Part shown: one piece after another, positions 1 through 64,000 of the stretch
Layout of the letters: each line of letters starts with the position of its first letter
How positions within the stretch are numbered: the first letter of the stretch is position 1
NCBI GenBank assembly: GCA_965205835.1
Contig: OZ242182.1
Location: 1,334,361 to 1,398,360, forward strand
Origin: Nitrospinales bacterium
GTDB taxonomy: Bacteria; Nitrospinota; Nitrospinia; Nitrospinales; VA-1
DNA: 64,000 nucleotides
Direction: 5' to 3'
Notes under the pieces: model-generated
What the model saw: only the letters and a program-made list of their open reading frames with translations
Databases searched by the model: none
Told to the model about the DNA's origin: nothing
Program-made: the position numbers and the translations under genes

Positions 1-1091
1 CGGCAAAAGGGGTACTTTACACTCACGGCATGTTCGACCAGCAAACCCAAATTCTACGCGAGCACTTCGGCATTCTTCCCAGAGAAAAAGATTTGCCCAC
101 GTTTCCCCTGTTTGGTTTGTTCAGTACAGGAATGGGAATGACCAGCGTAATTCCAGATATGGATTGTACCTGTCCGGCAAAAGTGAACCCTGAAAACATT
201 ATCCACCCCATCCAGAATTATGACATCACCAGCAGTTTTGGTTCCCCGGCCCTTTGGGACACGGTCAGCCGTCATTGCCAAAAAAACGAGATACAGCTTC
301 CTTCCCTCCAGAACATCCTGATTGCCGGTGCTCCCGTTTCCGGAATGTTACTCAAGCGTTTCGAGTCCATCTTACAGCCGGACTGCAAAATCCTCACTCC
401 CTATGGAGCCACTGAAGCTCTCCCTGTCACTTCCATAGAGAGACAAGAGATCGTCAATGATACATGGCCTCAGTCAGAAAAAGGCGAAGGAACCTGCGTC
501 GGCAAACCGGTACCCGGATCTGAAATAAAAATCATACGAATTTCAGAGGAACCTATTCCGAAATGGGAAGAGGATCTGGAAATTCCCAAGGGTCAAACAG
601 GGGAAATTATCGTGAAGGCTCCCTGGGTCACTAAAACCTATTTCAATCGGGAAGACGAAACCCGTCTGGCAAAAATTCCGGATGGGGAAACCTTCTGGCA
701 CAGGATGGGAGATGTTGGTAAATGGGACGAACAAAACCGGCTTTGGTTCTGCGGTAGAAAAAACCATCGTGTCGTCACCAATTCGGAAACTCTATTCACC
801 ATTCCTTGCGAAGCCCTATTCAACCAGCACCCGGATGTCAGGCGTTCCGCGCTGGTGGGCAAAGGACTGGAAGGCAATCGCGAACCTATTATAATTATAG
901 AACCGGAGAATGCGAATAGGGTTGCTAAAGACCAGGAAACCTTCATCAAAGAATTGTTGAAAATCGCGGCCGCCTCTGCGCACACGCGTTCCATCAAGAA
1001 AATACTTTTCTATCCGGAATTCCCGGTGGACGTCAGGCATAACGCAAAAATCTTCCGCGAAAAACTGGCCGCCTGGGCCGAAAGCCAATAA
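1..1091 (+). CDS. AMP-dependent synthetase/ligase (adenylate-forming family), 5'-truncated by the window edge
   Basis: ORF 30..1091 stays open upstream to nt 3 (AKGVLYTHG, the KGV..TH region of adenylate-forming enzymes). Family core motifs are present: YGATEA, WHRMGDVG, GRKNHRVV. Confidence 0.75.
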   Translation, partial: AKGVLYTHGMFDQQTQILREHFGILPREKDLPTFPLFGLFSTGMGMTSVIPDMDCTCPAKVNPENIIHPIQNYDITSSFGSPALWDTVSRHCQKNEIQLPSLQNILIAGAPVSGMLLKRFESILQPDCKILTPYGATEALPVTSIERQEIVNDTWPQSEKGEGTCVGKPVPGSEIKIIRISEEPIPKWEEDLEIPKGQTGEIIVKAPWVTKTYFNREDETRLAKIPDGETFWHRMGDVGKWDEQNRLWFCGRKNHRVVTNSETLFTIPCEALFNQHPDVRRSALVGKGLEGNREPIIIIEPENANRVAKDQETFIKELLKIAAASAHTRSIKKILFYPEFPVDVRHNAKIFREKLAAWAESQ

Positions 1092-1480
1092 CACTTGTCA
1101 CAAATTAAAATTTCATCAGAGCTGTCTTAAAAACGAGTCGATATGACCAAGCCGCCGCCTCTAGGATCAGCCCGAGGATAGAGATCATAACCGGTATCCG
1201 TGAAAATACCTTCGAGGTAGTTACTATCCAGTTTTATTTTGCCACGCAAACTACTCCGCTCTGTTTTTTCTCTTAGAGCTGAGGAGTAGGTTCTGTCAAG
1301 TTTTAGGGGAAATTCAGGATTCATCGCGACTTTTATAACACGCTCCGAGGCACAGAAACGAAGGAGTATTATTATCAGCCGTAAGGGCACTCCAGAAAGC
1401 ATAAAAAGTTACGGCTGTTTCCCCTCGGCGGCTACGCCGACCAGTGGAGATGTTTTTTAAACGATTGCTGAAGGAATGGA

Positions 1481-1970
1481 GTGCAAAAGCAGCTGGGTCA
1501 GCTAAGCTTCGCGGATGATTTAGTGAACAGGACAAGGAATTGTGGTTCCCGCAAAAAAGACAATGTCCGTGGTTACAAGATGCATACGGCAGTAAGTCGG
1601 AAGTCTGGATTGGTTCGCCGTGTAATCATCACCCCGGCCAATGTCAATGGCACAACACCGACCGATGACATGGTGATGAGAAAGCGGTTTACGCGGACAA
1701 GGCACTCCCGGCACAAGGAACTTCAGGAACGCAATATTTTTTCTGGTATCATGCATCGACCTAATCAGCACCATTCCCTGAAACCTGCTCAGACCGCATT
1801 CAACAAACACATGACTGAATTACGCCCTCCTGTAAACATGTCTTCGGTATCCTTAAAAACCATTACCGGTTGCACAGGGCACGCTATATCGGGTTGACGC
1901 GAACAGTGGTCCAAATCACCCTGGTTTGCATGGCCATGAATATAAAACGGTGTCTTGCTTTAGCGCGAAC
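1481..1970 (+). pseudogene. IS5-family DDE transposase remnant (internally deleted and frameshifted)
   Basis: Three segments match E. coli IS5 InsH from memory. GQLSFADD..R..RKK resembles HQLTFADSEF..KRR. GYKMHTAVSRKSGLVRRVIITPANV resembles [27 protein letters not shown]. In another frame, VFGILKNHYRLHRARYIGLTRTVVQITLVCMAMNI resembles the C-terminal RYKGL.KN...L..LANL block. The segments are in different frames and about 150 aa of the middle are missing. Confidence 0.7.
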
Positions 1971-2284
1971 ACGGGAAACTCTCGCTTGAGAGAGGAGAGC
2001 ACCTGGGGAATATGGAAAACGGCAAAGCGAATAGCAATAAAACTATATGGCTCAAAGAATATTACTCAAACAATAACGTTTCACTCTCAACTTCAACACC
2101 GTTTAATAAAAATTACTGAAATACCCTCTTAATGAAAGGGCCCTCTCTACTGAGGGGGGGGGGGCTGTGATGTCCCGTCATTAACTTCATGCCCGAACGG
2201 GGTAAATTGGGCAATAGCTCCTCAAGCCGAAACAACTCTTTGCCAGCAAACAAAAGCTGTTGTATTTTGGCCATGCGCCTAGCA

Positions 2285-2685
2285 AGCCGGGTAGCCGAAG
2301 TAAACCATAAGCCGGGTTTTGTACTTCATGAAGCGTGAAGTGGTGACCATTAATCTAGGCCTGCCGTTACCAACAAGCTCAAGCAATCAACCCGAAAGTA
2401 TCGGACGGGCCGCCCTCAATCACTTTCCTATTTGATCTTGCTCCGGATAGGGTTTACCAAGCTACCGTTGTCACCAACGGTACTGGTGAGCTCTTACCTC
2501 GCCTTTTCACCTTTGCCGCCAGCACGAGGCCGGGTAGGCCGTGTATTTTCTGTGGCACTTTCCTTAAGGTCGCCCTCACTCCGCGTTACGGAGTATCCTG
2601 CCCTGTGGAGCCCGGACTTTCCTCTCTCCCGGCCATAAAGCCGAAACAGCGGTCACCCGGTTTACTTCGGCGTCGCGGCTTCTGA
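2285..2685 (-). ncRNA. rnpB: RNase P RNA (bacterial type A); ends approximate to about 10 nt
   Basis: The reverse complement carries the universal GAGGAAAGUCCGGGCUCCACAGGGCAGG block, GGUAAGAGCUCACCAG, CCGGAGCAAG, UUGCUUGAGC and ACAAAACCCGGCUUAU. P1 pairing is GCCGAAGUAAACC (rc of 2659-2671) with GGUUUACUUCGGC (rc of 2294-2306). Confidence 0.93.
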
Positions 2686-2782
2686 AACTTCTTCATTTAT
2701 CGAAATCACAGTCACCAAATAACGTCACAGAGAAAGAACTAAATACCATAATGGATCAAATCAACCATCTCCCCTTCTCCAA

Positions 2783-3922
2783 CTAAAGTTGGATCTTCAA
2801 CTTTTCGAGAAGCATCTTTATTATCTTGATTGAATCATCAATAGCAGTTTGATGATCCTGCGGAAGATCCATGAAATAGAATGGTTGATAGTTTCCCCCG
2901 CCAACCCGACGACACTCTGAAAATTTATAGCTTCCCCAGTTTTGATCTGAGATTTTAGTCGAGACTCCTATCATAATACACTCGCCTAGGTCACCTTGAG
3001 GGATCAACTTGGCCCAAACTTTTCCTGAAGACACTGAAAACTCTATACTAGTACTTCCTTTATGCCTTTTGACAACACATTGAGACCCAAATTCAGACTT
3101 AAGCTTATTTTCAATTTTCGTTAACAAATCTTGTATTGGGGAACAAAAACCTGAAATCTTTTCAGTCTTAAGTTTAGGTATCTCCTTTTTTAGAAAGTCG
3201 TTACTATCAGTTTTTTCATCCCAATATAAAAATCGTATGCAATTTGAGCATTGCTGGATGGATTCGCCGACTTTAACATCTATCACCATCTGAGGTAAAA
3301 TCTGCTGGAAGCATCCTTGGCAAATATTTCCCCGCAACAAAACTACTGCCCTTCCTTCACGGGAATTCGCGACTTTTTCATAGCGTTGTAGCATCACTTT
3401 ATCAACCTGCTCCACTAACTTCTTACGCCCAGCGATAAAGCCGTCCAACTCCTCCCTCGTCCTGTCCCGTTCAGCATCCTTTTTCTCTTTGTATTCCTGG
3501 AAGCGAGCATCCTCTTCCTTACAATCTTTTTCGACTCCAGGTATCTCCTTTTGCTTTTCTTCAAGAGACTCCATAATTTCCAGCTCTTCATCTTCCAGTC
3601 CCTCAACCTTTTCCTTAACCGCATCCACCTCTGAAAGAATAGCCGTGTATTCCTTATTGGTTTTAACCGCTGCTAGTTTTGTCTTGGCTTTCGCCATATG
3701 GTCATTCTCCCTCTGAACCTCCGACTCAATAGCCTTACTATTTTTTTGTAACGCGGCTATTTTTTCTTTAGCGATTGAAAGGATTTCCTTTTTAGCCTCC
3801 AACTCCAAGCGACAAGCATCTAACTGAACAGGAATTTCAGCGAGCCGTTTTTTATGCTCGGCAATCTCATCATCCATGTCCTGCAAACGGATCAGTTGCT
3901 GAACTTTTTGGGAACCATTCAT
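2783..3922 (-). CDS. Zinc-ribbon/coiled-coil protein (COG1579-like) with an extra C-terminal domain of about 135 aa
   Basis: The N-terminal 240 aa or so are a long coiled coil ending in CQGC...CSNC (a C4 zinc ribbon), as in COG1579/DUF164 proteins. An additional non-coiled C-terminal domain follows. Confidence 0.7.
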   Translation of the reverse strand: MNGSQKVQQLIRLQDMDDEIAEHKKRLAEIPVQLDACRLELEAKKEILSIAKEKIAALQKNSKAIESEVQRENDHMAKAKTKLAAVKTNKEYTAILSEVDAVKEKVEGLEDEELEIMESLEEKQKEIPGVEKDCKEEDARFQEYKEKKDAERDRTREELDGFIAGRKKLVEQVDKVMLQRYEKVANSREGRAVVLLRGNICQGCFQQILPQMVIDVKVGESIQQCSNCIRFLYWDEKTDSNDFLKKEIPKLKTEKISGFCSPIQDLLTKIENKLKSEFGSQCVVKRHKGSTSIEFSVSSGKVWAKLIPQGDLGECIMIGVSTKISDQNWGSYKFSECRRVGGGNYQPFYFMDLPQDHQTAIDDSIKIIKMLLEKLKIQL

Positions 3923-4204
3923 TAGTTAAACTCTCTTTAGCAGGCTTAAATTTGAATGTAGCACGGGCTCAGAGAAGATTGCAAATGATTCCAGAGGACA
4001 GTTGAATTCAGGCTGACAGAAGACTTATTAAGGCTGAACAATTGGTAACTGGTAATATCATTTTACCCCTGCGGGCCACGTGTGATATTTCTTTATTTGC
4101 CTCATGCCCTGGAAGAATAAAAGCTTGGGAAGAGTATCACGATTACCAGCAACAATACCCTCGGCTCAACGAGCTATCGCACTTTGCTACCAGCGGCTCA
4201 CCGG

Positions 4205-5101
4205 TTACGCTCGGCACCGGGAGTCCCAGTAAACCAAAAACCCGCTGGCAATAAAAATGGATGAGTAGGTTCCAATCAGAACGCCTATCAGGAGAGCAAA
4301 AGAAAAGTCATGAATGATCTCTCCTCCAAAGAAAAACAGGGCCATCACTACCAGCAAAGTTGTTCCCGAAGTAAGCAGTGTCCGGCTTAATGTCTGGTTA
4401 ATGCTGACATTGATAGTTTGAGCAAGCGTATTTTTTCCTCTTCGGCGAAGGTTTTCCCGGATGCGGTCAAAAACGACGATGGTATCATTTAAAGAATATC
4501 CGATGATGGTTAAAAATGCCGCAACGATCACGAGGGTGAACTCTTTATCCAAAATCGAAAACGCACCCATGGTCACCAACACATCATGAATAAGGGCAAT
4601 GATCGCGGCAACGGCATACTGCAACTCAAAGCGCCAAGAAATATAAATCACAATACCGATGATGGCGTACAAAATAGAAAGAAGAGCTTTTTCTCTCAAG
4701 TCACGGCCCACCTTCGGCCCCACCATTTCGACCCTTTCAACGGTAATATCCGCCTTATTAAATTTTCCAGCCAAGCTGTTGCGAACCTGAGAGCCCACCG
4801 CTTCCAGTTTCTCCTCTGAACGTTGTACACGAATGAGGATGTCGCGTTTCGTTCCGAACTCCTGGATCGTGCTCTCGCCAAGACCAATGGTCTTCAACCC
4901 ATCGCGAATCACTTCTATATCCGGCGGGGTTTTAAACTGAAGTTGGATCAGGGTTCCACCGGAAAAATCGATGCCAAATTTCAATCCGCCAGACAGAGCA
5001 ATGGACCCCAAACCGATCAGGATCACCAACCCTGAAATGGTCAAGGCTATTTTGGTTTTACCCATGAAGTCGAAATTGGTCTCACTACTAATGATTCTCA
5101 T
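4205..5101 (-). CDS. secF: Protein translocase subunit SecF
   Basis: 298 aa, multi-TM, with the SecF-typical GIDFSGGT motif and C-terminal RND-like TM bundle. It lies 4 nt downstream of secD. Confidence 0.92.
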   Translation of the reverse strand: MRIISSETNFDFMGKTKIALTISGLVILIGLGSIALSGGLKFGIDFSGGTLIQLQFKTPPDIEVIRDGLKTIGLGESTIQEFGTKRDILIRVQRSEEKLEAVGSQVRNSLAGKFNKADITVERVEMVGPKVGRDLREKALLSILYAIIGIVIYISWRFELQYAVAAIIALIHDVLVTMGAFSILDKEFTLVIVAAFLTIIGYSLNDTIVVFDRIRENLRRRGKNTLAQTINVSINQTLSRTLLTSGTTLLVVMALFFFGGEIIHDFSFALLIGVLIGTYSSIFIASGFLVYWDSRCRA

Positions 5102-5105
5102 ATAT

Positions 5106-6659
5106 CTAGATGCTTAGTTTATCCAGTTTTACATGGCTCATGGTTCCGTCAAAAATAGCCCGGCTCACAAAAACCGCGGTGAACATGCTGGCCGTAATCC
5201 CTATGCATAAGGTAATGGCGAACCCTTTAATCGGACCTGTACCAAACTGAAAGAGAACCACCGCAGCAATGAAAGTGGTGATATTCGCATCAACAATGGT
5301 GCGAAAGGCTTTGGAAAAACCCGCTTCGACCGCGGCCCTCACCGTTTTGCCAAGTTTTAATTCCTCACGGATTCTCTCAAACACCAACACGTTGGCATCA
5401 ATAGCCATACCCACGGTGAGAATGATTCCCGCGATGCCCGGCAATGTCAGAGCCGCGCCAAAATAAGCCAGCGCACCTGCCAGAAGAACAATATTAAGGA
5501 ACAACGCCGTCACCGCTATAACACCAGACAACCTGTAATAAATAGCGATAAACACGACAACAACAAGGCCTCCATAAATAATAGATGTGATTCCCTTGTT
5601 AATGGAATCCTGGCCTAACGAGGGCCCTACTGTCCTGTTTTCGAGAATGACGACCGGTGCAGGAAGCGCGCCAGCTCTGAGAGCTATGGCGAGATCTCTT
5701 GCGTCTTCTGAAGTGAACTGGCCCGTGATCTGTGCCCGCCCGCCAGCAATCTCATCCTGAATAACCGGAGCCGAGTAAACATTGCCGTCCAAAACAATAG
5801 CTAAACGTTTTTTGATGTTCTCGCGTGTCACCTGCTGAAAAATCATGGCACCAACGCTATTGAAAGTCAAAGAAACATAAGGCTCATTAAAATCCGAATC
5901 GAATCGAATCTCTGCGCCCGTCAAAGTTTCACCCGTCAAAACCGTGCGTTTCTTTATAAGGAAAGGCTCTTTGGTGACCCCTCCTGTTTCCTTATTTTCT
6001 ACCCTTTGATACAAAATTTCAGATTTTTCGGGAACATTTCCTTGAAGTGCCTGTTCCAGACTGTTTTCTTCATCCAATAGTTTGAATTCAAGGCGGGCAG
6101 TTTTCCCAATCAGGCTGATGGCCCGTTCTGGGTCTTTCACGCCAGGCAACTGCACCAGAATCCGTTTTTCCCCCTGAGCCTGAATACTCGGCTCCGAAAC
6201 CCCAAATTGGTCTACTCTGTTGCGGATCGTTTCCAACCCTTGGCTCACCGCGTTTTGTTCAATCTGCTTAACCTGGTCCGCACTCATCCGATAGGCCAGC
6301 CCAAGTCTATCGGAATCCTCACTGACCAGACTGAGAAAAGGATACCCTTGCATAATCTCTTTCACTAGCGACAAATCCAGTTTATCCATCATCCACACAT
6401 TGACCCGCCGATCTGCAAAACTGGCTTTGACGCTGTCCACTTCCAAATCTTCTTTGGCAATACCCTGTTTGATATCATCCTCTAACCTTTCCAGACTGGC
6501 TTCGACCGCCTTTTCGACCTTGACTTCGAGCAAGAGGTGCATCCCTCCCTGCAGGTCAAGCCCCAGGGAAATTTTTTCCTTCAGGGGATAGGCAAGCCAC
6601 ACCGCGCCCAAAACTACGAAGAGTATCAAAGGAATTTTCCATTTAAGTTCTCTATGCAT
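5106..6659 (-). CDS. secD: Protein translocase subunit SecD
   Basis: 517 aa with LGLDLQGG, a large periplasmic domain, GPSLG and a C-terminal 5-TM bundle. Sits in a yajC-secD-secF arrangement. Confidence 0.93.
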   Translation of the reverse strand: MHRELKWKIPLILFVVLGAVWLAYPLKEKISLGLDLQGGMHLLLEVKVEKAVEASLERLEDDIKQGIAKEDLEVDSVKASFADRRVNVWMMDKLDLSLVKEIMQGYPFLSLVSEDSDRLGLAYRMSADQVKQIEQNAVSQGLETIRNRVDQFGVSEPSIQAQGEKRILVQLPGVKDPERAISLIGKTARLEFKLLDEENSLEQALQGNVPEKSEILYQRVENKETGGVTKEPFLIKKRTVLTGETLTGAEIRFDSDFNEPYVSLTFNSVGAMIFQQVTRENIKKRLAIVLDGNVYSAPVIQDEIAGGRAQITGQFTSEDARDLAIALRAGALPAPVVILENRTVGPSLGQDSINKGITSIIYGGLVVVVFIAIYYRLSGVIAVTALFLNIVLLAGALAYFGAALTLPGIAGIILTVGMAIDANVLVFERIREELKLGKTVRAAVEAGFSKAFRTIVDANITTFIAAVVLFQFGTGPIKGFAITLCIGITASMFTAVFVSRAIFDGTMSHVKLDKLSI

Positions 6660-6682
6660 TGTCTAAGACTTCATGCCTCAAT

Positions 6683-6997
6683 TTAATCTTTTTTGGTGCC
6701 GATGGAAGAGCGGTTGACCTTGACTCGGACATTGTCGGCAATTTGCAACATGACCGTATCCTCCTTTAGTTTCTTAATCGTTCCATGAATACCGCTCAAG
6801 GTCACAACCGTGTCACCCTCTTTCAGTTCATCGATCATTTTACGCGCTTCCTGCTGTTTTTTCTGTTGTGGACGAATGAGCACAAAGTAGAAGATCATAA
6901 ACATTATGATCATCGGCGGCAATAACGCCAGCAGACTTCCTCCCCCCGGATCCGCTCCATCTTGCGGCGGGGCCATGGCAAATGCTAAGTCAAGCAT
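6683..6997 (-). CDS. yajC: Preprotein translocase subunit YajC
   Basis: 104 aa with a single TM helix followed by RPQQKKQQE and GDTVVTLSGIHGTI. Lies upstream of secDF. Confidence 0.88.
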   Translation of the reverse strand: MLDLAFAMAPPQDGADPGGGSLLALLPPMIIMFMIFYFVLIRPQQKKQQEARKMIDELKEGDTVVTLSGIHGTIKKLKEDTVMLQIADNVRVKVNRSSIGTKKD

Positions 6998-7204
6998 GAG
7001 TATGTTCCTGAAAAGTGAAATTTTTTATAATTCAAAGGCTTAGCTTCTATCAAATCCCACCGCGTTTGTCAAACCCTCCACTCGACGTGAGGCCAGCAGG
7101 CGATAGCGTCAACAAGCCAGCAACAAGTTAACTTGGCTCAGTTACGCCGAGAACTCTTTCACCAGCCAAATAAAGATACTGCACACTGGCCTCACGCCGA
7201 GTGG

Positions 7205-7762
7205 CTAATAGAATTTATTTTGGACATTCCCTTCGTTGGTGAGTTCATAGTAAAGGGAATGGAACTCTTCGGTGGTCAGTTTGGGGTCCCGCAACTTTTC
7301 AAGGTCCTCCGGGTTGATGGGGATTTGCGACAACTCATCCCAAGCAGAGGTGGCAACCGCTACATAATTCGGTGGATTAAGCGGACGCAAAACCAGAAGG
7401 TCCACGCGATCGTTATATTTCAATGCAAAGTCAATCACCATGCGTGCGTCCTCCGCGCTCACAGCACTGCCAATCGCAATATTTGTTGGAGGGTGCCCTC
7501 CCTTGGGTCTCCAGAACTGGATAGTATGGTTCAGTACCTTAATAGCCCGGGCTTTAAAAAAACCCCGAATCTCCTTCTTCTGCTTTTTATGTTTGTGTGC
7601 CAGCCAGATTTCTATCGTGCAAACCGTTGTTTTAGAAGTATCACAAGAGGGTTTATAGGTGGATGGCGGGAACAGGTAGTCTTTGGATACCGCCAAAGAA
7701 GACCCGCTCAACATAACCCAAAACCCCAATAAGCCTACAGCCAAAATCATTAACCGTTTCAT
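7205..7762 (-). CDS. Hypothetical secreted protein
   Basis: 185-aa ORF with an N-terminal signal peptide (MKRLMILAVGLLGFWVMLSGSSLA). I recognise no family. The opposite-strand ORF 7133..7732 looks like a shadow. Confidence 0.5.
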   Translation of the reverse strand: MKRLMILAVGLLGFWVMLSGSSLAVSKDYLFPPSTYKPSCDTSKTTVCTIEIWLAHKHKKQKKEIRGFFKARAIKVLNHTIQFWRPKGGHPPTNIAIGSAVSAEDARMVIDFALKYNDRVDLLVLRPLNPPNYVAVATSAWDELSQIPINPEDLEKLRDPKLTTEEFHSLYYELTNEGNVQNKFY

Positions 7763-8387
7763 TTTTGCTCCTGCATTTGGTTCTGATTCTACAAATGAGT
7801 GCCATTGTAATGCATTTATTCGATTTTTCGAAAAAATACCTATCTAAATTTATCATTTTGGATATTTTGACTGAAGCAGGTCTATAAAAACACAAATTTA
7901 TAATATTCACCCTACAATCGGGGAGTACACAACAAAACCATTATTTTTTCGTAAAATAAAAATTTATTTTTCACTAAAGTTCCTCAACTTTCTGCCGATA
8001 AGCCCTACAGGGATGACCTTGTTTGAAAGGAATCGTATTATGATGACCAGTAAGTGCTTCAGGTGCAAATCAAGGAGTAAGCGCAGTTTTAGGCTACGGC
8101 CTTAAAACCGGCGCAAGATGTCCAAGAACAGGAAGGTGAAGCGACCGTTTCTCTCATTCAGTCCGCCGTAGAAGCTACAGAGCACTCAATAGCTTCAGGC
8201 ACAGGCAACACAATACAGACATCACCGGCCAACCGGTCAGCGGTCGGTGGGCGTGATATCTCCAACATTAATTTTGTGCCCCAACAGGGCAAACTTGCAA
8301 TGGCTTTTGATTACAGACAAACGTCCTCGACCGACACCTCTTAAATTTAAGCCAAGACAACTCTTTTCCAGCCAGATACAGTCAAGG

Positions 8388-8957
8388 CTAGCTGCCGCCG
8401 ACCACTGGCCGACGGAGTTTTTCTATTATTTCATCCCGTTTGTCATCGGACAAGCGGGGTGTTTTGCTTTTCTCGATATGAAGGATCAACTCCTTGAGTC
8501 GGATAACATGAGTGCCAAACTCCCCCTTTAATACGGCCCGGGTAAACACCACGATGGGGACGAAGTAGACCGAACCGATGACTTTTTCCAAGGCATTGAC
8601 ATGCTTGCGGTTTTCCCATAACGGATTGTACAACACATCCCTTGCCGATTTGATGTTCCATTCCCGGTCCCCTTCCCTTCCCGTCACTTTTCCCGCTTCG
8701 GTTTTGACGGTCAGGACAAACACCCCATAAGGCGAAACCACCACATGACTCATATCCATCATTCCCAGCTCGGCGGATAGCACCACATTAGATAGGACGG
8801 TATAGTCAGCTCCCAATCGGTTGAGCTGATCCTTCACAACCATGGGATCTCCGGCTAGCCGATGTTGCCTGCTTCGCCAGGCATAAGCCACGGCAAGTAC
8901 CACTGCCATGAAGACGAAAATTTTAAGTCCATCTGCGGTAAAAAGGAAATCCATCAT
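8388..8957 (-). CDS. NERD (nuclease-related domain) protein with an N-terminal TM anchor
   Basis: The pattern SHVVVSPYGVFVLTVKTEAGKV...W...NPL.EN..H...L is typical of NERD domains. An N-terminal hydrophobic helix is present. Confidence 0.7.
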   Translation of the reverse strand: MMDFLFTADGLKIFVFMAVVLAVAYAWRSRQHRLAGDPMVVKDQLNRLGADYTVLSNVVLSAELGMMDMSHVVVSPYGVFVLTVKTEAGKVTGREGDREWNIKSARDVLYNPLWENRKHVNALEKVIGSVYFVPIVVFTRAVLKGEFGTHVIRLKELILHIEKSKTPRLSDDKRDEIIEKLRRPVVGGS

Positions 8958-8965
8958 AAGAGCGG

Positions 8966-10621
8966 TTAAAAGTTAAAGGGGTTCGGCGGCTCAAAATTAC
9001 TGGAGTTGGTTTCTTGCTCCGGTTTCGCTTCCACTTTGTCTATAGTCAGTTTCATCCCGGAAACATCCGGAAAAAATTCAGGAGATACTGTTTCACTCTC
9101 TATCTTCCCTCGCTCTGCACGAAATCGTTGCAGGTTGGTGAGAGTCACAGCCCCTCGTTCGGGAATATTGTCGAGAACCGATTGCGCCGACCTTCGGCCG
9201 AACACAGTGATATCGAGCAATGAGTTTCCCATGAGGCGGTTTTTACCGTGCAATCCACCGGTCACTTCTCCCGCAGCCCAAAGCCCGGCAATATCGGTCC
9301 TGCATTCCGAATCCACCCGAATGCCGCCGTTCTGATAATGCAGTGTGGGGTAAATCAGAATCGGCTTTTTCGCCGGGTAAATATCATAACGCCCAAAACG
9401 GTGTATCAATCCGGGAAACTGGCGAGCCAGCGTCCCCTCCCCTTTTTTCAAATCAACCATCGGAGTATCGAGCCACACTCCTGATTTGCCATGCGGAGTT
9501 TTCACGCCTCTTCCTTCAGCAGTTTCCTTGATGATTGCCCCGGCCAGCACATCGCGATAAGCCATCTCGCCAATAAAGTGCATGCCCTCGGCATTGACCA
9601 CCTGGGCTCCGGTCGACCGGATCGCCTCAGTCACCAATTGCCCGGCCAGGGCTTCCGGGTAGCAGACACCTGAAGGATGATACTGATAACTGTCGAGATC
9701 AATGAGTCGACACCCTTGCCGATAAGCAAGCACCAGGCCATCACCGGTCGCACCAACATGGTTACTGGTGGGGAACCCCTGTAAGCGAATCTGTCCGCTA
9801 CCACCGGTAGCCAGAATCACTGCCCGCGCCGAAACGCAGACCGGTCTTTCTGCATTGCGGTCGAACAAAATAGCACCGGTCACCCGGCCCTTGCCGTCAT
9901 CGACCAGTTCCATCGCCACATGTTCTTCCAGTAACCGGGCGCTGGTCAGGCGCACCGCGTCTTTCAACACGCGCATGATCTCAAGACCCGTATAATCCCG
10001 GCAAGCTAAAACGCGCGGCACCGAAGTCCCGCCGCCACCGCGCAAGCGAAACTGTCCGTCCTCATTCTGGTCAAACAGACAACCGAGCTGACTGAGCCAG
10101 CGAATACTTTCGGGCCCCTGTTCACAAAGAACCCGCAACAGGTCCGGATCATTTTTGCCATGCCCACCAACCAGAGCATCGGCAAAATGCCGCCTTGGTG
10201 AGTCGTCAGGACCGAGCGCAGACTGAATGCCCCCTTCGGCCATCACCGTGTTGGAGTCACCCAGCCTGAGTTTTGTGGCCAGATGAACAGTGAGTCCCGA
10301 CCCCTCCAAGGTCAGGGCCGCAACTACCCCGGCTCCGCCGCCGCCTAGTATCAAAACATCAGTTTCTATATCAGGGTTGGGAACGTAGCCCAACTCGACA
10401 GGGCTGTCGCCCTCCAATAATCGGGCAAGCTCTAAAGGAAATTTCTGGCCTCTGGCGTTGGGGCCAACGGTCACCTGCCTCTCGTGGCCCAGGTAATCCG
10501 GATGGTATTGTTTGAGAAGTCCCTCTGCCTGGGTTGATTCAGGCAGGGGCGCAGGCTGATTGAGCCGGACTGGACGCGAATTTTCAAGTTTTTCCAGGGA
10601 CTCTTCCGCCCATTCCATCAC
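8966..10621 (-). CDS. FAD-binding oxidoreductase, succinate dehydrogenase/fumarate reductase flavoprotein-like
   Basis: Dinucleotide-binding ILGGGGAGVVAA, then AEGGIQ, and a C-terminal AAGEVTGGLHGKNRLMGNSL block typical of the SdhA/FrdA/NadB family. Overlaps the downstream Fe-S gene by 4 nt. Confidence 0.8.
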   Translation of the reverse strand: MMEWAEESLEKLENSRPVRLNQPAPLPESTQAEGLLKQYHPDYLGHERQVTVGPNARGQKFPLELARLLEGDSPVELGYVPNPDIETDVLILGGGGAGVVAALTLEGSGLTVHLATKLRLGDSNTVMAEGGIQSALGPDDSPRRHFADALVGGHGKNDPDLLRVLCEQGPESIRWLSQLGCLFDQNEDGQFRLRGGGGTSVPRVLACRDYTGLEIMRVLKDAVRLTSARLLEEHVAMELVDDGKGRVTGAILFDRNAERPVCVSARAVILATGGSGQIRLQGFPTSNHVGATGDGLVLAYRQGCRLIDLDSYQYHPSGVCYPEALAGQLVTEAIRSTGAQVVNAEGMHFIGEMAYRDVLAGAIIKETAEGRGVKTPHGKSGVWLDTPMVDLKKGEGTLARQFPGLIHRFGRYDIYPAKKPILIYPTLHYQNGGIRVDSECRTDIAGLWAAGEVTGGLHGKNRLMGNSLLDITVFGRRSAQSVLDNIPERGAVTLTNLQRFRAERGKIESETVSPEFFPDVSGMKLTIDKVEAKPEQETNSSNFEPPNPFNF

Positions 10622-11274
10622 GGCTCGATCCTCCCTGACTGGCGAAACTGTCGGGCTCTTTGAAACCTCTGTTCGCTATTTTCATCCAGCAGATATTTCC
10701 ATTCCTGTTCAATACTGGCCTCGGTTTTTTCTATCGCAATATCCCGACTCATGCCAAGAGAGCGGCGTATCCAGAGCCCCATATTATGAGGTTTGACTTT
10801 GTCTTCACACACGAACCGGCATAGCCCACAATGGATGCAGGTGGTAAAATCTTCTGCCACTGCTTGAAACTCACCCTTTTGCATGCGTAAAACCGAGTCC
10901 ATCACCGGGATAGACATGGGGCAAGCAGTGGTACAACTTCCACATTTGGTGCACCGGTCCAGCGTGGCAAACGCCAATTGCAGATGGGAAAGCTCCGGCT
11001 GGGCCACCGGTGCCACAGGGACATCGGGCTCAACGGGACAGGGGAAGACTTCCATCCCGGCCTCTACCGGTTTCATGCAGGCTAGTTCCGTGCCTCCTGT
11101 TCGACCGTCAGAATAACGCAAAGTGACGGTGCAGGCCCCGCAGACCCCTCCGGCGCAACCAACCTTTATACTTTCGGCCATTCCCGCCGCCCAAATAGCA
11201 TGCACGAGGGTTTCTCCGACCCTGGCCTGGATGGTTTTCCCGGAAATTTTTATTTCTACCGTTTTCTCGATCAT
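10618..11274 (-). CDS. 2Fe-2S/4Fe-4S iron-sulfur subunit (SdhB/FrdB-like)
   Basis: CAGGVCGAC (plant-type 2Fe-2S) plus CTKCGSCTTACP and CIHCGLCRFVC cluster motifs. Translationally coupled to the flavoprotein gene. Confidence 0.8.
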   Translation of the reverse strand: MIEKTVEIKISGKTIQARVGETLVHAIWAAGMAESIKVGCAGGVCGACTVTLRYSDGRTGGTELACMKPVEAGMEVFPCPVEPDVPVAPVAQPELSHLQLAFATLDRCTKCGSCTTACPMSIPVMDSVLRMQKGEFQAVAEDFTTCIHCGLCRFVCEDKVKPHNMGLWIRRSLGMSRDIAIEKTEASIEQEWKYLLDENSEQRFQRARQFRQSGRIEP

Positions 11275-11358
11275 AAACTCATACGAAGTTGAGAGACAAT
11301 CATAGATTATGTTAGATTACCCATAGTGTATAATTTTTTTGAACATTGAGGGACGAAT

Positions 11359-12114
11359 ATGTCGGGTCATTCCAAGTGGGCCAGTATAAAACATAAAAAG
11401 GGTGCGGCCGATGCCAAACGCGGAAAAGTTTTCACCAAGCTCATTAAGGAAATCACTGTAGCCGCACGCATCGGTGGTGGAGACCCCGATGGCAACCCGC
11501 GACTTAGAACCGCCATCTCGATCGCCAAAAGCAAGAACATGCCAGTGGACAACATCACCCGCGCCATCAAAAAAGGCACCGGCGAGTTGGAAGGCGTACA
11601 CTATGAAGAGCACACCTATGAAGGATACGGTCCTGGCGGGGCAGCCATTTTTCTGGAAGCAATGACCGACAACAAAAACCGCACTGTCAGCGAAATTCGC
11701 GCCGCCTTCGGTAAAGCTGGCGGAAACCTGGGCGAAAACGGCTGTGTCGGGTGGATGTTCGAAAAAAAAGGACTCATCATCGTTAAAACAAAAGCTAAAA
11801 GCGAAGACGACCTGATGGAGCTGGCCATCGATGCCGGTGCCGATGATATGCAGGCCGTCGACGATCACTACGAGATCATCACTCGTGTTGAAAGTTTCGA
11901 GACGGTGCGCAAAACTCTCGAAGACGCAGAAGTACCGATGGAAGTAGCAGAAATCACTCGCATTCCACAAAACACTGTTTCCTTTGATGAAAAAAAAGGC
12001 AAAGCACTGCTCAAACTGATGGATATTCTGGAAGACCACGACGACATCCAAAAAGCCTACTCCAATTTCGACATCTCGGATGATGTCATGGCCGCTATCA
12101 TAGAGGGTAGCTGA
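11359..12114 (+). CDS. yebC: YebC/PmpR family DNA-binding transcriptional regulator
   Basis: Canonical N-terminus [28 protein letters not shown]. 251 aa, upstream of ruvCAB as in many bacteria. Confidence 0.93.
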
Positions 12115-12181
12115 ACTCCGACAAGTAGCGGTGGCCCATCCCAAAAGTTAATCCTTTCACCAAGGCTAAAAGGCTAAAAAA

Positions 12182-12682
12182 ATGCGTGTCATGGGAATCG
12201 ACCCCGGCAGTAACTGCACTGGACTCGGCATTGTCGAAGAAATCAAAGGCGACCTGCATGCGATGCACTGGAGCAGTGTACGCACTTCGCCAAAACAATC
12301 CTTTCCAAGACGGCTTAAGCGTATTTATGATGAACTGGTTTTCGCCATGGAAAAATTTCAGCCCAATGTGGTGGCAGTGGAAGACCTGTTCTACGCCACC
12401 AATGTAAAGACAGTAATAAAACTCGGGCAAACCCGCGGTGTCTCTCTGCTAGCCGCCGTTAATTGTGGTATTGAAGTTGCCGAATACAGTCCGCTGGAGG
12501 TCAAGCAATCGGTCGTCGGTTATGGGCGCGCCGACAAAAACCAAGTCTGCGACATGGTTTCGACCCTGTTACGCCTGAAAGAGAAACCCGAACCGTTTGA
12601 CGCCTCCGACGCGCTGGCTGTCGCCATCTGCCATATTCATAATGCCGAATTGCAACAGAAAATCAAACAGGCCAAGGGATAA
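12182..12682 (+). CDS. ruvC: Crossover junction endodeoxyribonuclease RuvC
   Basis: MRVMGIDPGS..TG, EDLFYATNVKT, and DASDALAVAICH catalytic acid motifs. 166 aa. Confidence 0.93.
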   Translation: MRVMGIDPGSNCTGLGIVEEIKGDLHAMHWSSVRTSPKQSFPRRLKRIYDELVFAMEKFQPNVVAVEDLFYATNVKTVIKLGQTRGVSLLAAVNCGIEVAEYSPLEVKQSVVGYGRADKNQVCDMVSTLLRLKEKPEPFDASDALAVAICHIHNAELQQKIKQAKG

Positions 12683-12689
12683 ACAAAAT

Positions 12690-13283
12690 ATGATCGCCCA
12701 CATTAAAGGACAACTGACTTACAAGTCCCCCGAATATACCATTGTCGATGTCAATGGCGTGGGCTATCAGATTTTCACACCTCTATCAACCTATTACGTC
12801 CTGCCCAATCCAGGTCAGACGGTGTCACTCCGGATACATACCCGCATGCGGGAAGGCGAACTCAAACTCTTCGGCTTCCTGACAGAAAAAGAACAAACCA
12901 TTTTTCAAAAACTCATCACCATCAACAAGGTCGGTCCCCGGCTGGCTTTGGGTATCCTGTCCGGCATGTCTCCAGTAGATTTATTGTCCGCCGTGATGAA
13001 CAATGACGTTACCAAACTGAGCACTATCCCCGGTGTCGGCAAAAAAACCGCCGAACGCCTGACTCTGGAAATGAAAGACAAACTGGCAGACATGGCACTG
13101 GAAATGGATCATCGTCCTGAAACCGCGCCGAGAGAAGGTTTTTATGATGACGCACTCTCGGCCCTATGTAACCTGGGCTATAAAAAACTGGAAGCGGAAA
13201 GAGTGCTAAAAACAGTCTATAACCAGAACGGCAAGAATACCGGCCTCGAAGACCTTATTAAAGAAAGTTTGAATATTTTATAG
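12690..13283 (+). CDS. ruvA: Holliday junction DNA helicase RuvA
   Basis: MIAHIKGQL start at 12690; the longer ORF from 12597 overlaps ruvC and is unlikely. Has the HhH motif [12 protein letters not shown]. Confidence 0.9.
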
Positions 13284-13308
13284 CGTATCTCACCCGCAGG
13301 AAAAACTA

Positions 13309-14334
13309 ATGGAAGAAGACAGACTTATAGGTTCGGGGCCAGACAACGAAGAGATCCAATTCGATAACAGTCTCAGGCCCAGCCACCTGACCGAGTATAT
13401 CGGGCAAGAAAAGATCAAAGAGAATCTCAATATCTTCATATCCGCCGCACAAATGCGGGAGGAGTCCCTCGACCATGTGCTGTTTTACGGTCCGCCCGGA
13501 CTGGGCAAGACCACCCTCGCAAACATCATCGCGGCTGAAATGGGCGCAAACATCAAGAGCACCTCGGGTCCGGTCATTGAAAAGACCGGCGACCTTGCCG
13601 CACTTCTGACCAACCTGAAAAAAGGCGATGTGCTGTTCATCGATGAGATCCACCGGCTCTCCAACGTCATCGAAGAGATACTCTACTCGGCGATGGAAGA
13701 CTATAAACTGGATATCATGATCGGCCAAGGACCAAGTGCCCGCTCCATCAGGCTGGAACTGCCGCCCTTCACCCTTGTCGGAGCCACAACCCGGGCCGGA
13801 CTCCTCACCTCTCCCTTACGGGATCGGTTTGGAGTGGTGCATCGGCTCGACTATTACAGCGAGAAGGAACTAGAAATCATCCTCACTCGTTCAGCCGGAA
13901 TCCTTGAGATCGCCATTGTCCCCGAAGGAGCCAATGAAATCGCGCACCGGTCGCGCGGCACACCCAGAATTGCCAATCGGCTGTTAAGACGCGTGCGCGA
14001 CTATGCTCAGGTGAAAGCCGATGGCGTGATCACCCGCGAGGTCGCCACCAGCGCTCTCGAAATGATGGAAGTGGATGGTAAAGGACTGGACAAAATGGAT
14101 CACAAACTTATACTGGCGATGATCGAAAAATATTCCGGCGGACCGGTTGGCATCGAAAGTCTCGCCGCATCCATCAACGAAGAAAAAGATACCATCGAAG
14201 ATGTGCTGGAACCCTATCTCATCCAGACCGGATTCATCCAACGCACCCCGCGTGGCCGCGTCGCCACACCCATGGCCTACAAACATTTCAACAAACTCCC
14301 GCCCAGTCAGAGCAACCAAGACTTGCTTTTTTAG
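13309..14334 (+). CDS. ruvB: Holliday junction DNA helicase RuvB
   Basis: LRP..L.EYIGQ, Walker [10 protein letters not shown], Walker [10 protein letters not shown], and [16 protein letters not shown]. Confidence 0.95.
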
Positions 14335-14491
14335 TACGTTTTTCCCAGGCTCCAATGGAGCGGTATAAAAGATTGGAAAACATTACTAAACCACCCTCAC
14401 CGTAGCCACGCCTTGCCCCTCCCTTCAAGGGAGACTTTTGCGTAAGTCAAAAAAGAGGGAAGGCGAGATTGCCCATCTCAGGCACGAAAGC

Positions 14492-15154
14492 TTAAGTGCT
14501 GAGCGTCCATGAAAATGGGCCTGCAACAGGACTTTCAATGTCCATCTGGTCACCGAGCTCAAGCGGCCCTACCCCCGAGGGGGTGCCAGTAAAAATAATA
14601 TCTCCCGGCCTGAGCGTCCACCACCCGCTCAGCATATGGATCAGATTCCTGACAGGAAAAATCATCTCGCAAGTATTGCCCTGTTGACGAAGGCTCCCGT
14701 TGACCGAACAGGTGAACGATAAATTTTCCAGGTTGATGGCATCCGGAGAATAAGCCTTAAAGTGACCTAAAGGCGCACTCTGCTCAAACGACTTGGAAAG
14801 CTCCCAAGGCAGGCCAGCTTTTTTTAACCGACCCTGAACATCCCGCAGGGTTAAATCCAATCCCAAAGTGACACCGGAAATATATGACAAGGCTTCTGTT
14901 TCAGAAATATTCCGCCCTTCTCGACCAATCAAAAGCACCACCTCCACTTCATGATGCAAAAGCTCGCCATGGCGGGGCATGCACAGAGTCTTACCGGGAG
15001 AAACAATACTCAAAACCGATTTCATAAACACTACCGGTTCCCCAGGCGTCTGTTCCCCCAGTTCTTTCACATGCTCGTCATAATTTTTGCCAATGCAAAA
15101 AATCCGCTGAGGAGTGAATGACTGGTTATTTACGGAAATCTGCCATGCGCTCAC
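14492..15154 (-). CDS. Fumarylacetoacetate hydrolase (FAH) family protein
   Basis: 220 aa with IFCIGKNY..H, HHEVEVV, and C-terminal PGDIIFTGTPSGVGP, typical of FAH/HpcE-like enzymes. Confidence 0.85.
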   Translation of the reverse strand: MSAWQISVNNQSFTPQRIFCIGKNYDEHVKELGEQTPGEPVVFMKSVLSIVSPGKTLCMPRHGELLHHEVEVVLLIGREGRNISETEALSYISGVTLGLDLTLRDVQGRLKKAGLPWELSKSFEQSAPLGHFKAYSPDAINLENLSFTCSVNGSLRQQGNTCEMIFPVRNLIHMLSGWWTLRPGDIIFTGTPSGVGPLELGDQMDIESPVAGPFSWTLST

Positions 15155-15942
15155 TGACTAAACACACGCTGGAAAAATTTCTGCATTGCCGACCAGGACC
15201 GCTCATCCGCCTGCTTGTTATATTCCAGCGCTCCAATATCAAATTTTTTCCGAAACTCGTCCGCCTGCTTGTTGGTGAAGCTGTGCTTCACCCCGGGTAA
15301 ATTCAGGTAAGTAAAATCCACATTGCCCGCCACCATCTGACTGGAAAAAGAACCCACCGTTTCGGGCTTTAGAAAAGAATCTTGCGATCCGTTAATGACC
15401 ATGATGGAAGCCTTCATATTCGTGACCGCTGGTTCCAAAGGCAGGGAGCTGTGAAAAGCAACGATGCCGTCCAGATCAGCACCACCTCGTGCCATGCGAA
15501 TCGACACCGCACCGCCAAAGCAGAATCCTATCGCACCAATCCGCTCGGCATCCACAGTTTTATGAGATTGCAGAACTTCCTTCGCCTTATTGAACCGGGC
15601 TTTAGAGGTTTCCCAATCCTTGAAAGCGGCGTTCATGAGCTCGCCGGCCTTTTTGGGGTGGTTGGCTGTTTTTCCGTTGCCGTACATATCCACCGCTAAA
15701 GCCGTGTAACCGATTTCGGCCAGCATGCGGGCACGGTCTCTGGCATGCTCGTTATGCCCCCACCATTCGTGGACGACCAATACTCCTGGTCTTTTGCTCT
15801 TAATCGCAGAGTCGTGAGCAAGAAAACCCTTTAAAGTTGTGCCGTTGTGGATATATTCAATCTCCTCAGTTTCAACCTCGGCATGGGCGACAGTCCCCAG
15901 ACTTAATATTGCAAGACAGATCAATTGAAGAAAACGTTTCAT
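15151..15942 (-). CDS. Dienelactone hydrolase family protein (secreted)
   Basis: Signal peptide, VVHEWWG, nucleophile-elbow-like IGFCFGG, and a C-terminal H in GVKHSF. Overlaps the FAH gene by 4 nt. Confidence 0.85.
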   Translation of the reverse strand: MKRFLQLICLAILSLGTVAHAEVETEEIEYIHNGTTLKGFLAHDSAIKSKRPGVLVVHEWWGHNEHARDRARMLAEIGYTALAVDMYGNGKTANHPKKAGELMNAAFKDWETSKARFNKAKEVLQSHKTVDAERIGAIGFCFGGAVSIRMARGGADLDGIVAFHSSLPLEPAVTNMKASIMVINGSQDSFLKPETVGSFSSQMVAGNVDFTYLNLPGVKHSFTNKQADEFRKKFDIGALEYNKQADERSWSAMQKFFQRVFSQ

Positions 15943-16313
15943 AGAGTTTTAGTTCCCCTGATAAGGATTTAGAGTTTTAGCAGCTCAATTTTACCGGGCT
16001 TTAGGGCAAAGAGAAAGGGAATTCCCTCAAATTAGCTTGTTGAAGAAGGAGTTCGAGGCTTTAGCGGAAATTTTCCAGGTACTCAACATCCTCGAATCGG
16101 AGGTGAAAAAAATCTACGATAAAACCCTAAAAAAATCCTCAGCAGCCAAGCGGAGTACCTCCGCTGGTAACCAGCAATGTCCTTATTTTGCCGCTAGCAC
16201 TGTTTGCCAGAAAACAAAAGTCATTGCACGCTGGCCCCAAAGCCGAGTGGGACTTGAATTACCTCTTCTGATCGGTTAACCTCAGTTTTCCTTATAAAAC
16301 AGAGAATTGAAGC

Positions 16314-17750
16314 ATGATTAAAACGACTCTGGTCGGGCACGCCTGCCTGCTCATACAATCGAAAGAGACCAACATCCTGACCGATCCGGTCTGGTTCGAT
16401 TATCTTTGGGAAGAAATCAACACGCTATGTCCCAGTATAGTGCTGGAAAAAGACAAAGTACCGCCGTTGGATGTCCTCAATATTTCGCACCGACATCAGG
16501 ATCATTTCGATGTTCGCACCCTGGCTTATCTGGTACAAAATAAAAGTATTACCACGCCCGACACACTCATCTTCGCGCCTCAGGACGATCTGTTGCTCAG
16601 CATTCTTAATGAACTGGAATTTAAAAATATAAAAGTGGTTGCAGATTTCGAACCTATTCAAGTCAAGGATGTGACCATCACCCCGACCCCATCACGCAAC
16701 CAGTTGAGCACCGCTGAAGATCCTTTCCCTGAACATGGGCTGCTGGTAAATGACGGAGAAGTGACGATCTGGAATCAGGTGGATTCCCTGGTGAACCCTG
16801 ACATCATCCAACGAATTGGTGAATTATACGGTCAGATAGATTTTTTTCATTCCCGCTTTGTTCCGTTGATTGAAGGAAACCTCTCCTACAATAAACCGCT
16901 CACCCTGCCCGTTGACGAGTACTGCACTTTCCTGAATGTAGTAAAGGCTCTGAATCCCCGTTTTGTTGTGCCCGGTTCTGCGGCGTTCCGGTATCGAGAC
17001 GAGTTATTGTTCATGAACCAGGTTTCGTTTCCTATAACGCAGGATCAGTTTCTACGCGATCTGAAAGCATTCTGCCCGGAAGTTCCCAGCGCGCCGTTTT
17101 TCCCCGGCGACATGGCGCATATTTCAAAAGAAGAAGTTAAAATTGAAAAGCAGTCGTCTGGTTTTGTGCGTGTCAAAGAAGACAACAGCCACCTGATCAC
17201 ATTCAAACCACACGCATACGTTCCAGTGATCACCACTCAAACCACCGATCCTGAAGAGTATAAAAGGGAAATAAAAGTGGTGGGTAACTTCATTGAAGAC
17301 TGTTTGCTTGAGCGGATTTCAAACAGCGAACTGCTGGAAGGCTGGCAACATTGGCAGATCGTTTATCAACTGGAAGTGTTTGGGCAAGACGGGTCCCAGA
17401 CATGGACCGTAGATTTTGGTCAACCCGGAAAACCCCAACTTCAAAAAGGCGACATCGGAAAGATCAGCCTTTACGAAGGCATTTCTTCGTCGGAACTCTG
17501 CGCCCTGATAGAAGGAAGCACGGCTTGGGATTATGTCACTCTGTGTGGCAATTACCGAACGTTTAATAATATCTACCGCGTAACCGATGGCGGATTTGAG
17601 CTCCCTCCTGAAGACAAGTCAAACTATGCCCTAGAACCTTTGATGGATATTTTCCCTTGGGACGCAGACATGGACCGTAGAAAGTTCATGCGAGACGTCC
17701 AGCGTTGGAAAGGCAAACCAGCCCACCAAGCCTACCCCTTCGGGGCATGA
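16314..17750 (+). CDS. MBL-fold metallo-hydrolase with a long C-terminal extension
   Basis: N-terminal GHACLLIQ...ILTDP and NISHRHQDHFD (HxHxDH-type motif). 478 aa. Confidence 0.7.
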   Translation: MIKTTLVGHACLLIQSKETNILTDPVWFDYLWEEINTLCPSIVLEKDKVPPLDVLNISHRHQDHFDVRTLAYLVQNKSITTPDTLIFAPQDDLLLSILNELEFKNIKVVADFEPIQVKDVTITPTPSRNQLSTAEDPFPEHGLLVNDGEVTIWNQVDSLVNPDIIQRIGELYGQIDFFHSRFVPLIEGNLSYNKPLTLPVDEYCTFLNVVKALNPRFVVPGSAAFRYRDELLFMNQVSFPITQDQFLRDLKAFCPEVPSAPFFPGDMAHISKEEVKIEKQSSGFVRVKEDNSHLITFKPHAYVPVITTQTTDPEEYKREIKVVGNFIEDCLLERISNSELLEGWQHWQIVYQLEVFGQDGSQTWTVDFGQPGKPQLQKGDIGKISLYEGISSSELCALIEGSTAWDYVTLCGNYRTFNNIYRVTDGGFELPPEDKSNYALEPLMDIFPWDADMDRRKFMRDVQRWKGKPAHQAYPFGA

Positions 17751-17924
17751 CGAATGAACACAGACATCTGGGTTCGAATTATTATGGGCGCCATGATGGC
17801 AGCACTCACACTTTATGCCATGTGGGAGTAGAAAACTCTATTCTCTCTCCGTTCTAGACAGTATTGAGTTTTAACCTTTTGGAACCCATATTTACGGTAG
17901 TGCACCTTTTAGGGAGGTAGGCCC

Positions 17925-18790
17925 GTGAAATCTTTAGCTTTCTGTATCGCTCTATCCTTCCTGTTTATTCCCTCCCCGACTCAAAAAATTCATGAGCAGG
18001 GAGTCCCTGCCGAACTGGCGGTCGACTTCATTCACGCGGTGGTGGAAGCCAGACAGACCACATACTTCATGCAAGTGGTTCCCGACAGAACTCTCTCACT
18101 CCTTCTGAAAACTGGAGACGGGAAAAGACATTACCTTTGCCGGCCCAGTTTCTTTCGATGTCTTTCAAAATTTCTAACCCGCACCGAATCAGCATGAAGT
18201 GCCGACTGATGAGCCTCTGGCCCCTCAATAACCATAACGCACCACAACCGCAAAACGAAAAACTCGGACTGGAATAAGTCGTGAAGAACCCGGACCAGCC
18301 TTTCACTTAGATCGCTCCGCGTGAAGGGCTTTGGTATTTCGAGGCCATTTATCCGGACGTCGCTATTTCGGAAACCTGCGCCATCTGTCTCAACAATCAC
18401 CCCAACAACCCCAAAACATACTTTAAAAAAGGCGACGTAATCGGGGGAATCATCATTGACCTGCCTTTGGGCAAGTGGGCAGAAAGAAATGTCGATGAAA
18501 AGTTCCACTTGGCTCCGAAAATGGTGGCGGACTATGTGCACTCGATGCTGGAATTAGACCACACAATATATGCCCGGCATGTTGTCAACCGATTCGAGGG
18601 AGGAAAAGTGAAAACGCTCTCATGCTTCCAGCACAGTTCTTATTGAAAGATGCCACAGAGATTAAGTCCAAACAACTGGAACTGGACTTTCGTTTGATCA
18701 GCCTTTATCCCATTAATCCGCAAAACCCGCCTGCCAACTAGTTTGAACAGAACGGACTGGAAAGTGTGGAGGTGCACCCCCCATTCGCCC
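17925..18790 (+). pseudogene. Decayed tandem DUF3365-like (Tll0287-like) periplasmic protein gene
   Basis: GTG start with a GGGAGG RBS and a signal peptide. Family-like blocks appear twice (ENW..LPLPAQFL, RL[MI]SL[WY]P[LI]N..N.P, IYPDVAISETCAICLNNHP). They are spread over different frames and interrupted by in-frame TAA/TAG codons (GLE*VV, FT*IA, AN*FE). Confidence 0.65.
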
Positions 18791-18857
18791 TAAAATAGAT
18801 TTTGCGCTGGATGTGATGGGCGGGATTTTGGTGAATTTTCAGCCGCAGTAGCTACTA

Positions 18858-19742
18858 CTAGGAAGACCAGACTTCCTGGAACTGTTCGAGAAAAACAGGT
18901 TCCATTTTGGTGCTGCCAAAAATATTGACTTTCTGGTGTGAGTTGAATCCGTGAAAGTCGCGGCTACCGGTGACGATCAAATTGAAACTATTGGCCATGT
19001 CGATAAAATAATCCACTGTCCCCATTCTTTCGTGATAGGGGTAATAACATTCGAGGCCGAGAAGCCCCATCTCCTTCAACTCTTCCAGTAAAACCGGCGC
19101 GTTTTCAGGTTGTCGTCCTTTTTCGGGGCAAATGAGGGAGTAGGAACGCTCTCCTGGATGAGCCAGCACCGGAACACCGCCGCTTTCCCGCACCATACTG
19201 ATTGCGGTCGGCGCGTCGAGGTTTTCCCGTTCGACATTATATTTCACCAGATAGCGCTCAAAGGCCTGACCAGTATTCGACACAATACCAAGCCTCACCA
19301 TTTCGCGTGCGAGATGCGGCCTGGCAAGAACCCCTTCGGCTACTCTTTTCACATTCTCAAACTCTATCATCCCACGGAACCTTTCAGGAGTGGCATCGTT
19401 AACCCGCTCAATCAACTGGCGCATACGTTTTTCCCGGGTTTCAGTCATTTGTTCCACCCGATCCTTAAATTCGAGATTGATTGATTTATAATCCTTGAAG
19501 TAGGCCAGCATATGAATATTAAAATCATGAAACTTGACGGTAATTTCAATGCCAGGAAAAGCCGTGATCTCCGTTTCCTCCGCAGATTCAAGAAACTCAG
19601 GAATGCCATCGAAAGTATCGTGATCGGTGAGGGATAGAATGGACACCTCATTTTTTTCCGCAATACCAACCAAATTTGTAGGCGAAAATTCACCATCGGA
19701 AAAGATGGAGTGCATATGAATTTCAGATTTACGCATTGGCAT
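18858..19742 (-). CDS. PHP-domain metal-dependent phosphoesterase
   Basis: MHSIFSDGEFSP, LTDHDTFDG and AHPG motifs of the PHP (polymerase/histidinol phosphatase) superfamily. Confidence 0.85.
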   Translation of the reverse strand: MPMRKSEIHMHSIFSDGEFSPTNLVGIAEKNEVSILSLTDHDTFDGIPEFLESAEETEITAFPGIEITVKFHDFNIHMLAYFKDYKSINLEFKDRVEQMTETREKRMRQLIERVNDATPERFRGMIEFENVKRVAEGVLARPHLAREMVRLGIVSNTGQAFERYLVKYNVERENLDAPTAISMVRESGGVPVLAHPGERSYSLICPEKGRQPENAPVLLEELKEMGLLGLECYYPYHERMGTVDYFIDMANSFNLIVTGSRDFHGFNSHQKVNIFGSTKMEPVFLEQFQEVWSS

Positions 19743-19926
19743 AGATTAACCACCCATTTTCCGTATATATTAACGGGTTTTGCGAAAATTTCATAACTAA
19801 ATACAGTTTTCCTCAACAACCCAATACGCTTTTGCCTTCTAAAAAACTGGTTTGCTGGCCCCTGAAGCACAAGTGTTCCGGCTCCCAGGATTGATTTAAA
19901 AAGGAATTTCCGATACCTTAACGGTC

Positions 19927-21237
19927 ATGAAACAGGCAGCGTGGGTTTTTCTGGTATTTGCGGCAGGGTGTCTTTCAGTAAGTCAGAGTGCAACCTCACT
20001 GGCACACCCCAGAGAGGTTTTAATTATCTTTACTGGCAATCTGCTGGCAGAACTGAAGCCCTGCGGGTGCGACAAGGAAGAAGACCAGGGCGGCATCGAG
20101 CGGCGAATGCAATACCTCAAAGATATGCGTGGCCAGCACCCTCACCTTTTACTTGTCGATACCGGCGACCATTTTAAAGAACCCACACGTCAGGGAAAAC
20201 TGAAAGCTGAAACGCTTCTCATCGCGACGGGGAAAATGCGATACGACGCGGTCGCGCTGGGGGATCGGGACCTGGTCTATGGCTCCAAATTCTTAAAGGA
20301 TCGAGCGCAAATTCCTTGGATAGCTGGAAACCTGATGATCGATCAATTTGAACCCGCCCGGTCAAAGATAAAATCACTGCCAAACGGATTGAAAGTGGGC
20401 ATCCTGGCAGTAGCCGATCCTAGCTTGTTTTATGGTCATGTCGGCCTGAACATTGAAGATCCAAAGCAGACAGCTTTAGATCTGATCACCCGTATGCGCG
20501 AGATAGAAAATCTCGATCTCATTGTTCTTCTCACTCATGCGGAACGACAGGCCGCGCTGGATTACCTGGATATTGATGGAGTCGATATTGTGATCAATGG
20601 ACATATTGCCACCGAATCAGATGTCATCGATATGAAACCAGTGAGGAAAAACGGCAAGCTTTTCGTTCAGTCCTCGTCTCGGGGACAAAAGATGGGGGAA
20701 TTGAGGGTACAGGTTGACCCTGAAGGCCATAAATCTTTGAGTCATAACCTGGTAAAACTGGATTCAAGTGTAAAATCTGATCCCGAAATGGTAGTTTTGT
20801 ACAAACGGTACAATGAAAAGATCGAAGCCATGTTCTTCGAGACTCTGGCCGACAAGCGAAACAAAAGAAAAAAATCCGTTTACGCTGGCGACACCTTATG
20901 CAAAACCTGCCACCCTGCGGAGTACAAAGTGTGGTCGGGTTCGCGTCATGGTCGGGCTTATAACACTTTAAGGAAAATCAACAAGGCGTTTGATCCCGAA
21001 TGTCTGGTTTGCCACGTGGTCGGCTTCAATCTTCCAGGAGGCTTTATCAGCGAACTGGACACACCTGATCTGAAAAACGTCCAATGCGAGGTGTGCCACG
21101 GTCCCGGGCGGGGACACGCATCGGCCCCGCAGCCGGGCTTTGGGAACCAGGCCACAGAAGCCTGCAAGCAGTGCCACGTAAAAAATCACAGCCCGCGTTT
21201 TAATTACGCGAAATATTGGCCAAAAATCAAACATTAA
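19927..21237 (+). CDS. Secreted metallophosphoesterase/5'-nucleotidase-like domain fused to a tetraheme c-type cytochrome
   Basis: Signal peptide and an N-terminal TGN..AELKPCGC....GGIERR...VDTGD segment. Four CxxCH sites near the C-terminus: CKTCH, CLVCH, CEVCH, CKQCH. Confidence 0.75.
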   Translation: MKQAAWVFLVFAAGCLSVSQSATSLAHPREVLIIFTGNLLAELKPCGCDKEEDQGGIERRMQYLKDMRGQHPHLLLVDTGDHFKEPTRQGKLKAETLLIATGKMRYDAVALGDRDLVYGSKFLKDRAQIPWIAGNLMIDQFEPARSKIKSLPNGLKVGILAVADPSLFYGHVGLNIEDPKQTALDLITRMREIENLDLIVLLTHAERQAALDYLDIDGVDIVINGHIATESDVIDMKPVRKNGKLFVQSSSRGQKMGELRVQVDPEGHKSLSHNLVKLDSSVKSDPEMVVLYKRYNEKIEAMFFETLADKRNKRKKSVYAGDTLCKTCHPAEYKVWSGSRHGRAYNTLRKINKAFDPECLVCHVVGFNLPGGFISELDTPDLKNVQCEVCHGPGRGHASAPQPGFGNQATEACKQCHVKNHSPRFNYAKYWPKIKH

Positions 21238-21272
21238 TTGAGTACCCGTTTTAAAAATACAAGGAGTCGTTC

Positions 21273-21899
21273 ATGAAAAAGGTTTCCGCCATTTTACTGG
21301 CTATTTTTTTCTTTTTACCCGGATGGGCTCAGGCTGATGAGAAAATCCGCGGCAAGTATGAAGTGATCGGTGACATCAGCAAGCTCAAAAATGTTAAAAC
21401 GGTCGAGATGGCCGAATTCTTCAATTATTCTTGCGGGCATTGCTACCGGTTCCTGGAAACTTCCAAACGCCTGCGCTCCAAGTTCAAGGACAAGCTTCAT
21501 CATAAAAAGTTTCCCATTTACTGGGGCAACCAAACAGCTTACCCAGCAATGGCATTTTATATCGCCGACGAGCTGGGGCTCGAAGAAGAATTCACCCAGG
21601 AATTGTTTGACACCAGTTTCAAATTGGGTATCGACATTTTCCAACCCAAAGTCATTAACTTTCTGGCCCGTGATTTTAAGATAGACAAGGAGATGGACGA
21701 AGGCATGCGATCTGCTTCCATAAAAGCTAAAACCGACCGTTCGCTGGAACTGGCCAAACAGGTCAAGGCCAATGAGACACCAACGATTATCATTAACAAT
21801 GTCCTGAAAGTGGCACCGAGTATGACCCATGGAAGCACCGACGAGATGACCGACAATCTGGAAATAATTTTCGCAGACATTTTGAAGAATAATAGTTGA
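21273..21899 (+). CDS. DsbA-family thiol:disulfide oxidoreductase (secreted)
   Basis: Signal peptide and thioredoxin-fold active site FFNYSCGHCYRF. C-terminal TPTIIIN (cis-Pro loop). Confidence 0.8.
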   Translation: MKKVSAILLAIFFFLPGWAQADEKIRGKYEVIGDISKLKNVKTVEMAEFFNYSCGHCYRFLETSKRLRSKFKDKLHHKKFPIYWGNQTAYPAMAFYIADELGLEEEFTQELFDTSFKLGIDIFQPKVINFLARDFKIDKEMDEGMRSASIKAKTDRSLELAKQVKANETPTIIINNVLKVAPSMTHGSTDEMTDNLEIIFADILKNNS

Positions 21900-21950
21900 T
21901 TTTTAGGCTATCTTCGCCTACAACTTCAGCCCCGCTCTAAAAATCTAAAA

Positions 21951-23519
21951 ATGCGCCCGAATAAAACCTTGAGAAAATATTCATTTTGCCTAGTGGCAGG
22001 GGTTTTTGCTCTTCTATGCTTGCCTCATATCAATATTCTGGGCTCCGCTAGCTTTAAGAGAACAGCTAACGCAGGTTTTTTTAACAGCGATCTGGAAATA
22101 TTTGAAGAGGTCGTGGATTTGGTTTCAGAAAAGTATGTCTACCCTCCTGACCATAAAAAACTATTTTCTGCCGCGATTGAAGGAATGATTAAGGACGCGG
22201 ACTCCAAGTTTGTGACACTCCGCAAAAACTCCAGCATCAATACCGTAAGGTATAAGAATCAAGACACCCAATATAAACTGACTTATGATAAAAGCCACAA
22301 TTGGGACGAACTCCAGAAAGTTTATTATTTTCTCCACGGCCAGTCTAACAAAGCCATTCCCATGAAAAATCTGGAAAACTCAGCTATTGCGGGAATTATG
22401 AGTTCGCTTGACACCTATTCCCAATTTATGAACAAGGACTCCTTTAAAAAGTCCATGCGCGAAACAGAAGGAAAGTATGGCGGTTTGGGGATGGTGATCA
22501 CCATGAAAGATAACAAGCTGTTTGTGGCCAAAACCATGGCAAACTCACCGGCTGAAAGAGCTGGAATTCTTGCCAATGATTCATTCGTGAGTGTGAACGG
22601 TAAGGAAATCGCCGGGATACATATTGAAGAACTCGCCAATCTGCTTCGAGGATACCCTGAAACTAAGGTCACCCTCACCCTTTTGCGGCCGAGCGAAAAA
22701 AGAGGCCGAACCTACACCCTCACTCGGAGAATCATTTTAATCAACACCGTTGAATATAAAGCACTCGACAACCAGATCGGTTATTTAAAGATCAGTAGTT
22801 TTTCCAAGCAAACAGAGAAACAATTGAAAACAGGTTTGAAGCAAGCTGAAAAAAATAGCACGAAAGGATTCATTCTGGACTTGCGTGAAAATCCGGGCGG
22901 ACTGCTTACCCAATCGGTAAAAGTGGCCAGTCATTTCCTTTTCAAGGGACGAATGGTTCTTTATACCCAAGGCCGAGGGGGAGACAATTACCACGAGTAC
23001 CGCAGCTTATACGAAGACAGTCTGTATCAAGTCCCGGTTGCAATTCTCATTAATCAATACAGCGCCAGCGCATCAGAAATTGTCGCCGGGGCATTGCGGG
23101 ATTCAGGAAAGGCCCTGATCATTGGTGAAAATTCCTACGGCAAAGGTTCCGTGCAAACCATCTTCAGATTAAGCGATGGTTCGGGGCTACGCCTCACCAC
23201 TTCCAAATATTACACACCTTCGGGAATCGACATTACCAAACATGGTATTATTCCGGAAATTCATATCATCAATGATGTCGCGGGGGAAGAGGTTCAGAAA
23301 GAAGGTCAGAGACTGGACAAGACCAGCCTTATAAAATCTTCGCTGACCTTAAAAGCATCCAGTCTCAATAAGTTTTTTGAAAAACAGGGTATTACTTTGA
23401 GCGCGGAACACGATTCAACCGTGGAACTGGCCCTCCGTATTTTGAAAGACACTACCGTTATCAGCAAAAAACGGTCTATGGAAAAAGCCCGTGAAATTGC
23501 CGCCAATATTAACTATTAG
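21951..23519 (+). CDS. S41 family C-terminal processing peptidase
   Basis: PDZ segment (GGLGMVI...PAERAGI..ND), then GFILDLRENPGG, SASASEIVAGAL and GKGSVQT, the hallmark motifs of Ctp/Prc-type peptidases. Confidence 0.88.
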   Translation: MRPNKTLRKYSFCLVAGVFALLCLPHINILGSASFKRTANAGFFNSDLEIFEEVVDLVSEKYVYPPDHKKLFSAAIEGMIKDADSKFVTLRKNSSINTVRYKNQDTQYKLTYDKSHNWDELQKVYYFLHGQSNKAIPMKNLENSAIAGIMSSLDTYSQFMNKDSFKKSMRETEGKYGGLGMVITMKDNKLFVAKTMANSPAERAGILANDSFVSVNGKEIAGIHIEELANLLRGYPETKVTLTLLRPSEKRGRTYTLTRRIILINTVEYKALDNQIGYLKISSFSKQTEKQLKTGLKQAEKNSTKGFILDLRENPGGLLTQSVKVASHFLFKGRMVLYTQGRGGDNYHEYRSLYEDSLYQVPVAILINQYSASASEIVAGALRDSGKALIIGENSYGKGSVQTIFRLSDGSGLRLTTSKYYTPSGIDITKHGIIPEIHIINDVAGEEVQKEGQRLDKTSLIKSSLTLKASSLNKFFEKQGITLSAEHDSTVELALRILKDTTVISKKRSMEKAREIAANINY

Positions 23520-23549
23520 TCAAACATTAAGATTTAAGAGGGCGCAGAA

Positions 23550-23792
23550 ATGAACATCATCAATATCGACTACGAAAAAGGAACCGTTCAAAGTGATTTT
23601 TTCCATTGGAAAATTGTTTCGAATAACAACAACAAATTTCTCCTTTTGCAGCGGGAAGATAACGGGCGATTTCACGCCGCGGAAGCGGATGTCAAAATGA
23701 AACAAATCTGGGAAGTTAAGGAAATAAACTACCGCGGACCAAACGGTGACACCTTTTTTTATGATGAAGACAGCGGCATCATCAAAGTCTAA
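23550..23792 (+). CDS. Hypothetical small protein
   Basis: 80-aa ORF, ATG with GAGGG upstream. I recognise no family. Confidence 0.4.
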   Translation: MNIINIDYEKGTVQSDFFHWKIVSNNNNKFLLLQREDNGRFHAAEADVKMKQIWEVKEINYRGPNGDTFFYDEDSGIIKV

Positions 23793-23818
23793 CCAAGCCA
23801 GGCCCGGTGAAGATCACT

Positions 23819-23860
23819 TCCCTCCCTTCATAGGAGGAGGACTGAGGGAGGGTTTGATTT
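23819..23860. terminator. Candidate bidirectional hairpin terminator between convergent genes
   Basis: CCCTCCCT (about 23820) pairs with AGGGAGGG (about 23845), followed by TTTGATTTT. It overlaps a copy of the GAAGGGAGGGAA repeat module. Confidence 0.35.
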
Positions 23861-23939
23861 TCTCCCAAAGCATATCAGGATATCCCTCAAACCAAAACAG
23901 AATCAGATAAACAGTAAAGACTCCTTCCTCGCCAGAGTA

Positions 23940-24500
23940 TTATTCCGATTGGAATATGCGTAAGGATTTCAGGTGAGCCAAGGAGGCTCTGAGAGTTTCT
24001 TTTGTTTTTCCAGCCAAGAAGTTTCCCCTTAAATCAAGTTTCTTCAATTTAGGAAAGTTTTTCGAACTCGCCATGGCCAAAGCACCCGCATCCCGGACTT
24101 CATTCCACCCCAACTGTAATGCCTCCAAATTAGGAAAGCTGGAAGAATTGGCGAAAGCCAATGTGCCTTCATCTGAAAAAAAATTATGTCTCAAGATCAA
24201 TATTTTGAGTTTCGGTAAAGGTGGGGCTTGAGCTAGAATTTTGGCTCCCTTGGGACTGATGTCATTGTATCTCAGGTCGAGCTTTTCAAGTTTTTTTATG
24301 AGGTCCTGTTCGAGAAGAATTTTCAGGCCATCATCTCCTACATTTTTCCTCGAGAGGTTTAAAACATTGCCTCCTCTCGACAGGTTTTCGGTAAAGAGTT
24401 TCTCATAATCCACCGGCCCGGATAAATCGATTTGAGCCTCACCCCAATTCACTGGCAGGAAAAAGAACATAAACAGAAAAATAAACTTTAGCTTCGGCAT
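23940..24500 (-). CDS. Secreted leucine-rich repeat protein (RNI/ribonuclease-inhibitor-like repeats)
   Basis: Signal peptide, then repeats of about 28 aa: L..L.L..N.I...GA..LA......L..L.L. Confidence 0.8.
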   Translation of the reverse strand: MPKLKFIFLFMFFFLPVNWGEAQIDLSGPVDYEKLFTENLSRGGNVLNLSRKNVGDDGLKILLEQDLIKKLEKLDLRYNDISPKGAKILAQAPPLPKLKILILRHNFFSDEGTLAFANSSSFPNLEALQLGWNEVRDAGALAMASSKNFPKLKKLDLRGNFLAGKTKETLRASLAHLKSLRIFQSE

Positions 24501-24508
24501 TGGAAAGA

Positions 24509-25150
24509 TTAATCCTCTGAGTCCATGTCCCTGGTAGCCCGGGCTTTGAGTTCTTCCCAGCTATTGATCAAGTCTTCGTCATCCTCATCCGTAACCTCTT
24601 CGTAATAAAAGTCCTTCAGTTCATCCACATGAAGATGGCAAAGTCGGGTGCGGCATTTTGCTTTTTGTAGCGATTCAATTCCTTCACGCCGAATTCGGTT
24701 TGAGGTAATAAACAAGTGTTTCAGTTTTGAAAGCGTCCGGGATTCAGCAATGGCGATGGCCCCTTCATCTTCAACCAAATTACCATAAAGACTGAGTTTT
24801 TTCAGGTTGCTCATATGGGGAGATTCGGCTATCGCCTTGACTCCATCATCGCTGATAACATTGCCATAAATATCCAAATCCGTCAGGTGTCTGAAGTTTT
24901 CCGAGCCGGCAATCGCTGTAGCTCCTTCGTCGCTGATATTATTGTTAGGTAGAATTAATTTTTTCAGTCGGCGAAGGCTCTTGGATGTGGACAACGCGAT
25001 GGCCCCTTTATCCCCAATATTCTGATTACTCAAATCGAGAGATTTTTTATCTGAAGTTAAAAACTGCTTGATAAGGTATTCAACGCTTGCCACAAGCCAC
25101 CACCTCTTCACATGTTTAAAGGGGAGATTTAGATGTTCATTGTAGCACAT
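24509..25150 (-). CDS. Leucine-rich repeat protein (RNI-like), paralog of the adjacent gene
   Basis: Repeats of about 28 aa (LKKL.L..N.ISDEGA.AIA.S...) and an acidic C-terminal tail. Lies 8 nt upstream of 23940..24500 on the same strand. The exact start is uncertain. Confidence 0.78.
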   Translation of the reverse strand: MCYNEHLNLPFKHVKRWWLVASVEYLIKQFLTSDKKSLDLSNQNIGDKGAIALSTSKSLRRLKKLILPNNNISDEGATAIAGSENFRHLTDLDIYGNVISDDGVKAIAESPHMSNLKKLSLYGNLVEDEGAIAIAESRTLSKLKHLFITSNRIRREGIESLQKAKCRTRLCHLHVDELKDFYYEEVTDEDDEDLINSWEELKARATRDMDSED

Positions 25151-25200
25151 CCCTATCCGGCTTTAACCAGCGAGTATGACATATCGGAACAGGACAGCGT

Positions 25201-26511
25201 TCAGGATTTCAGGAATTGCTCCTCCACCAGAGCAACTTCTTCTTCTCTGGAGTTCACCCTGCCCATCACCCGAGCTTCTCGAAGCGCATTGAGCACAGAC
25301 TGGAAAACCGGACCGGGTTTTAGTCCCATTTTCACTAGATCGTCTCCTGTCAATGCAAGCTCCGCCTTGCCCTCGTACCGGGTAAAATAAATGCTCGCAT
25401 ACTGATTGAGCCGATCCGTGGAAGACAATGCGATCAAAAAAATAACCGCCTCAATAGAAAGGTTAGCAAAGGTATAGTAAATCTCCTCCGGACCCCACTC
25501 ATTTTGGGACACCAGCCGATCCAAACTTTCTCGACAACGAGTTCTATCCTCTTGCAGGGAGTTTTTCATACGTGTTGGCAAATGTAGACGGTCTGCCGCT
25601 TTTAAAAACGCTTCTTCCTTCAGAGAATAAAACAGCCCCAGAAAATAGACGTACCAGATTTCCGGTTTTCCAGAAGCAATGATCCTATCCGCCAAAGGGA
25701 ATAGCGACTCCAGCCTTTCAAGGATCTCAAGGTCTTTTGGGGCTTTCAACATTTCCGGGGAAACAAACTGAAACAGGTCGAACTCTCGTGCCCTGCGTAT
25801 GCAATCCATCGGGCTTGGCTCACTGAGCAATAGCTTGATCTCGTTAAACAAACGTGTTCCGCTTAAAGAATCAATCGAACGCTGTTCAATGGCGTTTTGC
25901 ATTAAAACCTCATCCTGCTTGCCTATTTTAAAACCAAATCTCTGTTCAAACCGTATGGCTCTGAACAACCTGCAGGAATCATCAATAAAACTCAAACTAT
26001 GTAGAACATGGATTTCCCTGCTTCTTAAATCATTTTCGCCATTAAAAAAATCGATCAGACAAAACGAATCAGGATCAGTCAGCTTAACTGCCATACTGTT
26101 TATGGTGAAGTCACGCCGGAAAAGATCTGACTTGACCGAACTTTTTTTCACTGTGGGCAAGGCACCAGGATATTCGTAATATTCCTTACGTGCAGTGGCT
26201 ACATCTATGCGATTGCCATCGGGAAAAATAACAACAGATGTCCCAAATTTTTCATGCGATTTAACACTACCACCATATTCATCTCTCAGGCAGATCGCAA
26301 AAGGGATTCCATCCCCTTCAATAACGATATCAATATCATGGCTAGGAATATTTAAAAGCAAGTCTCTCACGAAACCTCCAACCACATAAACAGATACTCC
26401 CAGGCGATCTCCTGTCTGGGCAATACGTTCAAGAAGCTGGAATACATCCTCGTCCAGCCTTTCTTTAATCAGGCTATTCATTCGCCCTTGATCTCCTTTT
26501 CTAATCAGCAC
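25201..26511 (-). CDS. tRNA nucleotidyltransferase/poly(A) polymerase family protein (CCA-adding-like)
   Basis: VVGGFVRDLLL....HDIDIV (the GG.VRD...D.D polymerase-beta motif) and RRDFTINSMA. The start could instead be the MNSLIKE methionine at 26481. Confidence 0.85.
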   Translation of the reverse strand: MLIRKGDQGRMNSLIKERLDEDVFQLLERIAQTGDRLGVSVYVVGGFVRDLLLNIPSHDIDIVIEGDGIPFAICLRDEYGGSVKSHEKFGTSVVIFPDGNRIDVATARKEYYEYPGALPTVKKSSVKSDLFRRDFTINSMAVKLTDPDSFCLIDFFNGENDLRSREIHVLHSLSFIDDSCRLFRAIRFEQRFGFKIGKQDEVLMQNAIEQRSIDSLSGTRLFNEIKLLLSEPSPMDCIRRAREFDLFQFVSPEMLKAPKDLEILERLESLFPLADRIIASGKPEIWYVYFLGLFYSLKEEAFLKAADRLHLPTRMKNSLQEDRTRCRESLDRLVSQNEWGPEEIYYTFANLSIEAVIFLIALSSTDRLNQYASIYFTRYEGKAELALTGDDLVKMGLKPGPVFQSVLNALREARVMGRVNSREEEVALVEEQFLKS

Positions 26512-26558
26512 GCATAATACGAGTTTATCCTATTGCATCTGGATAAGGAAAGGCGATT

Positions 26559-27095
26559 CTACTGGCTAAATTTGATCCTGCTATCTGAGGTGCCCACATG
26601 AATCTGGCTGGCAAAAGGAAGGCTTTGGGGAAGGGTGCAAATATTGTTGTCGCAGGCTCGGTAAAACAGCTCCCCGTTTATGGAGTGGTTTCCCGGCTTG
26701 GCATTTTTGGGCACGCGAAAACTGTTATGAAACTCCGCAGTGCTAACATGACCTTTGACCAGTTTTTCTTGTGCCTCATCCTGAATCAGGCGGGCTGGAG
26801 ATTCCTGCCAGCGCTCCTGGCTTTCGAAAATATTACCCTCAAGAATAATTTGAGTTGCCAGCATCTCATTGCCATCCAAAGGTTGCAGGGAATAAATATG
26901 CCAGCCCTCCTCAATCAGGGCAGACAGATATAATTTGAAACGGTCACCCGAGTAGACAGGGTCTTTGTCAGTCACAATGAACAATCTTATCTTGGGGCCG
27001 GATGGGGTACTTGGGGCTGAAAACGGAATGGATTCTGCGAATATAGAAACCGGAACAATCATTCCAGCCAGAATAAAAATTAGTATCCTGATCAT
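26559..27095 (-). CDS. DsbD N-terminal-domain-like (DsbD-alpha/DsbC-type) periplasmic protein
   Basis: Signal peptide, GWHIYS motif and C-terminal YRACDNNICTLP, as in the thiol:disulfide interchange protein DsbD N-terminal domain family. Confidence 0.65.
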   Translation of the reverse strand: MIRILIFILAGMIVPVSIFAESIPFSAPSTPSGPKIRLFIVTDKDPVYSGDRFKLYLSALIEEGWHIYSLQPLDGNEMLATQIILEGNIFESQERWQESPARLIQDEAQEKLVKGHVSTAEFHNSFRVPKNAKPGNHSINGELFYRACDNNICTLPQSLPFASQIHVGTSDSRIKFSQ

Positions 27096-27112
27096 GGCAA
27101 GGGGATAAAAAG

Positions 27113-28198
27113 CTATCGGTTCAACTTAGCTTCGGTTCGGGTAGAGGAGAGATATTTTTCTATAACATGGACAAACTTTTCTTCTGACACCGCGCCGGAA
27201 AACATTTCGCCGGAAACGGTTCTGGTTTCCGGATCGTAGGCCCCCAAAATAAAAGTCGGAGTTCCCTGAATTCCCAACTCAACTCCTTCACGGATATCGT
27301 TTTGCACTCGCTCTGCATATTTTCCGTTTCGCCAGCAAAACTCAAAATCCCGCATATCTTCGATTCCCGAAAGCCTAGCCAGTCCTATAACTTCCCTATC
27401 CTTCGCAGCGTTGGAAATATTTTTATATAAAAGATCATGGAGCTCCCAGAATTTATTTTGGTCCCTGGCACATTCAACAGCCTGGGCCATCCCTTGGGCT
27501 TCTTTATGAAAGGGTAGTGGAAAATGGCGGTAGCCAAACTGAACCTCATTAGAGTAGCGTTTTCTAAGTTTTTGCAGAGTACCTTGTACCCGCTTACAGA
27601 ACGGACATTGGAAGTCAGAATATTCCAACACAAAAACCCGCCGGGGTGAAGGGGTTTTTTCCTCCGTCCACACCATGGCTGTACCGAGCCCTGCAACCAA
27701 ATGAAAATCATTGGGAGGCGTCAAATAAACCTTGACCCAACCCTGCCGCACCGCATGCTGATATTGCTGTTCGACATGAACCTGCCGGAAGCTTTTTTTT
27801 AGATAATCGCGGATTTCAGCACTTACCTGAGAAAGGTTTCTTATTCCCTTAATGCCTGGAGTGCTTTCATAGAACTGTTTGATTTCCGCTTCCGTCACCT
27901 CGGGGGGCTTTTCCGCAACCAGATCAGGATGCTTTTCCGCAAGCTTATCGAGAATCTTTTCTTTCAAGGCGCGGGCCTGCATTTCATGCAGTTGATTGAG
28001 GGCTTCCTGGATACGGATATGCTTGAGGTCATCGAGATAAACAGGCTTCCCATCCACTTCCGCAACTATCGGGTTATTCGAGTAAACAGGATTTTGGATT
28101 GAGTCTGCAAACACTTCAGCAGCCCCGACGACACAAAGCAAAAAGGAAACTGCCAATATTTTCTTAACTACTAATTTGCCAGAAAAGAGAATACACAT
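27113..28198 (-). CDS. Periplasmic DsbA/thioredoxin-fold oxidoreductase with an N-terminal chaperone-like region
   Basis: YSDFQCPFCKR active site and GTPTFILG cis-Pro loop, with a signal/anchor sequence. Lies 17 nt upstream of the DsbD-N-like gene. Confidence 0.8.
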   Translation of the reverse strand: MCILFSGKLVVKKILAVSFLLCVVGAAEVFADSIQNPVYSNNPIVAEVDGKPVYLDDLKHIRIQEALNQLHEMQARALKEKILDKLAEKHPDLVAEKPPEVTEAEIKQFYESTPGIKGIRNLSQVSAEIRDYLKKSFRQVHVEQQYQHAVRQGWVKVYLTPPNDFHLVAGLGTAMVWTEEKTPSPRRVFVLEYSDFQCPFCKRVQGTLQKLRKRYSNEVQFGYRHFPLPFHKEAQGMAQAVECARDQNKFWELHDLLYKNISNAAKDREVIGLARLSGIEDMRDFEFCWRNGKYAERVQNDIREGVELGIQGTPTFILGAYDPETRTVSGEMFSGAVSEEKFVHVIEKYLSSTRTEAKLNR

Positions 28199-28457
28199 AT
28201 GAATTTTATAAAAGAAAGGAAAAGCCCTTATCGAAGAGTCATGGACAGTTTGTATGATCCAGAAACTGACCGTATAGTGCTATTATTCCTCAATCCGACC
28301 TAAAAACGCAATCCATTTGTTTGCGTTCAGGGTTACCTTAAAAAAGTGCTTTTCCGCCTGACTCAACCCTCTCGCCAAGGCGGGGTGAAAAAACATAAAT
28401 AGCTGTTTCGGGGGAGTCTTCTCTCTGACGAAGTTCGGCTCTTTGATTTTTGCCTGA

Positions 28458-29345
28458 CTATTCAGGGTTGAGGAACTTATGGCAGTTTTCAGCCAATTGC
28501 AAGAAGGCTTTAGCGGCTACGGAATCCGGACGAGACAAAACAACAGGCTGCCCGCTATCGGAATTGGCGACAATCTCCCCATCAAGGGGAATGCTGCCCA
28601 GATAGGGCAATACCAGTTCCTCGGCTAATTCTTTTCCTCCGCCTTTTTTGAACACATCGATTTTCTCATTACAATGCGGGCAGGACATCGTGCTCATATT
28701 TTCAATCACCCCCACTATGGGGACATTGCTGTCGCGGGCGAAAGAGATCATTTTCCGAGCATCCAGAATCGCCAGATCCTGAGGGGTTGTGACCACCACA
28801 GCACCATCGACCTCACCAATAAAGTCGATGATGGTAATTTGCTCATTTCCGGTACCGGGAGGAAGGTCGAACAGGAGATAATCCAACGGACCCCAGTTTA
28901 TATTTCCCAGCAACTCAATAATGAAGTCATACTTAACGGCATCCCTCCAGGCAATATGCATATTGGGGTCTTCAATGAGAAATCCTAATGAAGCCACTTT
29001 TAGACCATTCTTAGTTTCGTAAGGGTCGATCCCTGTATCCGTGGCTTTCAACCGAACATCCTCGGCCTGCAATAATTTAGGAATGTTGGGACCGTGAAGG
29101 TCAGCATCTGCCAGTCCCACAGCAAAGCCTTGTTCCACCAAGGCAATAGCAAGATTGGTGGTTACAGTACTTTTGCCGACACCGCCTTTGTTGCTACCTA
29201 CAATAAGCTTGTGCTTGATGTCATTCATCCGATGGTTGACAAGCCAGCGGTTGTGTTCATTTTTATCGGCTTTGCAGTCGGTCTCATTATTGAACTCACA
29301 CATTTCACAAGTGTGGAGGAGCCGACATTCTCCTGTAACTACCAT
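28458..29345 (-). CDS. Mrp/NBP35 (ApbC) family Fe-S cluster carrier ATPase
   Basis: Deviant Walker A SNKGGVGKST, DADLHGPNIP, and the conserved MSCPHC (CxxC) motif. Confidence 0.88.
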   Translation of the reverse strand: MVVTGECRLLHTCEMCEFNNETDCKADKNEHNRWLVNHRMNDIKHKLIVGSNKGGVGKSTVTTNLAIALVEQGFAVGLADADLHGPNIPKLLQAEDVRLKATDTGIDPYETKNGLKVASLGFLIEDPNMHIAWRDAVKYDFIIELLGNINWGPLDYLLFDLPPGTGNEQITIIDFIGEVDGAVVVTTPQDLAILDARKMISFARDSNVPIVGVIENMSTMSCPHCNEKIDVFKKGGGKELAEELVLPYLGSIPLDGEIVANSDSGQPVVLSRPDSVAAKAFLQLAENCHKFLNPE

Positions 29346-29612
29346 CTAAACCTCCTGAAAAAACATATTTGGACGCACGGCCTCTTATTCCAAACGAGCT
29401 CCATGGGGATTATGAAACTGAATGCTAGAGGTTATGGAACTCGGATTACGATGTCAAGGGAAATAGGCAAAAACACTAATACCTGCCAGAGATTTCAGTT
29501 TTTTCTGAAACTTTTTCGCTTTTATTAAACCCGATTCTAAGGTATCCTGCGGACCCATCAAATCAAAGCAGTAAAAAAAAATCACCTCTGTAATATAAGG
29601 AGCACAGAAAAA

Positions 29613-30026
29613 ATGAGAACCATCTACTCAAAGCTGATTATGCTGTTTGTCTTCCTTCTCATCACTGTGGCAACCAGTGCTTTCGCTGGTAACGCCGTGA
29701 TGATCACCGATCCTCCCAACGGTGCTACAGTCTCAAACCCGGTAAAAGTTTGCATGGCCACAGAAGGGGTTGAAGTGCAACCAGCTAAAAAAGGGGTTAA
29801 CGAGGGCAAAGGCCATCATCACATTATTGTCGATATGAGCCTGCCAGAAGATCTGAGCAAGCCGATTGGAAAAGACGCGAATCACATCCATATGGGTGAT
29901 GGTTCCACCTGTAAGGAAATTAAACTTTCTGCGGGCGAGCACACCATCCACACCCTGTTTGCCAAAGGCAATCACGTCCCCTACGATCCGGCTTTGACCG
30001 CAACGGTGAAGATTAACGTCAAGTAA
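29613..30026 (+). CDS. DUF4399 domain secreted protein
   Basis: Signal peptide, GHHHIIVD and a second H-rich block. 137 aa. Confidence 0.7.
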   Translation: MRTIYSKLIMLFVFLLITVATSAFAGNAVMITDPPNGATVSNPVKVCMATEGVEVQPAKKGVNEGKGHHHIIVDMSLPEDLSKPIGKDANHIHMGDGSTCKEIKLSAGEHTIHTLFAKGNHVPYDPALTATVKINVK

Positions 30027-30034
30027 AAACCCTG

Positions 30035-30072
30035 AAAAATCCGGACCGGCCTCAAAGTCGGCCCGGATTTTT
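30035..30072 (+). terminator. Rho-independent terminator
   Basis: AAAAATCCGGaCCG / CGGcCCGGATTTTT hairpin with a 7-nt loop and a T-run, 9 nt after the stop codon at 30026. Confidence 0.6.
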
Positions 30073-30209
30073 CCTTGATCACCCTTCCTCTTAATTTCAT
30101 TTGAATTCAGTTGTAATCGTTGCGGTCAGTTTATAGAATGGACACGCCACCAAAATTAATGTTTTTCTCAATTAATCACGGCCTTTTAAAAAGGCGTGAG
30201 CTATAAGAC

Positions 30210-31550
30210 ATGCGAAACCGTTTATTCCTATCCGTTGTGTATTGCTTCATCGTCGGCTTGATATTCCTTTCGGGACCCACAAGTGCTTATGAAGTCAATA
30301 AAAACGCAGTAGCCTTGCTCATCGCAAAAGACAGAGCCGGGAAAACCGTTGGAACCGGATCGGGTTTCGTGGCCCGCCCCGAAGGAACCATGGTCACCAA
30401 TTACCACGTTCTGGTCGATGCCCATAGTATTGATGTGCGTTTCCCCGATGGTTCGCGTTCCGAAGTGACAGGAGTGTTCAAGGTTGACCGAGCCAGAGAT
30501 TTTGCGATTATAAAATTAAGTGAAGGGTTTTATTCCACTCTGGAAATCGGTGACTCCTCCTCCCTGAAGCCTTATGACTACACCAGTGCTTTGGGATACC
30601 TCTCCGCTCAGGTAGCCGAGGACAATGGCCAAATCGTGCAAACTTATGGTTTTGTTCTCGGGGTTCACCCCCAAGCCGACCCCAAAACACCTTTTATTTA
30701 TACAACCTCCGCATTTGGCCCAGGCTTCAGCGGCGGACCGGTGGTCAACAAATCTAACAAGGTTGTTGGATTAGCCACGGTAGAGGGGCGATCTATTAAT
30801 CTTGCGCTTCCTATAAACCCTGTTAAAGAGTTTTTAGACACCAAAACTACTTTTTCACTTCAGAAGCTTCTGAATGAAGACCAAACTTCCTTGGAGGCCA
30901 TGTATTATCGGGGAAATTATTTCCTGTATGGGTTGGGAGACCCCAATAAAGCCCTCGCAGAGTTTGAAAAAATACTAGTAAAAGATCCAAGCTTTATTCT
31001 GGCTCATTACGATCTGGCTGTTGCCTATCGAGATATGGGAATGGTCGAAAAAGCCATCGACCAATATGAAAAAACTCTGGAATTGAATCCAGGTTTTCCG
31101 GAAGCCCTGTCGAACCTTGGGGGGTACTATTTTCGATCGGGAAAACTGGATGAAGCGGTGGAATTATTTAAAAAAGCGGTTCGTGTTTACCCGAACTTCA
31201 TACAAGCCCTTTCCAATTTAGGTGCGGCCCTGAACAAGCAGGGACACCCTGATGAAGCCCTCAGGTTTTTGAAAAAAGCTTTGGCCTTGGACCCGGAATT
31301 TGCCATCGCGAATTTCAATCTGGGCAATTCCCTGTTCGCGCTCAATCGAATGGATGAAGCCCGCGACGTGTTTGAGCTTTCCCAAAAACAGGGCATCGAT
31401 TTTCTTTCTATGCATTGGAAGCTTTACGAAATCCACAAAAAAGACCAGAGAATCCAGGACGCGGAAAAGGAATTGAAAACCATTCTGGAAATCGATCCCT
31501 TCAACGAAGAAGCGAAAAAAAGACTTTCCGAACTTCCCATAGCACATTAA
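30210..31550 (+). CDS. Trypsin-like serine protease domain fused to TPR repeats (secreted)
   Basis: Signal peptide, GTGSGFV...TNYHV (His), and GFSGGPVV (Ser). Several TPR units follow (A...Y..AL.L.P....A..NLG). Confidence 0.8.
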   Translation: MRNRLFLSVVYCFIVGLIFLSGPTSAYEVNKNAVALLIAKDRAGKTVGTGSGFVARPEGTMVTNYHVLVDAHSIDVRFPDGSRSEVTGVFKVDRARDFAIIKLSEGFYSTLEIGDSSSLKPYDYTSALGYLSAQVAEDNGQIVQTYGFVLGVHPQADPKTPFIYTTSAFGPGFSGGPVVNKSNKVVGLATVEGRSINLALPINPVKEFLDTKTTFSLQKLLNEDQTSLEAMYYRGNYFLYGLGDPNKALAEFEKILVKDPSFILAHYDLAVAYRDMGMVEKAIDQYEKTLELNPGFPEALSNLGGYYFRSGKLDEAVELFKKAVRVYPNFIQALSNLGAALNKQGHPDEALRFLKKALALDPEFAIANFNLGNSLFALNRMDEARDVFELSQKQGIDFLSMHWKLYEIHKKDQRIQDAEKELKTILEIDPFNEEAKKRLSELPIAH

Positions 31551-31834
31551 CTCTTCGCCGGAAGAGCAGTAAAAACCTCCTGCCCAGAGGGCGGGCTTCA
31601 ATGCCTCCTCTTTTTTAAAAAGGGTTGGGGTGACTCACCACCAAGCTTTTGCCGGTCTTTATCGCCATGACCCAACCCATTTAATCTCAACATCCAACCG
31701 AGGCCTCTGTTAGGCGAAATACCCTCACTGTACATATATTGGATAATAATTAGTCGGTTGAGTCTGCTTTTGGCGCAATAGCTTCAGCAACTAATGACTA
31801 GCAATTATATTTTTTTCCTCTTATATTTCACTTG

Positions 31835-32776
31835 TCACTGGTTATTAATTCGGTCAAGGTGCGCCGCAATAATTTCATCCTTGAAGGGTATTTCTCTTGT
31901 TCCATATCTATAATTTTTTAAATCGTATTTGTTCCCATCAATATGCAGATACTGCGGAGGGAAATGGGCAAACATCTTAATAGCTAGGTCTCTAGCAAGC
32001 TCTTCAGAACTCTTATAAGATCCCCCAGTGTTGCACCAACCTAATAGCCATAAATATGACTTAATACTAATGCTTCTAAAGTCAGTTCCGTCTAACTCTG
32101 ACATCAGGTTTTTGTAATCTTTGCCTCTGGAAAAACGTTTATCAAAGCTTGTTAATTCATTAATTGCATCTTGGATTCTATTTCGATCTCTGTCGGCAAT
32201 TAAATCAATCTCATTATCCTGCTGGTAATTATTTAATTCCTCCCCCCAATCTCCCAATTCTGCCGGGATTTGTTCAGGTGCATCCTTGCTTGGCTTATGT
32301 ATCCTAATAGCTGCCTCGATCTCCTCAAGATTTGCAATAGTCACTAAATTTTTCAGTTTCTGCCACATTGACCTGCCCTTATAGAAGGGCTCGTGACATT
32401 CATCATGTGTAAAACACATTCCCCATTCAACATTTCGAAAGCCTCCACAAGTAAGGTTAGCACTGGTAATAACACCCGTCTTGTAATCAAAAAGATAAAC
32501 TTTTGCATGAAGATCTTTGAGTGCCTTCACCTTAACCCCGGCCCTAATTAAACCGGAGATGGCTTCCATGCTAGAGGCACCTTGGAGAAAATCCATTCCC
32601 TTGAGTCGGGTTATTAGCTTACAGTCTACCCTTCTCTTTAAAAGTGAATTGAATATACGTAATGCGACATTTGTTGTTACATAAGGTGAAATAATCAAAA
32701 CTTCAGAATTAGCCTTACTTGCCATGTCATCAAGTCTTTGACGCCATCCATCATCGACCAAATCCATATCAATCAT
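31835..32776 (-). CDS. Single-HKD phospholipase D-family (Nuc/endonuclease-like) protein with an unknown C-terminal domain
   Basis: LHAKVYLFDYKTGVITSANLT is an HxK(x)4D...GS/SxN HKD motif. The gene is A/T-rich and flanked by A/T-rich intergenic sequence. I do not recognise the C-terminal 170 aa or so. Confidence 0.7.
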   Translation of the reverse strand: MIDMDLVDDGWRQRLDDMASKANSEVLIISPYVTTNVALRIFNSLLKRRVDCKLITRLKGMDFLQGASSMEAISGLIRAGVKVKALKDLHAKVYLFDYKTGVITSANLTCGGFRNVEWGMCFTHDECHEPFYKGRSMWQKLKNLVTIANLEEIEAAIRIHKPSKDAPEQIPAELGDWGEELNNYQQDNEIDLIADRDRNRIQDAINELTSFDKRFSRGKDYKNLMSELDGTDFRSISIKSYLWLLGWCNTGGSYKSSEELARDLAIKMFAHFPPQYLHIDGNKYDLKNYRYGTREIPFKDEIIAAHLDRINNQ

Positions 32777-32920
32777 CCCTCTTTCAATTTATATTTTATG
32801 GTTCTTAATTGATCAATTACGAATTTTTGGCACGCTGATACTAAAAAGTGTGGTATTGCTACTCCCGCGCTTGCTGGTGTCTTTCGATTCTCCCCGTACA
32901 GTGTGACTGACCTATTCACG

Positions 32921-33871
32921 TTACAAATCCTCGACCACCTTCACTACGATAGAAAAAACAGAAAACATGCTTTCAATGGAACATTTGTCCAGCGTGTCTT
33001 GAAGTGTGTGCCAGTAGGGATAATCGAAATCAATCAGCACCGTCGATGGAATGCCCATGCGGTGGAAAGGATAATGATCATCATAAATTGTATATTTAAT
33101 TTCCTCGTTCAAGGACTGAATACCCTGCTCCTTGGCGACACGGTAAATCCTGTCCAGAAAGCTCGCACTGCCCTTGAAAGAATGAGACTCCTTAAATATC
33201 TCTAAATCCTTATCACCGACCATATCGATGACCAGCACCCAGTAAGGCCATCTTTCCTTCTCCTCCTTGACCAACTGCTGGGCATAATAGGTCGACCCCA
33301 ACAACTTCAACCCTGAACCCTTGGCACCAAAATCCTCTCCATCAAAAAATACCAGATGGACAGGCCGGGCCACAGGATGCTGATTGAGGTATTGGGCGAG
33401 TCCAAGCAGAATCGCGGTACCTGAACCACCATCGTTAGCCCCCAATATCGGTTCTGACCAGTTTGCAGGATCTGGGTCCTCATCAGCAAAAGGCCGGGTA
33501 TCGAAATGTGCTCCAATCAAAATCGGGGCACCACCCTGAGTCCCTTGAAACCTGAACTCCAAATTGACCATATCCACAGAGGTCGACATGGAGGTGCGAA
33601 CCGAAAATGGATGTTCCATCACCTGATCCGCATATTTCTCACCTACCTTTCGGATCAAATCCAAGGTTTTGCGATAGCCTTTACTGCCGGGGTTTCTCGG
33701 ACCAAAAGCGCAAAGAGTCTCCAGATAATTCCAAATAGCTCTGGAGTATTTTCCAGAATCGAGGGTATTGCCAAAACCGGGCAAACTCCAGAAAAGCAAA
33801 AAAACCATGCTCCCAACCGCCATAAAATTTCGAATCCGTCTTAACCATTCCATAAGGGAAAAAATCTCCAA
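32921..33871 (-). CDS. M28 family metallopeptidase (glutaminyl-cyclase-like)
   Basis: GAHFDTRPFAD, GANDGGSGTAILLGLA, and FFDGEDFG metal-ligand motifs. N-terminal signal/anchor sequence. Confidence 0.85.
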   Translation of the reverse strand: MEIFSLMEWLRRIRNFMAVGSMVFLLFWSLPGFGNTLDSGKYSRAIWNYLETLCAFGPRNPGSKGYRKTLDLIRKVGEKYADQVMEHPFSVRTSMSTSVDMVNLEFRFQGTQGGAPILIGAHFDTRPFADEDPDPANWSEPILGANDGGSGTAILLGLAQYLNQHPVARPVHLVFFDGEDFGAKGSGLKLLGSTYYAQQLVKEEKERWPYWVLVIDMVGDKDLEIFKESHSFKGSASFLDRIYRVAKEQGIQSLNEEIKYTIYDDHYPFHRMGIPSTVLIDFDYPYWHTLQDTLDKCSIESMFSVFSIVVKVVEDL

Positions 33872-34297
33872 GCTTTAGCTACTTCTCAGAGCCAAAACGC
33901 CAGCTAGACCAAAAAACAATATCCGGATTTCGGGCTATTAGGTTCGAGAAACCGTTTATTTTAAAGGAGATGCGGGATCAAAAACTCCTCTTTTTATACA
34001 ACCCGGCTAAAGCATTCTAAACGGATTCCGATAATTATAACAGAAGATCAAATCTCACCTTGGAGGGTGAGAAATAAAGGTCTTTACTCTAGCAAGGCAA
34101 AGAGGATGGCAATTACCATATTCCCGCTGAAGCGCCTGCTGAAAAAATCCTCGAAAACATCATCACTGAATCGCAGTTTCTCGACTGATTTCTCACCCTT
34201 ATCCTGATTTTTCCCGCAAAAAGACAACCCATCTACTCATCGAGTTGGACACCAAGCCCGAATCCAAACAAAGATTAAGAAGTTAAGGCGAAACGAG

Positions 34298-34528
34298 CTA
34301 TTTGTGCTGGGCGGAGGCGATACCGGTAGGAAGAGTTTGCAAAAATTGTTCGAGCTGGCCAATCAGAACGCTGACCTCCATGCCATGCATTAAGGCTCCG
34401 TTTTCCAAGGTATCAAACTTTACAGCAAAGCAACTGCCACAGGCCATTTGTTTTTCATCAAAAAACTTCATGGCCTGAGGGTAGGCATGGAGAATCTCGT
34501 TGATCGTGGTATTTTTATCGACAATCAT
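34298..34528 (-). CDS. DUF1858 domain protein (hybrid-cluster-protein-associated redox disulfide domain)
   Basis: 76 aa with T.INEIL..YP.A...F....M.C..C and TLE.GA..HG motifs. Confidence 0.7.
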   Translation of the reverse strand: MIVDKNTTINEILHAYPQAMKFFDEKQMACGSCFAVKFDTLENGALMHGMEVSVLIGQLEQFLQTLPTGIASAQHK

Positions 34529-34607
34529 AATTGATTATTCACTCTTGCCCCTTTAACAGGGGTATGCTAGCATTTGGCCATCTTCAAGACAATCTATTTC
34601 GGAGAAT

Positions 34608-34805
34608 TTGATGTCCCTAAAATGTGAAATTTGTGATAAAAAGCCACAATTTGGCAATAATGTCAGCCATGCGAATAATAAAACCCGCCGACAGTGGAAA
34701 CCAAATATAAAAAAGTTGCGTGTGGTGATGAGAGGTTCTATAAAGACCATGAAAATCTGCACCCGTTGCATCAAGTCAGGAAAAATAACCAAGGCTATCA
34801 AGTAG
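34608..34805 (+). CDS. rpmB: 50S ribosomal protein L28
   Basis: [33 protein letters not shown] is the canonical L28 signature. The start could be the second Met at 34611. Confidence 0.92.
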
Positions 34806-37044
34806 CACTTAGTTCACGTTCCCCCTGTGCCCCCAGTTTTTCACCCAAGGCCTCCAATCTGCTTTTTATCGGCGAGTTTTGGTTAAAATCCTTGATCCGC
34901 TCCAGGTAAATCACACCATCGACCTGACGTATTTTTTCAAGAATTTGATTCAGGTGCTCTATATCCTGAATCTCTATGGACAAATCGAAGTAAGCCCTTT
35001 TGTTTGATCCCTGTTGAACATTGGCGCGGGTAATATTGATTCCACATTCCGCGAAAGCCTGACTGATGGTGGCCATAATTCCAGATTTGTCAGCCGCGAC
35101 GATCGCGATATGAGCCTGATAAATGGTTTTCATACCCGTGTCCCACTCGACGCCCACCAGCCTCTCAGGGTCATTGATAACGTTCCCAACGCTCGGACAG
35201 TCAATATGATGCACCGTGACCCCTCTGCCTCTCGTGATATAACCGATGATCGGCTCCCCGGGGAGAGGATGACAACATTTGCCAATACGGATGAAAATAT
35301 TTTCATTGAAGCACTGGACCTTGATAGCGTTACGCGATGATTCCGGCGGCTCGCTTTCCTTTAGCTTGATCAATGTCTTCTCACGAAACTCTTTGCCCTC
35401 CAGCTTTTCTCTCCGAATGAGTTTTTCGATAACATGATGGGTCGACAGCTTTCCGATTCCAATTCCCGTCAGCAGGCCATCGGTGGAATTAAAACCACAA
35501 GCTTGGGCGGCTTCTTCAAAAGCCTCGCTAGCCATTTCTACTGCCGGATCCAGATCACATTCCTGTATTTTTTTTTGCAAGAGTTCTTTTCCCAGGCTCA
35601 AACTTCTTGCGCGCTCTTCGTTGTTTATGAAGTTGGAAATCCGACTGCGCGCCTTGGAGGTTTTAATAAAGGCCAGCCAGTCACGATTTGGGGATGCCTC
35701 CTCGGAAGCAATGATTTCCACTTGGTCGCCATCTTGCAATTTATAACGCAGAGGCACCACTTTCCCATTCACCTTCGCAGACTGGCAGTGGCACCCTACA
35801 TCGGTATGAACCTCGAACGCGAAGTCAACTGGAGTAGCGTTATACGGCAGGACAATCACATCCCCTCCGGGGGTAAAAACATAAACCTCATCCGGAAACA
35901 AATTCACCTTGAAGGCGTTGAGAAATTCTTTCGGATTTTTCAAGTTCTTCTGATTTTCAAGAAGATGCCGGACCCATAACAACTGCTGGTTCATCGGCTT
36001 TTCATCACCATCCGTTTTTTCTTTGTAGTGCCAGTGGGACGCAACGCCCCCCTGACAAACCTTATGCATTTCCTCAGAGCGAATCTGCACCTCCACCCTT
36101 TCCCCTCTCGGACCGATCACCGTAGTGTGGAGAGACTGATACATATTGGGCTTGGGCATGGCAATATAGTCCTTGAACTTACCAGGTATGGGCTTCCAAA
36201 GAGAATGCGCCAGCCCTAAAACCGAATAACAGTCGCGCAAGGATTCAACCAAAACCCGTACACCAATCAGATCATAAACATCTTCAAAACTTATATTCTG
36301 GTCCACCATCTTTTTATAAATACTGAAAAACTGTTTGGGCCGTCCCGCAACCTTTCCTGGGATTCCCGCCTGATCCAACTCCTTCACCAAACGGGAGGTA
36401 ACTTTTTCCACATACTTGTCGCGATAGTCCTTACCCTTCGCCACTTTTTCCTCAATTGCGCGAAACTCTTCCGGATAAAGGTAACGGAACGAATCATTCT
36501 CCAACTCGGTCTTTAACCATCCGATGCCCAGACGGTTGGCAATGGGGGCATATATTTCCAGGGTCTCCCGTGCGATCCTTCTTTGTCTCTCTTCTGAAAG
36601 GGAACCCAGAGTCTGCATGTTGTGGGCTCGGTCAGCAAGCTTGATCAAAACTACACGGATATCATGAGCCATGGCAAAGATCATCTTGCGGTAGTTTCCT
36701 GCCTGGCTCTCTTCACGACTGGAAAAATGGATCTGGCTGATCTTTGTCACCCCATCGACAAGCTGGAAAATTTCTTCACCAAATAATTCCTGGATTTCTT
36801 CCGGGGTGGAAAGAGTGTCCTCTATGGTGTCGTGCAACAAGCCGGCGGCGACGGCGGTCGCGTCCAGCTTTAACTTCACCAGGTTATGGGCCACTTCAAG
36901 GGGATGCGAAATATAAGCCTCCCCGGATCTTCGGCTCTGCCCCCGGTGAGCCTTGGCGGAATAAATATAGGCGTTCAGAATGATATCGACATCGGCATCA
37001 GGCATGTATTCCAATAACGCGTCTGTAAGATCCTGAACTTTCAT
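34798..37044 (-). CDS. rel: Bifunctional (p)ppGpp synthetase/hydrolase (RelA/SpoT homolog)
   Basis: HD domain (HPLEVA...LHDTIEDT), synthetase block (DLIGVRVL...YQSLHT), and TGS and ACT regions. 748 aa. Confidence 0.95.
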
Positions 37045-37214
37045 AGCAGGAATGAAACCTCCATTTTTTTCTACTCAACCAAAGGCCAGCAAAAAGGTCG
37101 ATGAAAAAAGGATAAACTCTTGAGTTAAGGATACTTCCACAAAATTTTTCTGTCAACGCCCAATCGCGACAGAATTCCTTGCCCCCACACGACTTGCAGG
37201 TTAATATTGGGGGC

Positions 37215-39326
37215 ATGAAGCACGCACCTTCCTTGGACGACCCCATACAGTTTATAAAAGGGGTCGGCCTCAGAAAAGCGGTTCTTCTTAAAAAATTGCG
37301 TCTAGCAAGTATTGAAGACTGTCTTTATTTCCTGCCTTTCCGGTTTGAAGATCGGACTCAATTCAAAAAAATCTCCCAAGCTGTTCCCGGTGAATATGCC
37401 ACGCTCACCGGAGAAGTCCTGAATGCCGGAACAATGTTCATGGGACGTCGGAAAAGGGTATTTGAAGTCATCATTCAGGATAAGACAGGAGTCGTCCGAG
37501 CCAAATGGTTCCGCTTTAACGAAACCTATATGAAAGAAAAGTTTAAAACGGGGCAAAAAATCATTCTTTCAGGAAAACCCAATATCAACAAACGTTCCGG
37601 ATTGGAGATTATCCACCCCGATACCGAGCAAGTATCAGGAGAAAATGTCAGCTCTCTCGAAATCGGCAAGATTGTCCCCGTTTACCATGTCACCGATGGG
37701 CTACATCTTAAATCCATGCGAACCATTATTAAAAATGTGCTCGATAAATATCTGCATCTGATCGAAGAGTTTCTTCCCGATGATCTGGTTCGGCGTCATA
37801 ATTTTCCTCTCCGGTCAGAGGCTCTCGCCCAATCTCATTTTCCACCACAAGGTTCCTCTCTGAAAGAGTTGGACGCCTTTCAGACCCCGGCGCAAAAGCG
37901 TCTGGTTTTTGAAGAACTGTTCCTGACCCAGTTAGCCCTGGCCTGTAGAAAAAACCACGTGGGAGAAGAACGCACAGGGACTCCCTTTAAAACCCGCAAA
38001 GAACTCATCAAGAAGTTTGTAAAGCTTTTGCCCTTCACCTTGACAGGAGCACAAAAAAGGGTTCTCGGTGAAATTATGGAAGACCTGGAAAAAGAGAAAC
38101 CTATGAACCGACTGATTCAAGGGGATGTCGGGAGTGGCAAAACCATTATCGCTCTTGTCGCCCTGTTGACCGCTGTGGATAACGGAACACAATCGGCGTT
38201 AATGGTTCCAACAGAAATTCTTGCCGAACAACATTATTTAAATATCCGCCCCTTTTGTGAAAAACTGGGCATCAAACTCAGCTTGGTGACCAGCGCGCTC
38301 AAAGGCAAAGAACGGCAAAGCCATTTTGAGGATGTACGGACTGGGAAAACACATATTGTTGTTGGAACCCACTCCCTGATTCAAAAAGATATTCAATTTA
38401 AAAAACTCGGGTTGGCGGTGATTGACGAACAACATCGATTCGGAGTCATGCAAAGAGAAGCCATCGGCAAAAAAGGCAACCATCCGCATCTTCTCATCAT
38501 GACAGCCACACCCATCCCCAGATCCCTCGCGCTCACCCTCTATGGAGATATGGATGTTTCAATTTTAAATGAATGCCCACCAGGGCGGCAAAAAATTGCC
38601 ACCGACTTGTTTTTTGAGAACCGGCGGGAAAAAGCCTACAGCATAATGGAAGAACAGTTAGAACAAGGCAGACAGGCGTTTGTGGTTTGTCCCTTAATCG
38701 AAGAGTCAGAGGTCATGGACCTCAAAGCCGCTGTCACGGTTTTTGATTTTATCCGGGAACGCTTTCCAAATTTCACGGCCTGCCTGATACATGGAAAACT
38801 TGAAAAAGAAGAACGCCAGGGCATCATGTCCCGGTTCCTCAAAAAAGAAATTCAGGTTCTGGTTTCCACAACAGTCATTGAGGTGGGCATCGACGTTCCC
38901 AACGCCACGGTTATGATTATTGAGCATGCCGAACGGTTCGGTCTGGCCCAACTGCACCAACTACGTGGACGTGTAGGTCGGGGAAACCACGCCTCCCATT
39001 GTCTGCTGATGGCCCACCATCCGGTATCCAAAGAAGGACAGGCTCGGATGAAAGCCATGCAAACCTCCGGCGATGGGTTCGTAATCGCTGAAGAGGATTT
39101 AAAAATCCGCGGTCCCGGAGATTTTATGGGCACCCGGCAATCGGGGATGCCTCTTTTAAAAATCGCCAACCTGCTCCGCGATATCCGTGTGCTGGAGGTA
39201 GCTCGCAAAGAAGCCTTTCATCTCATCGACCAGGACCCCCACATCACAAACCCAAAACACGAGCCGTTGCGTAAAGTCCTGCAAAACTTCATGGGTAACT
39301 ACATGGAATCGCTGGAAATAATTTAA
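37215..39326 (+). CDS. recG: ATP-dependent DNA helicase RecG
   Basis: IKGVG.....L..L and an OB wedge, then QGDVGSGKT (Walker A), VIDEQHRFGV (DEQH), MTATPIPR, and QLHQLRGRVGRG. I prefer the MKHAPSLDDP start over the upstream ORF start at 37179. Confidence 0.93.
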   Translation: MKHAPSLDDPIQFIKGVGLRKAVLLKKLRLASIEDCLYFLPFRFEDRTQFKKISQAVPGEYATLTGEVLNAGTMFMGRRKRVFEVIIQDKTGVVRAKWFRFNETYMKEKFKTGQKIILSGKPNINKRSGLEIIHPDTEQVSGENVSSLEIGKIVPVYHVTDGLHLKSMRTIIKNVLDKYLHLIEEFLPDDLVRRHNFPLRSEALAQSHFPPQGSSLKELDAFQTPAQKRLVFEELFLTQLALACRKNHVGEERTGTPFKTRKELIKKFVKLLPFTLTGAQKRVLGEIMEDLEKEKPMNRLIQGDVGSGKTIIALVALLTAVDNGTQSALMVPTEILAEQHYLNIRPFCEKLGIKLSLVTSALKGKERQSHFEDVRTGKTHIVVGTHSLIQKDIQFKKLGLAVIDEQHRFGVMQREAIGKKGNHPHLLIMTATPIPRSLALTLYGDMDVSILNECPPGRQKIATDLFFENRREKAYSIMEEQLEQGRQAFVVCPLIEESEVMDLKAAVTVFDFIRERFPNFTACLIHGKLEKEERQGIMSRFLKKEIQVLVSTTVIEVGIDVPNATVMIIEHAERFGLAQLHQLRGRVGRGNHASHCLLMAHHPVSKEGQARMKAMQTSGDGFVIAEEDLKIRGPGDFMGTRQSGMPLLKIANLLRDIRVLEVARKEAFHLIDQDPHITNPKHEPLRKVLQNFMGNYMESLEII

Positions 39327-39347
39327 GGCCTCTGGAAACCAACCCGT

Positions 39348-39992
39348 TTACTCCAGAACAAGGGTCTGAAGTTTAGGGAAGGCATTGGATTCCTTAATTT
39401 GTTTTTTGCCGCCATCGGTCAGGCCGCTGCCAAATACCTCGAGCAACTCCAGTCCAGCCAAAGTATCACTTTCGGCCAAGGCCTTGGCACCCTCATCACC
39501 AATATTATTTTGAGCCAGGTCAAGGCTTTTCAAATTAACCAGAATCGTGGAGCTGGCAATGGCTCGCGCTCCTTCAGCCCCCACTTTGTTTTTCCAGAAG
39601 TTCAAGAAGTTCAGGTAGGAAAAATTTGCGCAACCGGCAATGGCTTTGGCTCCGCTATCGCCGATGCCGTTTCTTTCCAAGTGTAATTCCTTCAGGTTCG
39701 TGATGACAGAAGAGACGGCCAACGCATGGACTCCCTTGTCGGTGATTTCGTTTCTTTCCAAATTCAGCACTTCCAAGTCGACCAACTCCGGACACTGAGC
39801 CAGGTACTCCAGACCTCCATCGCCAATATATTTCAAACGCAAGTCCAGAACCTTTCCGTCCTGAACCAAAAACTTTTTCACCAGCACTTCTACCGGGTCA
39901 TCATTAAAGGGCTTGTTCATTCCATTATCCTTTTTTCTTTTTGGATTTTTATCCAGCGTCTTTCTGTTTTTCCATGATATCCACCCGATCAC
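39348..39992 (-). CDS. Leucine-rich repeat protein (RNI-like), third paralog
   Basis: The same 28-aa repeat type as 23940..25150 (L..L.L..N.IGDEGAKALA.S). The start may be the internal MNKPFND methionine at 39920. Confidence 0.78.
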   Translation of the reverse strand: MIGWISWKNRKTLDKNPKRKKDNGMNKPFNDDPVEVLVKKFLVQDGKVLDLRLKYIGDGGLEYLAQCPELVDLEVLNLERNEITDKGVHALAVSSVITNLKELHLERNGIGDSGAKAIAGCANFSYLNFLNFWKNKVGAEGARAIASSTILVNLKSLDLAQNNIGDEGAKALAESDTLAGLELLEVFGSGLTDGGKKQIKESNAFPKLQTLVLE

Positions 39993-40264
39993 GCAGAGAT
40001 TTATCGTCCTTCAACAAGTCATCAAGATCGAATCATATCAACTTCATTTCGCCGGGTCTTTTGGCCGGTTCAAACAGGCACGCGACTGTCACCTTCCAAA
40101 CGCCGTACCAGATCCACCGTCTTAACCAGCCCATGTTTAAAGTAAACGGTCATTCTATAAGGCTTCGCTCTAATTACCAAGAGGCAAAAGTTAAACTTTA
40201 GAGGTGCCTTTAATTTTATGCGATAATTATGTGAAGATAGTTATTGATAATCACAATAAAGTTT

Positions 40265-41173
40265 ATGGAAAACTCAGCACAGAAGTTTGACGCCCAAGTC
40301 CTTTCCCGTATTTCCACCCTGAAAATGACCGCGGTGAATCTAGTGGAAGGATTGCTGACAGGGCGACACCGTAGCCGCCACAAAGGATCTTCGGTAGAGT
40401 TTGCGGAGTATAAGGATTATTCACCGGGGGATGAAATCCGCCATATCGACTGGAAGGTTGTCGGCAAAACTGATAAGTATCACGTTAAGCAATTTGAGCA
40501 ATCTACCAATCTGAAATGTACGATTTTGCTGGACGCGAGCGGGTCGATGAACTATCAATCTCCGCCAAATGGGCATGCCTCTAAAATGGAATACACCCGC
40601 AACCTCGTCGCCGCGCTTTCTTATCTGCTTTTGAAACAATTTGACGCTGTGGGACTGACCCTGTTTAACGACCAGGTTGTTGAGCATATTCCGCCTCGTT
40701 CCAAAGCTTCTCATTTTCAGCATATTTTGCATGGTTTGGCTAATATTTCACCACGGGGAACAACTCAGATCGCTGGTGTTCTGGAAGGTCTGGCTGAAAA
40801 ACTACCGAGAAGGAGCATGCTCATTCTGGTTTCGGATTTTTTTATCCAGAGCCAGGACCTTGAGAAAAGCTTAAAACTGCTTTACTCGAGAGGACTTGAG
40901 GTCATTTTATTCCACGTTTTGCATCCTGATGAAATTCACCTGCCCTTTGAAGGGGATATGGTGTTCGAATCGTTGGAAGGGGACCCAACGATAGAACTCG
41001 ACCCGCGAGACATCCGCGAGGAGTACCGGAATGTGATTCAAGATCATATAGGCTCCTTCAAAAAAGACTGCAATGGACTTGGAATGGATTATGTTTTTCT
41101 CGACACCTCCGAGCCTTTGGATCAGGCCTTGAGTTACTATTTGCTCAAACGTAAAAGCCTCATCAAATTATGA
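40265..41173 (+). CDS. DUF58 domain protein (vWA-like, MoxR-associated family)
   Basis: G.H.S...G.S.EFAEYKDY.PGD..R.IDWK is the DUF58 signature. I prefer the ATG at 40265 over the TTG at 40244. Confidence 0.85.
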   Translation: MENSAQKFDAQVLSRISTLKMTAVNLVEGLLTGRHRSRHKGSSVEFAEYKDYSPGDEIRHIDWKVVGKTDKYHVKQFEQSTNLKCTILLDASGSMNYQSPPNGHASKMEYTRNLVAALSYLLLKQFDAVGLTLFNDQVVEHIPPRSKASHFQHILHGLANISPRGTTQIAGVLEGLAEKLPRRSMLILVSDFFIQSQDLEKSLKLLYSRGLEVILFHVLHPDEIHLPFEGDMVFESLEGDPTIELDPRDIREEYRNVIQDHIGSFKKDCNGLGMDYVFLDTSEPLDQALSYYLLKRKSLIKL

Positions 41174-43284
41174 GTCTCAATTTTTCCTCTCCAATGTTTT
41201 TGTTTGGCCTGTTTGGAATATCCATTCCAGTTCTGATCCATCTATTGACCCGGAGACAACAAAAACAAATCCGGTTTTCAGCGGTCCATCTGCTTGCGCA
41301 ATCGCAAAAACGATCGATTAGAAAGTCTCGACCCAACAAGCTGCTACTACTTCTGGCCCGTTGTCTGGCCATCGTCCTGTTCAGCCTGGCCCTGGCCAAC
41401 CCGTTATTTTCATTCAAACAATCGGAAACGTTTCTTTCCACCTCTCCAACGTCAATCGTGTTTATTCTGGACGATTCCTATAGTATGAGAACCCGGTCCA
41501 AAGATAAAACACTTTTTGATCGCGCGTTGGAGTATCTTTCTAAAGGTCTCCAGCAGGCCCCGGAAAACAGCGAATTCAGCTTGGTTCTGGCATCTTCACC
41601 AGCCCGTGTCGAGCAGGACTGGACTTCCGACAAATCCGCTTTTTCAAACAAACTGAAAGCGCAAATAGCCTCCTACCGCACCACCAATATCGGAAACGCT
41701 ATAGACAAGTCGATCAAGCTGCTTGAATCTGCCGAGCAAAAGAAAAAGAAAATTCTTTTGCTGACCGACCTGGATAAAAACGGTTGGAAGGAAAAATCCT
41801 TTCCAAAGGTCGAGCATTTATCACCCTACCTGGTTCAAGTATTAAATTTTTCACAACCGCGGTCTGATGACAATTCTGACAACAATAATGGAACGATTCA
41901 AAGCGTCCATGCAACTCAGGAGTTTCTCACCCAAAACCGTTTACTGAGAGTGAAAACGGCGATCAAAAATTTTTCCAGCGCAGTGAGCCGGATGCCTCTT
42001 TCTCTTTTTCTCGAAGGAAAACTCGTAAAGGAAGAGCTTATTGATATCCCACCCGGGCAAACTCTAGTGCGGGAGTTTTCTTATCCTCTGAGAACGAACC
42101 GGCCTCTGAATGGAAAAGTGCAAATATCTGACGACGCATTACCAACTGACAACTCCAGATACTTCCCTTTTCATCCCAGTCAAAACATACAGGTACTGGT
42201 GGTCGATGGAGACCCTGAGACCATTTCGCATAAAAGCGAATCTTTTTATCTTGAACGCGCCCTCAATCCTTTTTCGGTTTCTCTGTCACATATCGACCCT
42301 ACTGTTTCCACTCTTAGCGAACTCCCCTTACGAAATCTGTCCGATTTTGCGGTCGTTATTCTAGCAAACGTGAGCGAACTTCCCCCAGACTATGAACTAG
42401 AGCTGGAAAAATTTGTTTTAAATGGCGGTGCCCTGTTGTTCGGAATGGGAGACCAGGTAAATGCCAGGTATTTCAATGAGCGTCTGGGAAACCTCCTTCC
42501 TGTAAAACTGGTTTCCAAATACCGTACCCATGAAAGGGCTCTGCGCCTCCTATTAAAAAATAACACTCACCCGGTCATGCGGGCTTTCTCACCCAAAACA
42601 CTTGAGGAAATGCGGGAAATCAATTTTTATTCCATTTATACCGTGCAGGCAAGGGAGGATAAAAAAATCAAAGTAGGAACCTGGTTTTCAAACCAGCATC
42701 CTGCGGTGATTGAATCTGAGACAGGAAAAGGGATTGTTGTTGTGTTTTTGAGTTCACTGGATAGGGATTGGAACGATTTTCCGATTCAACCGACTTATTT
42801 ACCATGGATCCAGCGATGGACCCAGTATGCGGCCCGAGGACTGGAAAATATCTCCCAGCAGAACCTAGTGGTGGGAGAACCTTTCCACAAAAGTGCTCAG
42901 GAAAGCGGATGGATCGTTCGCGCACCAGATGGAACTCTGCACCCTTTGGAAAACAATATCTTTAGCAATACCTTTCAGCCGGGGGTCTACCACCTTTTTT
43001 CATCACGGGGTACCGCGGAGCAAAAAGGGTTGGCAAAACTTCCTCAAGGAACCGAGTCTGCTGGAACCTTCATCGTAAATATTGATACCCGTGAATCAGA
43101 ACCGGGAAAGATATCACAAAAAGAAATCGAAAATTTTCTTGCGGGACTGAAAATAGAATTCCCGGAGCCACAAACTCAAACTACCCGGCCACAAACCTCC
43201 GACAGGGTGCCTCTGGCCACACCTTTTCTTTTAATGGTTGCGGGAATGCTTCTTATTGAAGGATGGATGGTAAGAAAAGAATAA
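41170..43284 (+). CDS. BatA-N (aerotolerance-type N-terminal TM) / vWA-like large membrane protein
   Basis: The N-terminus F.SP..L.GL..I.IPVLIHLL.RR is the BatA_N signature, with a C-terminal TM helix. Overlaps the DUF58 gene by 4 nt. Confidence 0.75.
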   Translation: MSLNFSSPMFLFGLFGISIPVLIHLLTRRQQKQIRFSAVHLLAQSQKRSIRKSRPNKLLLLLARCLAIVLFSLALANPLFSFKQSETFLSTSPTSIVFILDDSYSMRTRSKDKTLFDRALEYLSKGLQQAPENSEFSLVLASSPARVEQDWTSDKSAFSNKLKAQIASYRTTNIGNAIDKSIKLLESAEQKKKKILLLTDLDKNGWKEKSFPKVEHLSPYLVQVLNFSQPRSDDNSDNNNGTIQSVHATQEFLTQNRLLRVKTAIKNFSSAVSRMPLSLFLEGKLVKEELIDIPPGQTLVREFSYPLRTNRPLNGKVQISDDALPTDNSRYFPFHPSQNIQVLVVDGDPETISHKSESFYLERALNPFSVSLSHIDPTVSTLSELPLRNLSDFAVVILANVSELPPDYELELEKFVLNGGALLFGMGDQVNARYFNERLGNLLPVKLVSKYRTHERALRLLLKNNTHPVMRAFSPKTLEEMREINFYSIYTVQAREDKKIKVGTWFSNQHPAVIESETGKGIVVVFLSSLDRDWNDFPIQPTYLPWIQRWTQYAARGLENISQQNLVVGEPFHKSAQESGWIVRAPDGTLHPLENNIFSNTFQPGVYHLFSSRGTAEQKGLAKLPQGTESAGTFIVNIDTRESEPGKISQKEIENFLAGLKIEFPEPQTQTTRPQTSDRVPLATPFLLMVAGMLLIEGWMVRKE

Positions 43285-43289
43285 AAAGC

Positions 43290-44230
43290 CTACACCTGTC
43301 TCTGTTACACAGAAGCAAACAGAGTTAAGTCTTTGTATGAGAGATTCTTCGCTATCGCTCAGAATGACAAGAAAACATGATAGGCCCGTAATCGATATCG
43401 GATTGAGAGATGCGGTCGCGGAGCCGGAAGAACAACATCTCGACCAGCTTTGATTTGTCATCCTCGAGGAGCCGAAGGCGATGTTTGTCATTCTGAGGAG
43501 CATTTGCGACGAAGAATCTCTCCCGGAATGACGGACAACAAGATTCTTCACTACGTTCAGAATGACAAGAAAACATGATAGGCCCGTAATCGATATCGGA
43601 TTGAGAGATGCGGTCGCGGAGCCGGAAAAACAACGTCCCGGTCAGCTTTGGTTTGTCATCCTTGAGGAGCCGAAGGCGACGAAGACGTGATATTTCTCCT
43701 TAGCCTTGCCCCGAAGGGGTAATCACGGGCTGTGCAAAGGTCTCCCTGTGAAGGGAGGGAATTGATTGTCCCCCTGACAAGGGGGATCAAGGGGGTTGGG
43801 GTTGTCATGCTGAGCTAGCAATATTTGACCTTTGCGTAAGTCGAAAAAAAAAACAGAAAAGCGAGATTCTTCACTACGTTCAGAATGACAAGAAACGATT
43901 GCTCGGAATGACAGGAACCGCTGGTTTGTCATCCTCGAGGAGCCGAAGGCGACGAAGGATCAGGGGTTATCTAAAGGTCTCCCTGTGAAGGGAGGGAATT
44001 GATTGTCCCCCTGACAAGGGGGATCAAGGGGGTTGGGGTTGTCATGCTGAGCTAGCAATATTTGACCTTTGCGTAAGTCGAAAAAAAAACAGAAAAGCGA
44101 GATTCTTCACTACGTTCAGAATGACAAGAGACGATTACTCGAAATGACAGGAAACGCCAGAGCGAGATTCTTCGCTATCGCTCAGAATGACAAGAAAACA
44201 TGATAGCTCCGTAAATTGGATCCACCCGAT
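43290..44230. repeat. Nested tandem/inverted repeat array
   Basis: One unit (agaatgacaagaaaacatgataggcccgtaatcgatatcggattgagagatgcggtcgcggagccgga) starts at 43361 and 43560, a 199-bp period, with a partial third copy at 44184. A second unit (aaaggtctccctgtgaagggagggaattgattgtccccctgacaaggggg...) starts at 43736 and 43973, a 237-bp period. There are also at least 10 short GTCATTCTGA...GAAGAATC / GTCATCCTCGAGGAGCCGAAGGCGACGAAG modules in both orientations. Confidence 0.9.
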
Positions 44231-44392
44231 CCTCTGCTTTGATCAATCAATACCTGGCAAAGGATTTTCATGCGTATCTTCCCTAATGTCTCCCAAAAAA
44301 AAAGAAAACCATGAAAACCACTCCTGATTCTTTAGCACTCTAAATTCACCTTCTGATATAATGGTCAACAAACCTTGGAGCTTCCGGTTTTT

Positions 44393-46906
44393 ATGCCCGC
44401 AAAGAGATTTATAGACATCCCCGTTCTTATTTTCCTGTTCATATACACCCTGCAACCGGTAGTCGCCTGCGGCACCCCCTTGTTTGAGGGGCATGTAGAA
44501 AAACAACTTTCGCAAATCCAGAAGGATCATGACACAAAGCCCGACCTGTTGGAAACCCTTCTAATGGTTTCAAAACATTGGCAACCTTCCCTGGATTTAG
44601 CCCCGTTAAAAGAAGAAGTTGAAAAGCTGGCCTTCACCGCCCGGCAAAAACTGAAAGGACAGGATAAGCCCGAAGACATAATCCGTATACTGCGGACCCT
44701 CATTCATGACACAAAGGGTTATGGCTATACCGATCAAGTCGATGAAAAGGGAATTCCCATCAACTCTGACGAACTTTTTCTTCATGGTCTGTTGAACACC
44801 GGTAAAGGTTATTGTATGAACCTTTCGCTTTTGTATTTAATTGTCGGACAAAAACTAGGGCTCCCCCTGTTCGGAGTCGCGTTACCAAACCATTTTTTCG
44901 TTCGATATGAGCATCAGGGAGCACGGTTCAATATCGAAACCACCGAGCGAGGGGTTTCCTATCCGGACAGTTTTTACCAGCGACGTTTCGGGGTATCGAT
45001 AAAAAACATCATGGAAAACCTGGATGGCCGAAAAACCATGGGTGCTTATTTCTCGAATGTCGGAATGGTTTATTACCAGCATCAGAAACCAGAAAGAGCC
45101 GTGTTTTATCTGAGATTATCCACCTCCATCAATCCGCAATCGATAGACGCGCAAAACAACCTGGCAAATATTTATTCAGAATTAAAGAAACCTCATAAAG
45201 CCATCAAACATTATAATCTGGCCTTAAAAGCCAACCCCTATAACGCTTCCACCTTGTTCAACCTTGGTCTGGTCTTTATGGAATTCAGAAAATCAACCAA
45301 AGCGGTCAACGCCTTTCTACAAGTCGCGCGAATAGAACCTAGATTCGGTCCGGCTCATAAAATGCTGGCCAACCTTTATCTGCAAGACAATCGACTCACA
45401 TCCGCTCTATTACACCTTAAGCTTCTTGCTCGGATTCAACCTGGGAATTCGCGAAACCATCTCAATATCGCTTCAACTTATGGAAAAATGGGACAACAAG
45501 CATTAGCTCTTGAAACACTCAGAAAGGTTCAATACCAATTCCCGAACTCCCCGGAAATTCATGCAGGGCTTGCTGAAGCCTATTACAGGATGGAAGATTT
45601 CCAACGGGCCATAGAGCAATACCGTTTTCTCATCGATCAGGACCAGACCCATCTCCGAAATTACATTCAACTGGGCTGGACTTATTACCGACTCGACGAT
45701 CTGCCCATGGCTTCGGCATGGACGCTTCGCGGGATGAAGAAAAATAAGGCAGATGACCAGCTCAACGCGCTGGCGCAAATGAATCTGGGATTTTATTCTC
45801 TACTGCAAAAACAATATAAAGCGGCAAAACAATGGTATGGAAAGGTTCTTTCGGAAAATCCGCCCGCAATTGCCCAAGGCATGATTCAGGATATTAATGA
45901 AGCCCCTGCCAGCCACTCCCATAGAGCAGATTTACGGTTCTTTAAAGGATGGATTTATTTTAAGTCCGGCCAATCCGAAAAATCACAGACCAGTCTTCAA
46001 ACATACCTGCGGATGGAACAAAACGGTCCCTTCAGTGAAGAATCCAGAAATCTCTTAAAACAACTGACTCCTGAAAGCGGCAGGATGAAAAGAACCGTAG
46101 ACAGAAAAAATTCGGTTGAACAGGAAGACAATATGGCTCTCGTTCCCTCTGGCTTTTCCATAATGGGTTCCAGCAAAACTCTTGACGATGAAAGCCCCGA
46201 GCACCGTGTTTATCTTGACGGGTTCCTGATCGATAAATACGAAGTGTCGGCAGAGCAATTCGCTGAGTTTTTGAACACGGTGGACAATGTAAAAGGATAT
46301 TATCTCGATAACAAATTTGGAACGCTGTTCTATGACGGCCGCTTCCATCCCCGACAGGGTCTTGAAAACTACCCTATCAACAATGTCACCTGGACCGCGG
46401 CGGACATGTATTGTAAATGGAAAGAAAAACGCCTGCCCACAGAAGCCGAGTGGGAAAAGGCGGCTCGTGGCACCTCCGCCCAAACTTACCCCTGGGGCAG
46501 TTCCGCCCCTTCCGATAAACGCGCCCGCTATTTCAAAAATTGGACAAAAGAAGAAAAACACAAAGTCATGGTACCAGTGCAAGCCCTGCCAGAAGGCCAA
46601 AGCCCATATGGATTGCATAACATGGCAGGAAACGTCAAAGAATGGGTGGACGACTGGTACGATCGCGAGTATTATAAAGAACAATCAGAATACGCAAACC
46701 CCAGAGGACCCATTGGAGGGGAGTTTAAAGTTGTTCGTGGCGGGTCATGGCGGGATACGAAGGGCTTTATCTATTCATCCTTCCGCAATAATGGAAACCC
46801 CGAAGGCCGCATGGACGACTACGGATTTCGTTGCGCTAAAAATGCCACTCCAGGCTCCGAAGAGAAAAAATTAACGAGCCTGACGGCACCCAAAAGCAAA
46901 GGGTAG
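44393..46906 (+). CDS. Lipoprotein with a transglutaminase-like region, TPR repeats and a C-terminal formylglycine-generating-enzyme (SUMF1/FGE) domain
   Basis: ATG at 44393 gives a lipobox-like signal (...QPVVAC). GYCMNLSLLYL...PNHFF is a transglutaminase-like Cys/His pair, followed by multiple TPRs. The C-terminal NNVTWTAADMYCKW..KRLPTEAEWEKAARG...GLHNMAGNVKEWV...VVRGGSW is the FGE-sulfatase domain. Confidence 0.8.
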   Translation: MPAKRFIDIPVLIFLFIYTLQPVVACGTPLFEGHVEKQLSQIQKDHDTKPDLLETLLMVSKHWQPSLDLAPLKEEVEKLAFTARQKLKGQDKPEDIIRILRTLIHDTKGYGYTDQVDEKGIPINSDELFLHGLLNTGKGYCMNLSLLYLIVGQKLGLPLFGVALPNHFFVRYEHQGARFNIETTERGVSYPDSFYQRRFGVSIKNIMENLDGRKTMGAYFSNVGMVYYQHQKPERAVFYLRLSTSINPQSIDAQNNLANIYSELKKPHKAIKHYNLALKANPYNASTLFNLGLVFMEFRKSTKAVNAFLQVARIEPRFGPAHKMLANLYLQDNRLTSALLHLKLLARIQPGNSRNHLNIASTYGKMGQQALALETLRKVQYQFPNSPEIHAGLAEAYYRMEDFQRAIEQYRFLIDQDQTHLRNYIQLGWTYYRLDDLPMASAWTLRGMKKNKADDQLNALAQMNLGFYSLLQKQYKAAKQWYGKVLSENPPAIAQGMIQDINEAPASHSHRADLRFFKGWIYFKSGQSEKSQTSLQTYLRMEQNGPFSEESRNLLKQLTPESGRMKRTVDRKNSVEQEDNMALVPSGFSIMGSSKTLDDESPEHRVYLDGFLIDKYEVSAEQFAEFLNTVDNVKGYYLDNKFGTLFYDGRFHPRQGLENYPINNVTWTAADMYCKWKEKRLPTEAEWEKAARGTSAQTYPWGSSAPSDKRARYFKNWTKEEKHKVMVPVQALPEGQSPYGLHNMAGNVKEWVDDWYDREYYKEQSEYANPRGPIGGEFKVVRGGSWRDTKGFIYSSFRNNGNPEGRMDDYGFRCAKNATPGSEEKKLTSLTAPKSKG

Positions 46907-46928
46907 CCCTCCCCATTATCTTAGAGAC

Positions 46929-47198
46929 ATGATAGGCGCCATTGAAATACTTATTATCGCCGTGATCTTCGGGATCATATACGGTCGCGACGCCATCGAC
47001 AAAACATTTCGCAAATCCGCCAACGAGGGAGTTGTGGAAAGTGTGGCTGGCGACCTGAAAGAGTATTATGAGGCCGATCCAAAACGAATGGTCAAGTTAG
47101 CCGCCATAATCCTCGGTGCCATCGCGTTTCTGGTCACCGGTGCTTACTGGGCAATCACCCGAACTGATTTCCTGAAAATGATCGGTCTCGATCAATAA
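46929..47198 (+). CDS. Small membrane protein (hypothetical)
   Basis: 89-aa ORF with two hydrophobic helices. I recognise no family. Confidence 0.45.
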   Translation: MIGAIEILIIAVIFGIIYGRDAIDKTFRKSANEGVVESVAGDLKEYYEADPKRMVKLAAIILGAIAFLVTGAYWAITRTDFLKMIGLDQ

Positions 47199-47659
47199 TT
47201 AAACCCGTTATCCCGCACGTGGATATGGGGGTCTCCACCTCTGAGAGTCTTCCCCCCTACAATCTCACCAACATAAAGAACATGGTCCCCGGACTGCACC
47301 ACCTGAGCCACTTCGCATTCCAAATAAGCTACCGCGTCGCTTAGAATACGAATCGCCCCCGATCCTTTTTTGGTTTTCACACCCTTGAAAATATCTTCAG
47401 GGGGACGGCTGAAATGTTTCAAAAGGGTCATGTCGTCCTTAGGCAAAACATTAACAATAAAGGCCCCCGACGCTTCAATCAGGAGCCGGGCCGAACGCAA
47501 AGTCGCCAACGCAATGGTTAAAGCGGGAGGATCGAACGAACATTGGTTCACCCAGCTTGCCAGAACCGCATCTTCTTTTTCTTCACATTTAGCGGTAACC
47601 ACATAAAGACCACTGACAACCCGGCCCAATGCCTTGCCCGCCTGTTTCTTGTTTTTCAC
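47192..47659 (-). CDS. Flavin reductase-like (FMN-binding split barrel) protein
   Basis: 155 aa with V.SGLYVVTA....E.....ASW..Q.SFDPP...IA, typical of the flavin reductase domain. Confidence 0.8.
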   Translation of the reverse strand: MKNKKQAGKALGRVVSGLYVVTAKCEEKEDAVLASWVNQCSFDPPALTIALATLRSARLLIEASGAFIVNVLPKDDMTLLKHFSRPPEDIFKGVKTKKGSGAIRILSDAVAYLECEVAQVVQSGDHVLYVGEIVGGKTLRGGDPHIHVRDNGFNY

Positions 47660-47923
47660 AATATTCTCCCATTTCCAATATTAAACAGAGCCACAGGGAT
47701 GATAACATAGCATTTTTCAAACAATGCCAGTTGGCAATCAACCCACTCGACCCTAAAAGTTTCTTCAAACCCGCTAAACCAGGAGTCGGAAACTCCCTTC
47801 CCCGCGTGGACTTGGGTAACCAGATACTCTGCGTAACAATAAAAAACTTAGTACAATAACCGACATCATTCCAGCACCAGAACAATAATGGGCAACTGAT
47901 TAACTCTGCAACGGAAGCCGCCA

Positions 47924-50900
47924 ATGGATACCAGATTTTTTACAAACAGAAAAGAAAACACCTTATTTAATAAACTTGAAGGCATTTTTGAACACAATAA
48001 AACCATCAATAACTTTGATGTCCTGGTCGGCTATTTCCGCTCATCGGGTTATTTCAAACTGCGCCCACTCCTGGAAAATATCGCCAATATTCGTATTCTG
48101 GTAGGTATTGACGTGGATGAAGTAACCGGAGAAATGCAACGTGCCGGGCTGGCTTTATTCAAAGGCAATGCCGAAAAAACCATTAAAGACTGGCAGAATA
48201 AATTTATCGAGGATGTTAAAACAGCCCATTATGACGAGCACACCGAGCGGGGCATCAAACAGTTTGTTGATGACATACAAACTCAAAAAGTGCGACTGAA
48301 AGCCCATCCCTGCCAAAGCATTCACGCCAAAATATACATTTTTCGCCCCGATAATTTTAACCCGCATAAGGCAGGCAACGTTATTACCGGCTCATCAAAC
48401 CTGACCGATGCTGGTTTAGGCACAAAAACCAGCCCCAATTATGAATTTAACGTGTTGTTAAATGATTATGAGGATATTCAATTTGCCACCCAAGAGTTTG
48501 AAGAGCTGTGGCAGGAAGGTGTAGAAATATTGCCTGAGGTCGCCAGGGACAGTCTCAAAAAAACCCATCTGGCAGATAACGTTACCCCGTATGAGCTGTA
48601 TTTAAAATGTCTGATTGAGTATTTTGGTTCTGAAATTGAATTTGACCCCAACTCCATTAAAGACCTGCCCGATGACTTCAAACGTCTGTCTTATCAGATG
48701 GACGCGGTGAATGAAGGCTGGGAAATGCTTAAAAAACACAATGGCTTTTTCCTGGCTGATGTAGTGGGTCTGGGTAAAACCGTCATTGCCACTTTGATCG
48801 CGCGCCAGTTTTATTATCATAACGGCTATCCTGATCATCGGTCTAAAATTTTATTGGTGATTCCACCGGCACTCAAACAAAACTGGGAAGATACTTTGGC
48901 AAGTTTCAAGATTAATGACGCTTTTGAGATTTTCAACAACGGTAGTTTACACAAAGTTACCAACGCCCAGAAATACGATATGGTGATTGTTGATGAAGCG
49001 CATAAATTCCGCAACGATACCGCAGAGGCCTATAACCAATTACAGCGTATTTGCAAAACCAGAACCTCTGATAGCAAGGAGAAAAAAGTACTGCTGATTT
49101 CAGCCACGCCGCTGAATAATCGCCCCGGTGATTTATATAATCAAATTTTATTATTTCAGGATGGCAACAACTCAACCCTTGATTTTCCACTGTCCGGTTT
49201 CTTTGCCAGAGTAAAAAAAGAGTATGAAGAAGCTCGGAGAATGCCTGACAAACGTGAAGCCGGCCGGCGAACGGCGAAACTCTACGAAACAATTCGAGAA
49301 AAAGTAATTACTCCGTTAGTGGTGCGCAGAACCCGGACTGATTTATTGGCGAATGAGCGTTATAAAAAAGATTTAACCGACCACGGCGTCGCGTTCCCAA
49401 AAACAACCCCGCCAAAACCTGTTTACTACCAATTAAAACCGGACCTGGAAAAATTATACGACAGCACCATCCAAAAAATTGACAACAAAAACCAAAACAA
49501 GTGCGGTCTGTTGCACACCCGTTACCGGGCCTTACACTACTTAAAACCAGAATTCAAACAGCAATATAAACGTGCGGATTTTATTGCCGAGCGCTTGGTA
49601 GCCATCATGAAAACGCTGTTGCTCAAAAGAATGGACAGCAGTTTTTATGCCTTTAAGCAGACTTTGGAGCGTTTTATAGAATCTTCGCGAGCCATGCTGA
49701 AGATGATTGACAACAATAAAATCTTTATTGCCCCGAAGCTTAAGGTGAATAATTATATTTTAGAGGATGAAGAAGAGAAACTAATCAAGCTGATTACCAC
49801 TGAAAATCCAACCGACCCCGACATTGCTATCTATAGTTGTGATGATTTTGAAAAGGGTTTTATCGCGGGAATCAAACACGATTATGAAATATTAAAAACC
49901 CTGAAATCTGAATGGGACACGATAACACGAGATCCAAAACTGAATGAATTTTTGGCCCGATTGCCCGAATTTTTAGCCGAAGCAAACAATCCAGAGCAAA
50001 AAATTGTACTTTTTACCGAAAGTACCGACACCATGCGTTATTTATCGGAGCAAATAAAACAAACCAAATATGGCGAAACAACCCTGAGCGTGGATTCCAA
50101 GAACCGCGATCAAATTAAACAAATTATTGAACAGAATTTTGATGCCAATACAAAAGCCGCGAAAAACAATGATTATCAAATTATCCTTACCACCAATGCT
50201 TTAGCCGAAGGCGTGAACCTGCACCGCGCCAATACGGTTATCAATTATGACACGCCATGGAATGCCATCAAACTGATGCAACGCGTCGGACGGGTTAATC
50301 GTATCGGACAAACGGCGAGCCATATTTTTGTCTATAACTTCTACCCGACCGCGCAAATCAATAATGATATTGAATTGGAGAAAAAAGCACTGATTAAATT
50401 ACAAGCCTTTCATTCGGCATTAGGTGAGGACTCCCAGATTTACTCAACCGATGAACAGGTAGACACCTTCGGCATATTCGATGAAAGTATAAGAGAGGAA
50501 GTCAATGAAACCATCCCGTTTTTAGAAGAGATACGGCAGTTCAGGAAAGACGACCCGGAAGCGTATAAACGCGTCAAGGAGTTACCAGGCAAAGTCAGAA
50601 ACGCGGTCAACAATCCTACCCATAAAGGCGGCACAATTGTTTTCGCCCGTACCAAGGAAACAGGCAGTAGTCGTTTCTATATGGTGAAAGCCAACACAAC
50701 AGCCAGTGAAACGCAAAACGCCGAAGCGTTAAATCGCGCCGACAAAAGCAACACTAACAATAACAAGGTTGACAACTACAGCTTTATTAAAACGGCTAAA
50801 TTACTAAAATGTGCTCCAGATACCAAAGCGGAAGCATTACATGATCAGCACTATCCGCAGGTAGTTTCGGCGTTAAACGAGTTTAATCGGGAAATGGAAC

Positions 50901-51247
50901 AAAACATTATCGATCAGACTCAAAACAAACCATTATCTTCCCATGAAAACAAGGCAATTAAATTTTTAAAGTCCCTTATAAACCTGCCTGATGCAAATGA
51001 CAGTGAACAGCAAAAACTAAAGCTGGCAATCAAGCAAATTGAACATAAACGCTTTCAAAATCTAACCAGAGACATCAACAAATTGATTAAAAACAGCAAA
51101 GGCATTAAGCCAATCGCCGTATTGGGAAAAGCCCTGAATATCATCAAAAAATATGACATTAACAAGTACACGGAATACAGCCAAAACAATCAGAAAAAAT
51201 CCGCAGGTACCCTCCCAACCATTGTGATCTCGCAGTCATACACATAA
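47924..51247 (+). CDS. PLD-family nuclease domain fused to an SNF2-family helicase/translocase
   Basis: The N-terminal HKD motif is SIHAKIYIF...GNVITGSSNLT, with His/Lys at 48323-48331. The SNF2 core has GLGKT (48767-48781), DEAH (48992-49003), LLISATPLNN and LTTNALAEGVNL...YDTPWN...QRVGRVNRIGQ. The C-terminal 250 aa or so are N/K-rich and unassigned. Confidence 0.9.
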   Translation: MDTRFFTNRKENTLFNKLEGIFEHNKTINNFDVLVGYFRSSGYFKLRPLLENIANIRILVGIDVDEVTGEMQRAGLALFKGNAEKTIKDWQNKFIEDVKTAHYDEHTERGIKQFVDDIQTQKVRLKAHPCQSIHAKIYIFRPDNFNPHKAGNVITGSSNLTDAGLGTKTSPNYEFNVLLNDYEDIQFATQEFEELWQEGVEILPEVARDSLKKTHLADNVTPYELYLKCLIEYFGSEIEFDPNSIKDLPDDFKRLSYQMDAVNEGWEMLKKHNGFFLADVVGLGKTVIATLIARQFYYHNGYPDHRSKILLVIPPALKQNWEDTLASFKINDAFEIFNNGSLHKVTNAQKYDMVIVDEAHKFRNDTAEAYNQLQRICKTRTSDSKEKKVLLISATPLNNRPGDLYNQILLFQDGNNSTLDFPLSGFFARVKKEYEEARRMPDKREAGRRTAKLYETIREKVITPLVVRRTRTDLLANERYKKDLTDHGVAFPKTTPPKPVYYQLKPDLEKLYDSTIQKIDNKNQNKCGLLHTRYRALHYLKPEFKQQYKRADFIAERLVAIMKTLLLKRMDSSFYAFKQTLERFIESSRAMLKMIDNNKIFIAPKLKVNNYILEDEEEKLIKLITTENPTDPDIAIYSCDDFEKGFIAGIKHDYEILKTLKSEWDTITRDPKLNEFLARLPEFLAEANNPEQKIVLFTESTDTMRYLSEQIKQTKYGETTLSVDSKNRDQIKQIIEQNFDANTKAAKNNDYQIILTTNALAEGVNLHRANTVINYDTPWNAIKLMQRVGRVNRIGQTASHIFVYNFYPTAQINNDIELEKKALIKLQAFHSALGEDSQIYSTDEQVDTFGIFDESIREEVNETIPFLEEIRQFRKDDPEAYKRVKELPGKVRNAVNNPTHKGGTIVFARTKETGSSRFYMVKANTTASETQNAEALNRADKSNTNNNKVDNYSFIKTAKLLKCAPDTKAEALHDQHYPQVVSALNEFNREMEQNIIDQTQNKPLSSHENKAIKFLKSLINLPDANDSEQQKLKLAIKQIEHKRFQNLTRDINKLIKNSKGIKPIAVLGKALNIIKKYDINKYTEYSQNNQKKSAGTLPTIVISQSYT

Positions 51248-51251
51248 TATA

Positions 51252-51260
51252 TGCTACAAT
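51252..51260 (+). promoter_or_regulatory. Candidate extended -10 promoter element upstream of vapB
   Basis: TGcTACAAT (TG at 51252-51253, hexamer at 51255-51260) lies about 40 nt upstream of the vapB ATG, which has an AAGGAG RBS. There is no convincing -35 element. Confidence 0.3.
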
Positions 51261-51301
51261 ACACACGCCAGCGGCATAGAAGTTAAAAAGGAGATCAAAA
51301 A

Positions 51302-51553
51302 ATGCGTAATACCGCCCACAGAACCAACATTGTTTTGGATGAAAATATCGTGCAGGAAGCACTCAAACTCAGCAACATAAAAACTAAACGGGCTTTAATA
51401 GATGCCGCCCTGAAAGAATTTGTTGCCAAACGCAAACAAAATAACAAACCGAATCCTAATCAAGCCTTATTAGCCTTGCAAGGCTGTAAACCATTTTTTG
51501 ATGATTATGATTACAAGGCTCTGCGCGTTAATCCACATTTACCAAAAGACTGA
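51302..51553 (+). CDS. vapB: VapB-family (DUF2191/RHH-type) antitoxin
   Basis: RTNIVLDENIVQEALKLSNIKTKRALIDAALKEF is the typical VapB/DUF2191 N-terminus. Lies 2 nt upstream of the PIN gene. Confidence 0.82.
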   Translation: MRNTAHRTNIVLDENIVQEALKLSNIKTKRALIDAALKEFVAKRKQNNKPNPNQALLALQGCKPFFDDYDYKALRVNPHLPKD

Positions 51554-51555
51554 TT

Positions 51556-51966
51556 ATGTATTTGGTTGATACCTCTGTTTGGATAGATTATTTCAACACC
51601 ACTCAAACACTTTCCAGTGGTTTTTTACGAAAAATACTCATATCAAAATCAACAATAGGCATAAACAATCACATTTATATGGAAGTGTTACAAGGCATCA
51701 GTAACAATAAAGTGCGTAATAATATAAAAGAAAGTTTAAATTTACATGCTTTCCATCCATTTATAAAAAACAAGGAAAGCTATGAAAACGCGGCATTTAT
51801 CTATAGCAGTTGCCGTGAAAAAGGCATCACCATTCGTTCAAGCACTGATTGCCTGGTCGCCCAATGTGCTATTGAGAATGATCTGATTCTGCTGCATAAC
51901 GATAAAGATTTTGTACGAATGGCTGGGGCTGTTCCAACCTTGCAACAGGAATATACAGGCGACTGA
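51556..51966 (+). CDS. vapC: PIN-domain toxin VapC
   Basis: MYLVDTSVWIDYF (first PIN acidic residue), E.LQG, SSTDCLVAQCAI, and LLHNDKDF (last acidic residue). 136 aa. Confidence 0.88.
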   Translation: MYLVDTSVWIDYFNTTQTLSSGFLRKILISKSTIGINNHIYMEVLQGISNNKVRNNIKESLNLHAFHPFIKNKESYENAAFIYSSCREKGITIRSSTDCLVAQCAIENDLILLHNDKDFVRMAGAVPTLQQEYTGD

Positions 51967-54900
51967 TGGAATTATTTGATAAAGCCTATAATCAAGAGGC
52001 ATATCTGGATTTTTTAGCGGGCAAATTTACTTTTTCAAAAAGTTTATTGCCCATCAACATAGACAATAACGAGGTCAAGAGTTTTAAGCGGCTAGGCGCA
52101 GTCGAAACCAAAGACGACAAAACACTGTCTGTTTTTGAGATTTATGTAAAACCCAATACCCAGTTACAAAGAAACCGCGTGCGGTTACGCAACCTGGTTG
52201 CCAAAGAAATTCAAACCACCGAAGATGGAGCTTTGGCCGTCTATGTTGATGAGGAAAACAATCAATGGCGGTTTAGTTTTATTGCCATAGAATGGAAACT
52301 TACCGATGAAGGCGTTAAAGAAGAGCAAACAGCCAGCAAACGATTCACCTATCTTTTAGGCGAAAACACCCAAACCAAAACAGTAAGGGACAGGTTTGCA
52401 ACGATTGATGAACAACCAACGCTCGAAGACCTGAGACAAGCCTTTGCCGTTGAGCCACTCAACAAGGAATTTTACGACAAGCTTTATAGATGGTATGAAA
52501 AAGCGCAAAAACAGGTTGTATTCCCCAATGATGAGCAAGCAGAAAACCACGCCCAAACCAGCCTGATCCGCCTGCTCACCCGCCTGCTGTTCATCTGGTT
52601 CATAAAAGAGAAAAAGCTGATCAACGCGGATTTGTTTGATAAAGACAAATTACAAAAACTGATTGATTACGACCAGTCCAGCAGTTTTTATAAAGCGATT
52701 CTGCAAAACCTGTTTTTCGCCACCCTCAACCGCCCGATAACTGAGCGTAGTTTTCGCACAACCACAAACGAAACAGCCAACAAGAACAACTATCTCGTTA
52801 CCAATATTTATCGCTATCAAAGTTATTTCACTAACTCCAGCAAAGACAACATTATCGCCTTATTTGAACAAACCCCGTTTTTGAATGGCGGCTTGTTTGA
52901 ATGCTTGGATCGCGAGGCAAGCGATGAAGAACAGCAGAACCATGATCGCGACCGCACCATTCGCCCCGCAAGAAGCGCCATTCGCGTTGATGGCTTTTCT
53001 GACCGCGCCGATAACCAACTAAAGTTTCCCAATGAGTTATTTTTTAGAGACGATGAACAGAATTATGGATTGATTAACCTGTTCAAACAGTATCAATTCA
53101 CCGTTGAAGAAAGCACCCCTTTGGATATAGAGGTCGCCCTTGACCCTGAGTTATTGGGCAAAGTGTTTGAAAACCTGCTTGCCAGCTATAACCCGGAAAC
53201 AGGACAACAAGCCCGCAAAGCCACCGGCAGTTTTTACACACCGCGGGAGATCGTCAGCTATATGGTGGATGAAAGTCTGAAACAATACTTCAAACAAAAC
53301 ACAGGTTTAGATGAAAGCGAAATAAATAACCTGTTTATCGAAAAAGAAAGCAGGTTGGATGACGAACGAATAAAAACCATTATTCATGCCATTGATAATC
53401 TGAAAATTCTTGATCCGGCGGTGGGTAGCGGTGCCTATCCGATGGGGATATTACAAAGACTGGTGTTTATCCTGGAAAAAATTGATCCAAAAAACACCCA
53501 CTTCAAACAGCAACAAATAAACAAGGCTGAACAAATTCAAGATGAAGCCAGCCGCGATAGCGCCATCGCGGCGATAGAACAGGTTTTTTCACGACAAAAT
53601 CAACATAACGCTTACGGCAAAAAACTCTATCTTATTGAAAACACCATTTATGGCGTGGATATTCAATCGGTCGCCATCCAGATATGCAAACTGCGGTTCT
53701 TTATCAGCCTGACCATTGAGCAAAGCCCAAATTGGGACAAAAACGAGGATTACAACATCAAAGCCCTGCCCAATCTGGAGACCAAATTTATTGTGGCAAA
53801 CAGCCTGCTGCCTTTGGGCGAGATGCCAAAGGACACAGGGTTATTTGATGAAAAAATAAAAGAGCTGCAAAAAGAATTGGCTGAAGTCAGGCATAGGCAT
53901 TTTAGTGCCAGGACCTTAACAACCAAACGTAAGTACAGAAAAGAGGACAAAACCCTACGCGAACAAATGCGGGATGAATTAACGATCGAATCTGGTATTA
54001 CCCCAGAAATAGAACAGAGTATGCAAAAAATAGTTAATTGGGATTTATACAATCAAAACACCATCGCCGACTGGTTTAATCCCGAATGGCAGTTTGGCGT
54101 TAAAAATAGCTTTGACATTGTCATTGGTAATCCGCCCTATATTCAATTGCAAAAAGACGGCGGGCGGTTGGGAAATCTTTATCAGAATCGAGATTTCAAG
54201 ACCTTTGCCAGATCGGGAGACATCTATCAACTGTTCTATGAACGGGGTATGGAATTGCTAACAGATGCGCAGGGCATACTGGCGTTTATCACCTCCAACA
54301 GTTGGATGCGTGCCAGATATGGCAAGAAACTGCGTGGATTTTTAAGCACGAAGCACAGTCCCCTGCGCCTGATAGACATGGGTCAAGATGCTTTTGAGGC
54401 GATTGTGGATACCAATATATTACTGGTCAGCACAGGCAGAGCGGAACAAGAATTCAAGGCAGTTGATATGGATTCTGTTTCCGAAAAACAGTTCCCGCCT
54501 GCCGAACGATACTGGTCGGAAATCCGGCCCGCTGGTGATATGGCCTGGAGCATATTGCCTCCTGTTGAGGAAAAGATAAAGTCCAGGATTGAACAGTTGG
54601 GCACCCCATTAAAAGACTGGGATATTCGTATTTATCGTGGAGTATTAACAGGCTTGAACGAAGCCTTTATTATTGATACCGCTAAAAGGGATGAGTTGGT
54701 TGCCGCCGACCCAAAATCTGCCGAGATTATTAAACCCATTTTACGCGGCAGGGATGTAGGGCGGTATGGGTATAAGTGGGCGGGAAAGTGGGTTATTTTA
54801 GCAAAATACCAGTCTAATCAATATTTAGAACAAGAATATCCGATTATTTATAATCATCTAAGTCAGTATGAAGAAAAATTAAAACAAAGAGGGCAATGTA

Positions 54901-55388
54901 GATACGGCGGCAAAGGCAATCAAGGGCAGCACCACTGGCTAGAATTAGATAACAATCCGGGTGATACCTATCTGGCAGAATTTGAAAAAGAAAAATTGAT
55001 TTGGATAGAACTGGTGGATAAGGGGCGTTTTGCACATGACGATAAGGAAATTTATTGCGAGGCAACCACTTTCATAATGACAGGAAGTAGTACAAAATAT
55101 CTATGCGCAATTCTAAATTCTAGTTTAGCGCATTGGTATCTTTCACAAGTTGCCCCTACATCAGGAATGGGCACGTTGCGCTGGAAAAAAATCTATATTG
55201 AGACAATACCGGTACCCTTATTGGATAAAGCCAGGCAACAGCCCTTTATAGATTTAGTCGATCAAATCCTCACCGCCAAAGAATCTGGCAAAGACACCAC
55301 CGCACTGGAAACCGAAATTGATAAGAAGGTCTATCAGCTCTACAACCTCACCGATGATGAAATCAAAATTATTGAGGCTAAAAAATGA
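51966..55388 (+). CDS. Large Eco57I/type IIG-like gamma-class N6-adenine DNA methyltransferase with a C-terminal TaqI-like target-recognition domain
   Basis: TGSFYTPREIVSYMV, then the AdoMet motif ILDPAVGSGAYP, then the catalytic IGNPPY (NPPY at 54129-54140). The C-terminal YRGVLTGLNEAFII is the TaqI_C-type TRD. The start ATG overlaps the vapC stop (TGATG). I see no clear PD-(D/E)xK motif in the N-terminal 200 aa or so. Confidence 0.88.
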   Translation: MELFDKAYNQEAYLDFLAGKFTFSKSLLPINIDNNEVKSFKRLGAVETKDDKTLSVFEIYVKPNTQLQRNRVRLRNLVAKEIQTTEDGALAVYVDEENNQWRFSFIAIEWKLTDEGVKEEQTASKRFTYLLGENTQTKTVRDRFATIDEQPTLEDLRQAFAVEPLNKEFYDKLYRWYEKAQKQVVFPNDEQAENHAQTSLIRLLTRLLFIWFIKEKKLINADLFDKDKLQKLIDYDQSSSFYKAILQNLFFATLNRPITERSFRTTTNETANKNNYLVTNIYRYQSYFTNSSKDNIIALFEQTPFLNGGLFECLDREASDEEQQNHDRDRTIRPARSAIRVDGFSDRADNQLKFPNELFFRDDEQNYGLINLFKQYQFTVEESTPLDIEVALDPELLGKVFENLLASYNPETGQQARKATGSFYTPREIVSYMVDESLKQYFKQNTGLDESEINNLFIEKESRLDDERIKTIIHAIDNLKILDPAVGSGAYPMGILQRLVFILEKIDPKNTHFKQQQINKAEQIQDEASRDSAIAAIEQVFSRQNQHNAYGKKLYLIENTIYGVDIQSVAIQICKLRFFISLTIEQSPNWDKNEDYNIKALPNLETKFIVANSLLPLGEMPKDTGLFDEKIKELQKELAEVRHRHFSARTLTTKRKYRKEDKTLREQMRDELTIESGITPEIEQSMQKIVNWDLYNQNTIADWFNPEWQFGVKNSFDIVIGNPPYIQLQKDGGRLGNLYQNRDFKTFARSGDIYQLFYERGMELLTDAQGILAFITSNSWMRARYGKKLRGFLSTKHSPLRLIDMGQDAFEAIVDTNILLVSTGRAEQEFKAVDMDSVSEKQFPPAERYWSEIRPAGDMAWSILPPVEEKIKSRIEQLGTPLKDWDIRIYRGVLTGLNEAFIIDTAKRDELVAADPKSAEIIKPILRGRDVGRYGYKWAGKWVILAKYQSNQYLEQEYPIIYNHLSQYEEKLKQRGQCRYGGKGNQGQHHWLELDNNPGDTYLAEFEKEKLIWIELVDKGRFAHDDKEIYCEATTFIMTGSSTKYLCAILNSSLAHWYLSQVAPTSGMGTLRWKKIYIETIPVPLLDKARQQPFIDLVDQILTAKESGKDTTALETEIDKKVYQLYNLTDDEIKIIEAKK

Positions 55389-57112
55389 TTACCAAAATCA
55401 GTATTAAACGCTTTAAGCAAATCTCTGATGAAACCATCGATCTTGAACCGGTGGTGGTATTGGTCGGACCTAATAATAGCGGCAAGACCAGTCTATTGCA
55501 GGCATTTTCGCTATTAGCAATAGCAATCAAGGTATGGGCTGAAAAACGCCTTGATAATCCAACCAAACAAAATCAACGCACGGGTATTGCGATTAATTTA
55601 AACGATATAAATATACCAGCCGCTGAGTTTAAAGAGCTATGGCAAAATACTAAAACCAGAGAAGGCAATACCACTAAAAAAGGTACAACGCCCATCAAGA
55701 TAGAAATCCATGCCAAAGGAAAGAGCTATGACCAAGAGCAAAAAACAAAGTCATGGGAAGTAGGTTTTGAATTTAGTTATCAGCGAGATAGTGTTATTTA
55801 CACCAAACTCATTGATGGCTATCAGTTTGAAACTATTTTAACGAGAGAAAGTATTGGTTTTTTGCCGTCTATATCTGGTCTTACTCTTAAAGAAGACAAA
55901 TTAGAGATGGGTTCTATTCTTCGCCGTATTAGTGAGGGGCAGACTGCTACGGTGCTGAGGAATATTTGTTACCATTTATATGAAAACAACCAACAAGGCT
56001 GGAATGGTCTCGTCAAAAGTATTAAGGATTTATTTGCCATTGAGTTAAACACGCCCAGGTATTATCCGAATAGTGGCTTGTTGGAACTCAACTATAATGA
56101 AACCACTAATAAAAAAATGTCGCTTTCCGCACTCGGTAGTGGTGCAAAACAGGCCATTTTACTATTTGCCTATCTAGGTGCGTTTAAAAATACTATTAGT
56201 TTACTTGATGAGCCTGATGCCCACCTTGAAGTCATTAAACAAGCTAATGTTTATTATAGTTTGAGTGATTTTGCTAAACGGAATAATAGCCAGCTAATTA
56301 TTGCCAGCCATTCAGAAAGCGTGCTTAATGCCGCTAAAGATGACTTAATAATTTCATCTATGTCGGGTAAGTTTGAAAAAGAATCCGCCAAGGATATTAA
56401 AGCTTTTTTAAAAGATTATCCTTATGAGCAATACTTGTTAGCCAAACAAAAGCCTTTTATCTTATATTATGAAGGCACTACTGATTTGGCTTTTATACGA
56501 GCATTTTGCAAAAAATTAGGCAAACAGGAATACCTTGAGCAATTAAATACAGCTATCTATCCTTTTTCGCTTGATGGTAATGATACGGGTAAAGCAAAAA
56601 AACATTTTTCTGCCCTAAAGAAATACCTGCCCAATCTAAAAGGTTTTGCTTTATTTGATAAACTGAACACGGATAATTTTAAAGACATTCCAGAAGGTCC
56701 AAAGCAGGACGAGCCTTTTGGAGACATTCCAAAAGATCTAAAAATGCGTCAATGGCAACGTAACGAAATAGAAAACTATATTCCTGTGCCCGGCACACTG
56801 ATGAATCATGTCAACGCACAACCTGGAGATTTGTTTTCTCAAACTTACCCATCAAGATTAGAGCGTATTCTAAAAGAGAACATACCTCCTGTTGCCTATG
56901 ATAATTTAAAAGATGACTTTTGGGTGGAGACTAAAATAAGCGATTTTCTCACCAAAATTTTTGAGCAATTTTTAGATGAAACCAGTCAGCCCAGAGGCAC
57001 AATGGATAAATCAAAATTTTATCTATTAGTTGATTATATTGACAAGAACCTGTTGGATGATGAGTTAAAAGAAACGCTTGATAACATATTTACTCATTTA
57101 GCAAAACCCTGA
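55385..57112 (+). CDS. ABC/AAA-type ATPase fused to a TOPRIM-like (DUF4435/OLD-like) C-terminal domain
   Basis: Walker A GPNNSGKTS (55466-55489), signature-like LSALGSGAKQ, Walker B LLDEPDAHLE, and an IIASHSE H-loop. The C-terminal half has ILYYEGTTD (EGxxD at 56471-56485), FALFDKL and RNEIENYI (56765-56779). The ATG overlaps the methyltransferase stop (ATGA). Confidence 0.8.
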   Translation: MITKISIKRFKQISDETIDLEPVVVLVGPNNSGKTSLLQAFSLLAIAIKVWAEKRLDNPTKQNQRTGIAINLNDINIPAAEFKELWQNTKTREGNTTKKGTTPIKIEIHAKGKSYDQEQKTKSWEVGFEFSYQRDSVIYTKLIDGYQFETILTRESIGFLPSISGLTLKEDKLEMGSILRRISEGQTATVLRNICYHLYENNQQGWNGLVKSIKDLFAIELNTPRYYPNSGLLELNYNETTNKKMSLSALGSGAKQAILLFAYLGAFKNTISLLDEPDAHLEVIKQANVYYSLSDFAKRNNSQLIIASHSESVLNAAKDDLIISSMSGKFEKESAKDIKAFLKDYPYEQYLLAKQKPFILYYEGTTDLAFIRAFCKKLGKQEYLEQLNTAIYPFSLDGNDTGKAKKHFSALKKYLPNLKGFALFDKLNTDNFKDIPEGPKQDEPFGDIPKDLKMRQWQRNEIENYIPVPGTLMNHVNAQPGDLFSQTYPSRLERILKENIPPVAYDNLKDDFWVETKISDFLTKIFEQFLDETSQPRGTMDKSKFYLLVDYIDKNLLDDELKETLDNIFTHLAKP

Positions 57113-57130
57113 AAATATCAGCTAACTGGT

Positions 57131-57176
57131 CTATAAACACTACAACCTCACCGCTGATGAAATCAAAATCATTGAA
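57131..57176 (+). pseudogene. Short relic of a methyltransferase 3' end (copy 2)
   Basis: ctataaacactacaacctcaccgctgatgaaatcaaaatcattga aligns with 55331-55375 (ctatcagctctacaacctcaccgatgatgaaatcaaaattattga). Confidence 0.75.
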
Positions 57177-57265
57177 ATCAAGGTCACTCCTGCACACAAA
57201 AAACAACGTCACTCCCGAAAAACACCGCCACTTCCAAAAAAAAAACCATCATTCCCGAAAAAAAC

Positions 57266-57626
57266 CGTCATTCCCGCGCAGGCGGGAATCCAGCGAATAA
57301 CACCATGAGCCACAAACAACCTGCTGTTTATATTTTGGCAAGCCAACCTAATGGTACGTTATACACTGGCGTTACTTCTGATTTAATCAAACGTGTCTGG
57401 GAACATAAAAATCATTTGGTCAAAGGATTCAGTCAAAAATATAACGTAGACCTTTTGGTCTATTTCGAATTGCATGCAGATATGTATGTTGCAATTACGC
57501 GTGAAAAGCAAATCAAGAAATGGAAGCGGGCATGGAAGCTGAGGTTGATTGAAGATAAGAATCCACATTGGAGGGATTTATATAAAGATTTGGTTTGACT
57601 GGATTCCCGCCTGCGCGGGAATGACG
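57266..57626 (+). mobile_element. GIY-YIG gene bracketed by perfect 28-bp inverted repeats (candidate mini mobile/selfish unit)
   Basis: 57266-57293 (cgtcattcccgcgcaggcgggaatccag) is the exact reverse complement of 57599-57626. Each arm contains its own hairpin (tcccgc/gcggga). Degenerate direct copies of the arm lie at 57207-57226 and 57247-57266, with a partial copy at about 57636-57648. Confidence 0.7.
57305..57598 (+). CDS. GIY-YIG nuclease family protein (small UPF0213/COG2827-like)
   Basis: PAVYILAS..NGTLYTGVTSDLIKRVWEHK......F...Y.V..LVYFE......AI.REKQIKKW.R..K..LI is the canonical small GIY-YIG layout. 97 aa. Confidence 0.88.
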   Translation: MSHKQPAVYILASQPNGTLYTGVTSDLIKRVWEHKNHLVKGFSQKYNVDLLVYFELHADMYVAITREKQIKKWKRAWKLRLIEDKNPHWRDLYKDLV

Positions 57627-58061
57627 AATAGGAGAAGCGGGAATGACGTTCCAGACGAGAGCGAGGTCAATCGTTTATTGATATTAACGGCAGTAGTAAC
57701 TCGCCAAATTTTGGATAACGCTAATGACAAATATAAAGCAATAGAGGGAAAAGAATGTGGTGAATTTTGGTACAATTATCCTGATGACGATGGTATACCT
57801 TTAGATATTCGAAAGGCTTGCAATATGATTATTCATGCTACAGATATTGTGATGAAGACGGGCGAGTATTATTATCGTGAAGAAGGAGATGAAAGCGGCC
57901 CCGCACAACAAGATAAGGGGTATTTTCAAGGTAAAATAATGATAACAGGACAAAATAAACGCCGGGGCAGAGGTAAAAGCAGTGAGCGTGCTGAATTGGA
58001 TTTAACAGAATTTACACAACATTGTGTCGAACTTAGCGGTAGAATCGAGGAAGGAGGGTAG
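57621..58061 (+). CDS. Hypothetical protein, start uncertain (possibly N-terminally truncated by the GIY-YIG unit)
   Basis: The ORF is open from 57549, but its 5' part overlaps the GIY-YIG CDS and the right inverted repeat. Possible starts are ATG 57621 (inside the repeat) or TTG 57678 (GAGGT 10 nt upstream). I recognise no family. Confidence 0.35.
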   Translation: MTNRRSGNDVPDESEVNRLLILTAVVTRQILDNANDKYKAIEGKECGEFWYNYPDDDGIPLDIRKACNMIIHATDIVMKTGEYYYREEGDESGPAQQDKGYFQGKIMITGQNKRRGRGKSSERAELDLTEFTQHCVELSGRIEEGG

Positions 58062-58065
58062 GACC

Positions 58066-58284
58066 ATGACAGCATACAGAGACACTTACAAATACCATAT
58101 CAAACGAGGCAATAAAATTTTGCACACTGGCATTACTAATGATTTACGGCGCCGTGAGCACGAACACCAACAAAACTATGGTGGTGCTGTCCATATCAAG
58201 CAGGTTGGCAATCGCACCACCCGCGAAGCCGCTTTACAATGGGAAGACGAACAACGACAGAAGGGAAAACCGGTAGGTCCCTGA
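58066..58284 (+). CDS. Small GIY-YIG-like protein
   Basis: ATG at 58066 with an AAGGAGGG RBS (58051-58058). YKYHIKRGNKILHTGITNDLRRREHEH...ALQWEDEQR follows the GIY...YIG...R..EH...E pattern. 72 aa. Confidence 0.6.
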   Translation: MTAYRDTYKYHIKRGNKILHTGITNDLRRREHEHQQNYGGAVHIKQVGNRTTREAALQWEDEQRQKGKPVGP

Positions 58285-58449
58285 TCAAGTTATCATCGTT
58301 CTGACTGCTTCTTGCGCAAAGGCGCTCTATTGATGGGGTGACTCCTGTCACTCCTTATCCACGGGCGCTGTATGGGCGGCTTCCATACAGAGGCTATGTA
58401 TCAGTTCCTGAAATAGGGATAAAAATAGAGCGCGCAAATTAACAATTAA

Positions 58450-58587
58450 TGCCAGAGACTATCCATCCCCATTGCCAAAAAATCTAGCAAAGACACCACC
58501 GCCATGGAAGCCGAAATTGATAAGAGGGTCTATCAGTTCTACAACCTCACCGCTGATGAAATAAATATTATCGAAGATAAAAAATGA
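58450..58587 (+). pseudogene. Relic of a second methyltransferase gene 3' end (copy 3)
   Basis: It translates as ...IAKKSSKDTTAMEAEIDKRVYQFYNLTADEINIIEDKK*, against the intact gene's LTAKESGKDTTALETEIDKKVYQLYNLTDDEIKIIEAKK*. It ends in the same AAAAAATGA stop/start overlap with the next gene. Confidence 0.85.
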
Positions 58588-59501
58588 ATCGCGAAATGCC
58601 GCCCATGAACATTTCAGACAAGCCAAAATTCTATCGTCAACGATTTTTACTGTCCTTGTTGCGTTTTATCAATACAGAAATAACCAGAACGGAGCTACAC
58701 AAGCACAGCTTTTTATTTTCGCGACAAACTCCTATGGGTTACGATCTCGTTCCTTATCAATATGGCTGTCATTCTTTTCAACTGGACAAGGATTTGTCGG
58801 ACTTATCAGAGCAAGGTTTTATAGGCCCTGGTAAGAAGATAAAACTTAAAACAGACAATCCAATAACCTGGCTAAAAACCAAAGATAGCGATAGCCTATC
58901 CGCGTATCCCAAAGAACATAAAACGTTAAGAGGAGATGATTTGATTGGCTTTACTTATAAAAATTATCCTTATTATGCGATTAATAGCGAAATTATCGAT
59001 AAAATTTGCTCAGACCAAGAGAGAAGAAAAATTGAAAATGAAAAACGACAGCTAAAGAAAAAAAATTCTGCCGCTGTTTATACGCTCGGTTACGAGGGAA
59101 TCAGTTTGGAAACTTATATTAACAAGCTTATCCAGAACAACATAAAGTTATTATGCGATGTCAGAAAAAATCCTTTCAGTCGCAAATTTGGTTTTAGTTA
59201 TAAAACTTTAAGTAATATTTTGCAAAAAGTCGGTATTAACTATGTGCATATTCCACAGCTGGGTGTTGAATCCAATAAAAGAAAAAACTTAAATCATAAA
59301 GAGGACTATAAAAAGTTATTTGGTGAATATAAAGCTACATTGTCTGCCAGAGAAGAAGCACCGGAGAAGGTGCTGGACTTGCAAAAAAGACATCGAAGAA
59401 TTGCCCCGATTTGTTTTGAAAAACACCACCATGAGTGCCATCGCCATTGCGTCAGTGATTATCTTTCTGATAATTATAAAATTCAAACCATTCATTTATA
59501 A
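58584..59501 (+). CDS. DUF488 domain protein with an N-terminal extension of about 160 aa (possible winged-helix/Panacea-like domain)
   Basis: The C-terminal half, VYTLGYEG.S...........I..L.DVRKNPFSRKFGF....L...L...GI.Y.HIP.LG...........C.E.....CHR, is the DUF488 signature. The N-terminal L.K..FL........Y.LVPYQYG.HS..L..DL..L...G.I pattern is only tentatively assigned. Confidence 0.75.
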   Translation: MNREMPPMNISDKPKFYRQRFLLSLLRFINTEITRTELHKHSFLFSRQTPMGYDLVPYQYGCHSFQLDKDLSDLSEQGFIGPGKKIKLKTDNPITWLKTKDSDSLSAYPKEHKTLRGDDLIGFTYKNYPYYAINSEIIDKICSDQERRKIENEKRQLKKKNSAAVYTLGYEGISLETYINKLIQNNIKLLCDVRKNPFSRKFGFSYKTLSNILQKVGINYVHIPQLGVESNKRKNLNHKEDYKKLFGEYKATLSAREEAPEKVLDLQKRHRRIAPICFEKHHHECHRHCVSDYLSDNYKIQTIHL

Positions 59502-59503
59502 TC

Positions 59504-59719
59504 GTGTTAACCAAAGTTCTTATTAGCGTTAAAACCTATCCAACCTTATCAAAAAAATATAATGAACTGGTTTGCACTGCTGGTTTTTTAGAAGATGGAA
59601 CTTGGGTTAGAATTCATCCATTACCATTTAGGGCATTAAAAAATGAGCAACAATATAAAAAATGGCAGTGGATAGAGTTGGATAGTGTAGAAAGTGCCAC
59701 GGAGAAAAAAGGCGATTGA
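59504..59719 (+). pseudogene. Truncated ORF (71 codons), possibly the N-terminal fragment of a larger conserved gene
   Basis: It starts 2 nt after the DUF488 stop. The sequence (VLISVKTYPTLSKKYNELVCTAGFLEDGTWVRIHPLPFR) looks like a conserved globular protein. It stops abruptly where composition changes at about 59720. Confidence 0.4.
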
Positions 59720-60020
59720 GGCAATATGCCGTTATCTGGAACGGTGAAAAAGTGGTGCGTGTTTTACCAACCGACAAAACCAGGGTACCATCACCTTAGA
59801 GTCTTCCTGCCGAGGTATACTATAAATTTCACCTATCGTGGGGCACGAACCGTTGAAGCCTCATCCCCCAAGTATTGCGAGGTGTGCCCCTTCTGGCAAA
59901 ACAGAGGCGCAACGGAAAACCACAACCCAGCATTGTCGAAGCTCACCATCTGAGGGGTTTGGAAATGAAGGTTATGAGGGTTATGCAGGATGGTTTTGGA
60001 AGGCGGTGCGAATCTCCGAA

Positions 60021-60479
60021 TTATTCGGTACTGATGCCATCAAACTTTTTATCCAGTGCTCCAACCAGAGTATGCCAGGCCAGGCTGGCGCATTTCGTGC
60101 GTGACGGGTATTCGCGGATTCCCATAAACAGGGCCAGCTTGCCCAGATGATGCTCATCCTTTTCCGGGTCCATCTCTCCCAGGATCATTTTGTGAAACTC
60201 GTCTTTGATCTGCCTGGCTTCCTCTACCGATTTGCCTTTCAGGAAAGCGGTCATCAGGGAAGTGCTGGCTTTACAGATCGCGCAACCGGAACCCTGGAAA
60301 CTGACCTCATCAATCTTCCCCTTCTGTTCATCTACGTTCAGGTAAACAGTGATATCGTCTCCGCAAAGCGGGTTCACGCCATGGCAATTGTGACTGGCGT
60401 TCTCGATAACATGGAAGTTTCGCGGCTTTCGGTTATGGTCAAGAATGACCTGCTGGTAAAGCTCGTTATCGTAAGACAT
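60021..60479 (-). CDS. sufU: SUF-system Fe-S cluster assembly scaffold/sulfur acceptor SufU (IscU/NifU-like)
   Basis: LYQQVILDHNRKPRNF...NPLCGD...V.F.G.GCAIC.AS.S....L.GK and a C-terminal R..CA.L.W are the SufU hallmarks. 152 aa. Confidence 0.9.
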   Translation of the reverse strand: MSYDNELYQQVILDHNRKPRNFHVIENASHNCHGVNPLCGDDITVYLNVDEQKGKIDEVSFQGSGCAICKASTSLMTAFLKGKSVEEARQIKDEFHKMILGEMDPEKDEHHLGKLALFMGIREYPSRTKCASLAWHTLVGALDKKFDGISTE

Positions 60480-60694
60480 GTAAGTGTTTTCTTATATTTG
60501 TCAAGCCTCTGTTTGTTAAATATAACACAACCTTCGGGGAACTCCCTTTTTTTAAGTGGTCAAAATTTCAATGCTTCAAAGCCTTAATCCGCCGGTTGCT
60601 TATCGCTATAGCTTGCCATAAAGTATGAAGGGTAACTAAATTTTGACAAAGCCCATACATAACTGTTATAAAAAAAGATAGAGGCTAACAGGTA

Positions 60695-61900
60695 ATGAAA
60701 ATATCAAAATTAAAAGTACAAGGGTATCGTTCCTTGAAAGATATTGACTGGGAACCCGATGATTTAAATATTCTCATTGGTCCAAATGGTTCTGGAAAAT
60801 CAAACCTCCTGCGCATTCTGGAACTAGTCTCTATTGCAAGCAAGGGCCAACTTGGGAAACATATCCAAAAAGCTGGCGGTATGGGTGCCCTTTTATGGGA
60901 TGGCGTGACCGATGGCATCAAATTCAATCTCGAAACCTCTCCTGTTGGGGGCAAAACAAATTTAAAGGACGACAGTCTCAATTACGAAATGGGCCTGCGG
61001 CGCTTAGGCAAAGCTAATGCCTATCAGGTCAACTATGAATTACTTGCCAATTACCGTCGGGTTAGGACAGGGGAGCATTCAGAGCCATTTAAACTCTTGG
61101 AGCGTGATGCCCGAAGTGCTGTTTTTTTCGATAACGATCAACACCGTTTAGTTGCCCCCGAAGAAAGTTTATTAGAAGAAGAATCTTTCCTAAGCCTTTC
61201 TACTATACTAACACCAAATCGCGATATACCTCCTTTCCAAGCCTATTTAAAAGAATGGTCTATTTACCGCGATCTACATGTAAATAGTGACGCGCCAATT
61301 CGTCAACCCGCCATAACCCGCCTTGAAAAGAGGGTTGAAAGGGATGGACAGAATCTAATCAGTGTCCTCCACACCTTGTATACCAGTGACCGGGGTTTCA
61401 AGGATGACATAAATTCAGCAATGAGCGCCGCTTTCGGAGAGGACTTTGACGAACTTGTTTTTCCACCTGCCTCTGACCAGCGCACTCAGTTGAGGGTTCG
61501 TTGGAAAACCCTAAAATATGAACAATCAGCGGCTGACTTATCAGACGGAACCCTTCGTTTTCTGTTTTTGCTTACAGCCTTGGCTTCGCCGGACCCCGCA
61601 CCCCTCATTGCGATTGATGAACCGGAAACCGGTCTTCATCCATCTATGTTGCGATTGGTAGCCGAATATGCGGAGGATGCGGCAAAGAGAACCCAAGTCA
61701 TTTTAACAACGCATTCACCTCAATTTCTCGATGCTTTTAAAGGTTTTTCGCCGAAGATTACGGTTACCAAATGGTCTGAAGGACAAACTTTCCTAAAAAG
61801 TCTTGAAGAGGACTTATTAGCCGATTGGTTGAAAGAATACTCTTTGGGGTCTCTGCACCTTTCTGGTGAGCTTCAGAATTTTTTATTTTCCGATACCTAA
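60695..61900 (+). CDS. ABC/AAA-type (AAA_21/SMC-like) ATPase
   Basis: MKISKLKVQGYRSLKDI, Walker A GPNGSGKSN (60779-60802), signature-like LSDGTLRFLFL, Walker B IAIDEPETGLHP, and TTHSP. Confidence 0.85.
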   Translation: MKISKLKVQGYRSLKDIDWEPDDLNILIGPNGSGKSNLLRILELVSIASKGQLGKHIQKAGGMGALLWDGVTDGIKFNLETSPVGGKTNLKDDSLNYEMGLRRLGKANAYQVNYELLANYRRVRTGEHSEPFKLLERDARSAVFFDNDQHRLVAPEESLLEEESFLSLSTILTPNRDIPPFQAYLKEWSIYRDLHVNSDAPIRQPAITRLEKRVERDGQNLISVLHTLYTSDRGFKDDINSAMSAAFGEDFDELVFPPASDQRTQLRVRWKTLKYEQSAADLSDGTLRFLFLLTALASPDPAPLIAIDEPETGLHPSMLRLVAEYAEDAAKRTQVILTTHSPQFLDAFKGFSPKITVTKWSEGQTFLKSLEEDLLADWLKEYSLGSLHLSGELQNFLFSDT

Positions 61901-61913
61901 GGGCAGGCTTGAC

Positions 61914-62552
61914 GTGAAATTCATCTTATTCGTGGAGGGCTACACTGAAAAAGAGGCTCTTGCACCATTCTTAAAAAAATGGTTAGACCAGCATCTTACC
62001 AAACCCGTAGGGATAAAACCTGTACGTTTTCAGGGATGGGCGGAACTGGTTGAGGGTTCTCCGACTAAAGCCAAATTGCATTTATCGCAACCTGAGGTAA
62101 TAGCTGTCATTGCGTTACTCGACCTCTATGGACCCGACATTTATCCAAGTGATCGGAATACCACTAAAGAACGATACCAATGGGGAAAGGAATTTTTGGA
62201 AAGTAAAGCTAATCAGTCAAATTTTTTCCAATTCTTCGCAGTTCACGAAGTAGAAACGTGGCTATTTTCTGATCCATCCATATTCCCTAATTCGATCCAA
62301 CCATCAATCCAGAAAATATCGAGCTTTCCTGAAGAAATTAACAACATAAAACCACCGGCAAAGCGTCTTGATGAGATTTACAAAGCACAAAAAAAAACGT
62401 ACAAGAAAACCACTTCTGGAAAAGACCTTTTTCAAAAACTCGATCCAGCTATTGCATACGAAAAATGTCCATATTTGAGAGTTCTCTTGGATGAAATGCT
62501 GAAAATGGCTAAGCTAAAGTTGCATAGGAAGAAGATGGGTCGCCATACTTAG
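61914..62552 (+). CDS. DUF4276-like (TOPRIM-like) protein, partner of the upstream ATPase
   Basis: The GTG at 61914 lies 14 nt after the ATPase stop. FILFVEGYTEKEAL (VEGxTE at 61932-61949), LLDLYG and AVHEVETWLFSD match my recollection of the DUF4276 pattern. The ORF-track start at 61866 would overlap the ATPase gene. Confidence 0.7.
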   Translation: MKFILFVEGYTEKEALAPFLKKWLDQHLTKPVGIKPVRFQGWAELVEGSPTKAKLHLSQPEVIAVIALLDLYGPDIYPSDRNTTKERYQWGKEFLESKANQSNFFQFFAVHEVETWLFSDPSIFPNSIQPSIQKISSFPEEINNIKPPAKRLDEIYKAQKKTYKKTTSGKDLFQKLDPAIAYEKCPYLRVLLDEMLKMAKLKLHRKKMGRHT

Positions 62553-62610
62553 TTTAAAAATCCAGGATATATCAATTCAAATTTCAACCAACTGTCCAAA
62601 GTAGTGTAGG

Positions 62611-63861
62611 TCACGAAAAAAAACGGATGCATTTTCGTACGCTTTCAGCCAGTGCGTCCAGTTCTTCCGGTTTGTTATAAAAAGCCATCGAGGCCCGGGT
62701 TGTGGCGGGCACCGCATAGCGGATCATGGTTGGCTGGGCGCAGTGGTGCCCGCCTCGACAAGAAATACCATCCTGATCCAGAAAGTGAACCATATCATGA
62801 GGATGCGCGGAGTCACTAAAAAAGGAAATGATGCTGGCTTTATGGCGCGCGTTTCCAATAATTCGCACCCCTTCAATCTCTTTAAATAACCGGGTACCAT
62901 ATTCGAGGAGAGAGTTTTCGTATTCGGCAATTTTATCCAGTCCGATTTGATTTAGATAGTCAATGGCCTCACCCAGACCAATCACCTGCGTGATAGGTGG
63001 CGTCCCCGCTTCAAAACGGGCGGGTGGCTTGGCGTAGGTGGTTTTTTCCAACGTCACCTGCATAATCATGTCGCCACCGGTCACATAAGGTGGCATTTCC
63101 TCCCACAAATCCATCTTTCCATAAACTCCGCCTATGCCACTTGGAGCATACATCTTGTGACCGGAAAACGTATAAAAGTCGCAATCAATGTCCCGCACAT
63201 CCACTTTCATATGCGGTGTGCTTTGGGCTCCGTCGACCAGCACCTTTGCTCCCACTCCATGAGCCTTTGCGGTGATCTCCTTAACCGGGTTGATCGTTCC
63301 TAAAGCGTTGGAAACATGGTTGACGGCAACCATACGGGTTTTAGGCGACAATAACTTTTCGTATTCTTCCATCATCAGTTCACCGTCATCATCAACGGGA
63401 ATGACCTTGAGCCTGGCCCCGCGGTCTTCGCAAAGCATCTGCCAGGGAACCGTGTTGGCGTGATGCTCAATGTTCGAAATAATAATTTCATCACCTTCAT
63501 GGACAAACCGCTTGCCAAAACTATGCGCCACCAGATTGATGGACTGGGTGGTTCCACTGGTGAAAACGATTTCACCTTTCTTTTCAGCACCCATAAAGTC
63601 AGACACTTTCTGGCGTGCGTCTTCATATAGCCGGGTGGCATATTCGCTCAATTTATAAGTCCCCCGCCGAACGGTGCCATATTCTTCCGTATCAAATTTG
63701 CGGACTCGTTCTATAACGGAATTCGGTTTATGGGTCGTTGCGGCGTTATCCAGATAGATCAGGGGTTTTCCTCGAACGGTCTGAGAGAGAATGGGGAAAT
63801 CCTCACGGATTTTTTCTACATCCAGAATATTTCCTGTAACACTCGCACTGGATTCAGACAT
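62611..63861 (-). CDS. sufS: Cysteine desulfurase SufS (class V aminotransferase, group II)
   Basis: DFPIL...GKPLIYLDNAATT.KP, the PLP-Lys region FSGHKMYAPSGIG, and RGGHHCAQP (active-site Cys loop). I prefer the MSESSAS start at 63861, which overlaps the sufD stop. Confidence 0.93.
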   Translation of the reverse strand: MSESSASVTGNILDVEKIREDFPILSQTVRGKPLIYLDNAATTHKPNSVIERVRKFDTEEYGTVRRGTYKLSEYATRLYEDARQKVSDFMGAEKKGEIVFTSGTTQSINLVAHSFGKRFVHEGDEIIISNIEHHANTVPWQMLCEDRGARLKVIPVDDDGELMMEEYEKLLSPKTRMVAVNHVSNALGTINPVKEITAKAHGVGAKVLVDGAQSTPHMKVDVRDIDCDFYTFSGHKMYAPSGIGGVYGKMDLWEEMPPYVTGGDMIMQVTLEKTTYAKPPARFEAGTPPITQVIGLGEAIDYLNQIGLDKIAEYENSLLEYGTRLFKEIEGVRIIGNARHKASIISFFSDSAHPHDMVHFLDQDGISCRGGHHCAQPTMIRYAVPATTRASMAFYNKPEELDALAESVRKCIRFFS

Positions 63862-64000
63862 CCGTCGCCTCCAGTTTCTTAAGAAGTGTGCCATTCAGTT
63901 CTTCCACCACTTCCGGAAACTCAATGGTTTGAATAATGCTTTTGGCAAAACTTTGGGTGAGAAGCTCTTTCGCCGCCTTGGCAGACAAGCCGCGCGTTTG
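63854..64000 (-). CDS. sufD: SufD C-terminal end (partial; continues beyond the window)
   Basis: The reverse-strand translation ...QTRGLSAKAAKELLTQSFAKSIIQTIEFPEVVEELNGTLLKKLEATDV* resembles the SufD C-terminus (SRGI....A..LL..GF). The position upstream of sufS fits. Confidence 0.6.
   Translation of the reverse strand, partial: QTRGLSAKAAKELLTQSFAKSIIQTIEFPEVVEELNGTLLKKLEATDV

Follow-up and report, generated by a model that had tools for sequence, protein, structure and literature searches.

A conserved methyltransferase gene end as a probable site of defence module turnover in a Nitrospinales genome

Why does the 3' end of a DNA methyltransferase (MTase) gene recur at two downstream sites, with different genes behind the copies? 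This arrangement lies in a 64,000-nt stretch (here, the window) of contig OZ242182.1 from a Nitrospinales bacterium, for which a sequence-only reading had proposed that the conserved end is a recombination anchor allowing downstream genes to be exchanged or stacked. Pieces of the MTase end (~50 to 130 bases) precede several unrelated anti-phage modules, both in the window and in roughly twelve genomes of related marine symbionts. On the basis of this recurrence, the conserved end is probably a place where defence modules have been inserted, stacked, swapped, and lost.

A two-gene restriction-modification (RM)-like core (i.e., a PLD-SNF2 helicase-nuclease and an Eco57I-type MTase; Table 1) forms the base of this locus, which is a defence island. 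The G+C content of the island is below that of its flanks, and no tRNA was found near it. The PLD-SNF2 gene matched the PADLOC model HKD+Snf2 (E = 8e-46) and scored below the NCBIfam cut-offs for DrmD and the PLD anti-phage family; its product is the presumed restriction subunit of the core system. The MTase matched Pfam Eco57I (E = 4e-34) and TaqI_C (E = 4e-16) as well as PADLOC REase_MTase_IIG (E = 2e-147). Among 11 MTase alleles, the final 50 codons were the best-conserved stretch in most pairs, synonymous sites included. The nucleotide identity of these codons was 0.65 to 0.87, versus 0.43 to 0.55 for the preceding specificity-domain bin (L093 was an exception, at 0.84), and the fraction of identical codons was elevated in most pairs. 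This conserved tract (~50 codons; ~150 nt) comes after a hypervariable specificity domain and is followed by variable accessory genes, and it carries a GAGG ribosome-binding site and an overlapping stop/start (ATGA) for the following gene.

Table 1. Features of the MTase locus (positions in the window)
Feature	Position	Strand	Remarks
PLD (HKD) nuclease + SNF2 helicase, 1107 aa	47924..51247	+	Pfam PLDc_2, SNF2-rel_dom, Helicase_C
VapB antitoxin (51302-51553) and PIN-domain VapC toxin (51556-51966)	51302..51966	+	Pfam VapB_antitoxin, PIN
Intact Eco57I/TaqI_C-type N6-adenine MTase, 1140 aa	51966..55388	+	Type IIG-like, PglX-like
Copy 1, conserved 3' tract of the intact MTase	55266..55388	+	Stop overlaps ATPase start (ATGA)
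Cassette 1, single-gene ABC-type ATPase, 575 aa	55385..57112	+	OLD/GajA-like; Pfam AAA_15/AAA_21
Copy 2 (relic 1), 50 nt of the tract	57127..57176	+	nhmmer E = 4e-12
GIY-YIG mini-element	57195..57626	+	~20-nt tandem repeats 57195-57274; 97-aa GIY-YIG gene 57305-57598
Cassette 2 (5'-truncated), C-terminal part of a ~130-170-aa gene and a 72-86-aa GIY-YIG-like gene	57651..58284	+	
Copy 3 (relic 2), ~123-133 nt of the tract including the stop	58465..58587	+	
Cassette 3 gene A, DUF488 fusion, PDC-M19A	58596..59501	+	Pfam DUF488 E = 8e-26
Cassette 3 gene B, PDC-M19B remnant, first 60 of 274 codons	59504..59683	+	tblastn with L002 M19B
Fragment of a 63-aa small ORF (S)	59707..59781	+	

The MTase end recurs as two downstream direct repeats (copies 2 and 3) far above chance. 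A repeat search of the window yielded a 133-nt direct repeat (55266 to 55398 versus 58465 to 58597; 85% identity) and a 48-nt core present three times (55328 to 55375, 57128 to 57175, and 58527 to 58574), in which both relic copies match the intact one at 90% identity. An nhmmer scan of the 64 kb with a relic profile detected three sites (E = 3e-27, 4e-12, and 2e-26) and no other significant match. With 3 mismatches allowed at most, the 24-mer core CTACAACCTCACCGCTGATGAAAT matched exactly the three copy sites and had 0 matches in 100 dinucleotide shuffles. The recurrence claimed earlier is thus real, and the similarity is specific rather than a product of low complexity. Perfect runs shared by the window copies are only 15, 16, and 24 nt long, no longer than the minimum that efficient RecA-type exchange usually requires. 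These short runs suggest that the copies are historical scars and not an active switch.

Relic 1 starts 15 nt past the ATPase stop, and its right side is cut after ...ATTGAA by the repeat region of the GIY-YIG element; its junction with the ATPase 3' end is identical in L002 and L092. Relic 2, which follows an in-frame stop at 58447 to 58449, is 96% identical to the orthologous relic of L004. It translates as given in the sequence-only reading, aligning to MTase residues 1101 to 1140 (tblastn), and shares the terminal AAAAAATGA with the intact end, as also described there. That reading had the stop overlap the ATG of the next gene at both junctions, which holds for the intact copy and the ATPase but not for the DUF488 gene, whose start is placed at 58596 by gene callers. 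The ATG in AAAAAATGA belongs to the MTase end (...KK-stop); the DUF488 ORF is readable from 58584.

The genes behind the intact MTase and relic 2 do differ, as had been noted. The ATPase was assigned by PADLOC as NsnB/AriA/Old-like, and the best PDB matches of its AF2 model (pLDDT 87) were full-length OLD-family nucleases (i.e., OLD 6P74 and GajA). Of its earlier label, ATPase/TOPRIM, the ATPase part is borne out (AAA_15), while a TOPRIM domain is not detectable by sequence. Relics lie on both sides of the ATPase in the window, L002, L092, and L093. The GIY-YIG element, bounded by perfect 28-nt inverted repeats (57266 to 57293 and 57599 to 57626) and 96 to 99% identical to its copies in L004 and L092, is a secondary insertion; it replaced both the 5' end of cassette 2 and the tail of relic 1. 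Cassette 2, whose small gene (58024/58067 to 58284) matches GIY-YIG only weakly, is 77% identical to positions 5789 to 6386 of L094, where the intact two-gene unit lies directly behind a relic. Relic 1 originally stood before a third cassette, a homologue of the L094 unit. The DUF488 gene was identified as PDC-M19A by PADLOC (E = 2e-96; P0001 is this protein with its start called at 58596), and M19B was assigned likewise (E = 3e-114). Because gene B is truncated to 60 codons, the PDC-M19 module of the window is probably dead. In relatives, a zeta-toxin cassette ends with ORF S, which adjoins a relic. Deletions in the island involve M19B and a radical-SAM fragment.

The compared loci come from metagenome-assembled genomes or metagenome contigs, in which assembly errors in repeats are possible; their relic counts, all on the + strand, were 6 (L002), 5 (L012 and L094), 4 (L093), 3 (L092 and the window), 2 (L004, L009, and L014), and 1 (L003), i.e., ten loci with the window. 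Most relics directly precede differing modules. Directly behind the tract or a relic were found the OLD-like ATPase, PDC-M19 (DUF488 and its partner), PDC-M30, PDC-S19, TPR genes, a 128-aa and GIY-like pair, a 278-aa gene followed by a DprA-like gene, a zeta toxin with S, and a C5-MTase module; an AAA_15 and 174-aa pair lies ~75 nt past a relic, and IetAS is located behind a relic-linked TPR fragment. Twenty-two of the 24 relics match only the last 20 to 58 residues of any of 12 MTase alleles, and the stop of the preceding gene is usually within ~120 nt upstream, which argues that the relics are not random deletion endpoints in a 3.4-kb gene.

The search for an MTase directly upstream of a DUF488 fusion was successful: the PLD-SNF2, MTase, DUF488, and M19B operon is intact in four relatives (L009, L010, L011, and L013), with DUF488 starting roughly 10 to 25 nt past the MTase stop. 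However, PDC-M19 A and B also occur in >60 distant loci where no homologue of this MTase is detectable upstream. An autonomous neighbouring module therefore fits better than the third component that DUF488 had been taken to be. DUF488 also lies directly behind DUF5131, with no relic, in L001 and L005. The cassettes look like autonomous defence modules.

Comparison with the nearest relative, L004, revealed a difference in the first slot, which holds the ATPase and relic 1 in the window and PDC-S19 in L004; the MTase end (91% identity), the GIY-YIG element (95 to 96%), relic 2 with DUF488 (96%), and the flanks are conserved. The relic-ATPase-relic unit (55312 to 57155) forms a single alignment (81%) with L002 positions 12593 to 14371, which lie downstream of DUF488, and the array position of the bracketed unit differs in L002, L093, and L094. 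A 2.4-kb segment (55235 to 57626; MTase end, ATPase, relic, and GIY-YIG element) is 94.9% identical to L092 positions 9851 to 12198, whereas the PLD-SNF2 proteins of the two loci share 26% amino acid identity and the MTases 54%, and the chromosomal sites differ. The left side of the empty relic_e of L002 matches relic_d (97%) and its right side relic_f (95%), with the matches overlapping by 29 nt inside the relic; such a hybrid is the footprint expected of relic-by-relic loop-out. Relics of the same cassette in different genomes had a similarity of 0.71 versus a background of 0.72, and copies within one genome 0.80. Given this lack of clustering by cassette type, the notion that a relic travels with its cassette is not general, and the greater likeness within genomes suggests that intragenomic duplication or conversion also acts. 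The proposed anchor role is supported by the arrays in ten loci, the differing first slot of L004, and the differing array positions of the ATPase unit; the 95%-identical L092 module, the L002 hybrid, and the raised conservation of the tract point the same way.

We propose that accessory modules would be acquired at the junction between the MTase and its downstream gene through recombination that depends on homology in the tract. The incoming DNA, carrying its own tract copy, would be a looped-out circle or a linear piece with tract copies on both sides. Every insertion would duplicate the tract and shift the older module downstream behind a relic, and subsequent relic-by-relic recombination would remove or re-order modules. 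The window would then read as the MTase followed by the OLD-like ATPase, relic 1 by the small two-gene unit later damaged by the GIY-YIG element, and relic 2 by PDC-M19 (DUF488 and M19B), the presumed older occupant, now decayed. From the sequences, we infer homologous (RecA-type) recombination, the direction of events, co-transcription, and cassette function.

The relics might instead be passive remnants of tandem complete systems (helicase, MTase, and accessory gene) deleted serially down to their MTase ends. Some clearly derive from the decay of whole MTase genes: in L012, an MTase N-terminal fragment (residues 286 to 383) and an inserted HinP1I-type RM gene precede relic_a, an internal MTase fragment lies upstream of L094_c, and L009_r spans 96 residues. 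Only 28 PLD-SNF2 codons are left in L005, a second PLD-SNF2-VapBC set lies downstream of the L094 array, and the window's own island bears the M19B and radical-SAM deletions. We nevertheless consider serial decay unlikely to explain the arrays, since the short span of 22 of the 24 relics leaves little upstream room, no helicase fragments lie beside relics, the ATPase unit, though at differing array positions, is bounded by the same two relic junctions in four genomes, L002 holds a hybrid empty site, and synonymous conservation is elevated in the tract. Less probable still is a dedicated enzyme (an integron-like recombinase or the neighbouring GIY-YIG nuclease) using the tract as an attachment or homing site. 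The left ends of the relics vary by cassette (20 to 58 residues; 48 to 133 nt), the tract lacks any conserved hairpin or inverted repeat, and a tRNA or att-like context is absent. The GIY-YIG repeat region does meet the relic at the same base (...ATTGAA/ATCAAGG) once in the window and twice in L092, involving two different relic variants, but this element occurs in only 3 loci and, in L004, does not adjoin a relic. Similarly, a serine recombinase is encoded ~8 kb downstream of the L094 array, yet most arrays contain no integrase or recombinase, and those of L002, L012, and L093 have neither a recombinase nor the GIY-YIG element.

Retention of the relics mainly for their use to the downstream gene, which they would provide with a promoter, a ribosome-binding site, or a short upstream frame that couples translation, can be compatible with module exchange at the tract, because it addresses why relics persist and not how they arose. 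Most copies have GAGG ~8 to 9 nt ahead of an ATG overlapping the relic stop (ATGA), short open frames occur at relics (27 codons from the relic 2 ATG; 46 aa in L004; 77 aa in L012), and all cassettes are co-oriented, with no + strand terminator between the MTase and DUF488. Such a role is rather doubtful as the main reason: promoters were not enriched (23 found versus 22.8 expected), no conserved RNA structure was found, the tail bearing the ribosome-binding site is missing from relic 1 and from the L003 relic, DUF488 uses its own start in the intact operons, and nothing lies behind L002_e, L002_f, and L012_e.

Integron arrays likewise consist of co-oriented, promoter-less cassettes behind one platform, with a recurring short sequence between them. 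The MTase arrays differ in having no IntI integrase, no attC-like hairpin in the repeat, and variable repeat boundaries. Defence-island hotspots resemble the MTase locus in that variable defence cargo lies between conserved sequences and turns over through flank recombination; to our knowledge, however, their boundaries are entire conserved genes, and no serial relics are left behind. The left anchor of the MTase locus is instead a ~150-nt tract inside a defence gene, and a copy is left per event. Examples of such hotspots are those of P2/P4 (PMC9122126), Escherichia coli (PMC10121019), and the Pseudomonas aeruginosa core (PMC10250203).

The MTase-end arrays resemble two other known arrangements, of which they may be a variant. 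One comprises the orphan toxin/immunity cassette arrays downstream of cdiA and rhs genes (Poole et al. 2011, PMC3150448). In both, a long main gene is followed by co-oriented displaced modules, and a short piece of its conserved sequence is kept upstream of each variable part. Exchange at cdiA/rhs was proposed to occur by homologous recombination at the conserved piece, possibly after tandem duplication (PMC3150448), and the L002 array shows such a tandem duplication together with the footprint of a loop-out. At cdiA/rhs, however, what varies is the C-terminal domain of the main protein itself, along with an immunity gene, and the cargo is toxins, whereas the MTase locus gains a separate gene or operon past the stop, the cargo is anti-phage defence modules, and the anchor is the extreme 3' end of a DNA methyltransferase. 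The other is the insertion with long target duplication of RM genes (Furuta, Abe and Kobayashi 2010, PMC2853133), in which, as here, defence DNA lies between direct repeats of >30 bp with no transposase or integrase, and the repeat may overlap the 3' end of a resident gene. Repeat-mediated amplification and release were proposed for these insertions (PMC2853133); the ATPase unit with its 48-nt flanking repeats and the one-copy empty site in L002 are of the same type. Unlike those insertions, the inserts here are not R and M pairs, and the same target, which lies inside an RM gene, is reused to give arrays of up to six copies.

The core itself resembles the BREX-related Type-2 BR systems (PMC12839542), in which a PglX-like N6-MTase occurs together with an HKD nuclease and Swi2/Snf2 helicase effector. 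Passages of that paper on Type-2 BR, which make no mention of MTase-end relics or cassette arrays, note that such loci can have auxiliary or backup effectors next to them, among these OLD-type ABC ATPases and other nucleases. The DUF499 AAA+ ATPase and DUF3780 genes that define Type-2 BR are missing from the MTase locus. The VapBC pair is wedged between the helicase and MTase genes, a position repeated in L093 and L094. Relatives of this pair include a ~700-nt homologous stretch in L004 and a VapC-like ORF in L010.

The conserved 3′ end of the intact methyltransferase gene (hereafter, the tract of the MTase; its displaced extra copies are termed relics) occurs three times in the window. A repeat search detected a 133-nt direct repeat (55266-55398 versus 58465-58597; 85% identity) and a 48-nt core at 55328-55375, 57128-57175, and 58527-58574, with both relic copies of the core 90% identical to the intact one. 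An nhmmer profile of the relic copies matched the three sites (E = 3e-27, 4e-12, and 2e-26) with no further significant match in the 64 kb, and a 24-mer core with up to three mismatches occurred at exactly three sites in the window and at none in 100 shuffles. These searches confirm the repeat claimed in the sequence-only reading as real and specific. The translation of relic 2 was also as given there; it aligns to MTase residues 1101-1140, and the intact MTase end and relic 2 share the same terminal sequence (AAAAAATGA). Perfect identity between the copies in the window extends over only 15, 16, and 24 bases, so that they are better regarded as scars than as a working switch.

Features of the island and its right flank in the window
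Feature	Coordinates	Strand	Basis
PLD nuclease + SNF2 helicase	47924-51247	+	
VapB/PIN VapC pair	51302-51966	+	
Eco57I/TaqI_C-type MTase, 1140 aa	51966-55388	+	
AAA_15 ATPase, start overlapping the MTase stop	55385-57112	+	
Relic 1	57127-57176	+	nhmmer
GIY-YIG mini-element with perfect 28-nt inverted repeats	57195-57626	+	
5′-truncated gene + small GIY-YIG-like gene	57651-58284	+	
Relic 2	58465-58587	+	nhmmer
DUF488 fusion (PADLOC PDC-M19A)	58596-59501	+	E = 2.4e-96
PDC-M19B remnant, codons 1-60 of 274	59504-59683	+	
Fragment (75 nt) of small ORF "S"	59707-59781		
Radical-SAM gene fragment	59787-59945		
AAA_21 ATPase (PADLOC HEC-01A) + DUF4276 pair	60695-62552		E = 4e-63 (HEC-01A)

The G+C content is 0.37 to 0.43 in the island and 0.44 to 0.49 in its flanks, and no tRNA gene lies nearby. 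No plus-strand terminator was found between the MTase and the DUF488 gene, which is compatible with one long operon in which these genes may be co-transcribed. To the right of the PDC-M19B remnant, fragments of other genes precede chromosomal sequence with NifU, the AAA_21/DUF4276 pair, and SufS. At 59504-59945, a deletion has removed much of what is the right end of the island; the radical-SAM gene, a fragment here, is intact in locus L002 (14989-16050). Locus L005 occupies the same chromosomal site (flanks 84 to 91% identical; window 38758-48009 and 60021-64000) and retains there only 28 codons of the PLD-SNF2 gene and the DUF5131 and DUF488 genes. Two other loci (L004 and L092) carry modules 95 to 96% identical to those of the window, with flanks not common to it. 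The VapBC pair has the same placement in L093 and L094; at this position, L004 has a homologous stretch of ca. 700 nt and L010 a VapC-like ORF.

The MTase matched Pfam Eco57I (E = 4e-34; 119 bits versus a cutoff of 25.3), TaqI_C (E = 4e-16), and PADLOC REase_MTase_IIG (E = 2e-147); on the basis of these profiles, we predict an Eco57I/TaqI_C-type (i.e., type IIG-like, PglX-like) N6-adenine DNA methyltransferase. Assignment to BREX PglX was rejected (NCBIfam BREX_1_MTaseX, 94 bits versus a cutoff of 500), and PglZ and BrxC are absent among the genes neighboring the MTase. The adjoining 1107-aa protein combines PLDc_2, SNF2, and Helicase_C domains (Pfam), as do Type-2 BREX-related (BR) systems. 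In the BR study, the Type-2 core comprises a DUF499 AAA+ ATPase together with DUF3780 as a gene of its own, the latter in 98% of members (PMC12839542). Pfam scans of the main ORFs (40244-63894) found neither; the PLD-SNF2/PglX-like MTase pair resembles Type-2 BR but lacks the DUF499 and DUF3780 genes. DISARM, for which we considered the DrmA helicase, DrmB (DUF1998), and DrmC or DrmD with DrmMI, with DrmD above its curated cutoff, was also rejected (DrmD, 164 bits versus a cutoff of 610; DrmA and DrmB absent from the locus). The core was assigned to none of the three systems, as it scores under the cutoffs and lacks defining partners.

The ATPase has an N-terminal ABC-type domain (Pfam AAA_15, AAA_21, and SMC_N) and fold matches to OLD (6P74) and GajA. 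The best matches of its structural model (pLDDT 87) are full-length OLD-family nucleases, namely, 6P74 (E = 5e-12) and GajA; the full-length Foldseek alignment with OLD/GajA spans ca. 650 columns at a low TM of 0.30. For a TOPRIM domain, residues ca. 320 to 575 gave no Pfam or PDB sequence match; in the model, four strands make up an alpha/beta unit, and the invariant residues include E363-G364, D425, E461, and E463.

We traced homologues of the DUF488 protein and of the ATPase to their contexts in public assemblies and obtained 80 further loci by scanning a single genome for each species. The relatives are uncultured marine bacteria (i.e., "Ca. Spongiihabitans," "Ca. Ruthturnera," a Bathymodiolus symbiont, a Methylococcales sponge symbiont, and metagenome-assembled genomes [MAGs] labeled Nitrospinales), and all comparison loci are MAGs or metagenome contigs. 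The labels of three MAGs (L005, L004, and L092) conflict: "Ca. Spongiihabitans," "Nitrospinales bacterium," and "Leptonemataceae." The sequence-only reading had called for genomes with an MTase directly upstream of a DUF488 fusion, and these were found: intact PLD-SNF2, MTase, DUF488, and M19B genes follow one another in L009, L010, L011, and L013, with the DUF488 start roughly 10 to 25 nt past the MTase stop. The same reading had proposed the DUF488 protein as a third component of the system, a wording that calls for a caveat: PDC-M19 pairs (i.e., the DUF488 fusion, A, and its partner gene, B) are also present in more than 60 distant loci without a detectable homologue of the window's MTase upstream, and the module is probably autonomous. 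PDC-M19B, truncated in the window, is complete in L002, in L004, and in the majority of the other loci retrieved. The DUF488 module of the window is a decayed former occupant, and the present partner of the MTase is the OLD-like ATPase.

Tract and relic copies, counted with nhmmer including the intact MTase end where present and all on the DUF488 strand, number six in L002, five in L012 and L094, four in L093, three in the window and L092, two each in L004, L009, and L014, and one in L003; L001 and L005 carry DUF488 without any relic. In L004, the MTase frame (4702-8090) stops at 7959 and the conserved 3′ tract runs on in another frame to 8090, which reflects either a frameshift or an assembly error. 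In metagenomes, the exact 24-mer pattern had no match, and a degenerate pattern had eight single matches, mostly intact MTase ends close to contig edges. Neither window protein looked up had an exact database record, and hence no population variants of this locus were obtained.

The genes directly behind a tract or relic are diverse. They include the OLD-like ATPase, PDC-M19, PDC-M30 (GMT-wHTH plus DUF5131), PDC-S19 (DUF3644), tetratricopeptide repeat (TPR) proteins, a 128-aa pair, a 278-aa gene followed by a DprA-like gene, a zeta toxin with a 63-aa ORF (ORF "S"), and a C5-MTase/HATPase_c module. Less directly linked are an AAA_15 plus 174-aa pair ca. 75 nt past a relic and, in L012, IetAS behind a relic-linked TPR fragment. 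In L009, a relic and eight codons of PDC-M30A adjoin glyA. No functional study of PDC-M19, PDC-M30, or DUF488 in defense was found in the open-access literature.

Comparisons among these loci support an exchange of modules at the tract. The window and L004 are 91% identical at the MTase end, 95 to 96% in the GIY-YIG element, and 96% across relic 2 and DUF488, versus just 78 to 82% in the restriction-modification genes themselves; the first slot holds the ATPase and relic 1 in the window and PDC-S19 in L004. The relic-ATPase-relic unit (window 55312-57155) forms one block of 81% identity with L002 12593-14371, where it lies downstream of DUF488, and the two genomes agree in the junction between ATPase and relic (...AACT/GGTCTATAAAC). 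The stretch from the MTase end through the ATPase and relic 1 to the GIY-YIG element (window 55235-57626) is 94.9% identical to L092 9851-12198, while amino acid identity is only 26% for PLD-SNF2 and 54% for the MTase and the chromosomal site differs. L002 also has an "empty" relic (12070-12159) that matches its relic_d on the left (97%) and its relic_f on the right (95%), with the two matches overlapping by 29 nt inside the relic; such a footprint would be expected if a tandem duplication had lost the ATPase from one of its copies by loop-out. Compared with 11 other MTase alleles, the last 50 codons of the window's MTase show nucleotide identities of 0.65 to 0.87 versus 0.43 to 0.55 in the specificity-domain bin just upstream (L093 is the one exception, at 0.84). 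In most pairs, the share of identical residues that are also encoded by the same codon is raised there as well (e.g., L001, 0.89 versus 0.41 to 0.78 elsewhere; L089, 0.69 versus 0.35 to 0.52). The related loci therefore support the proposed exchange and stacking of cassettes at the MTase end; homologous recombination would be the mechanism, and the copies now in the window are scars.

A cassette formerly stood behind relic 1 as well. Window 57656-58262 is 77% identical to L094 5789-6386, where an intact 128-aa plus 71-aa gene pair directly follows a relic to which relic 1 aligns. To the right of the GIY-YIG inverted repeat, homology resumes only ca. 150 nt into the 128-aa gene, which suggests that the GIY-YIG element overwrote the relic 1 tail and the 5′ end of that gene. 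With relic 1 formerly before the 128-aa pair, all three copies in the window stood before different modules. The element consists of a 97-aa GIY-YIG gene between the inverted repeats (CGTCATTCCCGCGCAGGCGGGAATCCAG), preceded by tandem repeats of ca. 20 nt, and was found in only three loci (the window; L004 9049-9558; L092 11760-12200 and 12600-13470). L092 carries two full copies and five tandem 110-nt partial copies, and the copy in L004 does not adjoin a relic. The element abuts a relic at one base (...ATTGAA/ATCAAGG) in the window and twice in L092, involving two relic variants; this fixed junction may stem from common descent or target preference, and the element is probably a hitchhiker. 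Its inverted repeat was rejected as a genome-wide REP-like repeat (two copies in the 64 kb; element in three loci).

Relics could simply be what is left of decayed whole MTase genes, and this is clearly so for a minority (L012_a, L094_c, and L009_r). However, 22 of the 24 relics match just the final 20 to 58 residues of any of 12 MTase alleles, and the stop of the preceding gene usually lies no more than about 120 nt upstream of the relic, a pattern not expected from random deletion endpoints in a 3.4-kb gene. Codon variants inspected by eye had hinted that relics regularly co-travel with their cassettes. This was rejected as a rule, since identity between relics of the same cassette in different genomes (0.71) does not exceed the background (0.72); it fits some pairs only, such as the TPR relics L002_b and L012_a (92%) and the ATPase unit. 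Copies within a genome are more alike (0.80; L012_b and L012_d, 95%), which indicates that intragenomic duplication or conversion also acts. A Shine-Dalgarno-sequestering hairpin or other RNA structure as the cause of tract conservation was rejected (RNAalifold predicted no pairs in 22 copies), and Rfam has no family in window 55000-60200. An internal promoter was likewise rejected, with no enrichment in a promoter scan and no site listed in relics.

Integrons combine an IntI tyrosine recombinase with attC sites, whose imperfect inverted repeats form hairpins. An integron cassette array was rejected here: the annotated ORFs of the island and near flanks include no integrase, and the 22 copies analyzed with RNAalifold show no attC-like hairpin. 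Taken singly, the insertion of the ATPase corresponds to "insertion with long target duplication" (PMC2853133): 48-nt repeats (>30 bp) flank the ATPase, L002 offers a one-copy empty site, and neither a transposase nor an integrase lies between the repeats. That survey required both R and M homologues in the insert (PMC2853133), whereas the insert here is a single OLD-like ATPase gene and the same target was reused serially. Orphan cassettes arrayed behind cdiA and rhs have been suggested to recombine at a conserved sequence, perhaps following a tandem duplication (PMC3150448). As in those arrays, displaced modules here retain a conserved portion of the main gene. In CDI/Rhs, however, the variable part is in frame and completes the main protein, while the relic here includes the MTase stop, the variable part is a separate gene, and the cargo consists of putative defense modules. 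No description of MTase-end relics separating defense cassettes was found in the open-access literature.

We propose that the tract, as the only homology common to otherwise mosaic MTase alleles and immediately upstream of the accessory gene, would recombine, perhaps RecA dependently, with incoming DNA carrying a tract and a different accessory module. This DNA could be linear, with a tract copy on either side, or a circle released from another array by loop-out. Its insertion would duplicate the tract and displace the older module downstream, and later relic-by-relic recombination would delete or reorder modules. In the window, an ancestral MTase would have been followed by PDC-M19, as in L009 to L013; further modules (a small two-gene unit and then the ATPase unit) would have been inserted, and then the GIY-YIG element, before a deletion truncated M19B. 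It is conceivable, though we think it unlikely, that the MTase 3′ tract is under selection as a platform for docking and expression, in effect a "defense integron" independent of any recombinase. Mobile cassettes would then carry tract copies as homology arms, dock behind the MTase in translational coupling, and be shuffled, stored, and reactivated by relic-by-relic recombination across the marine-symbiont clade. If so, a preceding MTase-end relic would be a sequence signature for new defense genes, with the recurrent TPR protein, the 128-aa gene and its small GIY-YIG partner, and the 278-aa gene next to a DprA-like one as candidates.

The loci provide a sequence-level picture of how a defense island may be assembled and remodeled with no transposase or integrase taking part: the short conserved tract that closes a restriction-type methyltransferase gene would serve as a repeated landing site, with a datable scar per event. 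These anti-phage loci share the "main gene plus orphan cassettes" layout of polymorphic toxin loci. Genes directly behind relics are strong candidates for new defense functions, and several uncharacterized ones recur.

In four genomes, a TPR gene begins at the ATGA junction that a tract or relic provides (L002 8788-9873; L012 2739-4046 and 8256-9869; L093 6474-7352; L094 4357-5439), and in L012 three copies or fragments are linked to relics. The C-terminal segment of the L002 protein is hydrophobic. TPR proteins behind relics match no defense family and may be accessory defense or sensor genes. ORF "S" (61 to 73 aa; no family match) lies right behind a zeta-toxin/AAA_33 gene and occurs at L002 11901-12092 and 12400-12591, L093 9719-9940, L094 9666-9851, and L014 ca. 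9724-9867, in addition to the window. The called zeta-toxin and "S" genes overlap by 4 nt in L093 and L094, and in L014 the homology begins just after the zeta-toxin gene. The end of "S" falls exactly at a relic in several loci, and L002 keeps "S" three times without the toxin. The AAA_21 (HEC-01A)/DUF4276 pair beside the suf genes, likely another defense system, is kept at the same place in L001 and L002. A three-gene module (N6_N4 or C5 MTase, HATPase_c protein of ca. 680 to 700 aa, and protein of ca. 250 to 290 aa) varies in slot: upstream of the Eco57I-type MTase in L001 (310-4500) and L002 (1-3192), between helicase and MTase in L010 (2421-6604), and downstream of the MTase in L014 (5034-9132).

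Follow-up and report, generated by a model that had tools for sequence, protein, structure and literature searches.

An ssnA-like GIY-YIG gene between inverted NTS hairpins in a defence island of a Nitrospinales bacterium

The GIY-YIG gene and its hairpin arms

The stretch of DNA analyzed here, 64 kb of a Nitrospinales contig (hereafter the window), carries at 57305..57598 (+ strand) a gene for a 97-aa single-domain GIY-YIG protein, which Pfam, alignment and BLASTP place among the ssnA-type genes. The initial annotation had described a perfect 28-nt inverted repeat around this open reading frame, and the repeat was borne out: the left arm, CGTCATTCCCGCGCAGGCGGGAATCCAG, occupies 57266..57293, and the right arm at 57599..57626 is its exact reverse complement. 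A gap of 11 nt (57294-57304) separates the left arm from the ATG and the right arm begins one base past the TGA, so the spacing given earlier also agrees with the coordinates. No further match to the 28-mer was found in the 64-kb window, even when 3 mismatches were allowed, and two matches were never obtained in 100 shuffles. The 28-mer is an exact match to the published consensus of the Neisseria Transformation Sequence (NTS), CGTCATTCCCGCGMAVGCGGGAATCYRG, and when the published NTS and SRM patterns were applied to the 64 kb the two arms were the only matches, against a mean of 0.16 in simulated windows. The cleavable strand, as defined by this match, is the + strand in the left arm and the - strand in the right arm.

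As single-stranded DNA, each arm folds into a hairpin with an 8-bp stem (ATTCCCGC/GCGGGAAT) and a 4-nt loop, with an energy of -8.9 kcal/mol (z -2.7 to -4.7). The stem-loops proposed from the first reading of the sequence are therefore real, but the stem is two pairs longer than the 6-bp tcccgc/gcggga pairing then written down. Both arms also contain the dRS3 core ATTCCC-N8-GGGAAT (57270-57289 and 57603-57622), while a permissive Rfam scan of 40-64 kb returned no family.

Pfam matched GIY-YIG over residues 7-79 of the 97-aa protein (E 7e-14) and found neither a second domain nor a DNA-binding domain. In BLASTP, the protein was 63% identical (E 2e-47) to a 94-aa Neisseria gonorrhoeae protein (from locus L049), a value below the E < 1e-10 used as the criterion for Ssn homology (PMC11893778). 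This comparison sequence is not N. meningitidis (Nm) SsnA itself; it is a presumed gonococcal orthologue, judged from its length and from the agreement in the numbering of Y6, Y17 and E64. These three residues of Nm SsnA were shown by mutation to be essential for catalysis (PMC11893778), and they align to Y9, Y20 and E67 of the 97-aa protein, which are invariant in the homologue alignment; the full set of catalytic residues in that alignment is Y9, Y20, R30, H34, E67 and N86. NCBIfam holds no model specific to the Ssn family. A sequence search of the PDB found no solved structure of an Ssn relative; its only matches were WD40-repeat proteins without a significant domain stretch, which we treated as compositional false positives. 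Expression of the gene is putative, and no obvious ribosome-binding site or promoter lies in its 11-nt leader. An Ssn HMM run on the six-frame translation of the window recovered the gene at 57.3 kb and a marginal open reading frame at 58066-58284 (E 0.011), and no second ssn gene near a repeat array at 43-44 kb.

Half sites, the truncated neighbor and the defence island

Outside the left arm, degenerate NTS 5′ half sites alternate with A-runs in a tandem array (57183..57265, + strand), which was recovered by TRF, by repeat search and by k-mers. TRF placed the array at 57199-57276 with a period of 19-21 nt, and four half sites could be read in it: GTCACTCCTGC (57183), CGTCACTCCCG (57207), CGCCACTTCC (57226) and CATCATTCCCG (57247). 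The degenerate direct copies that had been noticed upstream of the left arm are thus real, as is the partial copy beyond the right arm, an extra 5′ half site at 57637..57648 on the - strand (GCGGGAATGACG on the + strand, CGTCATTCCCGC on the -) that is separated from the arm by a 10-nt spacer. This half site forms the outer end of the unit shared with related contigs, where the homology boundary falls at 57648-57654. The number of half sites varies among these contigs, with 2.7 copies against 16.7 in the near-identical L003 and L004.

The next open reading frame (57549/57621..58061) had been thought to have lost its start, and comparison with L004 confirmed this. The homologue there, a gene without assigned function, encodes 188 aa, and BLAST to L004 9904-10574 together with protein comparison identified the window copy (57657..58061, + strand) as a 5′-truncated remnant without the first 50 residues. 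Its homology begins at about 57656, abutting the last half site. A simple insertion into the neighbor gene is ruled out, because the missing 5′ part is absent from the other side of the ssn unit, and the junction is instead a deletion or recombination joint. Half sites are joined to truncated genes both here (57648/57656) and in L003 (at about 11290).

The location in a defence island was also correct. The genes identified around the unit include a PLD-SNF2 helicase, a PIN protein, a type IIG restriction-modification (RM) enzyme, an AAA_15 ATPase, DUF488/PDC-M19A, and HEC-01A with DUF4276. No PADLOC model matched the GIY-YIG protein, the truncated open reading frame or a 72-aa open reading frame. 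A defence role is not established for Ssn, because the family is absent from PADLOC and its homologues also occur in housekeeping contexts.

Directly upstream of the half-site array, BLAST boundaries and a junction alignment revealed a 3′-terminal remnant of a type IIG RM gene (..YNLTADEIKIIE..; 57128..57175, + strand), which belongs to a block common to the window, L001 and L002. Homology with these relatives covers 57128-57654 and so runs past the arms into the remnant. The site of the unit, behind a block of VapBC and type IIG RM genes, is syntenic in the window, L001, L002 and L003/L004. L002 has a tandem pair of ssn units, and no target-site duplication was found at the window unit. The NTS-ssn unit is a long-standing resident just downstream of the type IIG RM gene in the defence island. 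No complete NTS was found outside the ssn units of L001 and L002. With only two complete NTS in 64 kb and none outside the units of L001 and L002, a host-wide use of NTS as in Neisseria is unsupported, and since there is no sign of such wide use, the biological role described in Neisseria is not simply transferable to this host.

Homologues across phyla

We compared the upstream flank with the reverse-complemented downstream flank of 57 homologues by Smith-Waterman alignment, without supplying any motif. Arms of the form CGTCA-stem-loop-stem-CCAG emerged in about 40 of the 57, from Proteobacteria, Planctomycetes, Chloroflexi, Cyanobacteria and CPR. The SRM pattern was matched upstream of 34 homologues and downstream of 41, and 29 homologues had a match on each side. 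The preferred orientation places CGTCA distal to the gene, with modal gaps of 11-15 nt to the ATG and 0-2 nt past the stop. The 104 distinct arms showed pairing in 98.4% of cells and 87 double-sided changes, a result equaled by none of 500 shuffles; in L003/L004, for example, CCCGC/GCGGG is replaced by CCTGC/GCAGG in both arms. The hairpin is under selection. Relatives that carry the gene without repeats, or a repeat not enriched near GIY-YIG genes, had been named at the outset as outcomes that would count against a link between the two; what we found were relatives in which the repeats are present with compensatory changes, and strong enrichment of the repeat beside these genes.

The proteins are 60-78% identical between distant phyla, some metagenome-assembled genomes (MAGs) contain several ssn copies (L018/L020 and L056/L058), and some loci have many solo SRM copies. 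The canonical NTS was also present in at least 120 predicted viral contigs. In L018/L020, the gene is embedded in NIME-like mosaic arrays, and our attempt to define a mobile unit from this pair failed, both copies being buried within repetitive mosaics. In L056/L058, SRM-ssn-SRM lies within an element of about 500 bp that has perfect 17-bp terminal inverted repeats, direct target duplications of 11-12 bp and no transposase gene inside it. The ends of this element read CATAAGCGCTAACTTAA. With its terminal repeats, target duplications and lack of a transposase gene, the L056/L058 element, as distinct from the window unit, resembles mobile insertion cassettes or MITE-like cargo elements, such as MIC231 of the IS4 family. 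The ssn unit of L056/L058 was carried along as cargo of this element, on borrowed mobility.

Predicted activity, alternative explanations and a related repeat array

Ssn proteins are nucleases that act on single-stranded DNA; the NTS hairpin that they recognize typically flanks their genes, usually in the layout NTS-ssnA-NTS (Chenal et al. 2025, Nat Commun 16:2388, PMC11893778). The same study reports that the hairpin is bound only when the DNA is single-stranded and that cleavage falls a few nucleotides 5′ of it, that the reverse strand, double-stranded DNA and RNA are not cleaved (data for the Nm, Ne, Nw and Wp homologues), and that specificity varies between homologues (PMC11893778). Our locus resembles this system in its 94- to 97-aa single-domain GIY-YIG protein with catalytic residues kept, in a 28-mer identical to the NTS consensus and in the inverted NTS-ssnA-NTS arrangement. 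With a probability of about 0.88, we read it as an ssnA-type locus, in which inverted copies of the NTS hairpin enclose the gene for their cognate enzyme, a small GIY-YIG endonuclease with a single domain that belongs to the Ssn family (CDD cd10448). Family membership by sequence, the exact NTS match, the covariation of the hairpin, the layout and the synteny are direct observations on the DNA; the catalytic specificity of the 97-aa protein and its biological role in the Nitrospinales organism are predicted by analogy. The earlier idea that the GIY-YIG protein recognizes the repeats is in this way supported as a prediction, through the biochemistry of the homologues (PMC11893778) and the match to the family at sequence level.

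By homology to the Neisseria and Wolbachia enzymes, the protein would ignore duplex DNA and RNA. The NTS would fold into its 8-bp hairpin once the DNA becomes single-stranded, as could happen in incoming transforming or conjugating DNA, in ssDNA phage, or in replication or repair intermediates. The enzyme would then read the stem sequence together with the unpaired bases on either side, GTC at the 5′ flank and C at the 3′ flank, and hydrolyze the strand a few nucleotides 5′ of the NTS, with only the CGTCA...CCAG strand being cut. For our locus this predicts two cuts, one per strand and each at an outer edge of the unit: immediately before 57266 the + strand would be cut in the A-run (around 57260-57265), and immediately beyond 57626 the - strand would be cut (around 57627-57633 in + coordinates). 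Judging from the transformation data in Neisseria, the likely role would be to restrict or trim NTS-bearing single-stranded DNA and so modulate recombination.

A more speculative proposal, which we consider possible but doubtful, is that the NTS-ssn unit acts as an agent of gene turnover in the defence island, the variation of the arrays and the half sites fused to genes being its scars. Single-strand breaks initiated by Ssn would then be repaired through slippage or illegitimate joining. In a related reading, Ssn might restrict single-stranded DNA and in this way complement the neighboring type IIG RM enzyme, which acts on double-stranded DNA.

It is unlikely that the unit is an autonomous mobile element, a compact insertion sequence with hairpin ends whose transposase is the GIY-YIG protein and which spreads itself along with solo hairpins, as in IS200/IS605 or REP/RAYT. 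The resemblance is considerable, since in those systems too a small gene lies between hairpin repeats that its enzyme recognizes in single-stranded DNA and solo repeats are dispersed or clustered, and an IS-like layout was likewise remarked by the authors who characterized the family (PMC11893778). Horizontal spread is also suggested by the high protein identity across distant phyla, and the multiple copies per genome (L018/L020, L056/L058 and the tandem pair in L002), the many solo SRM copies at some loci and the half sites at truncated-gene junctions point in the same direction. However, the only open reading frame between the arms encodes a hydrolytic GIY-YIG nuclease and not an HUH Y1 transposase, whose tyrosine chemistry drives REP/RAYT and IS200/IS605, and we know of no strand-transfer or covalent-intermediate chemistry in the GIY-YIG superfamily. 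The arms are also inverted, with the cleavable strand + on the left and - on the right, whereas both ends of IS200/IS605 and REP-RAYT are recognized on the same strand. At the window there is neither a target duplication nor a defined target, the block shared with relatives does not stop at the arms, the unit keeps its syntenic position in four related contigs, and the movement of the unit in L056/L058 was that of an element with separate 17-bp terminal inverted repeats and 11-12-bp target duplications. Of the first description as a compact selfish or mobile unit, the compact unit with hairpin arms stands, and the mobility is unproven at this site. Under our reading as an ssnA-type locus, the flanking hairpins, which are a hallmark of the family, may be traces of a selfish or hitchhiking past and not a sign of self-mobility now.

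It is highly improbable, in our view, that the hairpins work mainly in the RNA or in transcription (as terminators, mRNA stabilizers or a translational operator) rather than as DNA sites of the enzyme. In most homologues they do lie very close to the start and stop codons, and the left arm with a T-run on the - strand scores like an intrinsic terminator, but the coding strand has no T-run after the right arm, and the unpaired CGTCA and CCAG, which a terminator does not need, are conserved across phyla. In addition, characterized SsnA binds the ssDNA version with nM affinity and does not bind the RNA version, and hundreds of solo NTS copies occur in other genomes away from the ssn gene (PMC11893778).

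A free-standing GIY-YIG homing endonuclease gene, which would cut a duplex target in alleles without it and be copied in by repair, is more improbable still: the catalytic domain and superfamily shared with I-TevI and the Seg enzymes, the position among variable island genes and a weak, sub-threshold NCBIfam match to the group I intron endonuclease model (residues 7-41 only; E 7.5e-4; score 19.6 bits, where the cut-off is 56) are set against a 97-aa protein with neither the linker nor the DNA-binding domain that I-TevI-type enzymes require (PMC11893778), characterized homologues that are inactive on double-stranded DNA and act only on single strands (PMC11893778), the absence of any intron or intein context, and conserved hairpin flanks that are not a trait of homing genes. 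The label "homing-type" given to the nuclease is not supported.

The locus is a new example of a known module of enzyme and recognition site that was characterized experimentally in 2025, and it does not overturn the published picture of Ssn. It differs from its counterparts in pathogenic Neisseria, whose genomes show a genome-wide expansion of NTS, in having two full copies in 64 kb, and in its site, a defence island of an uncultured host where it directly follows a type IIG RM gene. A canonical NTS-ssnA-NTS unit this far from Neisseria, with few or no dispersed NTS nearby, bears on the function of Ssn outside naturally competent pathogens. Variable tandem half-NTS arrays extend the arms outward here, and the main text of PMC11893778 makes no mention of tandem arrays. 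With respect to dRS3/NIME, the likeness of the window unit is confined to the core present in both arms, as the window has the two arms and half sites in place of arrays of 50- to 150-bp RS units bounded by dRS3. The variable half-site arrays, the cargo copy and a second SRM class associated with another Ssn subclade offer leads on how such units spread and reshape their surroundings.

That second class came to light through the array at 43-44 kb of the window, whose modules (43.3-44.2 kb) had been taken to share the repeat core GTCATTC...GAATC with the ssn unit. The array units failed the published NTS and SRM patterns and folded no better than shuffles, and we rejected them as NTS copies on these two grounds. 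In metagenomes, the same type of unit flanks another Ssn subclade in inverted orientation, so the idea of a related class was retained, although the repeat is not the same. The 43-44 kb array is a sister, NTS-like repeat class and probably not a substrate of the 97-aa enzyme.

An ssnA gene between cognate NTS arms

The GIY-YIG gene of the window is a further instance of an already known and recently characterised system. A literature search for dRS3 together with GIY-YIG surfaced Chenal et al. 2025 (Nat Commun 16:2388, PMC11893778), in which the Neisseria Transformation Sequence (NTS) is defined as CGTCATTCCCGCGMAVGCGGGAATCYRG and NTS-like repeats (SRM) are described, throughout the bacteria, at the flanks of genes homologous to ssnA (NMV_0044) of N. 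meningitidis, with at least one copy at 71% of homologues and copies on both sides at 42%. SsnA belongs to CDD family cd10448 and consists of a single GIY-YIG domain (94 aa); it binds the NTS only as ssDNA, and its cut falls a few nucleotides to the 5′ side (PMC11893778). The NTS is oriented: cleavage is restricted to the CGTCA...CCAG strand, SsnA does not act on the reverse strand, on duplexes or on RNA, and cutting is lost in Y6A, Y17A and E64A (PMC11893778). Recognition depends on stem sequence, beyond stem shape alone, and, as a hypothesis, the authors raise the resemblance of the layout to an IS and a scenario of domestication (PMC11893778).

In the window, the 28-mer left arm CGTCATTCCCGCGCAGGCGGGAATCCAG (57266-57293, + strand) and its exact reverse complement (57599-57626, - strand) bracket a + strand ORF of 97 aa (57305-57598; Pfam GIY-YIG, E 7e-14), with 11 nt between the left arm and the ATG and the right arm beginning at the first base past the stop, confirming the perfect inverted repeat described in the initial annotation. 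No further copy of the 28-mer was present in the 64 kb window with up to three mismatches tolerated, and two copies occurred in 0 of 100 shuffles. The stem-loop noticed in each arm also held up, as ssDNA folding gives an 8-bp stem (ATTCCCGC/GCGGGAAT) and a 4-nt loop (-8.9 kcal/mol, z -2.7 to -4.7). The 28-mer is identical to the NTS consensus at all positions, and the arms are the sole matches in the window to the published NTS and SRM patterns, for which simulated windows average 0.16. The protein shares 63% identity (E 2e-47) with the 94-aa N. gonorrhoeae orthologue (from L049), and Y6, Y17 and E64 of SsnA align with its Y9, Y20 and E67, which are invariant across an alignment of 23 homologues. 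Because 28-mer, protein and residues all fit the published description of Ssn, the locus reads as an ssnA gene bracketed by its cognate NTS arms. The earlier idea that the GIY-YIG protein recognises the repeats was right, given the Ssn family match and the published work (PMC11893778), and the label of a homing-type nuclease was wrong. On the - strand, a T-run comes after the left NTS (57289-57270), and the site scores as intrinsic-terminator-like; it could halt antisense transcription arriving from the right.

Association of repeats and genes across homologues

Ssn proteins form a large family, with more than 8000 database entries at about 70% identity or above, and a homologue scan with one genome per species gave 80 loci, including Methylomonas, Nitrosomonadales, Planctomycetes, Chloroflexi, Cyanobacteria, Pseudomonas, Endozoicomonas, CPR bacteria and N. 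gonorrhoeae. When the 150-nt upstream flank was compared, free of any motif, with the reverse complement of the downstream flank at 57 genes, about 40 had an inverted repeat far exceeding shuffles, always of the form CGTCA-stem-loop-stem-CCAG. The SRM pattern lay within 150 nt of the gene upstream in 34 of the 57, downstream in 41 and on both sides in 29, preferentially with its CGTCA end away from the gene; most often the gap is 11-15 nt to the start codon and 0-2 nt past the stop, which is the arrangement in the window. Covariation in the stem is strong. Of the cells in 104 distinct 28-nt arms, 98.4% were paired, with 87 double-sided changes, a level of pairing matched in 0 of 500 shuffles, and slid controls were only 18-53% paired.

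On the related contigs L003 and L004, the closest relatives (protein 86% identical), CCTGC/GCAGG replaces CCCGC/GCGGG in both arms. The published degenerate SRM pattern misses this arm variant (L003/L004 5893-5920, 5975-6002 and 6307-6334), so the published association percentages are probably underestimates.

Defence island, half-site arrays and junction scars

The interest of the locus is modest and lies mainly in its defence-island setting, half-site arrays and junction scars. Placement in a defence island was borne out by the genes at 47.9-62.5 kb, which comprise a type IIG RM enzyme (51966-55388), a PLD-SNF2 helicase, a PIN toxin, an AAA_15 ATPase, the ssn unit, DUF488/PDC-M19A, and a HEC-01A-like ATPase with DUF4276. 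An identical ssn protein is encoded on metagenomic contigs L001 and L002, the latter with two ssn units in tandem, and the units of L001-L004 all lie downstream of a VapBC and type IIG RM block, with differing surrounding cassettes. A homologue in a housekeeping context, flanked by trpC and an aldehyde dehydrogenase gene (L209), taken with the RM-linked homologues, indicates that the defence context of ssn is recurrent, not universal. In Leptolyngbya sp. PCC 6406, a second lineage with ssn embedded in an RM locus, the homologue (L205 8001-8285) has as its two neighbours hsdR and hsdM from a type I RM operon. At least 120 contigs predicted to be viral or prophage (IMG/VR; L215-L294; GC 0.41 to 0.72) also carry the canonical NTS core, and 5 of the 80 fetched NTS-bearing viral contigs encode an Ssn-like ORF as well.

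Tandem Repeats Finder recovered an array of degenerate NTS 5′ halves separated by A-runs at 57199-57276 (period 19-21 nt; half sites 57183-57265), and an extra half copy, GCGGGAATGACG, lies downstream of the right arm at 57637-57648, in agreement with the degenerate upstream copies and the partial downstream copy of the initial annotation. Half-NTS tandem arrays with periods of 18-32 nt stand beside ssn genes in several phyla (L010, L018, L023, L032, L063, L068, L083) and extend outward from the units, also at L001 6311-6590 and L004 6317-6640, with 2.7 copies in L003 versus 16.7 in the near-identical L004. The word "tandem" is absent from the main text of PMC11893778, and such arrays are not described there.

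The block common to the window, L001 and L002 (57128-57654, 95-96% identity) extends beyond the arms, taking in the half-site arrays and a left-side remnant of the RM 3′ end (..YNLTADEIKIIE..). The final 50-120 nt of this type IIG gene (..VYQLYNLTxDEIKIIE..) occur three times in the window, one ahead of each cassette: the real 3′ end (55266-55391), the remnant (57128-57175) and a further copy (58477-58590). Where a copy immediately precedes a cassette gene, the stop overlaps the ATG of that gene (ATGA), likewise in L001-L004. The pattern resembles the outcome of cassette exchange via recombination at the RM 3′ end.

The neighbouring ORF (57657-58061) corresponds to the 3′-terminal two-thirds of a gene that is intact in L004 (188 aa); the first 50 codons of that gene are absent, and the breakpoint adjoins the last half site. 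The suggestion that it lost its start to the unit thus stands as to truncation and fails as to insertion, since the missing 5′ part was not found on the far side of the ssn unit and no target duplication surrounds the unit; we rejected a clean insertion, and the joint is therefore a deletion or recombination. A second scar lies on L003 (about 11281-11293): behind a degenerate RM 3′ remnant comes a solo half NTS (CGTCATTCCTGCG), which is fused directly to a truncated GTP-cyclohydrolase-II-like ORF, apparently without a start. This scar and the truncated window gene allow NTS sites to be read, speculatively, as break-and-repair hotspots. The truncated ORF forms a two-gene cassette with 58066-58284 (L004 9755-10533; 188 aa and about 72 aa), and the similarity of this small ORF to GIY-YIG is sub-threshold (Pfam E 0.014, Ssn HMM E 0.011).

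Mobility and the 43-44 kb array

Comparison of the window with L001-L004 gave no evidence for transposition of the ssn unit in this lineage, and with a position shared among these contigs and no target duplication, the "mobile" unit of the initial annotation is unproven at this locus. The arms being inverted, cutting is predicted on opposite strands, + to the left of 57266 and - to the right of 57626. Excision of the IS200/IS605 type requires that the two ends lie on a single strand, together with an HUH enzyme that works through a covalent intermediate; GIY-YIG enzymes are hydrolases. With opposite-strand cuts and hydrolytic chemistry lacking an HUH-type covalent intermediate, self-transposition of the unit would be unlikely.

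Movement by other means is seen in one deltaproteobacterial MAG, where paralogous copies (L056 9899-10413 and L058 9899-10386; 91% identical, exactly 488-515 bp in common) end in perfect 17-bp terminal inverted repeats (CATAAGCGCTAACTTAA) with direct target-site duplications of 11-12 bp, GGGTTGGrAGGG at one copy and CCCCCCAGCCC at the other. No transposase gene lies within this element, which is like a mobile insertion cassette in its size of about 500 bp, its terminal inverted repeats and the lack of that gene. The transposition signature belongs to the outer element; SRM-ssn-SRM is cargo, its mobility borrowed. Chromosome OZ245366.1 of a Thermodesulfobacteriota MAG has two identical copies of ssn (L018 and L020), separated by 124 kb and each lying within long NIME-like mosaic arrays, in which two NTS variants and half sites alternate in units of about 110-135 bp.

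The array at 43.3-44.2 kb (43340-44215), with a BatA/VWA gene on one side and a TPR/FGE-sulfatase gene on the other, is not part of the island. It is a mosaic of repeated modules with the recurring short units YTTGTCATTCTGArCG..GAAGAATC and TTTGTCATCCTyGAGGAGCCGAAGGCGAyG and three NTS-like half sites. It had been proposed to share its repeat core with the arms, which is correct for a related class but not for the NTS itself: its units match neither the published NTS nor SRM patterns, fold no better than shuffles, and have no ssn gene nearby. The window enzyme would not be expected to cut these units, because stem sequence, not just shape, sets recognition (PMC11893778). The array uses a sister repeat class, probably cognate to another Ssn. 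A metagenome scan with GTCATTCTGARCG-N(2-6)-GAAGAAT gave 80 loci, six of which (L097, L108, L109, L133, L151, L157) have an Ssn-like ORF 23-427 nt from the unit; their proteins form a more distant subclade (REKxIKGW..), and in L133, L157, L109 and L151 the unit brackets the Ssn-like gene in the same inverted layout.
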